Shown piece by piece: positions 1 to 64,000 of a stretch of 64,000 bases of DNA. Source of the stretch: Tubulanus polymorphus (lineage: Eukaryota > Animalia > Nemertea); NCBI RefSeq assembly GCF_964204645.1, contig NC_134026.1, positions 13,886,050 through 13,950,049 of the forward strand, given 5' to 3'. Numbering within the stretch: position 1 is the stretch's first letter; every line of letters starts with the position of its first letter. The position numbers and the translations under genes were made by a program. The notes beneath the pieces were generated by a model, which made no database searches, was not told where the DNA came from, and saw only the letters and a list, made by a program, of their open reading frames with translations.

Positions 1-570
1 ACTAGGAATGAGTACTGATGACACAAAGATGGCCGCCAATTGCGTCATAATTGGCTGATCAAAAATACCTCAGGTATAAAACATCCCTTTCCAAAGAATA
101 CCCATCAGCAATTGCAATGACAAATGGCAAACCAGTAGGAAGCTACAGGACTAAGAATTCTGGCCAAAATTGACATTTTTGGGCACAAAAAGGTCATAGG
201 ACGGCCATCTTGAGTCCGATTGACCAAATTTATGCTGATGGGCCCTGGGGGGATTCAATTATATAAGAAAGATCAAGGTAATTGATCAAATCGTCTTCAA
301 AATTTCACTCAAAAAGGTCAAAAACTTGTAACAGGTGCTGATTTTGGCGAACAACAATGGCTGCCAGTCGGCCATCTTGATTCAGACAGGGCCAGTTTTT
401 GGGCTGAAGTGCCTAGGGTAGATACACGTGTAACCCAAATATCAAGATATTAAATTGAAGCGTCTTCAAAACTTCCCAAAATAACTGGATTCTGTCTACG
501 GACGGACGGATGAACGGACGAAAAGTGAACGCAATAGCCCGCTGGGACTGAAGTCCCAAGTGGGCTAAAA
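1..570 (-). mobile_element. Helentron-type non-autonomous element (HINE/DINE-1-like), family A, terminal part
   Basis: Ends in a (GGAC)n microsatellite then AGCCCGCTGGGACTGAAGTCCCAAGTGGGCTAAAA (hairpin plus subTIR CCAAGTGGGC). Homologous to 13290-13708, 34556-35115, 42130-42225 and 60674-62735. The opposite end with hairpin GTCCAGGGAC and subTIR GCCCACTTGG is at 60674-60706. Confidence 0.7.
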
Positions 571-1037
571 CAGAGCTGATTTCACTTTCCCTGATTGATA
601 TTCTCAGAGCAATCCATTTCTTGACTGACGCAGACACCAAACTCAAGGTCATTGGGTAAAATTATGAATTTAGGAATTATTAATAAACAAATGGCGAACC
701 CTTTATCTAGTTCGGTGTCTGTATTTTCAGTTCGGTGTCTGTATTTTCATCGCAAGATTAATTCGACGAATACATCTAAAAAAATTCTAGCAAACGTTGT
801 CAGAGCGCAATAATGATAATACATTTTTTGTAAAAAATTAAGTGGATAAATAATAATCGACGATTGCAAGAGAGTTTTCTGTGAAACAACGGAAAACCCT
901 AATGATTACTTTAATCTCAGCAAGCAATGATATAACAACGTAGTACATACCTTCAAAAATGCTGCAGCATTACAACAGTCACCCCCTACATTTGTCATAG
1001 CTATATTAGTTAGATCGGCTAATTCTGACTTCTTCAC

Positions 1038-1250
1038 TTGTTGGGTATAGAATTCCCACAATGGCATTCGCCAAACACGATCACCAGACTTAATTCCAGC
1101 CTAAAAAAGTTTTGCCAAAACATAACATGGATAATTTGTGTTTTGAAATGTACCATTTTCTACAGGATTAGATCTAGACAACTGGAGAACATTAACATCA
1201 ATATCTACAAAGAGAAAGCTAATAAAAACTTCTGGACTATTTAAAGGTGA
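1038..1250 (+). mobile_element. Probable 3' tail fragment of a Tx1/L1-like LINE
   Basis: 1125-1250 aligns by eye with 20350-20470 (e.g. ACTTCTGGACTATTTAAAGGTGAAAA vs ACTACCGGACTATTTACACGTAGAAAAA), which lies at the 3' end of the Tx1-like element. Confidence 0.4.
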
Positions 1251-2704
1251 AAATAAATTGCCCATGGGCAAAGTGTGGTTTACTTTGAAAGCTAGAGGTT
1301 GTTTGGAATAAGGGCATTGCTTGAAAAATCTTTTCAATTCGTGACTTCAAAGTTCCACAAGTTTATATTGTATTTTATCTTTCTTAAAGAATTATTTTGT
1401 AGTCAAATAAGACCAAAGATATAGATTTGGTTACGGTCCACGTCCAAAAGTTTGTAGGGTACAGGTAGGCGCGGCAGGGAAACTATTCTATATTTTCAAA
1501 AAAAATATGTTTCACAATATGAAAAAAATATTCAAATAAGGCCATCCCAAAATAATTGTCTGTTTGCCGTAACACCGGCTCAACTTTTCATGATGAGTCC
1601 GTAGGTAGGAAAACTTCAATTAGGCCACATTGACAAGGCATGTTTTCAGACGACGCAAACTTGAATTCAAACATATGTAGCTCATACATCGGCAGTGGGT
1701 CGGTCGGTCGGCCATTTTTATCAAAAATAAAATTTATTTCAATGAATCCCAGGAAAAAAGTTTTCACTCGGTACCTTTGAAGTCGGGTCAGTCGGGTTAC
1801 GGCAAACAGACCATTAATATGGGATGGCCTAAAATTCATATGATGTCACATATCAGAGGGTGGCTGAATATTGGGTCTTGGAAACCTCTTCCAATGTTGG
1901 TCGCGGAAGTTAAAATACCGGTATAGAAGAAATTGGCTATTAGATCGTTTTAAATCCTGGAATTTACGACTACAATATTCAGACCTCGACCTATACTTGT
2001 AGTTTGCTGCTTAATATTTTCAGGTGACAAGAAATTACAATTTATTACAAATTCTATCAAACAGAAAACACAGCGCTCATCTTCTGCTGCGATTATTCAG
2101 CCTATTTTCATGTCAAATGTGCATGCGTTACAGCATCACGTGTACTGTACGAGCTTGTGTGTATGTCATCTAGCACCCCGGGCAAACATGGAGGCCTCGG
2201 GTAAGTGAATGTTCGCTTACACTTCAATGTCAATCAAAACAATCACCGGGCATTAAAATGAAACATTACCTATGGTGGATGTGTGAAATAATTACATCCT
2301 CACCAACAATGAGCATTTGAATTCGCACGTATACGGCACCTAGTCCAACGAAACGTACGCCATTCTATGGCTTTCCTGTAATTATTTTAGTAGTGCCGGA
2401 ATTCCCCGCATATCCCAAAAACAGCCAATCCCATTCACTCGTTGAGACGACGCCCCCAATCGAGGTCATTGCAATTTTATACGCGATAGCTAAGAATTTT
2501 CCCACAAAAAAAAAAGTTTTTCGTAGAATTTTAACTCAGTTGACCATGTCATTGACGGAGGTTCGCCATGTCTTCAATCGCATCGATTATACATCGTCTA
2601 AGTCGAGACCCAACGAAACAAATGCTCACATAAAAATATGTACCACGATTTTACATAAATTGGCTCAGTGCCAACATCATATCGCTGACAAAGGTAAACC
2701 AAAA
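1251..2704 (-). mobile_element. HINE-like element, family B, copy 1
   Basis: One end has palindrome TTGCCCATGGGCAA plus subTIR GGTTTAC(C/T)TT; the other is AAGGTAAACCAAAA. A/T-run flanks, no TSD. Colinear copies at 29749-31497 and 50233-51990. The terminal part is duplicated at 2741-2860. Confidence 0.75.
1540..1829. mobile_element. PIF/Harbinger (Tourist-like) MITE, internally deleted, nested in HINE-B
   Basis: About 33-bp TIR GGCCATCCCAAAATAAT..GTCTGTTTGCCGTAAC, flanked by TAA/TAA. This site is empty in the 29749-31497 copy. Confidence 0.8.
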
Positions 2705-3219
2705 ATACAACAACAACAAAATAAATTGCCTAGTTGCTAAGTTGACCATGTCATCGATGGAGGTTCGCCATGTCTTCAATCGCATCAATTATACGTCATT
2801 TAGACAAAGAACTAATGAAACAAACGCTCACATAAAAAAGCTGACAATGGTAAACCAAAATGTAAACCCCCTATACATATATTTATATAGTTCATTTTTA
2901 GTCAGAGGTTTAATGATTCAGGAAAATCAACTTTGATAAGTTATCTTAATGGTTTTACGATTTTCTGTCCCTACTATTTTTCAATGTAAATAATCAGGAT
3001 AGCAGTTACAATTTTCCAATTCGGCGTTACCACTCAGGCAGAGTCTACTGCATCATGCATTCATTCTACCAAGTACATATGATCTCTGTTGATCTAGGCC
3101 AAGCTGTGATTTAAATATTTCTTAGTATCTCCTAGGTGAAATTTAATAAATTGAGCACATAGCTCTCGTCCAGAAGCTTAATCTGATACCTGTTCGTTTT
3201 ATTTGATCCGTGCCATTCA

Positions 3220-3529
3220 TCTCTGCGGCTAAGCCAATCATAGAGGAATCTCTGCGGCTAAGCCAATCATAGAGAAGTCTTTGCTTTCTGATTAGCTTTT
3301 TAAAACCAATATTTTTGCGTTCAGATTTTCGCAAAAAGCTCATATAAATTTAAACGTGGCATTTTTTCAAAATTCAGCTTCATAGGATTTGGAGAATGGA
3401 TAATACTTTAATGAATGATTTGTATGAATATATGCTCAGTTGCACAGTCAAATGGCCTTAGCTCTGGAAACCATATGTCATTTAAATTTGCACCATAAGT
3501 AATAGGCTCAGCCTACGACTGGCCTAAAA
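3220..3529 (-). mobile_element. HINE-like element, family C, terminal fragment
   Basis: Homologous to 29510-29748, 46060-46350 and 55060-55293. Ends ATAGGCTCAGCCTACGACTGGCCTAAAA. Contains a tandem duplication of CTCTGCGGCTAAGCCAATCATAGAG. Confidence 0.6.
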
Positions 3530-4070
3530 TACCTTGTTTCACATTTCTGCCCAGCTTAAATCTGACCAGCCCGGCCACTCATACCCCATCCATTCCCCGT
3601 CATTTTCCAATGACACAAACCCCATTCCAATATGTAAATCGGAAGCTAATTCCATAAAAGCTACATTTATACCGGGAGGTAACGCTACACTTACCTGTTC
3701 CATGTGCTCCCACATTGAGGAAGAATTTGAAAATACTCCGGCAGCAGCACATCCGATTCCAGCAACAACTGATCCTTGAGGAAACAAGAAAGAAACCCTG
3801 GTCACTGATGGTTTAACCTGGTTTTATGATACCAAGCAGCACAAACGATAGTTATCTATCTTGTCGTACTATTTACCGATAAGAAATGTCTTATACTTTG
3901 TAGCAATGAATCTTAATTGCATCGAATCAGCAATCTGACTGACAAGAAGTGGTTTTAATATGCAACCAATATCAGCACAATGTGTTAAATATGTCCATAT
4001 ACTTTAAGCTTAAATGAATATAACTTTTTCAAGAATAGGGCAAATAAAATCAGAAAGTGGCGTAATGCAT

Positions 4071-5760
4071 AATAAGAGGGCCATGGGCCTTGAAGCATTG
4101 GTATATTATACTGTGGTATTAAGTGGTTATAATGTTTTACATCTGCCGGAAAATCTTCTATGCCGATGTTGATTGGGAGGACCACAGACTTGAAGGTCTA
4201 TTTGTCTAGTACGATTTTATTCCTGAAAATGAATTTATTTTCTGCCGAACGATTTAGCCTAGGCTATATGTACTGTTAAACCTCATAAATGCGATTCTGT
4301 TAAAAAGACGAAACTAGTTTATTCTGATGTTTTCCATCATGTCCCAGCGAAGATATTTATATCAATCAAGATTTGGATACAAAAACCCATTTTTACGCAT
4401 GAACTGTTAGGCCCCACTGAATAATGAAAAAAAAAACAGAACGATTTTTCTGAATGTAATTGCAAGACCCTCTGATCTTAGAGCTCCAAGCTCTGATGCA
4501 TGTACGCATGCAAAACGTCACAGAGAGCGATGCCGGCGTTGGTGTCACTGAGGCCGGCTGATGATTGTTTGTTTGTCTTTTTGTTTGTTTGGCTTTACGT
4601 ACGTCGTTTGGATCTTTGTTTCCCAAGACTATTCCTATTGGATTGTTCATTTAACCTCACGACGGTACGGCCTTTGAAGTGTTGCCCGCACACTGTTCGC
4701 AGCTAGCAGGACTCGAACCCACTTGTCACTCAGCATTGATAGTGGATTCAACAGCATCACGCCTTATCTCACTGAGCTACCGAGGCCGCTCGATTCAATT
4801 CCAAAAAACTACAGCAGCGGGAAATAACCATCGCAATATTGCAATTTACGACAAACAACGCATAAATTCAATCACTGTTGTTTAACGCATGGAAAAGATA
4901 ATAAAAGGTATTTTTTCCCGCCCGGCGCGCATTACAAAGCGAATCTCTGCCGAGTGCGTAAGAGGGTGCGACCGCCTTATGAGTGCGCAGCAGGTGGGTA
5001 GGGCGTCCTAAAGTGAAAACTTATATTAGAATATAGCCGAATCAAATTTGACAATGTCAGTCAACCGATTGATGATACAACATGGTTGTTCTCGGCGTAC
5101 TTAACAATGATATTTTCCTCCAATAAACAACTCTGGTAAAATTGAATAAAATGATCTATCTTTATTGGTAATATCGTATCATGGTGGTAGCCTACCATTT
5201 ACCGATTGATGTTTCGTGTCATCATGAAATGGTTTTAACTTTAGTAAAGGCGTTCCCGCTCGATCACATACGGGTTTCAGTCACGAGTAGGCTGCCGTTC
5301 CACTGCTCTAGAAATACGTATTCTGACGCTGAGAATTAATCCCAAATAATCCCATGGATACTGATAGTTGGAATAACAGTGATATCCAAACACTGTGATA
5401 TTTATAAACCGGAGGTACATAATTTTATGTTTTTCTATTCAGAAGAGGCTGTTCCCCATTCTTTACTGCCAATGTCAATGCGGATATATCGCTACGCAAT
5501 TGTTTAACCGGCTCTCATCTACCAGATAATGAACGAGAAAAATGCGATCGAATGATTTTTTGGACCATTAAATCAGAAATCTGGCGACGCTATGTTGTGG
5601 GGAATAATTGAAACATTTTTTTTAGTCATTTTCAGCCGTTTCTAATGTTTTACGTGAACGGAGGGACAATTTGAAGTTACTATGAAAATGAGAAAAGTCG
5701 GCGCCATTTTCGTTCCATTTTACTAGCATTGGCATGACGTCATAGACGTCAACCAATGCC
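4071..5760 (-). mobile_element. HINE-like element, family D, copy 1
   Basis: Hairpin GG(G/C)CCATGGGCC plus subTIR GCATTGG at one end; AGCATTGG..CCAATGC inverted pair at the other. Full-length homolog at 31895-33678. Confidence 0.75.
4563..4789 (-). mobile_element. tRNA-derived SINE embedded in HINE-D
   Basis: Minus strand has an A-box-like GGTAGCTCAGTGAG, B box GGTTCGAGTCC and an (AAAC)n-like tail. Also present at 32463-32680. Confidence 0.7.
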
Positions 5761-5890
5761 AGTGAATCCATTGCCCGAGTAAGTTTGTTGTTCTTTTGTT
5801 CGGGATAAATTTCCCCTTTATAGCCTATCGTCGGAGCGTAGATCATCCTTAAATGAGGTATTAGAGATTTAGAAGACAGGATCGTTACAC

Positions 5891-5912
5891 TGGTGGCAGC
5901 GTCAATGGGATT
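5891..5912 (+). promoter_or_regulatory. Primer binding site, likely tRNA-Leu
   Basis: TGGTGGCAGCG..TGGGATT just after the LTR-terminal CA, complementary to the 3' end of metazoan tRNA-Leu. Confidence 0.7.
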
Positions 5913-6188
5913 GGAGCCTTACGGCCGAATTATTGTCGAGTTGAATCACTACCCTTAGTTTTTCAAGAAGCGTGTGTGTGAGTAGTGTGTCTGACCTACT
6001 TCCTTACGCCTGCGTATCGCGGATACTCTTCAGTAGTTAAACCGTTGTTATACGCTTGCTTTAAATAGCGGGAATAATTTCAGACACTAGCTACAGTTTA
6101 TTCATAAAGGTTGAGAGGTTCATAAAATAACTTTTGAAATTTTATTTTTAAATCAGTTTTTGTTCAGTATATTACATACACATTAGGA

Positions 6189-7129
6189 ATGACTCATTCT
6201 GACCAGGATGCAGGCCAACCAAGTGCGGCCCAGGAAGGGGTCAATCCAACTGCAGGTTTGGATGATTTTTTAAGCTCAATTACCACATTTGTCTCCCGTA
6301 GCATAAAAAGGGAATCTGAATCCCCATCAGGGACCAGGGAGGATGCCCGTGGAAAAATTCTGTGCCCCAAAATGTACAGTATGGGGCATAATTTTCCCGT
6401 CTGGTTAGAGCATTTTGAGAGCTACTGCACATTGTCCGGTGTATGTAGTAGTGAGCTTAAGAAACAACATTTACTAACGTACCTGGACCACGAGTCATAC
6501 CAGGCGGTTAAAAACCTCGTCTCGCCCCATCCCTGGATTACAATACTTTTGTTGAGGGGATAAAGAACCGTATGTCATTGACACAGTCAGCTTCCGATTT
6601 CAAAATGATGTTGAAATCTCGAGAGCAGAAACCCCAAGAAAACATCAGGCACTATGCGGATGCATTGACAGAACTCGCGCAGAGCGCATACCCAGGGGTT
6701 GATCACAGTTTGCAGGATCAGTTGGCACATGACCAATTCTTGGCAGGTGTGGCGGTACCCTCGAGTGTTAGGGAGCAGTTGTACGTGGCTTAGCCACAGT
6801 CCCTATCGTAGGCTGTGTCATTAGCTCGGGGTCATGAGACTGCGTGGCGCCTGACTGAGAGACAAGAGTCCAGACCCAATTGTCGACATGTAAATGATGT
6901 GAAGGCCAGTCAGACGGATGAGCTACTTTAGGAACTCATGGGCCTCGTCCAGGGTTTGAATGTCCGGATGGACTGTTTTGGAGGACAGGGTAAACACACA
7001 GACTCAGTCCAACTCCAAATCCATGCTGGTGGTGTCGAGAACCGGACCATACAGCGGATACATGTCCACAGGTTACATGTTTATACATGTTCCGGTAGAG
7101 GTCATTATGCCAAAAACTGCCCCGGGTAA
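6189..7129 (+). pseudogene. gag: Gypsy gag (frameshifted)
   Basis: WLEHFESYC..KKQHLLTYL; SREQKPQENIRHYADALTELAQSAYP..DQFLAG; knuckles CWWCREPDHTADTC and TCSGRGHYAKNCP. Confidence 0.85.
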
Positions 7130-7559
7130 CAGGGAAAGGATTACAGGTGGTCCACTAGGGGGCAAGGGAATCGCCTCCACACCGTAGAATCCGGAAACAT
7201 GTTCCTTCATCTGTAAGCGATTCCGTACATGATAAGAGCCCAAATTGTAAATAGTTCACTAGACCCTTGCGTAAGGGAAATTGTAGGGAACGAAATCTTT
7301 GGTGAAACCGATACGACAGGTCATACATATCTGGAAAAGCAGGCAACTTCAAAAGTTTTAACTCCTTACCCAGATACCTCACTGTCGGTCGGTCAACCAG
7401 GTGATGGAATTTCGGATGGTTCTCCTCTGAGGCAGGAGACACTTTCAAATGTTTTACCTCAGTGCCCAGATAACTTTCAGTTGATAAAGTCACACGAAGA
7501 TACGGTCACAACCACAATAACAACTTTCAATAGGTCCGAGCTGCCCCGTGGCTGAGAAA

Positions 7560-9111
7560 TTGGTCCGTCATGTCGATTTTAGAGACACTGGGCTTTACTG
7601 CTCTGGTGTTCCTAATGGTTCAACACGTACGTCTATACTCTAGACTTTGTTAAAAACCTCTTTCTGGGAGAAGAGTCGTAGGACCGGTCAGGGAAATCTG
7701 CTGCCAGTCGACTTTGAATAAGCCACTGCCACGGGCGCGAACATGAAGGTTCATGGGGTGGCCAAGGTAGAACTTCAGTTGGGAACCTGTAGATTCATGG
7801 TCCCCTAGTAATAGCCGATGACTGAGCTCAGGAGTGCCTGTTAGGTAGTGACTTCTTTGAACAGAATGGTTGCATTATTTATTACCCTGGTAGAGTTCTT
7901 GAGTATGACCTTACCCATGTACCATTGGAGACCAAGGATGCACGACTTGTTATATCCCTGGAGGACATAAGGTCGTGGCCACTGCATATTTCAAGCAGAG
8001 ATATAGTGTTTTTGTTGGTATGGTTGGTCGTGGGAACCGTACTCCGTGCCTGGCTGGCAAATATCCGGTATGTCCGCGGGATAGGAAGGTAGCAATCCGC
8101 AAATGGCCAATTTTTTTAGATGAAACCATTAGGGTTCGTCGAGGGGAGTTTGTGGGTATTTTCTTGCCTATCGAATCTGACCGGTGGCTACTGGCAAGTG
8201 GTGATCCAAGAATGTGACAAACCTTAAACAGCTTTTTGTTCTGAGAACCGTTTGTGGGAATGGAATGTTATGCCATTTGGTCTCACAAATGCTCCAGCCT
8301 GTTTCACACGGCTTATGTCATTGGCTCTCGACAAGGTGTCATGGAAAACAGCCTTGATCTATCTCCATGACGTCATAGTCGACTCTGCTGATGTGGTACC
8401 CCACATTTCTAAGCTGTCAGAGGTATTCAGTCGTTTCAAAGCAGCTACTATGAAATTGAAGCCAAGAAAATGTCACCTCCTCCAAAAGCGGTTAAGATTC
8501 CTGAACCACGCCGTGAGCGGGAGCAGAATTGAAACTGACCAGGCAAAAGTTGACAATGTCCAAGGTTGGCCAGCCCCTAGCAATGTATCAGTAGCACGAA
8601 GTTTCACTGGCCTCGTCACTTCATCCAAGATCTATCATGGGATATGCAGAAATGTGTAAACCCTGTCAAAGATGGGTCAGCCTTTCGAATGGGGTATCAG
8701 TCAGCAAAGAGCATTCGAACAAATTAAAAATTCATTGACAAGCTTTCCTGACTTTTCAGAGGGATCGGGGAAATTCATAGTTGATTGTGATGCTAGTAAC
8801 TGGGCTATAGGTTCATTTCTTTCGCAGTTGCAAGGAAATCAAACAGAACGAGTAATAGCATATGGGGGTCGAGTTTTGAGAGGCGGGGAGGAGAACTGTT
8901 GCGCCACGAGGTGAGAAATGCTTGCTCTAGTCGAATCAATTCATTATTTCCGCCACAACTTAATGGGCGGTAAGTTCCTTGTCCGGACTAACCACACAGC
9001 CCTAAAGTGGCTTCAGTCATCCAATATTCAATCAGGCCAAGAAGCCTGCTGGAATGAAAGGCTGGCAGACTACGATTTCGACATTGAGCACAGGTCCGGT
9101 GTCAAGAGTAA
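7560..9111 (+). pseudogene. pol: Gypsy pol: protease, partial RT, RNase H (disrupted; N-terminal RT deleted)
   Basis: DTG near 7583; ECLLGSDFF near 7830; SGYWQV; WNVMPFGLTNAPACF; YLHD in place of YLDD; FIVDCDASNWAIG; TNHTALKWL; DYDFDIEHRSG. Confidence 0.9.
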
Positions 9112-10300
9112 TGTGACCGGATGCCTCAATACCAAAAACGGAAGCCGGATTTTAAAAAAAGAATACAAGTGTATTACACTATGTACAATTAGACGCAATA
9201 CTTAAATCACAATTCACACATGAGCGTTGGTAACTGGCAGCCTATGATCGGAGGAAAAGACTCTCGGCACTGATGATTACGATATCAGTTGAATACCCCT
9301 AGTTACAACCAGGTCAATTCAGGATTGGCACTGGCAGCCGACGAACAAAAATTCTCGGCACTGGCGATAATCTAAGTTTAATGCAATTCATAATCATAAT
9401 CTTAAAGTTAGGTCTTAGCTATCTATATCTATTCACCCATTCGCTGCTGAGGCCTATTTTGGCCCTGTGTGAGCATTTTTGTCAAAATTTGACTTTTTCT
9501 TTAAATAACTGCAATTAATCTATTTTTCACATATGAAACGCATAAAACTAATTGTGAATATATATTTTCACGATTTTGACATTTGGCGTCCCATAGCGGC
9601 CATTTTGATACATATGGCTGACCATACTAAAAACAACCATTTTCCGAAAAAAGTCACTAAAAAGCGAAAATAAAAACCAATAAAATGATTATGGAGAGCT
9701 GGCAGCACCGTACGGTAAGAAGGGTTATATAATGACAATAAAAAAAAATTTCAAATTTTTGGTTATTATTTCCATTTTTTACACCCATGAGCAATCTACA
9801 AGATTTTGATACAATTTTTGAAAGATTTTTTTTTGGAAAGTGCTGGCAATTCAAAATAAAACGATCGGCATTGTGCTGCAGTCATTTTGAAAAGAATAGC
9901 TAATACGCGTGCTCTGCACAAAGTGACGCCATAGAAGCGTGCTGAGCAGGTCCATAGCACTGAAAGGGTTAACCGTCAAACGCTTATACTTTCTGAATCT
10001 TATACCTAGATTCTAGCACTAGAATTAAACAATTATGGAATTTATAGAACTATTCACCTACAACTCCATCTGAATATTTAATATTTAACTTTTCCATATT
10101 ATCATAGAATATTCTAGAGTATTAAACACAAGGAAGTTATTAGAGGAAAACCCTCAAACTAGCAAGGAAATTGTGTAAGAAAAATATCGAACTTACCCCA
10201 CGATGCGACCACAACATGCTCGTCATTGCATGAGTGTACACATGCAGGCTTATGGCGAAATGCGCGTTGAACCAGAGAAATATATAATACCCGACCAACA
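9112..10300. mobile_element. Solo-LTR-like insertion (TG...CA) interrupting Gypsy pol
   Basis: Starts TGTGACCGG and ends CCCGACCAACA. Removing it restores the in-frame pol sequence HRSGVKSNADSLS. No TSD seen. Confidence 0.55.
9436..9968. mobile_element. piggyBac-like non-autonomous element
   Basis: TTCA|CCCATTCGCTGCT ... AGCACTGAAAGGG|TTAA (degenerate TIRs, TTAA-type target). Confidence 0.65.
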
Positions 10301-11065
10301 CGCTGATTCACTCTCGCAGATTCCAAGAGGGTCAAGCGCCATATTAGTAAAAAACCAGGTAGTTCTGCCAAATGTGCTATTACCTAAGGTCCCTATCTCA
10401 CCTCGATAATAGTATTTCCGGTAGGCACTCAGGGACGACTAAGACAGAACGTAAAGTCTGCCAACAGTTTTGGTGTTTTGGACTGGCGAAGGCAGTCAAT
10501 AGCTTTGTCAAGCAATGCCGTAAATGTCAGCAATGCAAAACCCTTCTAAATGACCTAAAGCGCCACTGGTACCAACACCAATCAGTAGGAGAGGGCAAAG
10601 GCTGCATATCGACATTGTTGGCCCGCTGCAACGAACAAAACGTGGAAACGTTTATATAATTGTGGTGCAGGACGCTTTCACCAAGTGGGTTGAGGCCAGG
10701 CCAGTGAGATAACCCTACCACTGGACGTCTTAGCCCTCCTGAGGAACTTATCCACCTGACCAAGTTTAGCCAGGACATGTGTAGAAACCCGACTGAAGCT
10801 CATCAGAGAGTCCGTGACCGCCTTGGAAAGCCCAACGACGTCAGGCAGCAAATTACGATAGATTTGCTCAGCATGGGGGTACAATGTGGGTGACCGAGTA
10901 TGGAGGTATAGCCAGAGATATAGTCCAATAAGCGCTGGATGGGTCCTTACATAATTGTTGAGAAACTCACTGAGGTCACTTACCGGGTTCAGTTGGAGGA
11001 GGGTTTAGGGACCAAGGTTGGGACAGTGCGTTTAAATAACCTGAAGCTCTGTCATGCCCCATAGT
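10301..11065 (+). pseudogene. Gypsy integrase remnant
   Basis: HLDNSISGRHSG..CRKCQQCK zinc-binding region; LHIDIVGPL..VVQDAFTKWVEA; core partly deleted; WMGPYIIVEKL (GPY/F) near 10937. Confidence 0.85.
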
Positions 11066-11239
11066 AGAGGTTTCCCCAAACAAGTCGTGGATGAAAAAAC
11101 GGAGAGGCCTTTGAACCCACCAAACACCAGTCCATCCGAGGAGCCCTGAACAGTCTGAGTCAGCTCGTGGTCCAAGGAGGAGTTAACTCCTGATCGGAGT
11201 GACTGACAACGAGCCAGCTCCGCACATGTACGACCCTAA

Positions 11240-11886
11240 AATGGTTGTGGTGGGTGTGTTTATTCAGGCAATCAAGACTGCGGTCGCTTCGTCAAGGAGA
11301 TCGCCAATCCACCTCTCAACAAGCCGGTTTTAGGTTCTGAAAAGGACCTCATCCAGGTTTGTTGAGCAGTACGGTGGAATGGGCAGCGTTCTTGAACCGA
11401 AATTATCAGTATTTGGCAGTGCGGCGGAGGTCGGGTTAGCTGCAGATTTTACTCCTCAGTGACTCCATTTTCAAAGATTCCCAATCCACAAACGAACTGT
11501 TCATCATTGCTCACCCTGTGGAGCATCTGGAGCAGTTAGAGGAAGGGGTTAAAACAACAGGAGTCACCTGTTGTGCAGTCGTGGTTAAACACGGTATTAA
11601 TAACATTCGTATCTATGGCCAGACAACAGAGAATTTACTCACTGTACAATGTTCTGGCCAGAAAATACCCAAACCTTCCTCTGTTTCACCTTTGGATGCC
11701 CAAAGCTCCTGTTATGAGAGGAAACGAGAGACGGTGGTCCCCATAGACCGAATAAACACGCACTGCGAGAAAGCGGGATCTTTTTACCATAGAGCACCCC
11801 GACCTGGAGGAAGCAGACTTAGAGAGAATCCACAACCGTCATTTGGCTATGATGACTGTCACCCGGCATATCGTCACTGTGGTTAA
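11240..11886 (+). pseudogene. Putative SGNH/GDSL-hydrolase-like extra frame 3' of integrase
   Basis: In order: ISIWQCGGGRV (block II-like), AVVVKHGINNI (block III GxN-like), FGYDDCHP (block V DxxH-like). Block I GDS is not clearly preserved. Frameshifted. Confidence 0.4.
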
Positions 11887-12201
11887 GGGTCACTTGGAGA
11901 TATGATGTGGTAGTGGGGTGGGTATGGAAGGCGAAAGCCACCAAAACATGGTTATATGTCATTCGATAATAAAAAGGTTTAAATAGATGATGAAAACATA
12001 CAAAAAGATTGTGAAAACATATAAAAGGGTGATGAAAACATGAAAAACTGTCGAAAGGTGATAAAAAGTCAATTGATGGTATTTTATTATATTTTCATAT
12101 TTTATCACCTTTTCATCTCATACCACCTTTTCAATATCTTTTAACGATTGCCAATAGCAACCATTCGATGATACTACTAACGTCATCTATGTGCATATAG
12201 G

Positions 12202-12240
12202 CTATCAATCTACTATTTCTGGTAAATAGTAGATTGATAG
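12202..12240. repeat. Perfect 17-bp inverted repeat with a 5-nt loop
   Basis: CTATCAATCTACTATTT-CTGGT-AAATAGTAGATTGATAG. Confidence 0.9.
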
Positions 12241-12951
12241 TACAACTCAAACAAATGCGTATAATGTGTCGGGTAAATCAACTTAGTTGAGAAATCTTTG
12301 AATGAATGCGCAGGCGTCATGACATTGTGAATTTTAGTTTGGTTTCGCGCTTTTGGGATCAGGTCCAGTAGAAAATTAATATTTACATGAACTTTGATGA
12401 CGCCAGTTTCGCTAGTTTATTCGTTCGTGCTACAGGCTAAGCTACGAGTAATCGAGGTGATTTCCAGGCAATCATCTGATTATTCGTAGTCAAATGTTTT
12501 TGAGTTACTACTATCGGCAAAAGCTATTTAGGATTATAAAGTTATGCCCAAACAATAGTTAACTTCCATCGGATTACAGAACAGTCAGTTTGAGGTAAGT
12601 TGATGTAGTTTTAAGGGGTGTAATAGACGCTCATAGCCTCATATCTCAAAATGAGGGACTACGTCATGAAGGTAAAAATAATCTCGACCCTACAAAATTC
12701 ACAATCTAAAGTAATGTCTAAAGTGAGCACGCTTACAACAAATTTAAGAGGTCCACTGTGGCTACCATATTGGAAAGGCGAGAAAGCTGATTTTCTAGAG
12801 GTTCTATCCACGGACCCCATCACATACACTGAGTTTGAAAGCAATCGCACATTACTTGATATATGTGGAGCTCAAACAAGAAATTCAAAATGACAGCCAT
12901 AGCTTCAGATATATTGGAGGCTTCGAAAAAACATATCATTTAAGAATATCA

Positions 12952-13122
<171 letters not shown>

Positions 13123-13289
13123 CTAAAATGTACAAACCCAAATTTCAAAATTTATATATATATATATACACATACATATATAGCATTTATATAGCACTTG
13201 AATACATGTAAAGTAGTAGATTGCCAATAAAGCACAATCATCAATATTATTATAACTTAATAACTGATGGAATCTCAAACAATGAATCC

Positions 13290-13708
13290 CTTCAGGTCAC
13301 ATGTATGTAAAATGTCAGAAAACCCGTTATTGCTGCTTTACAGCTATACTTTACAGCTATACAACTTTGCAATTGATTGTGGTAACAAAATATGCTTAGG
13401 TATCAATATAATGTGGAAAAACTTTTTCCCACCTGATGATACCAAGACGGCCGCCAATTGCGTCATTAAGTGCTGATTTTGATGAACAACAATGGCTGCC
13501 AGTCGGCCATCTTGATTCTGACAGGGCCAGTGTTTCGGCTGAAGATGTGTCTAGGGTAGATACATACATAAACCAAAAATCAAGACTTAACTTGAAGACT
13601 CTTCAAAACTTCCCATAATAACTGGTTTCCGTCTACGGACGGACGGACGGACGAAAATTAAAGTGGACACAAAAGCCCACTGGGACTAAAGTCCCAAGTG
13701 AGCTAAAA
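13290..13708 (-). mobile_element. HINE family A, internally deleted copy
   Basis: Matches 1-570 and 34900-35060; (GGAC)n and CTGGGACTAAAGTCCCAAGTGAGCTAAAA terminus. Confidence 0.7.
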
Positions 13709-14075
13709 AATTGGATTTCAATTTGACCTGATTCTGTCCTCGCAAGCGCAGAAGGCGCGAAGTGATGCTTTTCACCGATGGTGCAAAGCCATTACGGGGG
13801 GTTTGGGGGTCCTGCCCAAAGAAAATTTTTTGAAATTTGGGGCAATTTCCAGGCATCTTTTCTCAGGACCAGAATCTAGCAACCAAATTAATATCAGTTT
13901 GATGTGGAAGCCACGTTTGATTTATAACAAATATATCAAAGATTCTGATTGGTGGTTGAAATCTTCGAACAATTGATAGCGGGTTCAGTTTTTTCAGTGT
14001 AAATATTTTTCAGTGTATAAACTCCATCGTACTCGGCATTACAGGGACATCGAGGAATTGAATTTTAGGCTCCTG

Positions 14076-15002
14076 GGGCCAGTTGCACAGTCGTGACTTA
14101 AGTCGAAAAGTTGTCTTAAAGGCCGAGGAGTATGGATGCTAGTTAACCGGGTGGCAAACACTTGAGACCGGCCGTCCCACTAACTACAGTATCTTGTTTA
14201 TAATGTTTAGAGTGAGCGAGGTTGGCTCACAACAAAAAAGCAGGTCACACACAGTTAAATTTGACAAATTCAAAGTTTTCATATCAAGTTCTAAACTAAT
14301 TTTAAGTAATCTAGTCATAGTGGGAATGAAAATCTGATGCTAGCGATCTTTTTTTGAAGAGATAGGGCCAAGATTAAAGATTTTAGAGACATTTCAAATT
14401 TTTTGAAAATCATTAATTTTTATCCGATTTCCATGAAATTTGGACACAACATTGATAGTAGATAGCTAAACAAGTGTACGAAATTTCAGACTGATCCATT
14501 GACCATAGAAAAAGTTTTGATGTTGCCAAATTTTGGTACTATGAATGAGGCTATGTTTTGTTTATGTATATTGATGACTATAGGTATCAAATTACTGTTC
14601 ATGTGCTCTGTGAGCTACACTAATTCACTGTATAACTCCTCCCTCTGTCATTCAAAGATTCAAGTTTTGAAGGAAATACCAACTAAAAAGCTTAATTTCT
14701 CATAGAGGAGGGCCTAAAACACATTTTTGACTGCAGAAATGAATATATTACACATTAATACATATGTCTGACAAAAAGGAGGGTCCAAATCGGATAACTG
14801 ACAGAGATTTCCAGTTCCAACCGTTGGAGCTCTCCACTGCACTATTGCTTCATGGGTACTGCCATCTTTGACATTGATTGGGCTTTTATACTGCTCCTCG
14901 GCCTTTAAATCTTAAGACTGGTCTTAAGTTGTTAGATTGGCTATAGAACTAAGTTGGTCTTAGACTGGTCTTAAATCTAAGTCATGACTATGCAACCGGC
15001 CC
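14076..15002. mobile_element. Harbinger-like MITE with CTG TSD
   Basis: TIR GGGCCAGTTGCACAGTCGTGACTTA / TAAGTCATGACTATGCAACCGGCCC, flanked by CTG/CTG. Confidence 0.75.
14120..14904. mobile_element. Kolobok-like non-autonomous element nested in the previous MITE
   Basis: TTAA|AGGCCGAGGAG ... CTCCTCGGCCT|TTAA (RR..YY termini, TTAA TSD). Confidence 0.75.
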
Positions 15003-15580
15003 CTGAGCCCTCAACTTGATTCGAGCAAAAGACCTTAACTGACTTCGCAGAATTTGATTATGAGTCTACTAATAGGATTTTCTAAACCGCTGAATGCTTT
15101 CTGCTCTGGTTTTAAGATCAATTCAAATTCAATCTTGAATACATAAAAATGAATGTCACATAAATTTTCATTTTATTGAAAGAAATTCTACTGAACACAG
15201 ATTTTGAAATGTATTATGTGTTTGTTGATTTATCCAGGCGAAATAATTTACAGCAAAATCAACTGACGATCAACAAGGTGAAGTTTTCATTTATCTTCGG
15301 ATAATTTGTCTACCCCTGATGATACAAGCATTTTGGCTACACCTTTTGAAACCTCAACGCTTTATCTACTCGCACCAATAAGCCAGTCACAGTCGATTCA
15401 TGCCCTTTGATCTCTTTCAACCTGTAATTAAGCAATCAAATGTAAGAATTACTCAGTTATGTAATATAATAGAGGAGTGAAAGAAAGTATAAACGATATC
15501 TTAGGAGACCAATTTTATTGTGTGTTTGTCGTGAAAAATCTATCACTACTGTCTTGCAGAGCATTGACACCGACCGTTAA

Positions 15581-16505
15581 AGGGCAAATGCCATCATAAT
15601 TGTACTTTCCGCGATTTCTTAATCAGAAGAAACTTAAGTATACATATAACGACCTGAGATGTGACTTATTGAAAAAAGGAGCACGAATCAGCTGTAATAG
15701 TTAGCGGAATAGTCATCTATTTATCCTTCACTCCGTGCGTATAGTTCATATTCAACCCACGGGTGGCACTATTTATGATGTTAACTATGACAATCAACAC
15801 AGGCACGTGTGCGGGCCAGTAAGCGAAGCCTGAAATTCAAACCACTCCCGGATTTGATATTTGTGAATACCATAAAAACCGGCGTATAAGTCTACGCGGC
15901 GTATAAGTCGAGGTCGATTTTTAGACCTACATTTTATGATTTTTAACATATATCCGGCTTATAAATGGAGTCCCTTCTCTTAGAAGAATAACTACTTGTA
16001 TCATTATATTGAATAGTTCGCCTTCTCACACGCCGCCGTGCGTCAGCCTGATTGCTGCCGTGTGTTAATCAATAGACACACACACACACACACACTTGGG
16101 TATAATCCACTACCATACAGTGAGACAGTAGTGTGAGTCACACGCTATATATAGCCTAATGTATTAAGCGCTGCTATGAGCGCGCATATATGAATACATC
16201 GTTTTAAATGAAGCTGTGTCAAAATGAAAGAAGTTTTTTTCATTAAATAACTTTATTTATCATGAATAATTATTCAAACTGTTATAGCAGTGAGAAGATG
16301 AACACTGTCTTTTTTGTCTGGTAGAATCAATATTTCTTGTGACCTGAAAATACTTAGTAGAAAACTGTACTCGGCGTATAAGTCGAGGTCAATAATTTAG
16401 TGGTAAAATCAAGGATTAAAAACTCGACTTATACACCGGTTTTTACGGTACATCACAATTGAAAATGAATTTTACACAATATTCAATTTTGATGGCATAT
16501 GCTCT
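15581..16505. mobile_element. Kolobok-like non-autonomous element
   Basis: TTAA|AGGGCAAATGCCATCATAATTG ... CAATTTTGATGGCATATGCTCT|TTAA. An inverted end fragment of the same family is at 52440-52493. Confidence 0.7.
15870..16448. mobile_element. Tc2/pogo-like (Tc1-mariner superfamily) MITE, nested
   Basis: TA|CCATAAAAACCGGCGTATAAGTC ... GACTTATACACCGGTTTTTACGG|TA, with internal repeats of GGCGTATAAGTCGAGGTC. Confidence 0.8.
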
Positions 16506-16517
16506 TTAAGCCATGTG

Positions 16518-17068
16518 CAGGGGCGGATCTAGATGGGAGCATGTGGAGCACGTGCTCCGGTCGCAAATTCTGAGTGCCCTTTTTGAAAAAAGTGCGAAAA
16601 TTTTTTTTTTACCGCGATTTCCACCCACAAAACTTAAGTCCGCAGTCCGTTATTTACATCCGCGTTTTAGTGTGAACCCGGAAATAAACTACATCCGGTA
16701 CGATAACTTCCGCGAATTTCGCAGTTGTTCTAACGTCGTGAACGTGGTTTTTAAGATTTTCAATAAGATTTGACGGCCCCAGATTTGAAGGCATCATGCC
16801 TAAACGAAAACATCGACTTCAGGAGATACAGACATTGTTTCCATATTAATAAATTCCCATCTCTTAAAGAAATATTGCAGGATGTCATTTTTGAGTTTCA
16901 GGTGCCTGGAAATTGCATTAAAATGGGTTGAAATTCACAAATTTTCTGGTACCCCAGACCCCCCCGAACGTTTCGCCGCTCGCCTGTCATGGATAGAACC
17001 TGTTCTTATGAATTGCCCTTTTTTTAATTCTGTGCTCCTGTCATTGTCTGCCTTTAGATCCGCCCCTG
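16518..17068. mobile_element. MITE with 14-bp TIR and 5-bp TSD (hAT-like CAG termini)
   Basis: ATGTG|CAGGGGCGGATCTA ... TAGATCCGCCCCTG|ATGTG. Confidence 0.75.
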
Positions 17069-18589
17069 ATGTGGAATATTAAGGGTTATTCAGTTTACTC
17101 CAAAACAAGTCTCTGATAAACATTAAAAAGTTTCGTGTCGTAGGACTCTTGATGACTCTTGAATTATCATCCCATAATAACAATGAATCCAATTCTGCAT
17201 GTACGTTAGCACGACTGATTACTAATCCAAATATTTTAAACATGGCATAAGAAAAAAAAAATTACACAAAACGTCAAGTACTTACAACACCTGAGACAGC
17301 TGCACATAAGTTGCGACTTTGACTCCCAATGACAAAAAAGCTTGGTTTCAAATGAACACTTGCACACTGTGGTTAAAATACATTCCCCCCAGCTGCAAGA
17401 ATCCGCAAAGGAATTGAAGACCGTAGTGACCAGTTCATTCCACGATTAATAGCTGGAAAGAAAGTAATCGAAATAAATAGTCGTATACATCAGTGTAATC
17501 CAGCCCCTTACTAACTACTTAGGCTTTCCACTGGCTCTACACACTACATTTAGTAAGGGCCTAAATCTATTCTAGGCGTATCCCCCAAAAAAGCTAGGCA
17601 TTAAGTAGGTACCGGTAGCCAACAATCATTGCTTCGCCGAGTACTCATTTGCTACCATATGTACACATATCATAGCACCACCCAGTGGAAAGGTGACGTT
17701 AACTGCAGTTAGAAGTTAGGGAAATCATGTCTAACATTCCCTGGTTAATGGATTCTCACCTTAAATTACATAAACTCTGCTGTCGTTGTCATCGATCCGA
17801 GTCGTCAAGTGAACACGGAAGTAAAATTCCATATGAAAATCCCTACCATTTCTGTCCATATTACGCTGATTTGAGCCAAAAATCTTCAGGAAATGTAGCC
17901 AATGTAAATTGATTTACGAATAAAATTAATCAATTGACTCATTTTAGGGATCATAGTTCATTGAAGTCCTTAAACTCGCCATAGTTTTGCGATAAATTTA
18001 AGCTGAAAATGATTTCAACCATCCACTATAATGGTTGTATATTGTTCGCGGAAAATGAAGGATCCGGACTAATTGTTAGTCTGAATCCGTGATTCACGGT
18101 TGAGTTTGACGGTCGCGGTTGTTCGGTAATTTGTAGGCTTTTTGGGATGGTCTTTTATCAATGGATGACAATGCTTTGCGTTATTCTTGCGCCGTTTAGA
18201 CCCGGTAATTATACAGGTTTAATTTAGTATGTTCTACTATACACAAATTCGAAATGGTCAGATGCTGAGTTATATTTCTCTCAGAATTGAAAATTACGTT
18301 TATAAGCTGTTAGTAGTCGAATCTGAGAGGAGATAGATTTTATGAAAAACATTTGTCTGGAAAGTGGAAAAAGGCAATAATCACGAGAATTACAAGACAG
18401 CTTCTGCGAAGCAGCAGAAACCCTAAATAAAAACCCATTGCAAGAGACAGGCCTGTAGGGGGGGGGGGGGGTTCGGACCCCACAGAGTTCATTTTGTCCG
18501 AAAAAATGTCATAATTTTTTTTTCGTACATAAATACACAGTACGGCATTCAGTATCCTAGTTTGATGAAGTGTCTTGCACTGTACTACT

Positions 18590-20480
18590 GATGAATATTT
18601 CAAACATCATTCACAATGAAATTCCCAAAAAAGTCATTATAAATGATTACTACAGACATTTATTAAAATCATGGACAGTTTTTCAACAACATCTAGTTAC
18701 AACTGAGACCATTACCGAAATTCTGCAAAAACCATTTTTTTGGCAACCCAAAAATTAAGCTCAACAAAACAACCAATTTCACAGAATACATACATCACGG
18801 TATAATCAGTCTACAACATCTATTCGATAATCGTGGCAACTACAAAGCATTTAACGAAACTCCATTAACAAATGAATTTAAACACAAACGTATATACAAT
18901 GCGATACCGCATCATTGGAAACTAATTCTATCTGACCAAAATTTAGATCCTGATGAATAACCAAAACTTCTACGTGCAATTTGGTAATATAGTGTACTAT
19001 AGGAAAACTTTTATCATCTCAAATTTATGGAATTCTATTATTAAAAAATCTCCATCAAATCCCACCGAGGGCAAACCAAAATTACTGAAATGTTAAATAC
19101 TGATCTGAACTGGCCGGAAATTTGGAATGAAGTTTATAATAAACATATTGATAGACGATTTAGTGATATTCATTGGAAATTACTTCATAATACTCTTGCA
19201 ACAGCTTCAAAACTAGTACTTTGGAAAATGAAAACTGATCCAAATTGGAAAATTTGTGGACGCGTGGCAACGAATGACAATGTAGTATACTCATGCACAG
19301 ACGCACAGCAATTATATTCATCTATACAACCAATCTTTCAACGCATACTAAGCACACCTATAAATATCACTCAAGACATTGTCTACACAAGAATTACTAA
19401 AACAATAGAAAGAGATTTCTTCAAACGCACACTCGCGAACTACCTTTTGTTTCTCGCACAATCCATTTTGTACAAAAATCATTACAATCTAGAACAAGGC
19501 TCTGGCCGCATCAACACTATAATTTATTTCAAAAACTCACTAAAAGAACGCCTACACCAAGAAATCATGCTTCAACAAAACCTTCATATTTGGAGTCTTA
19601 ACAATATACTTATACACCTGGACGCAAGCGGACGGAACGTAGTAAACAGAATCACAATCGACACCATTAGCGTAGTCTATTAATTAAACCCAACGCCACT
19701 TTTTTTTACTACTTACACCTACATATCCCGACTTTGACACTTGAGGTATGTTGTGATTTAGATCGAACAGGAATGACGGTCTATCAATACGCATAGAACT
19801 GTCTGACCACTTTTGCTCTATATCATCACATACGCATTAGTTTACTGTTTCAGATGTTTTGACTGTAAACTCAGTCTCATTGCTGCGATAGCTGGAACAC
19901 TGCCTCCGTTTTTGGCCTTAGGATAGATAGCAAGCTCAGTCTATCTACGCGCAATGGTGACTGGAAAGTTGCCTCTTGACATCAGTCTCATTAAAAACGA
20001 CCAAAAACCTAATCGTGACAATATAAATAAAACCAGATCAAGACTGTATATATGTAAGTGTACAAACATGTATTCAATATTCACGTGTCTGCGCTGCATT
20101 CTTACTGACGGTCTATCAATGCGCATAGCTCTGTCCGTTTGATTGCGATACATTCCCGGACCTAACTATGCACTGTATATTAGAAACACATAACTGCTCC
20201 CATTGTAAAACTTTTACTTTTAGGCAAATTCAGCACCAGATGTGAAGTACCAACTGCGCACCCCTTGACGGAGAAACCCATCCTCATCGGAGCTGCACCG
20301 TCGATGTCATACAACTACACTTCGGATACCCCAAGGCTATACTCCCATCTGGAAGATTTGCGTTTCGAAATGTGCTTTCTTCCTATCTAGTCAACTTAGA
20401 GGACTTCTACATCAACATCTACCCAAGAAAAAATGACAATAAACTACCGGACTATTTACACGTAGAAAAAGACCAAAAAA
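18590..20480 (+). mobile_element. 5'-truncated Tx1/L1-clade LINE (ORF2 C-terminus with zf-RVT region, plus 3' region)
   Basis: YYRHLLKSW..EILQKPFF; YNAIPHHWK; WPEIW..IHWKLLHNTLAT..WKICG..VVYSC (degenerate CCHC); stop at 19683; AATAAA and A-rich end near 20438-20490. Confidence 0.75.
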
Positions 20481-20879
20481 ATATAAAAATGGACAAAATG
20501 ATCTTAAACCTTGTAATATAGCTATTTTCCAGAATCTCAATGTATTAAATTAGGCAGCCAGAAAAATTCATCCCAATTAGTCGCTTGCCGGTTCAGACTG
20601 AATGGAAGATTGTTTGGATGAACCGGAACCGAATTTCCAATTATATACTCCGATTTAAAAAAATATTCTGTTAACTCGACCGCCGATCACACATCTATAT
20701 CTGTACTCCGATTTCAAAATCAAACCCCCTGTTTCGCTCCCGGCAGGTGTGGTGGGTCTGTAAGGGACACTCAATCGAAAAATCAAACAAAATTTACCAA
20801 CCAAATTAATATATAACGGGGACAATCCCTATTTTAAGATCAAAAACAGGAACTTATCCAGATTTTACAAAACTACGGT

Positions 20880-21645
20880 TATTAGGTGATCACCAACATA
20901 ATCAACGTGTTATTGAGTCTGGTTAAGGTGAATTACTTCTTTCTTGAAGGCCAACAACAACTTTTAACACAACAGAGTATGGCCCATGTACAGAATGCTT
21001 CGATTGGGGTTTCATAAAAAATATGAGACGCCATTACAAGACGTTGTAAGGAACGAAAAGGAAAATATGTCCCGGCAAAACGCGAGTTGAATATAGCTTC
21101 CAAAATAATGGCTGGGCATATAACCTCACAACCAAGGGAATTAATGAGAAAGGAGGTGTTTTCTATTAGGACATGTGATGAGATTTCAGATGTTGCTCAA
21201 AATGATGCCATGATAATTGCACTGGGCCAATCTTGGTTGGAATGATCATTAGACAACGTGACTAAAAGAAAATACTACATCAGTGGCAGAATGATACTAC
21301 TAGCAGCGAGACTCCTTTTGGCCTTAAGACGATTAGTTCCGAATAATGAAAATGCATCCATGTGGGACTTCTTTACGCCACTTCACTATGATGACATAGT
21401 TCAAACTGTACTTGAATGTTGCCTCCCCTATATCAATGATATAGAGGAACTAAAAAGCCCCTCTAATGCACTAAACTTAAATTTGATCTGAAAAGGATGA
21501 TTGAAGCAAAATATGCTACAATGAAGAAGCAATGCCCTAGAAATCTGGAAATGCTCCAAATAGCAGATGATTATATGGTCTTCATTGAAATTATGGGCAT
21601 TGAATGGGCCACAAAGGTAACAAAGTTTGCAAGGACTGTAATGTG
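20880..21645 (+). pseudogene. Decayed fragment of a TE-associated protein family (region that I recall preceding a tyrosine recombinase domain in full-length relatives)
   Basis: Stitched translation: GDHQHNQRVIESG*GELLL..YGPCTECFDW..RRHY..DEISDVAQNDAMIIALG..YYISGRM..ARLLLALR..DFFTPLHYDDIVQ..SPSNAL..EWATKV. Family recalled from motif pattern only. Confidence 0.5.
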
Positions 21646-22039
21646 TAGGATGTGTCAATTCATAGAATTATCGGTCCAAAAAATACCAGCTTAAATCGCT
21701 TCATAATGAAACGTCCACAGACAGACATGACGAAACCCATCAATAATAATCACAAGGAATACAATAGGGTTTACCGATGAATGGTCAGAAACCCTAAAAT
21801 TACGAAAATATAAACAGTTTCCTGCAAAGCAGCATCTCAGCATTGTTTCATCCTTAAAATTATTCTTTTTAGTAGGCTTTCAAGCAATTTTGTAAGACCA
21901 ATTACTTTTCGAGTTAGAATAGATATGATAATCCTTACTGTGGGTAAATGAAAGATAACTTTGCCCAACCTCGCTTATTTTTTTCTGTTCTTACAGATAT
22001 GAATGATATAATTTCGGAAGAGTATCCAGATAGTTAAAC

Positions 22040-22445
22040 AATAACATCATGTAAAAATTGTGCATCAAATTTTTCTTTAAAAAACAACTTTTCAATCGTT
22101 GATTCTGGAAAAAATGACTTCGAAATCACCATCAAAGAGGCATTATATATAAAATCCAAAAAACCAAGTATTAACAAACAACTCTCCACACATGGTGTCT
22201 CATTTTTACTGAACGTATTTTGATATGTTTATAATCCATTTGTACTTTGTAAACTAGGCCACTTCACGCCTGCATGATATTCTCTGTAATTAGTATCAAT
22301 ATACTATACATAGTTTGTATCATTTCATGTCATTTCTTGAAAAGGACTCGAAGAGATGAGTCGAAATCGATCGAAACGTTTGAACATGTAAATAAACTCA
22401 TTATCATCATGAAGATTGTGATAGTTGCGTTCTTATTATTATTTA
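22040..22445 (+). mobile_element. Penelope-like element 3' end (GIY-YIG endonuclease C-terminus plus pLTR)
   Basis: ITSCKNCASNFSLKNNFSIVDSGKNDFEITIKEALYIKSKKPSINKQL..F* (stop near 22223), then a hammerhead-like motif and AATAAA. Confidence 0.8.
22336..22378 (+). ncRNA. Hammerhead-ribozyme-like motif (non-canonical core) in the Penelope pLTR
   Basis: CTTGAAAAG-GACTC-GAAGAGAT-GAGTC-GAAA: stem II followed by GAAA, at the position typical for Penelope-like elements. The first box deviates from CTGANGA. Confidence 0.45.
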
Positions 22446-24539
22446 GATATGAATGAATTGAGGATATGAATGAATTGAGATCTGTTAAAAGTGAACTAAA
22501 GTTAACTGATGATTATCAATAGCACCTAGCTTTTTTTGATATTTTGTTACCTGAATAGTTTTCCCATTTTTTGCTTTTACGACGTCACCCGGCTTAACAG
22601 CATTACCACCTGGCATGTTCTCACACAGAGGAATGTAACCTAGAACATTAAACGGAGACAGATTTAGATATTAGAAATACAAGTTGAAATACAAGTTGCT
22701 TCATCAGACATCACACTAGCAAGCTGTAAATAAGCGGCCGGTCACGGATATTGGCCGGCTCAAAACGCTTCGATGTCCGTTGCAAAATCGCTCCTGCCTG
22801 TCACGCTGACCGGCACGAAAATTTTCATGGTTCTAATAGTTTTAGCTTTTTTGAACCGATATGAAAATAAATAGCACCGTTTCCTATCACCGATCAATTA
22901 ATTCCGATGTTTATTGCGATAAATCGCGCCAATTGTCTTCTGATCAATTCCGTTGCTTATTGCGGTGAAATCGCGCTACCGTATTTTCCGGCCAATAAGC
23001 CGAGGGCAGTTTTTTAGCCTAAAATACATGGATTTCATAAAGCTTTGCCCAATAAGCCGAGGCCCTTCATCAGAGATTTTAATTCACTGATTTGTCAATT
23101 AGTTTGTCTTAATTGACGATTTAAGAGGCTGACAATAGTGCCCGCCGATGTGTGAGAGTGCTGTGTATACTATCATCGCCGAGTGACTGTGCTATATATA
23201 GACTCACTCAGCTGATTACTATACACACAGCCATACACGCAGTACGCGGCTCACTGCTTATTTGCATATATACTAATGTATGAACTGACACGTGGTAGTA
23301 CGATGAACTCGAGCGTTATATAAATGTATACCATTGCCGCTGTGCGGTGATGAAACAATCAAAGTAAAAATAAAACAGTTCAAAATAGATTATAATTGGT
23401 AGTAAATAACACACATGTAAATATATAAGAAACAAAATATTGTAATCAGTCAAAGTCAAGTGACACCCTGTAAGTTTAATCATGAATGTATTCTATCGCC
23501 TGTTGTTGGTTCCGGTTTCGTTTGCTGTTATTGGAGATTGATTTTATGGTATAGTTAGAAAGGTTCATCCTGATAGCTGTTAGAGATTTTATGGTATTGT
23601 GAAAGTAAATTTTAATGTTGAAGTCCCAATATAATAAAGGTTGTGTGCAATTCTTCATATGTTTTTAATGATAGTAATAAGGAAATTCTCTATAAAACAG
23701 TAGTACTTTGCTAAATGGCAGGCACCAACTCATTAATGTCAGGCAGCATTATAGTTGGTGCCTGACATGTGGCAGGCACTGGCAAAAAAATTATTTACAG
23801 GCTTGCACGAGGATATTCAGAGTATGTTCATTCTACATGTTCAGAAAAATTATTAACTTGCTAGACCAGCATGAATGCCAGCAGGGACCAGGGGTATTCC
23901 CCTCAAAACTTGAAACCACATCATATAAGGAAGTAAAAGGATAAATACTACAGTGCGCAATTTGACAAAGATTGGCCACATTAGATCAAGTAACCTAAAA
24001 TACTTTTTGTTTTGAACGATAGATAATGTTAGATAAATACACAAGAACATCTCTTCACATAAATTAGAGGGACTCAGAGTATCATTTGTTGACACTTATC
24101 TTAAACAAGAGCCTGTGCATTTTGTGAGTGATGCTATTTGTGGGTTGACGTGTCAAAATAAGTACATTCTGCTCCCATGTTATTTACCCAGTACAATCAT
24201 TTTTAAGTGACACGGCCAGGGGGATGAAAGAAACAATTACTTCAGGTCAATTTTTTTATTTGTCTCAATGATTTGGATACCTTATAAAATTGAATTGGAT
24301 TTGATGAGGTTTGGTTCAATAAAATATAATTGAATTGGATATATATTGCAGAATAAAATTTGATTGAATTTGTAATATAGGCACATGACGAATTAACGTA
24401 TATTAACGTATCAATTCAATTCTTAACCTTAAAGATATCCCTCACAAAAAATTCACACATGTTATTTATGTGAAAACCATGTGTGAAAGACACAAAAAAC
24501 ATGTGATCCCAACCATCACACATGTGATCTGTGTTGTGG

Positions 24540-26799
24540 GGTAAGCGATTTTTTCTACCGGCCACAGTTAGATTTCGCTCTGCGCATGTTCTGAATATAC
24601 CGGAAGTAAACAAACCGTGACGTACGCGGAAGTAAAGTTCAACACATGTAAGTCGCAATTGAAATTAATTCTTTTTCTCTCTATCTTCTACATGAAATAC
24701 GTGTGCCACAAATGATGTTTTTTCATGTCCAATGTATTTTGGACAAAAAGGAAGATCCAATACTCAGAACAGTAGTTGCCAAATCTGGTAGTCATCTCTT
24801 GACCGATGAGGGATTGCGGTCCTTGAAATTAAATTCCTATGTTATTACTAGTGAGTAAGTAGTGTGTTGTTTCGGAAGATCTTAAAACTCTTGTTTGTAT
24901 TAATTAGTATCTCATACAGTTCTAGACAACATGTATTGTTACTGGATAATAAATCATCCCATGCGCATTTTTTCATTGAACTTCATATCAATATCTTTTG
25001 CTCTTTATTCAGGTGATAAACATGGCCCTAGCCCTTAAAGCTGAAAAAAGTATGTATGACTGTACGGTTATTGATTCTTATATAATAACCCCGATTGTCG
25101 CAGGAAACAAATCACGATACAAATATAGTCTATTCAAGAAAGTATGAAGTACTTTGATAACTTTTCTCGTTTTTCATTTACTTTTGAGACTCCTCATAAA
25201 ATCTATTTGATTACTAGATAAATTTTGAAAACAAATATATGATCATTGGCGGCTACAACAAGGATAGTAATCATTGGGTTCTGGTTGTATGTAGAATTAT
25301 AATTATTTGATAATTTCGGTATTTATTTGTCAAATATTAAGTATTTAGAAATAATGCATTTTTTTATTCATATCAGATGATCAAGCCCAAAAACTATGAA
25401 ATCGTCTACCTTGATCCGTTTGGAGCATCTGATTTTAAAAAAGCTCAAGCACTGAAGAATATTAAGTAAGAAATCATTATGAAAACTGCGTTATTCTCTA
25501 TCGATGTCAATGTATTATGTATAATTTCCAAACTATTTCTCATCTCAATGTAAGGTCCTACTTGACTTACTGAGCCACAGCCCTTGGTAGACATGACATT
25601 GATGATATTGAATGGTCCATAATCGAACCGCCTCACCAGAAACAACTTGATGGGCATAGTTGTGGCGTGCTGACTACTTTGGTAGGATTGATTTGTTTAA
25701 TTTCAATATTATTGATTATTGTTTAACAAATTTCATTCAATTACATATGTGTATTCAACAGTATGCTGGCAGTGTTCTTCAAGGTACTGACACGACCCAT
25801 ATTTCAACCAAATGCAAATTCACATCGTTGGACATCAGCCACTGTTAATGAATCAGGTAGGCCCTCGACCTTATAGTTATTAAATTCAAAGTTCATTATA
25901 ATGCAATCCTTTTTAATTTTAATGCCAGTGCTCGCTACATGCCATTTCAGAGAACCAAATTGCCCAATCTAACTTAAATTTGATGAAAGTTCCAGTCTTT
26001 ATAATGCCAATTTTGTTATTATGCCATGTTTTCCATTTGCCGCAACAGTGTACTAATACTGTATAGGCTTACACAAACTGATTGGCTATCTTTCTCCTTT
26101 TATCCTAGATGATATAAGTAACATATGCCATGTCTGTGGAAATGAAAATGGCAAGTCTTCTGATTGGGTAAGTATAACTTGAATAGATTTAGGTGAGATA
26201 AATTAAAAAGACCAAAAGAATATACAATGTAACAAGGGAATTATGGCTAGTAATTGCAGGGAGGGTCAAAGTCATGTTTTATGCTTTGATTGTTAAGACA
26301 GAAGCACTCATATATAAATGAACATTAATCAATATCAATATACAGTTCTGTTATTTCTTTTCTAGGAGGAATGCAACTATTGCTATCGATTGTACCATGT
26401 GGTGTATCTACCTCATACTTTAAACCGAAAGATAATTCTAAATTTTGATTGGAAATGTATTTTCTGCAAGCAGTACTGTACTAAGTAAAGAAATAAACAC
26501 TTAAATTCATGATAAGAAATAAACACAGTAAATTCATTCTATATGCTGAATTCCATTTTATTTTTGTCTCAATATTTACAACCTGTCATAGAAGGAAACG
26601 GATCGGAAATCTTTTCAGATTTTAACTTTAAAATTTCGATTTATCATCGCAGAATAACGTATACCTATTGACACTGTAATTGACTTTTGACTAGCCATGT
26701 GCTTTACTTCCGCGTACGTCACGGTTTGTTTACTTCCGGTATATTCAGAACATGCGCAGTGCGAAACCTAACTGTGGCCGGTAGAAAAAATCGCTTACC
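24540..26799 (+). mobile_element. Non-autonomous Mutator-like element (Pack-MULE-like) carrying a Ulp1+PHD gene
   Basis: 98-bp TIRs (24540-24637 and 26702-26799, 2 mismatches) starting GGTAAGCG; 9-bp TSD GTGTTGTGG/ATGTTGTGG; no transposase inside. Confidence 0.88.
24712..26488 (+). pseudogene. Spliced Ulp1/SENP-like (peptidase C48) protease fused to a C-terminal PHD finger, at least 8 exons, lightly disabled
   Basis: GT-AG exons at about 24712-24854, 25013-25141, 25218-25286, 25377-25465, 25555-25681, 25762-25856, 26109-26167 and 26366-26488. They give ..SE-VINMAL..NHWVLV..YLDPFG..QLDGHSCGV..ICHVCG..DWEECNYCYRLYH..WKCIFC*. One TGA (25571), a frameshift in the 25762 exon and an imperfect first donor. 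AATAAA follows the stop. Confidence 0.85.
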
Positions 26800-28919
26800 A
26801 TGTTGTGGAGCACATCACTTGTGTGAATAACACATGAGCACATGTCATGTGTGATTGTGAATATATTTTGTCATAAAATGCATCTTTGGAATAAGAATAG
26901 TTACATGACTCTTCTCATTACAAGACATATTTTCAAAACAGAATAACATTGTTAATGGATGGTTCGATCACTACCAGGCCGTAACGTACAAAAACCAAGT
27001 ACAAGTGTCCATTCAACCATTGAAAGTCTATAGAGTTTAGATTTTCATTTGGCTTAATTCATAAAAAGGTTATTATATGTTTTTGCATTCGCTGTTGAGT
27101 TTATAAAAATATAAATAATCAAAAAAGACTTTAAAAAATATCAGGTATTTACAGGATTCGAACCACTACGGTTAGCAAAGGACTAGAAGTAAGCATACAG
27201 GCACACATGCAAACATTTACCGTTTTAATCAATTTTCATGCTTTATTTCTAAGTTAGAACAGTCTGTCTGCTATTTGAATTAAAGTTCCAAGGCGAGTAT
27301 CATTGCGTTTCATCAAATATTTATAGTCGACGATATAAATTGAATGTACTGTAATCGGTAAAATCTGTGGCGTGTACCAAATCAATTAAATCAAATTCAT
27401 CCAAACTTTATTTCATTTATGATTGATGCATTGCAAAGTATTTCATGATTGATGCATTGCAAAGTACAACATGTCCATTCCTAGCTTTTTCATAGGTTAA
27501 ATAATTAGAGTAGGCCTAGATTACACAATGAACTCTTTTTAAATCACTATCTGTCCAGCCTTGAAAGGGGCTTATCTGCATACTATTACTAATGATTTCT
27601 TAAAATTTTGCAGATGAAACTCACAAGGATACTGAGGCAAACCATGGGTGCCATGATTCTGATAATTATGATGATGTACTGAATGATCAGGTACTGTGGT
27701 ATTGCACAGTATTTGCGTATTATTTCTTCATTTATGTCATGACTTATAAAATTAAATTTTCCAATAACAATATAGGCACTCAGTACATTTCCTCAAGTCG
27801 TGATTTTTGTTTATGAAACGTATAATTTCACCCAGGACAGATTACTGAAAAAGAGGTTTCGAATGCTGTTTGTGGTAAGTGATAATTGAAAACAGTTATG
27901 AGCTAGTGTTACGATAATCCCATTTATTTTCGTCATGTTTCACTTATCAAATTGTACCTTTTTTCACCAGATGATTGACATTAGGGATGGTCATTCCATT
28001 TCCCCTTTAAAAAGTTTATTTTTTACGCCGCGCAGGGGACAATCAAAGAGTTTGTATGAAACATCATGTCTGAAGAAAGAGATTTTTACCATTATGGATG
28101 TGTAGTTATACTTCAAAACTAGATGAATCATTGAACACATCCCACACAATAAATCGTTATATCATACGCCGTGAGTATCAGTATTCGCGCTAGAAATGAT
28201 GAATATGAACCTCTTCAATTGTGCCGCCATTTTACTTAGCACCTGCTGATCGACCTCATTTACATATTCAATGAATGCTATGACGTCATTCAAGCCAGTT
28301 CAACACAAATTATACATAACCGAGATTTTGGGGGGTTTCGTCTTTGAAAGCCCCATAACTACCGAAAAAAGCTTCGGATCTTGACGAGATAAAGTTCTTC
28401 CGACACAAATAGCATTGAATTTCACATGTGTTATTTTGGACAGTTAAAGATGCTGCATAAAAAATGTGCTCAAATAAATCGAATTTTTGAGACTTTTTGG
28501 TTAATTTCTCAAAAAATATGAAACCCACAGCTTTCAACTTTGCGCACCATAACGAAAAACAAATTACGAAATATATTTTTGCTTCATCCGTTCAATTCGC
28601 CCATTAGTAGTAAAATAAACAGACTAATGAAATTGAGTTCGAGTGTGCTTAAAGCTTTGAGCTTTGAGCGTAGTGCTGGTGGGCCCTTTGGGAATACAAA
28701 TATATATATGAAAGATCAAGGTGATTAGTAGCCTAATAATTGCCCCTACTGAACAACCCACTCCCTCTGGAATATAGGTAGCCAAGTACATATTTTGACT
28801 ATGTTGCATTAGGCCTATGCCAGTCAACCCAGCTTTTTTGACATATATATATATATATACACACAGTTAAACTCACTTAATTCGTCGTCGGTTAATTTGT
28901 ATAACTACCTAATTCTTCT

Positions 28920-29748
28920 AACACGAGCCCCAAGGGGCACCATGGCAAGCCTGTCAACTTTTCATAAAATAGCAAATGATGCATTCTGTGGGTTTTGTCC
29001 AAATAAACTCCCAGCGATAGACTAGTCAATCCCAGGCAAATAATTTACACAATTCAATCGTGTTTTCATAAGTAGCACAGACAGCGACTGGAGCTGACAG
29101 GAACAAATACCTTAGATAAATCTCTTCCCTTGGTCTTATTGATTTGAATGCGGAATAGAATTGAATTTTCTGAAATTTGCTCAATAAAACAACATTAAAT
29201 TGGATTTGCTGTTTAACCTTGTTCAATAAAGTAGATTTTTTGCAGAATGAAATTTGATTGAATTTGCGGTTTGAGCAAATGGCTAATTAACATATCAAGG
29301 TCGTCCATGCATTTCGTGAAAAAGTTATTCTTTCTGGACTTTGCATAATTGTCAATGATATTTTCAGTACTGCAAAAATAAAAATGTTCCTCCCAAAAAC
29401 CAAATTCTAAAAACTTCACAGAAATCAATCTTGAAATACAATTTTAAATCTTAAAATAATACCCCGAAATTAAACAGTATACGATACCACGGGTTCACGT
29501 GAACACCTGCTGATTTCTGCAGCTAAGCTAATCATAAAGGAGTCTTTGCTTTCTGATATTTTTGCGTTCAGATTTTCGCGAAAAAGCTCTTATCAATTTT
29601 AACGAGGCCCATTTTCAAAATTCAGCTCACTACAATTTGGCGAATGGATAATGCTTCAATGAATGATATGTATGAATATATGCTAAGTTGCAGTCACAAG
29701 GGCCTTAGCTCTGGAAACCATGAAATTAAAATTTGCTCCCATTGTATG
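28920..29748 (-). mobile_element. HINE-like element, family C
   Basis: Starts AACACGAGCCCCAAGGGGCAC (hairpin). Colinear with 54496-55293. Abuts HINE-B at 29749. Confidence 0.7.
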
Positions 29749-31497
29749 AATAAATTGCCCATGGGCAAAGTGCAGTTTACCTTGAAAAAGCTAGAGGTTG
29801 TTTGGATCAAGGGCTTTACTGCCTTTACTGCATTACTTTTAATCTTTTTAATTCATGACTTCAAAGTTCTATAAGTTTATATTGTATTTTAACTTTCTCA
29901 AAGAATTATTTTGTAGTCAAATAAGACCAAAGATATACATTGTTTACGGTCCACGCACAACATTTAGTAGGGTACAAATAGGCGCGGCAGGGAAACTATC
30001 CAATATTTTGAAAAAGTATTTTTCACAATATGAATAATTCTAGAACAAAATTCATATGATGTCAGCAATCGGAGGATGGCTGAATATTGAGTCTTGGAAA
30101 TCTCTTCCAATGTATGGCTGTGGAAGATAAAATACCGGTACCGTAAAATATCGGCGTATGCAAGTAGATCGATAAAAATCCTGGATTCTACCACTAAAAT
30201 ATTCAGACCTAGAACTAGTTGGCTGCTAAGTATTTTCAGGTCACAAGAAATTACAATTTGCTACAAATCAAACACAGCGCTCATCTTCTGCTATAAAAGT
30301 TTAAAAGATTATTCATAAGGCCATCCCAAAATAATGGTCTGTTTATTTGCATTAACCTGACCGACCCGACTTCAAAGGTGCCGAGTGAAAACTTTTTTCT
30401 GGGATTTATTGAAATAAATTTTATTCTTTATTAAAACGGCAGACCCACTACGGATGCATGAACTACGTATGTTTGAAGTGTGAAAACATGCCTTGACATG
30501 TAGCCTAGTTTAAATTTTTCAGGAAACTGGCAGTGTTCCAATAAGCTCCCACTCATTCTTAATGACTACATTTAAGCTGGTAATGTAGCGCGCATATATT
30601 CAATGTACTATTTCATTTTGAACACAGAGATGACGCTCTGGACGAAGTTATAATTTTAGAATTATTCTTCGAATCTAGGCTTAACACAAATTTCCCGTGC
30701 ACGACGAGATTCGTGATATTGTTTCCATGTAAGAAAAGGTGATAAATTCTTTTTTTTTTTACCAAAAATTTTACAAAAAAAAATTTCTACCTTCCTACCG
30801 ATTCATCCTGAAAACTTGAGTCGGTGTTACGGCAAACAGACAATTATTTTGGGATGGCTTAAAGCGTATTTTCATGTCAAACGTGCACGCGCCAGAAAGC
30901 AGTGTTATTACAGTAGCACTATATATAGTAGTGTATACTGTACAATTGTGTGTGTAACAGTCTAATGCACTCTGCGCGCACGTGGAGGCCTTATCTGTAA
31001 GTGAATGTTCTCTTACACTTCAATGACAATCATAACCATCCCCGGGGATTAAAATGAAACAATACCTATGGCGGATATGTGAAATAATTATATTCTCACC
31101 AGCAATGAGCATTTGGAATTCGCACTTTTACGGCACCTAGTCCAATCAAACGTTCGCCATTCATAGCTTTCCCATGGTTATTTTAGTAGCGCCAGAATTC
31201 CCCGTGTATCCCAGAAACAGCCAATCACATTCGATACTAGAGACGACACCCCCAAATAAAGGTCATTGCAATTTAATACACAAGAGCTAAGAATTTTCCC
31301 GCCAAAAACAGTTTTTGTAGAATTTTAACAAAGTTGACCATGTCATCGATGGAGGTTCGCCATGTATTCAATCGCATCGATTATATGTCGTTTAGGCCGA
31401 CAACCAATAAAACATATGCTCACACAAAAAATGTACTACGATTTTACATGAATTGGCTCAATGCCAACTTCATATCGCTGACAAAGGTAAATAAAAA
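29749..31497 (-). mobile_element. HINE family B, copy 2
   Basis: Same termini and body as 1251-2704. Confidence 0.75.
30319..30859. mobile_element. Harbinger-like MITE (same family as 1540-1829), opposite orientation, different site
   Basis: TAA|GGCCATCCCAAAATAATGGTCTGTTT ... AAACAGACAATTATTTTGGGATGGCT|TAA. Confidence 0.8.
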
Positions 31498-31700
31498 TAC
31501 AAGAGGCTCACGGGCCTTATACCTTCATGACGCAGTAGAAGAAGAATGATCTAGTTTTCAATGTTTTACAGAAAGTTACATTGTAGCGATGTAACAAGTT
31601 TCAAAATAGTTAATATGGTATCAAACCTGCTTACCCATAAAATTTCAACATCAGTAGTATTACATATTTATCTCAGTAAAACTAAGCTCACATGAGTAGT
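31498..31700 (-). mobile_element. HINE-like family F, end fragment
   Basis: ACAAGAGGCTCACGGGCCTT hairpin plus subTIR ACCTTCATGACG. Homolog at 47733-47860. The complementary end CGTCATGAAGGTAAAA is at 12662-12677. Confidence 0.55.
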
Positions 31701-31894
31701 TTTAATGAATGTCCGTCAGTAGCTTCCGATTAAGCAACAGTAGTTTTATGCCATAAAATCAGTACTTTCCTTTAGAGTATCATTAGTATCAGAAAACAGA
31801 ATTAATCAAAAAAATAAAATTGAATGTTGTTTACTTTTTAAATTTTTCATTGCTCTTCCTGCCAATGAGTTCCAAAATCTGAGGATCGGAGGGT

Positions 31895-33678
31895 AACAAG
31901 CGGCCCATGGGCCTTGAAGCATTTACAGAAGATTATACTGTGGTAAGGTATTAAGTGGTTAATGCTTTACATCTGCCGGAAAATGTTCTATGACGATGTT
32001 GATTGGGAGGACCACAGACTAAGAATTGAAATGAATTTCATTTTTCTGCTGAACGATTTAGCCTATACTATTTGTATTGTTTAACCTTGTTAATGCTATT
32101 TTGTTAAGGAGGAAACTAGTTTATTCTGATGTTTTCCATCATGTCCCAGCTAAGAGATTTATATCAATCAAGATTTATATACTAAAACCCATTTATTTAA
32201 TACAACAATTTCGGCACTAGTTTCGTCTACACAATATTCGTATTTAACATACAACTGTAAGGGTAATCTCGACTGACTGTGGTTTTCCTTGCATGAACTG
32301 TTATGCCCTATTGCTGAATAATGAAAACGAAAACAGAACGATTTTTCTGAATGCAAAATACTCTGTTGCATAATAGTTATAGATCAAGCGGACTAATGTA
32401 CGCATCAAAACGTCGCACAGAGAGCAATGCCGGCATTGGTGTCACTATTGAGGCAGGCTGATGATTGCTTGTTTGACTGTTTTTGATTGTTTACGTCGTT
32501 CGGACCTTAGTTTTTAACCCTATTGTTTTGTTCATTTAACCTCACGACTGGACGGCCTTTGAAGTGTTGCCTGCACACAAGTGTTGTAAGCAGTCAGCAG
32601 GACTCGAACCCACTTGTCACTCAGCACAGATAGTGCATGCAACAGCATCACGCCTTACCTCACTGAGCTACCGAAGCCGCTGGATTGAATTCCGAAAAGA
32701 ACTACAGTAGCGGCAAATAACCATCGCATATTGCAATTCACGACAAACAATGTTGAAATTTAATCACTGTTATGGTGTTCAATGCGTGGAAAAGATAAAA
32801 GTTTTTTTTCCAGCGTGCATTTCAAAGCGAATCTATCTGCTGAGTGGCTGCTACCGCCTGGTGAGTGCGCCGGAGGCGGGTTGGGCATCTTAAAGTGAAA
32901 ACTTATTGTAGAATATAGCTGAACCGATGGAATTTTACAATAAACTGTCAGTCAACTGATTGATGATACAACATGGTCGTTCTCGGCATACTTTAACAAT
33001 GATATACCCCCTATAAACAACTATGGTAAAATTGAATAAAATTATCCGTCTTCATTGGTGGAATCATATCATGGTGTTAGCCTACCGTTTACCATTTAAT
33101 GTTTCGTGACATCATGAAATGGTTTTAACTTTTGTAAAGGCGTTCCCGCACAATCACATAATTTACCTGTACAGGCTTCAGTCAAGAGAAGGCCTGTTGT
33201 ACCACTGCTCTAGAATTACGTATTCTGACGCCGAAAATTAATCCCAATTAATCCGATGAATACTGATAGTTGGAATAACAGTGATATTAAAACACTATGA
33301 TATTTATAAATCGGAGGTACATAATTTCATGTTTTTCTATTCAGAAGAGGCCATTCCCCATTCTTTACTGCCAATGTCAATGCGGACATATCACTAGCCG
33401 ATTGCATAACCCCCTCTCATCCACCAGATAACTAATGAGAAAAATGCGATAGAATAACTTTTTTGGCCATTAAATCAGAAATCTGGCAATGCAATCTTGT
33501 TGGGAATAATTGAAAAATTATTTTGAGTCATTTTCAGCTCTGTCTTCTGTTTTACGGGAACGTAGTTACAATTTGAAGTAACTATGAAAATGAGAAGTCA
33601 GTGCTTTTTTCGACTACGACTTTCGATCCATTCTACTAGCAATGGCATGAGGTCATAGACATCAACCAATGCTAAAAA
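31895..33678 (-). mobile_element. HINE family D, copy 2 (with embedded tRNA-SINE 32463-32680)
   Basis: Colinear with 4071-5760; ends CCAATGCTAAAAA. Confidence 0.75.
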
Positions 33679-34555
33679 CCTCAATTAACCCAGACATAAT
33701 GTTCAAAATGTAGCATTAATTTAGCAATATCGATCTTTTCCCAGGAGTGAATCTACTAAGTATTATGGAAAAGGTATCAATCAGGCAGGTGCTGCCACTA
33801 TCGGGTGATGAAAGGTTGAGTAGTGGGTTTTCCCCAAGGGTGAAAATGTCTATTAATAAAGTCAGGAAAATAATCGTTTCATAAGAAAATACAAAAAAAC
33901 AATTTCATTTTCATTTTTATTTCGCCTTCCAACATTAAACCTACCTTCAAAATAAAAAAGCCTGGCCACACGAAATACAGTAAAAACCACATATAAGTCA
34001 ATGAGTCTTTAACCCCAGGTTTTACCAGCTGAAGAAATATTTATCACGACGTTTATTCATACTTGTCTACTACTTAGTATTTTTCAGGAAACGATAAAAT
34101 ATTCATTGAAAGTTTATTTATTATAAAAACTTTTCATTCAAACACGGTATGAAAACGTAATTATAACGTACACGCATATGTGAGCATTGGTATGCTGTCA
34201 CGAGTGACTGTGTGTATATAGTGTGTGTAAAGAGATTATATTGATCATACACAGTAGCAATGCAGTGAAAGAAGAGATGGACGCACGTGTATGCCACTGC
34301 CATATATTCAATACTCTGACCCGATTTGCGAGCAGTAGAAGAAAACAAACCCGTACTCCCGCTTTTGAAAGTTCATAACCGTTTTCACAGATGTGATGAT
34401 ATACTTTAGCCGTATTTTCATACAGGAAGATAAAACAAATCCGTATTTTGAAAAGAACATATGAAAAACCATAGTTTATATGGACCATCCGTACTTCCGT
34501 ATTTAGCTATTAAAATCTGTACCAAATACGGAAATACCATGGGGATTAGCAGGTC

Positions 34556-35115
34556 TGCCCTGGTGAACATAGGCTAAGCCCAATGACCGCGAATCTCACT
34601 TCATTCATAGAACATGTTATGAGCTACAACAGTGCAATTGATCATGGTAACAAAATAGGTCTAGGTACCAATATAATAAGGAAATACTAAGCTATTTTAC
34701 TTTTCAACGCCCCCTGGTGACTACATGGAGTAACAAATGACCTTGAAACCCACCACAATCATTGAACAAGTCATGAGCTACAACTTTTCAATTGATTGTG
34801 GTAACAAAATATGCATAGGTACAAATATAATATAGAAATACTAAGTTATTGCATGTTCAATGCCCCCTGGTGGCCATATATAAAAACTAATGAAAAAAAC
34901 TAATGATCTCATAGAACACGTTATGAGCTACAACTTTCCAATTGATTGTGGTAACAAAATATGCTTAGGTATCAATATAATGTGGAAATACTTTTTTCCA
35001 CCTACGAATGAGTACTGATGACACCAAGATGGCCGCCAACTGCATCATTAATGGCTGATCAAAAATACCTGTCTCAGGTATAAAAGAACTTCAAAGAATA
35101 CCCATCACAAATTGC
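34556..35115 (-). repeat. HINE family A internal tandem repeat (about 152-bp unit, about 3 copies) plus adjacent body
   Basis: A (G)CCCCTGGTG-type motif recurs near 34557, 34709 and 34862. The same unit is at 60750-60891 and 62633-62735. Confidence 0.75.
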
Positions 35116-35169
35116 AAATATAGCTGCAAAGCAGAGATAACGGGTTTTCTGCACAGTCTTAGAATCCTG

Positions 35170-35410
35170 TTCAACGGTGGATTTCGACAAAGCATTTAAT
35201 AAGGCACAACATCAGCCATTACTAAACAGGCTATTAGGAAACAGTATCAATGATAGGTCACTCAAATGGCTCAGCAGTTATCTCTGAACGAAAACTTGTA
35301 GCCCAAATCAACGGAACGCCTCATCTTGGAATAAGTCAGTCTTACTAGTGGAGTCACGCTAGGTAGTATCCTAAGTCGTCTTCTGTTAAATGTCCTGACA
35401 AATGACATAC
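35170..35410 (+). pseudogene. CR1/L2-type LINE reverse transcriptase fragment
   Basis: VDFDKAFNKAQHQPLL..LKWLSSYL..TSGVTLGSILSRLLLNVLTNDI (degenerate DFxKAFD and GVPQGSxLGP motifs). Confidence 0.7.
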
Positions 35411-35464
35411 ACAGTAATCCAAAATATACCAGACCAAGTAAATTTCCAAAACGACCTTAACACG

Positions 35465-35945
35465 CCGTTCGACCAAGAAACTTAATGTTCCGACAAGAAA
35501 ATCTTGTTTCAATGAAAACAATTCTGTTCGATTGAACGAAATACTTAATACTTTTGGTTCGGAGAAAAAACTTTTTACAACGTACTTGTTCGAACGAAAA
35601 ACTTAAGTGTTCTGACAAGAAAATTCTGTTCAAATTAAAACGATTCTGTTCGATTGAACGGTTGTTCGAACGAAAAACCTTTCGTTTGGAGAAAAAACTT
35701 TTTACAATATACTTGTTAGAACGAAAAACTTAATGTTCTGACAAGAAAATTCTGTTCAAATTAAAATGATTCTGTTTCGATCGAACGATTGTTCGAACGA
35801 AAAACCTTTCGATTGGACAAAAAAACTTTGTTCTAATGATTTTTTCAAATTGGTTCATTCGAACAGAATATTATTGGTTCGAACGAAATAAATTTTGTTC
35901 CGAGGAAAGAATTTTCAAGTGAAAGGTCTTTTGAACGAAAAAAAA
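35465..35945. repeat. Tandem repeat of about 126-bp units rich in GTTCGAACGAAAA
   Basis: AACTTTTTACAA recurs near 35569 and 35696, and AAAAACTTTG near 35821. GTTCG(A)ACGAAA motifs throughout. Confidence 0.7.
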
Positions 35946-35975
35946 AGATATTTCTGGGGCTCGGCAGTAACTTAA

Positions 35976-36303
35976 AGCCGGACGTAGTTCGGCCTTCAGA
36001 CGCGATGCGATCCTCGCATTGCATCCAATGTTTCGGTGCAAGTCGGTTGCGATACGATTGTCAGCGACTGTGTGCGACTAGTTTCAGCCTGTTGCAAGAG
36101 CACGTAGGTCAGTTGTGACAGTCGTGTCGTGTCGCAGAAAGTAGAACACGTGCGACTCATTGTGACTGGCGTTGCTGACAGTCGCAACCCGTCGCAAGGG
36201 AGCGTAGGTCGATGAGTCGTTGCGACACAATCGTCGCTGACGGTCGCAGTGAATGGCATTGCAGTGAGTCACAAGCCTTTGCAAGGCCGACCTACGCCCG
36301 GCT
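35976..36303. mobile_element. Harbinger-like fold-back MITE
   Basis: TAA|AGCCGGACGTAGTTCGGCCTT ... AAGGCCGACCTACGCCCGGCT|TAA. Second copy at 55941-56277. Confidence 0.8.
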
Positions 36304-37680
36304 TAAGTCATTAGGAATAATGAAATACCAGTTTCATTTATGATGAAAAAACTCAAATGAAAAGTCTGGCTTATAAAGCTGTCTGCTCAGAAGAAATTTT
36401 CAAAAAAATCTTCACTTTTGGCAATAAAACTGATAATTGTGATTGATCATTGCAAGTCAGAACCAGTTAATCACTAATTAACATGCATTTTAATAAATCT
36501 GATTCCTCCTTTACAGTGAACTTAGCATTAACCTAGTAGAGGCTACTAGCCTATGTAGGCCTATGTATATGCGTAGGCCTAACATCTGGACAGATTGGTC
36601 GTAGGCCTATTGAATAACAACCCTCCTAAATATCGTAAATTTTGTTTTGAGGGTTCAATCAAATGAGTCCGTTAATAAACGCAACAATTATACTGTGTTT
36701 GTTTGAGACAGTAAAGGTCAGTGCCGGTAGGCCTAAAGCCTTAAGGTCGCGTAAAACTCGATAAACACTTCAAGCGACACAGCGAACGATCTCCTTTCCC
36801 CCACAGCGAATGCTTACTCCAAATGTCAAGTATGAGTCCAGCATACGGATAGGAGTTTGTTATATACTTGTATTTAGTAAATACCTTGTGCATTTGACAA
36901 TGATCGGTATGTACTGTAGGAAATATATGAGTATTGATGGTATTGATATAGAGGTCGAGGCCTGCGGCCAAATAAAGTAATATATACTTTCATTTTGATA
37001 CCTCGTCGACACAACAGCTTTTCTCCGCTATATCTCTTCGGCGTGTTAGTTTAGACCTACAGTCCCCGGTACACTAACGATTTATCTTAGTAAATACACG
37101 GTTTGATCTGGTAAAGAAAAATAGGTATTGTTAAACTAACTGCTTGAAGCCCACGGCCAAATCACTGGTAGTAATAAATTAATTTGTACTCGATTTGATT
37201 CTCATGATGAGGTGAAACTCGCAGCTGATCCCCGGAACGACGATGTAGTGACACACGTCGATTCGTCGATGTTTACGGCTCGACAGTTTTTTTTAAAATC
37301 TAAAGTAGTAAATTTCCTGTGTATCGGTAATATGATTTGATGAGGAAAATGGGCTATTGTTAAAATTAGTTTTATTAACCGCGATTGAATGTGCAATCTT
37401 TGGGTAATAAATTTGTTAATTTATGGTTGAATTGATAATCGACGTGACAAGAAACATGCGTTAGATTTCGGAAAGACGACTTAGAAAAACATGTCGGCTC
37501 TTTGAATGGGGCTCAATTTTCGATGTTTACGGCCCGACAGTGCTTTTGTAACGATGATTCGTGAAAAAACATGCGATGTATTTGTAGATCTCAGTGAGCT
37601 GAACGATACCATACGGATTGTATCGACAACAGCGGCAAGGTAACAAAGCCTTTGTTCTTTTAGTGAAAATAGTGTGAGAT

Positions 37681-37851
37681 AAAATAATAATAATAAGAAA
37701 CACGCGAATCTCAACAGGGTTTTCTGTGATGTAACAGAAAACCCTAATAATCACGCGAATCTCAATAGGGTTTTCTGTGATGTAACAGAAAACCCTAATA
37801 AGAAACACGCGAATCTCAATAGGGTTTTCTGTGACGAAACAGAAAACCCTA
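37681..37851. repeat. Three tandem copies of a HINE-like terminus (family E) with a 13-bp hairpin
   Basis: CACGCGAATCTCAA(T/C)AGGGTTTTCTGTGA(T/C)G(T/A)AACAGAAAACCCTA three times. Single copy at 42080-42127. Confidence 0.8.
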
Positions 37852-37954
37852 AATATAGCTGCAAGCAGCGATAACGGGTTTATGCCTTTCTGGATAGAAT
37901 GTCGTTCAGGGATGCGAGCAAAGATTTCACCCGAAATCAGTTGTTACATTCCTA

Positions 37955-40860
37955 TTACGATTACGATTTTATTTACACTCCAACCATTTCCATGGTATAT
38001 GGAGGAAAACTATTACACATGTATATACAAATATTTACAAAACAATACTGTAGTGATTAAAATTTAGAGAATGAAAACTTAACAAAATATATATACATCA
38101 ACTATTTACAATACTATATGTACTATTGGAGGGATCTATATACATCTAAGCCGGTTATAATGAATTTAGCTAATTTGACCGCTGGGTTTTTCAGAATATC
38201 AAGGATATTAAAGGTATTCAAATTCAAATAGTTTTTCCGGGGTTCGTTCAGTAAGGTACAGTCAAACAGAAAATGGGATTCATCACCTAAAGTATTACAA
38301 GTGGGGCATATTCTATCGGCTCTGTCTAAATGGTTTGAAAATTTGTTCACAGGTATAATATAGGACCCGACCCTAAATTCAAATAAACTAGTTCCTAAGT
38401 CATCACCAAGTTCTATTATATACTTCTCTAACCTAATACCATTTTTATATTGCCTAAAGTTTGTGTATATCGGATTAGTATTTATGGCAGATACGGTTTC
38501 TTGAAGGTGCTGGTCACGGAGTATCTGTTTTATTCGTTTTGAAAAAGATTTACTGTAAGTCATGAATTGCTGCATCCAAATGCAGGACAAACCACAGTCA
38601 TCAAAGGTTTTCTTTATATATGATAACCAAGGGCTCTTAAATTTATCCCTTAAAAATAAATTGAAAGATATTTTATAAAGTATTGAATTAAGTTTGGTTT
38701 GCTTTCCAGATACTGTTTTTACCCAAATGTTAACAATCCTGCGTCTAACATCTATATTCAAAGGATAACGTCCTAGCTCTGATAAAACTTGTAAGTTGCG
38801 AGAATATTTCGTCACTTTCATTAAGATTTTACAGAAGAAGCAATGAACATTTTCTAATTAATCAAGATTTTCGTATCCCCAGATCTCACACCCATACATG
38901 GCTATTGGTGCAACTCACATATCAAATAATTTAAACATAACATCTATGGACAATTTCAAACGTCTGCCTTTTTGAACGATCGAAAACATAGCTCTCATAG
39001 CTTTATCGTAAAAATACTTTTTTGCCTTAGCAAAGTTACCATTCCAAATAAATTTCACTCCGAGATAAACATAATCTTCAACTACCTCAAACTGTTGATC
39101 ACCAAACATAAATTTCGAAATCATTTTTATCTGGGATTTACTTCGCGCAAATACGAGTACTTTAGTTTTCTCTGAATTTACAGTGAGACCATTAGCGGCA
39201 CAATATTCAAATAAGGTTCTAAGTGTAGCTGAAGAGATTTCTCATCCTCAGCAAGAATAACTGTATCATCTGCGTATAGTATTATGAATAAATTCAGTAA
39301 AGTATCAATATCAGGGTCACGATTCAAATTTAGTTTTTCAATAAATGACAAAGTCGGTTTTCCACGATCAATGAAAAATTCTTCAATGTCGTTTAAGAAT
39401 AACGAAAAGATGATAGGTGAGAGATTTTCGCCTTGTCTTAACCCTTTCGCTGCGTACACGCTTGCACCGCCCCCTACGTAAGGTATTTTCCGAAAAATTC
39501 GATTTTTTTCAAATTGTTTTTAACCCCGATTTTTCGTGTTTTTATCGAAGATTATGATGTTATTTAGTGAAAATCAGTAAAAAATCATACCAACAGCCTT
39601 TTCTGTAGGGGGGGGGCGTGTTGGGGGGGGGGTCAGGATGGGTTAGAAATTTTTTTTTTCAGTTTTTCACCCAAGTGCCTATCTCAGTCTTTGGTGATTG
39701 ATGCTACGGTGTGGATGAAAGAAATTCAATTGATATGGGATATCCTTTTCCGCTGGTAGAGGTACGTAAGTGGGGAGCCATCTCAATCCCGCGCAAATTA
39801 CCATGTGCTCAACAGGCTGACAGCACCAACTACTGACGCATTTTCGCCATCTGTTGTTTAGAAAGCTAACTATCTTGTCTTACATGCGTTTCCATACTGT
39901 TTGCTGTGTACGCGTTCGAGTTATAAATCAATAGGTGCATGACGTTTCTACAACGTCATACGCACAGCACGTGTCACTCATATGACGTTTCCAAAACGTC
40001 ACACGTAGCGAAAGGGTTAAGCGTCTATCAGCTGCAAAGTATTGTGACATGCAACCATTAAATTTAACACATGATTTTATGGAATTATACATATTTTTGA
40101 CCACATTGAAAAAGTTTCCATTAACACTGTTAGCAATTAAGTTTCGCCATAACGTTACCCTACAAATCGAGTCGAAAGCTTTCTTAAAATCAACAAAGGC
40201 GCAAAAAAGTCTTCTTCCCTGACAAAGATACAGCTCTACGATTGTTTTAAGCGTGTAAATATGATCAATGGTGGAATATTTCGAACTGAAGCCAGCCTGG
40301 GCTTCACTTATAATGTCATTCGTATCTAGGAATGTTGACAATCTTTGATTTAGGATACTTGTAAATAACTTACCACGACAGCTAACTAAGGTAATACCTC
40401 TATAATTATCAGGATAAGAGGGATCGCCATTCTTTTTGAAAATGGGTTTGATGACGCCTATAGACCACATCTCAGGAACATATCCTGTTATAAGAACTAA
40501 ATTGAATAATTTTTGTAATATATCAACTAAAAATGGATATCATTTGTGATTCCATCAATGCCTGGGGCCTTATTGTTTTTGAGTAAAGAGATAGCCTTAA
40601 TTACTTCATCACTGGTTATATCACTGTTCAAAATTTAATTGTCATAGACAGGAGGGTCACCCACGTCTGGGGGCTCATCACCGTCATCGGTTTCATTGTT
40701 AACATTATTCAAATCATTTAATCTCATAAAATGTTGAAGAAAAATATCGATATCTATATTAGCCTCATTATTTTTTGTTCCGCTCGCAGAGTTTAGCATC
40801 GACCAATACTTTTTTGGGTTATTAATTTCGCATTCTCTCAATTCCTTTCCGTTTTTTTGA
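37955..40860 (-). mobile_element. 5'-truncated LINE ORF2 (RTE-X-like), frameshifted and interrupted
   Basis: NYRGITLVS, QAGF, FVDFKKAFDSI, LRQGENLSP, YADDTVI, YVYLG, ELGRYPL and C-terminal CPTC..DESHFLFDC. 3' AATAAA plus an (ATCGTA)n tail near 37955-37975. Confidence 0.85.
39442..40016. mobile_element. piggyBac-like non-autonomous element inserted in the LINE RT
   Basis: TTAA|CCCTTTCGCTGCGT ... ACGTAGCGAAAGGG|TTAA. Excision restores ..AADRRLRQGENLSP. Confidence 0.9.
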
Positions 40861-42289
40861 AAGAGTCCCACCTAGGGGTCAACTCACAACATGGATATGT
40901 TGACCCACATGTGCTACTACGCGCAAAATACTAATGTGCCAGGTTTTGGGGGAAATAACATCGAGCAGAACGAAGCTACAGTGTTTTTACCATTCCCTAG
41001 TGACAGTTTAAGCGCATATTCGGTTATTATTAGTTCCGAAAAAAAGTCGACTAGATAAGAAAACCGAATTTGGCCCAAAGCACAAATTTGGCCTATAGGG
41101 TAAACTATGCAGGAGGGAAGGCCTCATAGTGTTACTATTAGTAGAGGAGTGAAAAGTCCGTCTGACAAGTCAAGCGATCAGTTGGGGACTACAATTCACA
41201 TATGAAATTGACGTCCAATAACCATTATAAAAACATAATCACGAACGGTACCATCACTCCCCATTACTGACTGTCACTGGTCTCTGGCTAGCAAACATTC
41301 TTTATCGGTGCAGTGGGTAGGTATTTTCAACTTACTTTGTTCTTCTATGACATTACCATCGCCGCTGCGTCACGATGTGATGTACATATACAAGAAACCT
41401 CCAATTTGTAATGTATGTGATGTATAAACGGACTTTAGACCGGTTAATATCGACGATAACAAGGTATCACCGACGCTGACATTTTCTGACACTATCTAGT
41501 ATGACCCACCTTTTGGACTGGACCAATTCAATTCAATTAAGAAAACGCGCACTGGTACAGTAAATAAATAAACCGCTGTTGATTTTTCGAAGTATTGATA
41601 TCCACGAACAAAACTATACTATTATAGAATGTTTAAAAGGAACTGCTTTTAATAACAGTATGAATAAACTTACTTCACAAACAAGGAAGTACATTTTTAA
41701 CTTGTGAATGGTCGAACCCCAGTTATTCACAGTAACCTGTGATTTGGATATTCTCGGAGCCTTCCTTCATTATTTATTAATGAAATGACGTCACAAACTT
41801 TCAGATTCGCGCCATGATTGATGATTGCTATTTCCACCGGTGTTATCTTTAAGTAACTTCAAGTTTAAAATAGGAAGCACAGTACATCCATAGAAACTAC
41901 GCGCAGAAAGAGACTGTTATATTATTATCAGAGTTTAACATTACGTTTCAAAGGTGTTAGTAGTCAAAAGCTAATAGAAGATGATTTTTATGTGACGAAA
42001 CTCAGTGGAAAATATGTTAAAATAATAATCAGCAGGAATCCAATAGAGTTTCTGCCGAGGCAGCAGAAACCCTAATAATCTCGTGAATCTCAATAGGGTT
42101 TTCTGTGATGTAACAGAAAACCCTAATGAAAAATGGCAAACCATTAGGAAGTTACAAGACTCAGAATTCAGGCCAAAAATTGAAATTTTTGGGCACAAAA
42201 AAGGTCACAGGACAGCCATCTTGACATGATCACAGAGCTACAAAATTCCTCTATGTTAGGAATGTTTCTCAATATATATCACATTTCTA

Positions 42290-43100
42290 ATGAGTATAAG
42301 CTTGGAGTAATCATCAAAACTGAAGGGTGATCCTCGTCTCGAATCGACACGAAAATTGATAAAATACATGAATCGATTTTTTGATTGCTTGAATGTGTCA
42401 AATACTGTTGATAGTATTCATCAACGCAATAAGTATATTGCACCATTCACAAGAGAAAACCTGGACAGATTAGATGTAAGCATAATCTCGGAGTCAGTCG
42501 TGCATTCAATTAATAAACTTGGTTGCTAAAGATTGCAAATTTTTTATTTCTCATTTTTTTCAGTGGTTGGAGAATAAATTCATACCATTCTTTGAAAATT
42601 GGGAAATTCAGTGCCTCCGAAAAGTCGATTTGCCAATCGGATTACGAAGAAGAATGTGTTTAAGTCGAGAAACACTTGAAGGACTGCGAATAACTGGTAA
42701 GTTTCATTGATGGATATCATATTATTTATTACATAAACAATTACACTGTATGTACATATACATAATACATTGTATGGTTTGAAATCAAAAACTATATGAA
42801 ATGCTTTGTTACAGTCAAATCCGCTGTCAATTTGATTTATGAGCTTTTGAATGAAGATGGTGTACAGTACGTATTGACAGCAAAATTTAATCAGAGATAT
42901 ACTATAGCAAGCAACGTAGATGTGGAGGCTCAAATGATAACCCGTCCGTGAAAGAGTTTCAACAAAATGCAAGAAAACTGCTTGTTGCATGTTCCAAGAC
43001 AATAAAAGGTTCTGCGAGAGGAAACTGCACAATCATTCAAGAAAATGGCGAATCAGTCATCAATTCAGCACCTATACCTAGACGAAGATCAACTCATTAA
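42290..43100 (+). pseudogene. P-element/THAP9-like transposase, C-terminal exons
   Basis: Exons at about 42290-42475, 42564-42696 and 42815-43100: MNRFFDCLN..; WLENKFIPFFENWE..CLSRETLEGLRIT; YVLTAKFNQ (DxLE motif deleted) ..KQRRCGGSNDNPS..ARGNC..*. Confidence 0.85.
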
Positions 43101-43114
43101 ATGGTAAAAATTCA

Positions 43115-44738
43115 ATGACACTCATTCTGAGTTTTTAATTTTTTCTTAAACATTTTTCTCGTTTTTTGGCAGTTTAACCATCTTTCTGTGACAGGTACAT
43201 GTACGCGCGACTGAAAGCATGAAGTCGCACTGTAACCCAGCAGTCAACCACTTTAGCTAACAACGAATCTTTAATTGAATCACATTCTGTATTTGCCACT
43301 AGTAATGACCAGCTTGTTAGTATTGAATCGTCATTCAAAACTGTCTCTTCAACATTTGAACGCAAATCTTGACGAAGTCTCATAACATTATTTGTCTTTA
43401 AGATTGGATTAATAATGGTTTCTAACGTTTCAAAGAACCTGTATGCAGTCGCTGACATCTCGAATAAACCCCCCCTGTTCACAATTTCTGTCCATTTCTT
43501 GGTATATACCATGAAATTTTGTGTACTTGACACTCCCGGAGACACTTCCCATAACTTAATTAAGTTCGTAAATATATGTGCATGTTGATTTTTACATTTT
43601 CTGTAGTGATTAATCAGCTTGGCACATACATAACCACCCAAATAGTACACGACTTGCTTTTCAGTCTCTGTCAAGGTCAAATTACCTGCATTTATTTCCA
43701 GTGATTGTTTATCAGGATTTGTGTACCTTTTTTCAGAATTTCTTTAAGAAGATTTTCAAGAATTATCTGTATGAGAAAATGGTCACTACCCATGGAAGGA
43801 GTTTCTGATGCTGTTTTGAACCTTTGTATAAAATTCATGGCTGGTGCCAAAGTAGCTACTTCATGAAATTTCGAAAAGACTGCGATTTGTTTTTTTGGAA
43901 ACTGTGTTTTATTGTCTCCCGCTGTCACAGCAATCCAAATTTTTTCCAAAAGTTCTGTTAACAAGTGTCTTTATAATTCGGGTTTTCAGTTAATTTTAAA
44001 ACTGTGGTAGCATTTTCCAAAAGTTCCGAATTATTTATATCCGAGTTAAGAATATCCTTTACAGCATCACAAAATAGCTGAATTTTTTCCTGTTGGAGCT
44101 CACTCAATGAATATTTTGCCTTGTCTGAAAATGAAATAATATGATGTTAAAATATTATTATTATATATTATATAGAGCAATTAATTATTAATATTAAATT
44201 ATTATTAATGCAAAAAATAATTATTTTAAATCACCATGCGGGAATACTTACTCTGAAAGTTCTGAGTTCTTTTTTTCGTTTCTTTACTGTTGGAACATTT
44301 GATTTCTTCTGAGATTTTACTTGAAGCTCTTTGACTTTGTCATCCTTTATCGAATTTGAGGAGTCTTTCAGAACAGTGTGTTCAGCAGCTTGCCCTACAA
44401 GAAAGAATAAAATATCTGTACTTACAAACGATTATTTCGTGAAGATGATTAGATCCAGATGGAGAGACACAAAATTGCAACGACCAACCTTTTTTGCAAT
44501 TGGAACACAGAAAAACTCCGGCGTTCTCGTCCAATCGTTTTTTCAAATTCGGCACACATGGCATATGATACCAAACTGTGCTGCAAGCATGTGATTCGCA
44601 CGCAATTATATCGTCCAATTCTTGAGACTTACATGAACAGTAAATTTCAAATAAATTCGAAATATCACTGTCTTCAGATTCGGAATTATTCTCAAAATCA
44701 GATTGACTAAACCCGTACGCTATGTTATCATTCGCCAT
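43115..44738 (-). pseudogene. Spliced PHD-finger protein with a C-terminal YLGGYV/NRGGL domain (P-element accessory gene), frameshifted
   Basis: Exon 44738-44489: YCSC..IACESHAC..WYHMPC..FLCSNC (PHD). Exon 44394-44252 is open. The last exon, from 44124, includes ORFs 43692-43964 and 43174-43680 (VVYYLGGYVCAKL..KWTEIVNRGGLF..WVTVRLHAF). Confidence 0.75.
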
Positions 44739-46044
44739 TTTGTCCAGTGTTATTTACTAGTTGCTAAGCGCCGAGTTACGCCGAGTGCTGACGGAAATTG
44801 CCGAAGTGGAATCCCCGCCCACTGTGTAGCAGGTGCGCGATGATTGACTGCAACTATGATACGCTGCGCGAAATGAATAGGCGAGCTCTCTCCAGTCAAA
44901 TGATTACTCCAAGGTATAAGTAACCATAATAGTGGACACACTTAGTTGTTTGGTGAGTGGTGCTACAGTACATGCAATAAGAATTGTTAACATGACATTG
45001 TTATGCTGCATTGTTCCTACCTTTTACATTAATGGGTACTTTCAATTTAGCTAATGAAAGAAATGCTCCAACAACACATGCTCCACCACCCATATCAGCT
45101 CGCATTTTATCCATGTCTTTACTCATTTTAAGAGATATACCACCGCTGAAAAGAGACCACCATAATTGTTAATAAAGGACCAATGGTCCAGTGGCTCGCC
45201 AAACTGGTGTGGGGAAGTTAAAAATCTGTCAAGTAGCCTACTGGTACGCAAAAATTCATTTTATTGACAATTAAACAAGAAAAAAATATATGAAAAGGAC
45301 TCAATTTTGGTCAGTGTGAACTTTTGATGATAACTGACTACAGGAGAATGATATATTCCAATAATTGATTATGGGCCTTTTGTCAGAACAAATGTTCAAA
45401 ATTCTAATACATCCCTTGAACGACCTGAAACAACTAAAACTATGAGTGACCCGCTAAGATACGGTACAAACTTGGTGAAGGCCTGGGTTTCATTGGAGGT
45501 TTTTCATTATCATATATGGACCAATCATTACAGAAGCTCTACAAGTTCTTCAAATTTGAGGCCAGTGCCGGTTACTGATGAAACAAAGTTTATCGATTGA
45601 CATCGTTTTTAATAATTTCACGACATTGAACACGAGAGTATATTGCGATATTGCCTACGCGACTGTACACGACTGTTTTCAACGCGAACGCTCATCACTG
45701 TGCCGTAGTTAACAAACTAATACTCATAATCAAGCTCCAAAACGGATCGCTAATACTTCAGTTAATGATGATTAAACAAGTATTCCAGTCGTGTATATAT
45801 CAGACTCATCTCTAAAAATCCGATGCTATCAGTAAATCAGCCGTGTGGCGAACACGTAAGTAAATTTCTGCATTTTAAAACCACATTTTCGTTAGATATC
45901 TTGATGCAATGTTACCTTATGCATGGAATATCAAAACTAGATGAATTATTGAACACATCGCACACATTAAATTGTTATACCATACGCCTTAAGTATCAGT
46001 ATTTGCGCAAGAAATGATGAATATCAACCTATTCAATCGTATAT

Positions 46045-46418
46045 CGTTCACGTGAACACCTGCTGATCTCTGCGACTAAGCCAATCATAGAGGAGTCTTT
46101 GCTTTCTGATTGGCTTTTTAAACAGATATTTTTGTGATCAGATTTTCGCGAAAAAGGTCATACAAATTTTGACAAGGCCCTCTTTCAAAATTCAGCTTCA
46201 TAGGGGTTGGAGAATGGATAATGCTTTGATGAATGATTAGTAAGAATATATGCTCAGTTGCACAGTCAAAGAGCCTTTACTCTGGAAAACATGATATTTA
46301 AATTTGCTCCATTTGTATAGTAATAGGCTCAGCCTACCACTGGCCTAAAAACGTACTGCGATTTTACATATTTGGCTCAATGCCAACTTCAATATGGCTA
46401 ACAAAGGTAAACCAAAAA
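46045..46418 (-). mobile_element. HINE-C terminus directly followed by a HINE-B terminus
   Basis: ..GGCTCAGCCTACCACTGGCCTAAAA at 46350, then ..GCCAACTTCAATATGGCTAACAAAGGTAAACCAAAAA. Confidence 0.65.
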
Positions 46419-47732
46419 GCCTCAGAATGCATGTAATAATCATAAGTTCTGGTTTAAGCCAAATCAAATCAAACTTTGGTTATTTCTCACTAAACTAACC
46501 TATTGCTAGAAAGTTGGGGGTCAATGGTGATATTTTAGAGGCTCCCCTGGTCAAGTTTAAGATCAATAAGTGCCTGGGTTCAGTTGCATAGTCCCGGCTA
46601 AGACTTGTTTTGGGCCCTCTCCCCAAAATATTTTGAAATTTCAAGGGGTTTTTGACGCATCTGAGGCCCATTTTCCAGCATTGACTAATGACAAAACAAG
46701 AGGACCATAGAGTCCATATGGTAGGAGAGAGTTTAGTAGTGAGTGGATGCATGAGATGTCATCAGTGAAAACAAATACATGTTTCCAGGGTTTCTGTGAT
46801 GTTGTCTATTACCATTTAACGGACATTTCCCACAGCAAAAGTAGTCCTATTTTCCCGACATCCTGAAAAATTCTTTGAGGAATTGTGAAAATAAATTGAT
46901 TATTTGTTCTATAAAGGTATTATTGCGTTTTTAGTTTAGTTTATTTCAATGTAACGATCTGGTTCAATAACAAAATAGTGTCAGCGCAGAGGCCATATCT
47001 AACTTCCCTACAAAGTATTGAGTAATTGCCCAATCCTTCCCATCCTATAATTTCCATAATGGTATATTCAACACGATAGCCAATGAAACTGCGAGAACGC
47101 CTAACTTTGAAATCCGCAGTTTCTTTGTAGATTCACACAGGCGAACAAGGTAAAGGCGCAGCCATCAGAACTCGCGAGCGCCAAAGGTGCGAAGCAATTT
47201 TAGGGGGGTTTGGGGCCTCCCCCAAGAAAATTTTAGAAATTAAAAGCATTCTCCGAGCACTTATAGCGATCTTGAACCCATGAACGACCTTTTATCTTTT
47301 GGAAGGTAATGGCTATTTCCAATGTGGCACATCCTCATTCTATAACAATCAGCATCTCATGCAATACGGGTCGACCCCTGAATTATTGCAGTTAAAATGC
47401 GCCGATGAATGCTCACTAAAAATCATCACACAGTGTACATCTTAAGGTGCTCACCACGTACGCGCGCGGCAACAGCAGTAGGCCTATATACATTACTACA
47501 GTTGCCACCCGCGTGTCTGTTCGCAACCGATCATTAACCCTTTCAATGCTGACTAATCATTACCCTATAGTCCTGGAGATAATTTGAAAATTTGAAAAAT
47601 TCCACCCTAGTGTGTTGAATAATGGGAATACCACTATAGGGTGTCTACGCCGCGGCACAGTTTATTGTTATGAATATAATGTTACTATTATTTCACTATG
47701 TTTGACAGGTGCTAACATCATTAAATAGAGAT

Positions 47733-48400
47733 AACAAGAGGCCCACGGGCCTTGTACCTTCATGACGCAGTAGAAGAAGAATGATTTAGTATTCAATGTT
47801 TTACAGAATGATTTACATTGTAACGATGTAACAAGTTTTAAAATAGTTAAGAGGTATAAGCTATGTGGCGACAATGTTCATTTTCTGTTAATATATCTTT
47901 ACATGAAAAGACAAGCCCATTTTAGCTGCCCCAAAGATCACATTACATGAAAAAATGCATCAAGAATTGGTGTAGGCATCGTGCTGAAAAGAAATCCAAG
48001 AAGAATGGCAACCATGGTGGCCATACTTGAACTCAATTTTCAATAAAGGGTAGACATTTCACCTACCAAAATTCTTTCACCTAGTATCCTGGAAATGCAT
48101 CAAGAATTGCAGGCGATTCCGTGCTAGAAATTCAAGATGGTTGACCTGGTGGCCATATTTGAAGGTCGATGACCTCCATATACATAAGGCATGGACAGCT
48201 TGACCCTGATCCTCACACCAAATTTTGTGGAAATCCATCAAGAATTGCGGGTTGCATCGGCAAACAAGAAATTCAAGATGGCCACCCCAATGGCAGCCAT
48301 ACTTGAACACCAATGACCTTTTTTTCCAATAGGGGTGGACATCTCGCCAGACCCAATCTTCAAGCTAATTTTCAAAAAGATTCATCGCAAATTACAGGCG
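47733..48400 (-). mobile_element. HINE-F end followed by degenerate 110-130 bp tandem units
   Basis: AACAAGAGGCCCACGGGCCTTGTACCTTCATGACG, then repeated CATCAAGAATTG..CAAGATGG..GCCAT(AC/AT)TTGAA units near 47959, 48098 and 48236. Confidence 0.5.
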
Positions 48401-49149
48401 AATAAGAATAACTATGTGGAATTCAATTCAATTCCAGAAGTCCTGGCTTAGGCCTATGCAATAGGAGGAGTCAATTAAGATTCAGCTTTTTGAAAAACCA
48501 GCACAGATGCCTATTCAAATCACATGTAATTAAAAAATTCAGCGCTTCTTAGTTCGATGTCCCTGTTTTCGTCGCGCATGTGGTTGAAATTATTGTTTAC
48601 ATCGAACGTCTTCAACACCTGATACAACCGCACCCACGTCTGTCAATCATCTTAATTGATTCATATACTAAAATGCTCCCTATGAAAAAACTATGCGGTG
48701 AATCAATCCGGAATTTTTCAGTAGAATGTCAGACAGTAGGTACCTTTTTTAACTCTTTCCTGCCCACTCCCGGTATGCACCGGGTTGACGTCAGCACTCA
48801 TTCACCAGCAGCTGCGAGCCATACCTGGCACCGTACTAGCTAATAATCGTCAGAAAACCATCACACTAGGACGTGCTGCAAGGTCAAGGTCAGTCACCAC
48901 GTAGGTCAATGATAACACGAAACACACCACGGTTTTGCAGGTTAAGAGCATCTCTCCACATAAATTAGAGGGACTGTAATGGACCATTTGTTGACACTAA
49001 CCTTTAATAAACTTCATATGGATACAATCAAGATAATTCCACCCTGTAATTCCACTATTCAATGATACACGCGCAGCTTAAACATGGCGCCGCCATTCAA
49101 TACGCTAGTCGTGATATATTGGTGCTCCATTATGAGTTCATCAAAAAAT

Positions 49150-49955
49150 GAATCGCTTGTACATATATCATTCCTGGATAGTATAGGTGATATAGATAAG
49201 CCTAACAATTATCAGTCAGGTATTAAAGAACTTCTGTATATATTGCAGCTCTCGCATATTTGGGATAACTTTAGAGGAAATATTAACCTGGTAAAAGTGT
49301 CATTACAAAATCATTTTATAGCCTATTGGAAATCTGAAATTAACGACATTAATCACAGCAGATACATCTTCTATAACAAAATCAAAAAAGGCTTCTATCT
49401 GGAAAAATACTTAATATGTATTAAAAACTTTTCTATGAGATCATCTGTTTGCAAATTGAGGACTTCTTCGCATGGACTTATGATTGAAAAAGGGAGACAT
49501 TTAGGTCTAGAGCCCAACGATCGTCTTTGTGCAAGTTGTCAATTAGTAGAAAATGAAGAACATTTCCTGTTTAGGTGCAATAAATTTTCCATTCAACGTG
49601 ATATGTATATGATAAATATAAATAATCTTGAAGAATTGTCAGCTGTTTTTAACAACCAAATAAGTACTGGTAGTGATTTACTGAATGTGGCGAAATACAC
49701 CAATCAATGTATTAAATAATTAATTAAACAGTAGTGTCATTTTAATACGACTCGTAATGTCAACATCTGATTGATAATGATAATGTAAATTGTTATTTGC
49801 GTTAACCTCATTTGAAAGTATTACGTCGGTTTTTCATTATGTATATAATCCATATTTTATCATGTTAAATGTGTTATATTGTAATCCTTTAATTCATGTA
49901 TCATCAACAAACTTGTCTGTTTTTTATGATGAATAAATTGATTTGAATTGAATTG
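49150..49955 (+). mobile_element. 3' fragment of an RTE-X-like LINE
   Basis: LEKYL..KLRTSSHGLMIEKGRH..DRLCASCQLVENEEHFLFRC, stop at 49719; AATAAA plus an (ATTGA)n tail at 49932-49955. Confidence 0.8.
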
Positions 49956-50232
49956 ATGTATCTCTACACACATCAAAATTACACTTGAAAAGTGTTGACT
50001 TACGAGAAACGATCGAAATCTAGCAATTTGATTGGGAAAATAGCAGCACTATAGTTGAAAAAAGTTGATAAACCACCTCCGACTGTCTAATCATTTAAAC
50101 ACTTTGCCTTCACGTGGAACTATTTCCGCCTTATCACAGGTGCACTCTGCAGCCGTGATTCGCCCATTCAAAGATAAAAACTTGCCCACGGTCTTACTAT
50201 CGGCATTTTCTAATAATTTAGGGAAATATTTC

Positions 50233-51990
50233 AAATAAATTGCCCATGGGCAAAGTGTGGTTTACCTTGAAAGCTAGAGGTTGTTTGGAATAAGGGAATT
50301 GCTTGAAAAATCTTTTTAATAAGTGACTTCAAAGTTCCACAAGTTTATATTGTATTTTAGGCCTATCTTTCTTAAAGAATTATTTTGCAGTCAAATAAGA
50401 CCAAAGATATACATTTGTTTACGGTCCACGTCCAAAATTTTGTAGGATACAGGTAGGCGCGGCAGGATAACTATTTTTTAATTTCAAAAAATTTTGTTTC
50501 ACAATATGAAAAAATGTACAAATAAGGCCATCCCAAAATAATTGGCTGTTTGCCGTAACACTGACTCAACTTTTCAGAAGGAGTCGGTAGGTAGGTAGAA
50601 ATTTATTTTTTGCTAAATTTTAGGGCAAAGAAAAAAACAAATTTTGCACCTTTGGGCTTTTTTACATGGAAACAATATCGCAAAAAATCATCTACGTTGT
50701 GCACCAGAAATTTGTCCTATAGCGTAGATTTTAAGAATTATTCTAAAATTATAACTTCGTCCAGAGCGTCATCTCTGTGTTAAAAATGAAACAGTACATT
50801 GAATATGTGCGCGCTTTTACCTTACCAGCTTGAATATAGTCACTATTAGAATGAATGGCAGCTTATTGGAACACTGCCAGTTTCCTGGAAAACTTAAACT
50901 GGGCCACCTGTCAAGGCATGTTTTCACACGATGCTCATACGTCGGCAGTGGGTCGGTCGGTTGGTCGGTCGGCCGTTTTTATCAAAAATAAAATTTATTT
51001 CAATGAATCACAGAAAAACATTTTCACTCAGTACCTTTGAAGTCGGGTCGGTAGGGTTACGGCAAACAGACCATTATTTTGGGATGGCCGAAAATTCATA
51101 TGATGTCACATATCAGAGGGTGGCTGAATAATGGGTCTTGGAAACCTCTTCCAATGTTGGCCGCGGAAGCTAAAATACCGGTACAGAAGAAATCGGCTAT
51201 TAGATCGTTTTAAATGCTGGAATTTTCCACTACAATATTCAGACCTCGACAGACCTTATAGTTAGCTACTTAGTATTTTCACAGCCACAAAATTTCAATT
51301 TATTACAAATTCTATCGAACAGAAAACACAGCGCTCATCTTCATCAATGATTATTCAGCCTATTTTCATGTCAAACATGCACGCGTTATAGCATCACCCT
51401 TAGTAGTGTACTGTAAACATGCACGCGTTATAGCATCACCCTTAGTAGTGTACTGTACGAGCTTGTGTGTCGTGTAGCACTCCGCGCGCAGTGAATATTC
51501 GCTTACACCTCAATGTCAATCAAAACAGTCACCGGGTATTAAAATGAAACAATACCTATGGCGGATGTGTGAAATAATTACATCCTCACCAGCAATGAGC
51601 ATTTGAAATTCGCACGTATACGGCACCTAGTCCAATGAAACGTACGCCATTCTATGGCTTTCCCATAATTATTTTGGTAGCGCCGGAATTCCCCGTATAT
51701 CCCAAAAACAGCCCATCCCATTCGCTCATAGGACGATGCCCCCCAATCGAGGTCATTGCAATTTTATACACGAGAGCTAAGAATTTTCCTGCCAAAAACA
51801 GTTTTTCGTAGAATTTTAATTCAGTTGACCATGTCATCGACGGAGGTTCGCCATGTCTTCAATCGCATCGATTATACGTCGTTTAAGCCGAGAACCAATG
51901 AAACAAATGCTCACATAAAAAAACATACCGCGATTTTATATGAAATGGCTCAATGCCAACATCATATCGCTGACAAAGGTAAACCAAAAA
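50233..51990 (-). mobile_element. HINE family B, copy 3, containing the full-length Harbinger MITE at 50527-51089
   Basis: Same termini as copy 1, MITE at the same site as in copy 1, and an internal tandem duplication of about 42 bp at 51373-51457. Confidence 0.8.
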
Positions 51991-52497
51991 GCGAAACTTC
52001 ACACTCTGCATTAATAATATTAAAATATTCATTTGTTTGACAAATCTTCCTCTGAACTCCCACCAACAAGTTATAAGTGGCGACACGAAAATGACGTCAT
52101 CGACTCACTACCATCTTATAACCTTCATGACGTAGTCATGTGTATGTGCAACAGTCTAAAAATGCACAGGGGCTTGTCACAATTTGATGGAAGATGGATG
52201 ACACCAGTATCCCTATTCTTTTTTATATGGGGATACTGGTGTCATCCATCCTCCCATCAAATCATGACAAGCCCTTGTGTAAAAATTATTAGCGCTCAAG
52301 CGCACGTGGAGGCCTTATGAGTTGGTGAATGCTCGCTTACACTTCAATGTCAATTAAAACAATCGCAGGCTATCAAAATGAAACAATACCTATGGCAGAT
52401 ACGTGAAATAATTATATTCTCATCAGTTTCTTCTACTGAAGTTTCTTCTGGTTAAGAAATCGCAGAAAGTACAATTTTGATGGCATTCGCCCTTTAA

Positions 52498-53425
52498 CCC
52501 TTTCAATACCACATAGTGTCTCCGCTGCTGTACCGGAGGAAATTTAAGGGTTTATAGGGGTATATTTGAGGCTTCATAGAATAGTTACCAAGGTATCTGA
52601 CACAGAAAAATTATATAGCATGTTGTTGATAACTTTTAGGCCAACGAAGTATACATAAATTATGTGGGTATAAGTGAACTTGAGGTCAAGGTCACATACT
52701 CCAAGATGGCCGCCATGAAAAAAATTCACGAAAAAGTTTCAGATAAACTGCTCTGTTTCCCAGCAAAATGCAATGATCTATTCAATTCCAACTGAAATAG
52801 TATGCCATATATCCTCATTTTATGTAGTAAAAGAATAGAACAACTAAAAAATTTATTTTTCCACTCATTTACCCACTTTTCCACCGATAGGACGGAAGGC
52901 CGGATGTAAGGGGTTTCATTGGGGTATAATTTCAGGCCTCAGAAAATTGTTACCTATCTATTTGACACAGATACATTGTATACCATGGTGTTGATAACCT
53001 TTGGGCTTACATATAAGACAAATAGTTGGATATATGTGACCTTGAGGAGGGACAGTTTCTGGTTCTTCATTATTATTGGTGTCCGTTGCCATGACAACCG
53101 TATCAACAGGGTCTAAAAAAATTGTCACTGATTTCATTTTCATCATCAAAATTATTGCCGGCACTATAAACCTATTTTCTGACTAAGTCTGATCATCTGA
53201 ACTGCTGCTGTCATATTCGTTACTTCGAGCTACTGAACCGTTTCATCCAGCCAAATTGTTTTTTTCCTGGCTGTTGCCATCTTGGATTCTATGCAGATGC
53301 ACCAGCTGATACTGATAGATATGCCTTTCTAGAAGAAGGGTTAAGCGATACCGTATCACATACGGTACGGGTATCCTAGCTTGCCAATTTGTACCGTATG
53401 CCATACGGTTGTGGTATTGTAAGGG
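52498..53425. mobile_element. piggyBac-like non-autonomous element
   Basis: TTAA|CCCTTTCAATACCAC ... GTGGTATTGTAAGGG|TTAA (14/15 TIR match). Confidence 0.75.
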
Positions 53426-53608
53426 TTAAGGCAAAACGGAGCAGTTAGCATCCCTGCAAGTTTGAAAACTAGAGGACTCAAGGTCCTGAGACATGAAATA
53501 TGTAAGCTCGATCAACAAAATCAACAAAAACGTTGCGGTAAGGATTGATATTGCCTAAGATACGATTAGAAGGGTTGTGAAACGAAGGTATCATTTTAGC
53601 CATCGGTG

Positions 53609-53848
53609 CATGTTAAATCCATACACTATCAAGTTATACTTAGCATACCACCGGATACAGTCTGCTCTCGGCACAATCGCCAAGAACCCATGACATAGGC
53701 CAATGACCATGAAGTCCATGGGGTACAAGCTTCACATCCGTGTGTTTATACCATTGTTTTGAAGCTTTTCACAGACTGAACCAAAGGCCAGCTGCTAGCT
53801 GTACTCTTAGGGCCTGGAGCTAGTCTAACCATCGACCAAGTGGAACAG
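53609..53848. repeat. Unclassified interspersed repeat, copy 1 (copy 2 at 59920-60171)
   Basis: Shared GGATACAGTCTGCTCTCGGCACAATCGCCAAGAACCCATGA..CAAGCTTCACATCC..GACCAAGTGGAACAG. Confidence 0.75.
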
Positions 53849-54495
53849 AATGAATATTTTCCAGCAGTCTCATTAGCATTCTTGTTCGAAAGAATGATTA
53901 TGGGAATTTATGACTTGATAGAGCCAGGAGAATGATACAATTAAAAACAACTACGATGAGGGCGTAGGCACGTTACTGACAAGCTAGTTACCTAATCGTT
54001 GGTGGTTAAAGCTTTTATAATCGGGTGGGATATTTGTGAAAATTTCGAATCTGAAACTAAACCGGCCACATTCGAGTTTAAAACAACTTACTGACAAAAT
54101 TATGTTTACCAACTTAAATGTTTTTAATGGTTTCACAATAGGAAAATTTTTTTATATTAAGAGTTGTGAATAATGTTTCTTCTGCTAATTCAAGACCTTT
54201 TTGACAAAACAAGCGTGTGGATTGTAGACTACGCGCGACTCGCTCCGTAGAGCGCAATATCTATTACTGATACATACACGGTGAAAACCGTGTGTATAAA
54301 GTGATATTGCCGACAGGACTGTAACTAATGTTATTGACGCACGCTCTCATAACTGTGCCAAAACTAAATACACATAATCGGGCTCTAAGAACGGATTGCT
54401 AACGGGAAAGTCCAAAGAATTAATGACGATTAATCATTTTACTTTATGGTAATAGTAAGAGAGTTTTCAGTGTTGCTCGACGTACTGCGATCTGC

Positions 54496-55293
54496 AACAA
54501 GAGCCCCAAGGGGCACTATGGCCAGCCTGTCAGCTTTCCATGAAATGGCAAATGATGATGCATTCTGTGGGTTAAATTTGTCAAAATACACTCTCAGCTG
54601 AGAGTCAATACCTAATAATTTACACAATCAATCGTAGAATACAAAAGTAGCACAGACAGGGACTGGATCTGGCAAGAAAAAATACCTCAGATAAATCTTT
54701 TCCCCTGGTCTTACTGATTTTAATGCGGAATAGAATTGAATTTTCAGAAATTTGTTCAATAAAGTAAAATTAAATTGGATTTAATATTTTTTTGCTGAAT
54801 AGAATTTGATTGTATTTGTAGTTTGAGCACATGGCTAATTAGCATATCAAGGTCATCTATCCATTTAAGAAAAAGCTATTTTTTCCGGACTTTGCACAAT
54901 GGTCAATGATGTTTTCTGTAGTGCTCATAAAAATATTCCTCCCAAAAACCAAATCAACTAAAGCTTTCACAGAAATTGATCTTTAAATACAAATTAAGAT
55001 CTAAAAATAAAACCTGGAAGTAAAACGGTAGACGATACCGGGGGTTCACGTGAACACCTGCTGATTTCTGCGGCTAAGCCAATCATAGAGGAGTCTTTGC
55101 CTTCTGATTGGCTTTTCAAAACCAATATTTTTGCGATCAGATATTCGCGAAAAAGCTCATATAAATTTAAACGAGGCCCTCTTTCAAAATTCAGCTACGT
55201 AGAGTTTGGAGAATGGATAATGCTTTAATGAATTTGTATGAATATATGCTCAGTTGCACAGTAAAAGAGCCATTGCTCTGGAAACCATGTCAT
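54496..55293 (-). mobile_element. HINE family C copy
   Basis: Starts AACAAGAGCCCCAAGGGGCAC; colinear with 28920-29748. Confidence 0.7.
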
Positions 55294-55940
55294 TTAATAA
55301 TTGCGGGTAGATTTAAGCATTACAGAGATAGGATCGTTTCCAGCCTTTCTGTATAGTATAGTTAGACGAGGGGTGTGCATTGGATCATGGGTAAAACAGT
55401 TGCATCATGGATGATTAAGATGGCAACCCCGGTGGTGTTTTAGCGTAGATTACGGTAAATTTTATCATTTTTACCAACAAGGTCAAAGCCCATATTCAAG
55501 TGCCTGAGGTCCATATCACCAATATGTAAACATTTCAATTAATCCGCTGACTCACACACACACACCAAGAAAATACCCAACTTTCGACCACGAAACGACA
55601 AAATACATCAGTCAAGAATATGCCTTCAAGTCAGAGAATATGCCTATGTAAATCGCTATTTCAAAAATGTATGCGTGGCACTATTTTAAGTGCGGACTAA
55701 CACAGGTTTTCTTCTTGACAGGGGCGGCACTACTTAAGAGTTTAAATTTTTTCATTTCGGCAATATTCAATTAACCAAGTAACAAAAATTCACCATATAC
55801 GAACTCAAACTTCTATGTTTCATATATAAGCGACTGTGAAAGTTTCAGACGCGTATGTGGCGTTACACGGACGTAATCGTTAGACGTGATGGATTTCACG
55901 ATAACAATAGGGCAACGTGTACTACCTACTGTGGTCCTAA

Positions 55941-56277
55941 AGCCGGGCGTAGGTCGGCCTTGCGACCTGACGTGGTCATCGCGTTGCGTCACAAGTGGCC
56001 GCGCAAGTCGGATGCGACGCGATTGTCAGCGACTGTGTGCGACTAGTTGCTCCCAGTCGCAAGCGCGCGTATATCGGTTGCGACGGTCGCGTCGCGTCGC
56101 AGAAAGTAGAACATGTGTGACTCATTGCGACTGGCGCCGCTGGCAGTCGCAACCCGTCGCTGGCAGTCGCAAGGTAGCGTAGGTCAGTTGCTCGTTGCAA
56201 CGCGCTCGTCGCTGGCGGTCGCAGCGAGTCGCGTCGTAGTGAGTCGCAAGCCGTCGAAGGCCGACCTACGCCCGCCT
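55941..56277. mobile_element. Harbinger-like fold-back MITE, copy 2
   Basis: TAA|AGCCGGGCGTAGGTCGGCCTT ... AAGGCCGACCTACGCCCGCCT|TAA. Confidence 0.8.
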
Positions 56278-56409
56278 TAAGGTAAACCAAAAATCTGGTC
56301 ATACTCTAAGTACATGTTTTTCTCCTCAGAAAAAGAATAAGCGGGGTGAGAACCAGAAATCACAGACCATGGTTCCCACAGTTAAATGAATTTAAGATTC
56401 CCAAGTACT

Positions 56410-56790
56410 TCATTGGTGATTTTTCAATTTTCCCAAATGGAAATTTGAAAAATCAGTGTTAAATTCTTTAACACTGTTTGGGGTACCGACATCGGTGCAG
56501 TCTGATATATATTATAGGTATATATTCCAACAGGTTATGTATCAGTTAGGAATTAAACAAAATATTTCTAGTGTTCATCACCCAGAATCTCAGGGTCTCT
56601 TGAACGTTTCCACCAAACCCCAAAAACATACTTTGAACATATAGTACACAACATGACATAGATTGGGATGAAGCAGTACCATTTCTATTTTTTGCTATGT
56701 GAGAAGCGGTTCAAAATTCTCTGGGTTTTAGTCCTTTTGAGTTGGTGTTTGGTCACCAAGTAAGAGGTCCATTGAAACTAATCTAAAAAG
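56410..56790 (+). pseudogene. Gypsy (Gmr1-like) integrase core fragment
   Basis: FGVPTSVQSD..LGIKQNISSVHHPESQG(L)ERFHQT..DWDEAVPFLFFA..SLGFSPFELVFGHQVRGPL. Confidence 0.85.
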
Positions 56791-57774
56791 ATGGCTAGAT
56801 ACAGATGAAGTTAATTTGTTGACTGTCAAAACAATGTTTTTATAGTTAATTCTGTTATTTGAGATATGTGTAGAATTAGTTTTATTTTAGAGATATTTAT
56901 TTTATTTCATATATTGAATTTTACCTTTGTTGTAATTACTGAGCACTGAAATGACATTTCTGTGGTTCAGTTCCTGTTGGATAAGTCCTTCTGTTAATGT
57001 CTTTTCCCTGAATAAGCAGTAGTCATACAGAGAAATCCTGATGTTTTATCCTATCTCAGGGGAAACTGGTGATTTTTACTCAAACAATGTGGGTACTTTC
57101 CTGATATAAAAATCACACGAATTCTGGTTTAGTTGTATAGCCACAAAGTTTATCAAAGGGGCAAGTTTTGTCAGGATTGTTGCATTATTGTTGAAGAGCT
57201 AGATCAGTCTAAGACTCGGTAAGAAATATTTAATTTAATATTACTCTTGTATTTCTGTTGATTATTATTATTATTATAAATGGTCCACTTTCCAGCCAAA
57301 AAAGCCACTTTCGCTACGGTTTATATTGTCACATACCACTGCAAATCAGAAGCATATGTCGCTATTTATAACAGGGAATCGGGCAAGCGAATCCAAACTG
57401 GAAGACACTTTGTAGAGCTGTAAGAACGGAGGGGGGGGGGGGCAGACCTGAAATAAATGAAGAATGCCATTAAGCAATTTAGATAAATATTCAGAATCTA
57501 GCTTTTGGAGAAAGGGCCGCAGGTGCAATTCACCAAAAAGGGGGTCTGGTCTAAGCTTTGAAAATGAGATGCATTTAGGTGCATTCTGAGCATTTCTTAG
57601 TTGATATTAGGAAAAGTATATGCTCACAATATCATCAATTCCACCACTGGGTACCTACGGATACCTACCCAAGGCGTAAAAAAGGATAATGATGATTAAA
57701 ATAGAGGGCACATTCAAGGAGGCTAAGAATATTTAATGTATAACATGAAGGTTGAAATCTATTTTAAGCCCATA

Positions 57775-58380
57775 AACTGTTGAAGAACTTTAAGATGTAT
57801 TCACCACCTTCTAACAAGCGTGACATCATGCGTTTTTTAGGAATGGCGGGATACAACAGACAGTTTTGTAAAAATTTCACACAAGTCCCTGTTTCTTTAA
57901 CACAGTTAGTGAAAAAGAATGCACAATTTGAGTGGAGTGAAACTTGTGAGAAATCTTTTTCAATTAACAATACATTTATTGATGTCAACTCCTTTTCTCC
58001 CAGCTCCAAATTTCGATAAACAATTTAAGCTTTCAGTTGACGCCAGTGATTTGGGTGCAGGCGCAGTTTTAGCTCAAGATGATGACGACGGTTTGGAACA
58101 TTCTTTATGCTTCTTTTCAAAGTTTGTAGCCGCGCAGAAAAATAACTCGACAATTGAGAAGGAATGCCTGTCTATAATCTTAGCTTTGGAACATTTTGAT
58201 GTCTATGCAAGTATGAAAATCTTTCCAGTAGTTATATTTACATTAACTTTCTTGTACAAGATGCAGAACAAGAATAAGTGTCTCATGGCTTGGAGTGTGA
58301 TACTGCAGTCGTATGATTTAGACATAAGACGTATCAAAAGACGCTGTAATGTTGTTTCAGATGCCCTTTCGCGCACGTAA
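57775..58380 (+). pseudogene. Gypsy (Gmr1-like) RT connection plus terminal RNase H
   Basis: MRFLGMAGYNRQFCKNF..FEWSETC; FKLSVDASDLGAGAVL..STIEKECL..NVVSDALSRT* (pol ends right after RNase H). A purine tract and TGTTAC LTR start follow at 58532. Confidence 0.85.
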
Positions 58381-60891
58381 TCTTACTTTAAAATTAATGT
58401 GTGCTGTATCTTCCAAATCATTATGATTTGAAGATTGAATCTGTATTAATTTATAGCATTGTCAGATTTTCTAGAACGTGTGTACATGTTATTTTCAAAA
58501 AATACATCCTTGAATCTTTTTAGAGTGAGGGTGTTACCCAGTGATTGTATTGTATAGTTACTGTATGTAAAGTGTATGTATGGTTTACTGACATCAGTCC
58601 GTTCAGAATGAATTAGTATACTTGAATGACTCCTATAAACTGAACCTATATAAATGTCTGTTACTGACCATAGCCAGTCCCAGCCACGGTACTTTCATAA
58701 ATGTACGTTCGTTCTAATAGTATACGTCTGGTGTTGTCATTAGTTTTGTGGGTGTAGTTCGCCCCTGGATTTTGTGTCCGAAAAGGAATTGGGTTTTTTG
58801 GCCCTGGAGTTTCATCCGTTACAATATACATACCTATCAAATGTAATACCTTTTCCAACGAGAGCAAATGATCTGGACGTTTCTCTTGTACCATTGTATG
58901 AAAGCTCTAAAAACTTCAATGGTTCATTCGAACCATTTGCAACACTAAGAAATGCCCCCATATTTTCAGATTGAACCCATTTCTTGTCCCTGGAATAGAA
59001 ATAAATGGACCAATTAGTACAGTGGCTAGCTCAGCATGCATTTCATTAGGGCAAAGGAGAGTCATTAGAGAATCATTAGACATGGAAAAAACAGTATAAC
59101 TTGCCTAACTCGGATCTCTTTAACATGGGGCTTGGCTTAAAGACTAAGACTAAACTTTATGAAACCGTTCATGGAATATCGTAGTTACTACTGCTGATTG
59201 TTACAACGAAAAAAACTTAATACAAGTGATTTGATAATGATAGTGGTTTAGCTTTTACAAGCAGATCATGTTGTCTTTCCATGAAGATATCACAGGAGAA
59301 CAGGACAGTGAGAAGGACTTCACTATTTTGAGGAAAAAAGTAAACTAAATAGACAGTCCCGAAATGTGTTTTCTGGGCTTAATTTCATCAAGAGCTAGAA
59401 CTCCACTAGTAATTCCCTTGTAGATTAATGTTTGATGCTCTATCCGTTAACTCCTTTTTCATATTTCACATCACCGAATGCCTCTTAACAGCACACTAAT
59501 TAAAGCCACAGCAAAAACTCAGAGAAAGTGAGGTACTCAATTGTACAACTTATTAAAACTTTATTGATAAAAAATAAACATTACATTTACACCTCGTAAT
59601 GTCAAGTTATTTGTCGTCACAATGTAACAGTAACAACAATAATATTTGAACAATTTTGCTTTAGAACTTAATTGTTTGAGATAGAAAGAACTAGAATGAG
59701 GTAAAGCCTTGTATGCCCTCGGCCTGAAATTCACTGCCACGTGAAGTTACAGGGTTTGTTGTAAATACGTTAAAAATATCATGGCCACAATTATTTCTAT
59801 AAGAATGATATTAGAGAACATGTGTACTAAGTGTAAACCAGAAAGAAACTTTCCATGATGGGTTTACGTGTTGACTCAGAACTAGAAAAGTGAGAGGAAA
59901 TAACTGTGTTGATGCAGTACATGTTAAATCCATACTATCAAGGTAAAACGTCAGTAAGTATACTTACCATGGCCACTGGATACAGTCTGCTCTCGGCACA
60001 ATCGCCAAGAACCCATGATATAGGCCAAACACCATGCAGTCCATGGGGTGCAAGCTTCACATCCATGATTAAACAAGAGTGTCCTGAAGCAGTTCACAGA
60101 CACCTTAAGGCCAACTGCTAGCTGTACCCTGAGGGCCTATAGCTAGTCTTACGATTGACCAAGTGGAACAGGAAAACAGCGGAAGAACACCAGAAACGCA
60201 AGATTAATTATGGGCATTTTGGACTTGACAATTTTGATCCCGTGAGACAATGACATAAAACAACTAAAACTTGAACATAAACTACTCGGGACAAACAAAA
60301 TCAGAAGCTGCTATATAACTTTTTCAATTTCAGGGCAGTACATATATTAAACCAGGATGGCCGGTTACTGTTGAAATCAAGTTCATCAACTGAATGAATG
60401 TGGCTTTCAATAGTTTCATTCATGATAGCTTTTAATAGTAAAGCGTGGGAAGCGTTATCTATTACTACACGTAATCGATACATAAATGGTTAACGGTTAA
60501 TGCGTTATTGCTGACAATGCAATCAACACGCGTCGTGCACTGAGTATTAAAGATATCAAAATCATCAGTGTTGTAAACTAACTACAAGATAGCCAGGCTC
60601 CAACGTTTGCTAACGTAATGGACCTGCTTACCCAAAAATTTCAACATCAGTAGTATTACATATTTATTTCAATAAACTAAGGGTCCAGGGACACCATGCC
60701 CACTTGGAAAGTGGTTTCAAATGCTCAACAATCTAACAACTTCAATATTCAACGCCCCCTGGTGACCATATACAAAACTAATGACCTTGAAACTCACCAA
60801 AATCAAAGAACATGTCAGCAGATACAATTTTTTAATTGATTGTGATAACAAAATATGCATAGGTACAAATATAACATAGAAATACTAAGTT

Positions 60892-62618
60892 GCCTAGTGA
60901 CCATGGGGATGGAAGGAAGAATGAACATCTAAGCTCCATGTAACTTCTACATATTTAACAGAAACAACATCTTCCAGCCATCTAACTTAGCAGGACAATG
61001 TTAAATAATACACAGGGATTCTTCTGAATATTGCTTCAACAACTACGATCTTCCCTAAGAAAATCTGTGAGTGTTTTAAAAGTGAAATCTGTGGGAAATC
61101 ATCCAAGCAACTTAGCAACCACCAGTCAGCAACCATTTCAGACAAGGGAAACCATGGCAACAAAGGTAAAGGGCTGTGACAAAAAAGAGCAAATTCATGA
61201 AGAAGCTCTGAAGTTTGCTGAGAGTCTAGCAGAACTGGACAGTGATTGTGATTCAACACTAGAAGATGATGAATGGGAAAACTATGAACCGTGCTCTAAA
61301 TGTAACCGTCTGTTTAATTTTGAAAACGAGATCGTCCAGTGTTCCAAGTGCGGTCAGTCAATTTGTAATAACTGCTCCAACGCAGCTGAAAATGCAGAGA
61401 ATCTGCCGGTTAAATATCTGTGTAGTCGATGTTTGACTGATTTTCAAACTGAGCAGAAATTTCAAGAGATGGAGACCATTAAATTGGAGATAAAGAACAT
61501 GAGAGAAATATTCTTTAACGCTATAGAAATTTTAGAATCCCGGATTACCAAAATACATCAAAAAGTTTCTGCAAAAGAAAGCTATAAAACAAATAAATGC
61601 ATAGCTGACATCAGAGAAAAAATCGAGACTCATAGTAGACTATTGGATACGAACTCAAAAAATCTCGATATTCTTTCAAATCAAATTAAGCAGATTGAGA
61701 GTGAAAATATGGTCTTCAAGAAATCTACCCATAAAATGGAAGCTGGATTTAACACTTCAACAAAAACATTGACAGAGGAAATCAGTGTTTCAAATAGCTC
61801 TTCAAATGATGAGAGACGGTCACACATTATCATATATAACATACCTGAATCAGATAATAAGATTATTTGTGACGACACTTCTCGGGTGGAAAGATTTCTA
61901 AATGGTATCATTAAACTTGGTGCAGCCAACTTAAGAGACATCAGAAGAATTGGCAATAAAAATCAAACGAGACCACGTCCCATAAGAGTGATATTTACCA
62001 ATGTAAATGATCGGGTTCAATGCGTAGAGAATTATATAAAATTAAAAAGGATCGAACCTGCAACACTCAACGGGATCCAATTAGCTAAGAACAGAAAAAA
62101 AAAGGAGCAACAACAGCATGTCAAGAAGAAGAGTGGAACCCAACTACAGCATGGATGTGTACCGGAACAGAACAATATATCAAAAACGACACTATTTATA
62201 ATATTCATGCTATATCTAAATATTGATATCACATTTTTTATCAATGTGGAAATAACTGAGAAAAACTTATTTAGATAACTTGAGTATTGATAACTATCTC
62301 AAAAGTCTTTCTCTAAAAAACTATTAGAACTTATTAACTATATATAGATAACTTTATTATTCTTTAAAATCTAAACTCGAAATGATACCGATAGATTATT
62401 GATATCAATATTTTTAACTAGTCATGTAATGTTACAATAATTCTAACCATTCTAACTGATCTAAAGAACATTTAACACGCATCTTTAAGATGGGCTAGGT
62501 GCAGATCAAACTATGAGCATCGAGAAATATCTTAAATATCACCTAAATTTATGTAAATTACCAAACGAGCCGGACATCAAAAGGCCTCAACATGATGATG
62601 ATGATGATGATGATGATG
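60892..62618 (+). mobile_element. ORF1-only non-autonomous LINE derivative (CR1/L2-type ORF1)
   Basis: Bounded by an AAGTT duplication (60887-60891 and 62619-62623) inside a known repeat unit. (ATG)9 tail. Single ORF, no RT or endonuclease. Confidence 0.8.
61154..62278 (+). CDS. LINE ORF1 protein: PHD-like zinc finger, coiled coil, RRM-like domain
   Basis: ACCATGG start; CSKC..VQCSKCGQSICNNC..YLCSRC; heptad-rich middle; ERRSHIIIYNIPES..RRIG..RPRPIRVIF. The C-terminal tail may be frameshifted after the A-run at 62095. Confidence 0.75.
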   Translation: MATKVKGCDKKEQIHEEALKFAESLAELDSDCDSTLEDDEWENYEPCSKCNRLFNFENEIVQCSKCGQSICNNCSNAAENAENLPVKYLCSRCLTDFQTEQKFQEMETIKLEIKNMREIFFNAIEILESRITKIHQKVSAKESYKTNKCIADIREKIETHSRLLDTNSKNLDILSNQIKQIESENMVFKKSTHKMEAGFNTSTKTLTEEISVSNSSSNDERRSHIIIYNIPESDNKIICDDTSRVERFLNGIIKLGAANLRDIRRIGNKNQTRPRPIRVIFTNVNDRVQCVENYIKLKRIEPATLNGIQLAKNRKKKEQQQHVKKKSGTQLQHGCVPEQNNISKTTLFIIFMLYLNIDITFFINVEITEKNLFR

Positions 62619-62739
62619 AAGTTATTGTATTATTCAACGCCCCCTGGTGGCCATATACAAAAACCAATTGACCTTGAAACACACCAAAATCATAGAACAC
62701 ATTATGAGCTGCAACTTTCCCATTGATTGTGGCTACGAG

Positions 62740-64000
62740 CAATTATCTAACATGAGGAAGCTCGCCCTATATCTCTGTACACAAGATCAGTAACGCTGTC
62801 AATCAAACTGTCTACGACCATACAAACTACACACGCTGGGGTATATCTGGCTCAGATGAAAGACGTGGAAGAAACAGCACCAACTGTTTATCGGTAGGTA
62901 ATACAGAAATATTGCAGCCATTATGTCCAACAAAATATTTCTTTAAAGTGGCTAGATGTGGCCGCATACACATCTACTATTGAGAATTCCTCTGTAATAA
63001 TACGTAGAGATATTAATACAGGATCTATACTCCTACTTTTTGTAAAATGCACTTCAATTTTTCATCTTTTCTTCAGAGAATTTGTCATGGGAAATTTTGT
63101 TGCAAAGAGGAGTGCCACCAGCTTCAATCAAGTCTCGTTTGATCCAGCGACGGAATGGATGAACAGGATCTGTAAATTGGCGAATGGAATTATCGGGGTT
63201 TCTACAGGTTGGTTGAAAACTAGGAATTTTTGCACACTCAGTTGCAATGGGGGTCACATTCTTCTAAATGTTTGTTTACATTTTTAGTAAGATACTTTTC
63301 AGATCCCGTTAAGTCTGGGGAAAGTGGTTTAATAAACTAATTTCAGTGACAGGCTCTCAACCACCATACATTATCATTCTAGATGAAAAAGCAAGAAATC
63401 GATTCTGCATCACGTGGGCGACTAAATCACAAATAATGCAAGAGACAAAGATGTTGTTAGGTTTGGCAGATGCAGATTCAGACAGTAATATTACTACACG
63501 AAAGGAGGCATTGCCTCGTAGAGTATCCAGCGACAAAGCAGCAATCGAAAAACTCAGTCTCCTTAATAGTTTTAGAGTAAGTATACTACCGATTTCAATG
63601 TGAGATTTCTAATTCGATACGCTCGTACATGATGTGCTCAATTATGATCACATTTTATTTTTTTTGAAGGTCTTTGAAAGTGCTCCATCGGGACTTCCTA
63701 GATCTATCGTAACCAACGAAGTTGCCACAGTTAAGATAACGAAGGATCTTCTTTCCGCATCACAGTTGGGTAGAAAACATGTCGAGGCAGTGATAACTAA
63801 TCGACTTATGGACAAATCAACTGATTTCTTTCATCCAATCCCACAACAGAAGGCACAGACATTCAAAAATCTATACGATGCTCCTGTAGAAAAGCCAAAG
63901 ACTACCAAAAAGTACAAATTAGATTCTGATTCTGCTAAGTTCTTGCGGAAACTATTTATCGCTTCACAGAATGGTCGTGACGTAGACATGGCATATATTC
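62740..64000 (+). pseudogene. Academ(X)-like transposase fragment with introns, running off the window
   Basis: YDHTNYTRWG..MKDVEETAPTVY | EFVMGNFVAKRS..FNQVSFDPATEWMNRICKLANGIIG | DEKARNRFCITW; candidate GT-AG introns at about 62895-63076 and 63208-63381. Confidence 0.6.

What the first reader, a model, noticed from the sequence alone, without database searches (positions are those of the whole stretch)
24540..26799. Transposase-less Mutator-like element carrying an intron-rich SUMO/ubiquitin-like protease + PHD finger gene
Seen: 98-bp TIRs with 2 mismatches, a 9-bp TSD with 1 mismatch, and at least 8 small GT-AG exons that the ORF track misses. They splice to a C48 protease with His (NHWVLV), Asp (YLDP) and Gln/Cys (QLDGHSCG) in the right order, followed by a PHD finger and polyA signals. 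This copy has a stop, a frameshift, an imperfect first donor and a Cys-to-Tyr change in the PHD. Established: long TIRs with 9-bp TSDs define MULEs; ULP-carrying MULEs (Kaonashi) are known in Arabidopsis; SUMOylation is needed for TE heterochromatin silencing in animals. Inference: an animal mini-MULE family keeps only a chromatin-targeted deSUMOylase, which could act as an anti-silencing module mobilised in trans.
Basis: partly seen in the sequence, partly recalled or inferred. Interest (0 to 1): 0.85.

Follow-up and report, generated by a model that had tools for sequence, protein, structure and literature searches.

The report
Jumping element with dead protease gene
This is a real, multi-copy jumping element that has no cutting enzyme of its own and carries a predicted spliced gene for a likely SUMO-type protease plus PHD finger; the gene is broken in the same places in the commonest copies, so it is likely leftover cargo from a larger, known kind of transposon and not a working anti-silencing device.

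Summary
Observation confirmed: 98-bp TIRs with 2 mismatches, a 9-bp target duplication (8/9), eight modelled exons and seven GT-AG introns. Reads show the empty site (66 reads skipping 2260+9 bp) and roughly ten related copies about 1% from this one. Catalytic spacing His-Asp-Cys 17/53 and Gln-Cys 6 equals human SENP1, and exon 5 draws Peptidase_C48 in 27 of 30 Atlas hits. No HMM or sequence search hit any exon, and the spliced product was not scored. The anti-silencing reading is weakly supported. The highest-depth family contigs share the in-frame stop and the out-of-frame first junction, and other copies delete the His/Asp exons. Only the PHD lesions are private to this copy. Ulp1+PHD is already described in animal Mutator and Ginger1 transposases, and this scan noted similar dead derivatives in other genomes. 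Best reading: a non-autonomous MULE-like family moved in trans with dead cargo. Still open: promoter-like motifs in both TIRs and a possible minus-strand gene stub suggest the parent may have had two convergent genes. No genome, transposase partner or RNA evidence was available.

The parts
24531..24539 (.). left copy of 9-bp target site duplication
   Evidence: empty site in reads skips 2260+9
24540..24637 (+). left TIR, 98 nt, CpG-rich (observed/expected 1.75 vs 0.59 inside), with two GGAAGT (ETS-like), one GCGCATG (NRF1-like) and one TGACGT (CRE-like) motif; motif names recalled
24648..24653 (+). best-scoring splice donor of the element (8 of 9 consensus positions, top of 109 GT sites), 10 nt inside the left TIR; no matching acceptor found
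24712..24854 (+). modelled exon 1 (5' end uncertain; in-frame ATG at 24712); N-terminal part of the protease domain by recalled likeness; its donor (24855) is out of phase with exon 2
   Evidence: X1 contig 24810-25046 has no gap here; no Pfam, Atlas or protein hit
25013..25141 (+). modelled exon 2
25218..25286 (+). modelled exon 3 with candidate catalytic His (25272, NHWVLV)
25377..25465 (+). modelled exon 4 with candidate catalytic Asp (25413, YLDP)
25555..25681 (+). modelled exon 5 with premature stop (25571-25573), candidate oxyanion Gln (25643) and catalytic Cys (25661)
   Evidence: Atlas Peptidase_C48 in 27 of 30 hits
25762..25856 (+). modelled exon 6, frameshifted in this copy; a 2-base insertion at 25808 is read in 25 of 72 X5 reads and in X1/X2 contigs
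26109..26167 (+). modelled exon 7, first Cys pair of the PHD finger
26366..26488 (+). modelled exon 8, rest of the PHD finger and stop codon; this copy has Tyr where 35 of 35 X5 reads give Cys, and Leu where 33 of 35 give Trp
26492..26523 (+). two AATAAA polyadenylation signals
26557..26698 (-). possible stub of a second, convergent gene: ATG 4 nt inside the right TIR, 11 codons, GT..AG intron-like stretch of 82 nt (26664-26583), four codons to a stop, AATAAA at 26562; speculative, found post hoc
   Evidence: 2 of 45 minus-strand GTR sites have such an acceptor 76-90 nt on
26702..26799 (-). right TIR
26800..26808 (.). right copy of the target site duplication (first base differs)

Best explanation
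This is one copy of a multi-copy, transposase-free DNA transposon, likely a deletion derivative of a larger Mutator-type element and likely moved by a partner's transposase, whose predicted SUMO-type protease + PHD gene was likely already dead when the family spread. Shown: the TIRs, the target duplication and empty site, multiple copies, motif order and spacing, lesions shared with the deepest contigs, and further deletions in sister copies. Inferred: a partner transposase binds the TIRs, excises the element and inserts it with a 9-bp staggered cut, so only the ends need to work and the interior decays. Inferred: in the parent, the protease removed SUMO-like modifiers from the transposase, from repair factors or from silencing factors on chromatin, with the PHD as a chromatin tether; substrate specificity is untested. 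Unresolved, about even odds: whether the gene is the tail of a fused transposase gene (known in animals) or a separate gene convergent with the transposase and driven from the TIR promoter (known in plants).
For: Empty site = element + 9 bp in 66 X5 reads. X1 contigs inside the element have depth 188-408, against 31-38 for flank contigs identical to the window (a rough guide only, the tool says contig depth is no copy number). This copy differs from four X1 contigs at 15 of 1384 letters, 1.1%. X5 depth at variant sites is similar near the left end (64-71), at exons 5-6 (53-69) and near the right end (56-61), and dips only where deletions map, so most copies with these inner ends carry this interior. 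The stop and the first-junction break are unchanged in the deepest X1 contigs (depth 408 and 188). Deletions 24838-25016, 25160-25422 (whole His exon and the Asp codon) and 25929-26312 (exon 7) are seen in 14, 5 and 9 X5 reads and in X1 and X2 contigs. Spacing His-Asp 17, Asp-Cys 53, Gln-Cys 6 equals SENP1 His533/Asp550/Gln597/Cys603 (PMC9268427 passages). Atlas: top score 0.94, PF02902 in 27 of 30 hits. Ulp1 and PHD are aligned in Mutator and Ginger1 transposases, and Ulp1 is named for hydra and lancelet Mutators (PMC2836005 passages). MULE TSDs are 8-11 bp; Rehavkus has 9-bp TSDs, 26-400-bp TIRs and a PHD (PMC6446971 passages).
Against: No partner transposase was seen: none of 112 window ORFs of 75 aa or more hit a transposase family in Pfam at E<=0.001, and no genome is held. 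No exon or frame gave a significant Pfam, PDB or protein-database hit, so the C48 call rests on motifs, spacing and one Atlas search; in its top cluster only 17% of members carry the family. Shared lesions rest on contigs of two runs from one study, X1 may be the window's source sample, and per-read counts at 25571-25573 and 24855 were not among the rows shown. The retained piece starts close to the N-terminal edge of the protease domain, with an in-frame ATG, which a random deletion need not give. An alternative acceptor at 25590 would skip the stop in frame, although it shortens Asp-Cys to 41 and discards a 53%-GC exon-like stretch.
Confidence: 0.75

Rival explanations
1. One reading: the family keeps a working stand-alone deSUMOylase-PHD gene in some master copies, which loosens SUMO-dependent silencing of itself and its autonomous partner.
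For: Complete catalytic motif set with SENP1 spacing. Sister copies have the PHD Cys and Trp, a better intron-3 donor (29 of 30 reads) and often the exon-6 frame. Promoter-like TIRs and polyA signals give a whole transcription unit. SUMO is tied to piRNA-guided transposon silencing in Drosophila (search listing and abstract starts). A plant precedent exists in Ulp1-bearing VANC/KIU genes (PMC13317346 passages).
Against: The stop and the first-junction break are in the deepest contigs, and catalytic exons are deleted in other copies. The PMC13317346 passage says the function of Ulp1 in plant MULEs is unknown.
Confidence: 0.1
2. Pack-MULE / Pack-TIR: the TIRs captured a piece of an intron-rich host gene.
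For: Seven short introns look host-like. Multicopy Pack-TIRs occur in animals (PMC8277862 abstract).
Against: Ulp1 followed directly by a C-terminal PHD is a transposon architecture; host SENPs lack such a PHD (recalled). Transposase genes with introns are known (1-4 in Ginger1). No host-like protein was hit.
Confidence: 0.06
3. The element belongs to another cut-and-paste superfamily with 8-9-bp duplications (Merlin, hAT, P or Zisupton), not to MULE.
For: The junctions parse equally as a perfect 8-bp duplication plus one extra base. GG..CC ends fit Merlin as well as MuDR, and Zisupton encodes a SUMO protease with 8-bp duplications (both recalled; one search found no text to confirm the terminal consensus).
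Against: The 9-bp parse keeps both termini symmetric. Ulp1+PHD is documented for Mutator. Ginger1 is excluded by its 4-bp CCGG/CCGT duplication and TGT ends.
Confidence: 0.09

Closest known systems
Animal Mutator/MuDR elements with Ulp1 (+PHD) transposase tails in hydra and lancelet (PMC2836005, passages and Fig. 1e legend)
   Same: Ulp1-type domain followed by a PHD, inside a TIR element with a MULE-sized target duplication
   Different: No transposase here; the gene has seven introns and is broken; fusion to a transposase is not shown
Rehavkus (PMC6446971, Table 1 and section 8 passages)
   Same: 9-bp TSD, TIR within 26-400 bp, PHD finger
   Different: No minisatellite before the 3' TIR, no DDE domain; that paper does not mention Ulp1 (0 occurrences)
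Plant ULP-MULEs: Arabidopsis KAONASHI/KIU-VANC, melon, rice, grapevine (PMC2528002 and PMC13317346 passages; the primary papers were not read)
   Same: MULE-borne Ulp1 domain, in some families as a separate gene opposite to the transposase; linked to anti-silencing for KIU-VANC
   Different: KI-MULEs lack TIRs and carry mudrA; this element has TIRs, a PHD, no transposase and no VANC domain seen
Ginger1-9_HM (PMC2836005 Table 1)
   Same: Ulp1+PHD tail, introns, TIR of about 100 bp
   Different: Ginger1 has 4-bp CCGG/CCGT TSDs and TGTNR ends; this has a 9-bp TSD and GG ends
Human SENP1 catalytic domain (PMC9268427 passages)
   Same: His-Asp-Gln-Cys order, with identical spacing 17/53 and Gln-Cys 6
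   Different: No significant sequence hit to any solved structure; substrate unknown; SENP1 has no C-terminal PHD (recalled)

Membership tests
MULE superfamily (non-autonomous member) | long TIRs | tested here: met
   98 nt, 2 mismatches
MULE superfamily (non-autonomous member) | 8-11-bp target site duplication | tested here: met
   9 bp with 1 mismatch, or 8 bp plus one base; empty site in 66 reads; range from PMC6446971
MULE superfamily (non-autonomous member) | mobile, multi-copy | tested here: met
   empty site, sister copies about 1% apart, several deletion forms
MULE superfamily (non-autonomous member) | ends shared with an element that encodes a MULE DDE transposase | not testable with these tools
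   no genome held; none in the window; metagenome matches to the terminal 20-mer were chance
Autonomous MULE / Rehavkus | DDE transposase ORF | tested here: not met
   2260-bp element filled by the protease-PHD gene; no long ORF
Rehavkus | minisatellite before the 3' TIR | tested here: not met
   TRF finds none
Ginger1 | 4-bp CCGG/CCGT TSD and TGTNR ends | tested here: not met
KI-MULE / KIU-VANC | non-TIR MULE with mudrA and a VANC-type gene | tested here: not met
   TIRs present, no transposase
Peptidase C48 (Ulp1/SENP) | His-Asp-(Gln)-Cys in order and spacing | tested here: met
   17/53/6 vs SENP1 numbering
Peptidase C48 (Ulp1/SENP) | PF02902 profile match | tested here: inconclusive
   single exons and frames give no hit; Atlas features of exon 5 point to PF02902; spliced product not scanned
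Peptidase C48 (Ulp1/SENP) | cleaves SUMO, NEDD8 or ubiquitin | not testable with these tools
   needs an assay
PHD finger | Cys4-His-Cys3 ligands with Trp before the last Cys pair | tested here: inconclusive
   7 of 8 ligands and the Trp in this copy; the missing Cys is read in 35 of 35 X5 reads; no Pfam PHD hit on the split exons
Pack-MULE / Pack-TIR | interior derived from an identifiable host gene | not testable with these tools
   no genome; protein searches blank

The most novel reading that the evidence does not exclude
The parent is an animal two-gene Mutator built like maize MuDR: housekeeping-type promoters in both TIRs drive a transposase from one end and, convergently, a free-standing SUMO-protease-PHD gene from the other. 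That gene is a dedicated chromatin deSUMOylase, an animal counterpart of plant VANC/KIU anti-silencing genes. This family is what is left after the transposase was deleted.
Probability: 0.18. Interest if true: 0.72.

Novelty: new member of a known kind. Interest (0 to 1): 0.3.

Why it matters
As it stands, it is another dead Ulp1-PHD derivative of a known transposon kind, useful for repeat annotation and as a probe for an undescribed autonomous partner. It would matter more if the parent proved to carry the protease-PHD as its own gene under a TIR promoter. The role of Ulp1 domains in transposons is stated to be unknown (PMC13317346 passage), and a free-standing 277-aa version would be a small, directly testable candidate for transposon-encoded deSUMOylation in animals, where SUMO is part of piRNA-guided silencing (listing).

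Tried and rejected
Pfam on 7 single exons and on 3 read-through frames: only chance-level hits. PDB sequence search with exons 3-4 and with exon 5: nothing significant. Protein database with exon 5, exons 3-4 and exon 1: 0, 7 and 5 candidates, none at E<=10. Whole-library phmmer with the 491-residue frame over exons 2, 5, 7 and 8: 0 hits at E<=0.001. These queries were short or diluted by intron translation, so the blanks are weak. Atlas on exon 1: no usable hit. Terminal 20-mer in metagenome contigs: 2 loci, both chance, 36 of 98 identical over the TIR. Degenerate Gln/Cys motif in viral contigs, meant to seed a C48 profile: 11 of 11 matches were short unrelated frames. tblastn of exon 5 against plasmids: 8 records, all E>=3. 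Rfam over 24000-27500: 0. Expression: no RNA holder listed, and the one guessed-RNA run laid gave 0 records; this is no evidence either way. Similarity between the two ends beyond the TIRs is not significant (193 of 1000 shuffles as good). The alternative acceptor at 25590 was considered and judged secondary. A 7- or 13-nt micro-exon in intron 1 would also put junction 1-2 in phase, but it lengthens a motif recalled as conserved; seen by eye, not tested. dN/dS could not be computed. Of 9 exonic differences between this copy and the read majority that I classified, 8 change the residue and 1 is silent (three minority rows at 26367-26370 left out; the frame at 25809 is uncertain), which only reflects decay of one copy. 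Literature searches showed no paper on a transposase-free or separately encoded Ulp1-PHD gene in an animal MULE. Repbase Reports and subscription papers are not in the library, and supplements of PMC6446971 and PMC2836005 were not opened and may hold such elements.

Full report
The element. 24540-26799 is bounded by 98-nt inverted repeats with 2 mismatches. It is the only copy in the window. The flanking 9-mers differ at one base; an 8-bp perfect duplication plus one extra base fits as well. Reads prove an insertion: 66 raw reads of run X5 (about 48 starts), plus X1 and X2 contigs, join 24531 to 26801, skipping 2260+9 bases. X1 depth of that empty form is 580 against 31-38 for flank contigs identical to the window, so the target is itself a repeat, and the empty form does not show that this insertion is polymorphic. 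The host is inferred to be an animal from the short GT-AG introns and the LINE- and Gypsy-like remains in the window. No genome is held.

The gene. Eight exons with seven GT-AG introns of 76-252 nt can be modelled, about 277 codons from the ATG at 24712. Spliced by this model, His-Asp is 17, Asp-Cys 53 and Gln-Cys 6, exactly the spacing of SENP1 His533, Asp550, Gln597 and Cys603 (PMC9268427, passages). The spacing depends on introns 3 and 4 being cut as modelled, so it also checks the splice model. The Atlas, given exon 5 alone, returned Peptidase_C48 in 27 of 30 hits, top score 0.94 with 172 of 256 features; the family covers 17%, 11% and 78% of the members of the top three clusters. Against this, no single exon or frame hit Pfam, PDB or the protein databases, and the spliced product itself was not scanned. 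Exons 7-8 hold seven of eight PHD ligands and the Trp before the last pair. SUMO specificity is inferred from family likeness only.

The family. X1 contigs inside the element have depth 188-408, about ten times the flank contigs; the tool warns this is no true copy number. This copy differs from four of them at 15 of 1384 letters, so the spread is recent. X5, a different sample and study, has 64-71 reads at variant sites near the left end, 53-69 at exons 5-6 and 56-61 near the right end, with dips (13-36) where deletions map. Most copies with these inner ends therefore carry this interior; longer partners, if present, are a minority. Only 18 of 841 loose-end rows were shown, so partners are not excluded.

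Which lesions are shared. Private to this copy: the PHD Tyr (35 of 35 X5 reads give Cys), the nearby Leu (33 of 35 give Trp) and the weak intron-3 donor (29 of 30). Polymorphic: the exon-6 frameshift (25 of 72 X5 reads, X1 depth 280 of 417 and X2 122 of 122 carry two more bases). Shared: the X1 contig 25423-25787 (depth 408) has three other letters, all located elsewhere, and no gap, so it keeps the stop. The X2 contig 25561-25859 has three other letters elsewhere but six unlocated gap letters. The X1 contig 24810-25046 (depth 188) has no gap, so it keeps the out-of-phase first junction, and a further X1 form (depth 155) deletes that junction. Three deletions (14, 5 and 9 X5 reads) remove the exon 1-2 junction, the His exon with the Asp codon, and exon 7. 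The unit that spread thus most likely carried a dead gene. Limits: contigs drop rare variants, X1 and X2 are one study, X1 may be the source sample, and per-read rows for the stop were not among the 40 of 396 shown.

The parent. The TIRs are CpG-rich (1.75 vs 0.59 inside) and hold ETS-, NRF1- and CRE-like motifs (names recalled); CCGGAAGT occurs only twice in the whole window, both times in the TIRs. MULE TIRs are stated to contain promoters (PMC6446971, passage). The strongest donor in the element lies 10 nt inside the left TIR and has no evident acceptor. That fits the first exon of a transposase gene whose middle was deleted, leaving the Ulp1-PHD tail, the arrangement described for animal Mutator and Ginger1 transposases (PMC2836005, passages). 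But the right end also reads inward as ATG, 11 codons, an 82-nt intron-like stretch (2 of 45 minus-strand GTR sites have such an acceptor, length recounted from its output), a short exon and an AATAAA that faces the protease gene's own signals. That fits a two-gene convergent parent, like MuDR (orientation recalled) and like plant MULEs with ULP in reverse orientation (PMC2528002, passages). These features were found post hoc, and I rate the two layouts about even.

Known context. MULE TSDs are 8-11 bp; Rehavkus has 9-bp TSDs, 26-400-bp TIRs and a PHD, but also a minisatellite that is absent here (PMC6446971, passages). Ginger1 is excluded by its TSD and ends. A 2026 survey of arthropod MULEs does not mention Ulp1, PHD or protease (PMC13359780, term counts and passages). 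Plant KIU-VANC genes link Ulp1 to anti-silencing, with the domain's role unknown (PMC13317346, passages; the primary papers were not read). SUMO's role in piRNA silencing comes from a search listing and abstract starts. Pack-TIRs in animals: PMC8277862, abstract and outline. Earlier notes of this scan describe similar Ulp1-PHD Mutator derivatives in other genomes; they are unchecked and were not used as support. No look-alike of this TIR and no note on a convergent two-gene layout was found.

Verdict. The structure is real and was well read. It is a new member of a known kind: a non-autonomous MULE-like family with dead protease-PHD cargo (0.75), filed as MULE-like only, since no transposase could be tied to its ends. 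A working anti-silencing module within this family is unlikely (0.1). The open point of value is the parent's layout. Interest 0.3.

Noticed in passing
window 24430-24539 and 26809-26900: The target is a short repeat rich in CACATGTG-type words; its empty form is deep in X1 (580) and in X5 (66 reads), so it is multi-copy. Left of it lies a further high-copy repeat (24300-24400).
   Followed up: partly
window 24540-24637 and 26702-26799: The TIRs look like a housekeeping promoter: CpG-rich, two ETS-like, one NRF1-like and one CRE-like motif (names recalled), each TIR followed within 10 nt by CACATG.
   Followed up: partly
window 26557-26698 (-): Possible stub of a convergent second gene: ATG, short exon, 82-nt intron-like stretch, short exon, AATAAA.
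   Followed up: partly
window 24695-24741 (+): Two overlapping frames read KYVCHK* and MMFFHVQCIL, which together resemble a frameshifted Cys-x2-Cys...Phe-His-x2-Cys zinc-finger piece upstream of the protease. If real, the coding region once ran further 5'.
   Followed up: no
window 43177-44753 (-): A weak PHD hit (E 0.0009, 44385-44753) lies upstream of a 189-aa frame (43177-43743) without a Pfam hit that resembles, from recall, the C-terminal part of P-element/THAP9-type transposases; probably another decayed transposon.
   Followed up: partly
window 61028-62275 (+): 416-aa open frame with a weak PHD/FYVE hit (E 5e-5 to 9e-4); LINE ORF1-like by recall.
   Followed up: partly
window 6138-10656 (+), 57913-58377 (+), 38126-40539 (-), 19045-19680 (+): Decayed Gypsy-like (RT, RNase H, integrase zinc finger) and LINE-like (RT, zf-RVT) remains.
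   Followed up: partly
window 25914-25944 vs 23763-23793: Intron 6 holds a 31-nt stretch 81% complementary to a small palindromic repeat 800 bases upstream of the element.
   Followed up: no
window 37684-37869 and 42067-42143: Tandem palindromic units of about 51-54 nt, repeated at three places in the window (also near 867).
   Followed up: no
L001 2965-2984, L002 3665-3684: Exact matches to the terminal 20-mer in two metagenome contigs; chance, with no similarity beyond it.
   Followed up: yes
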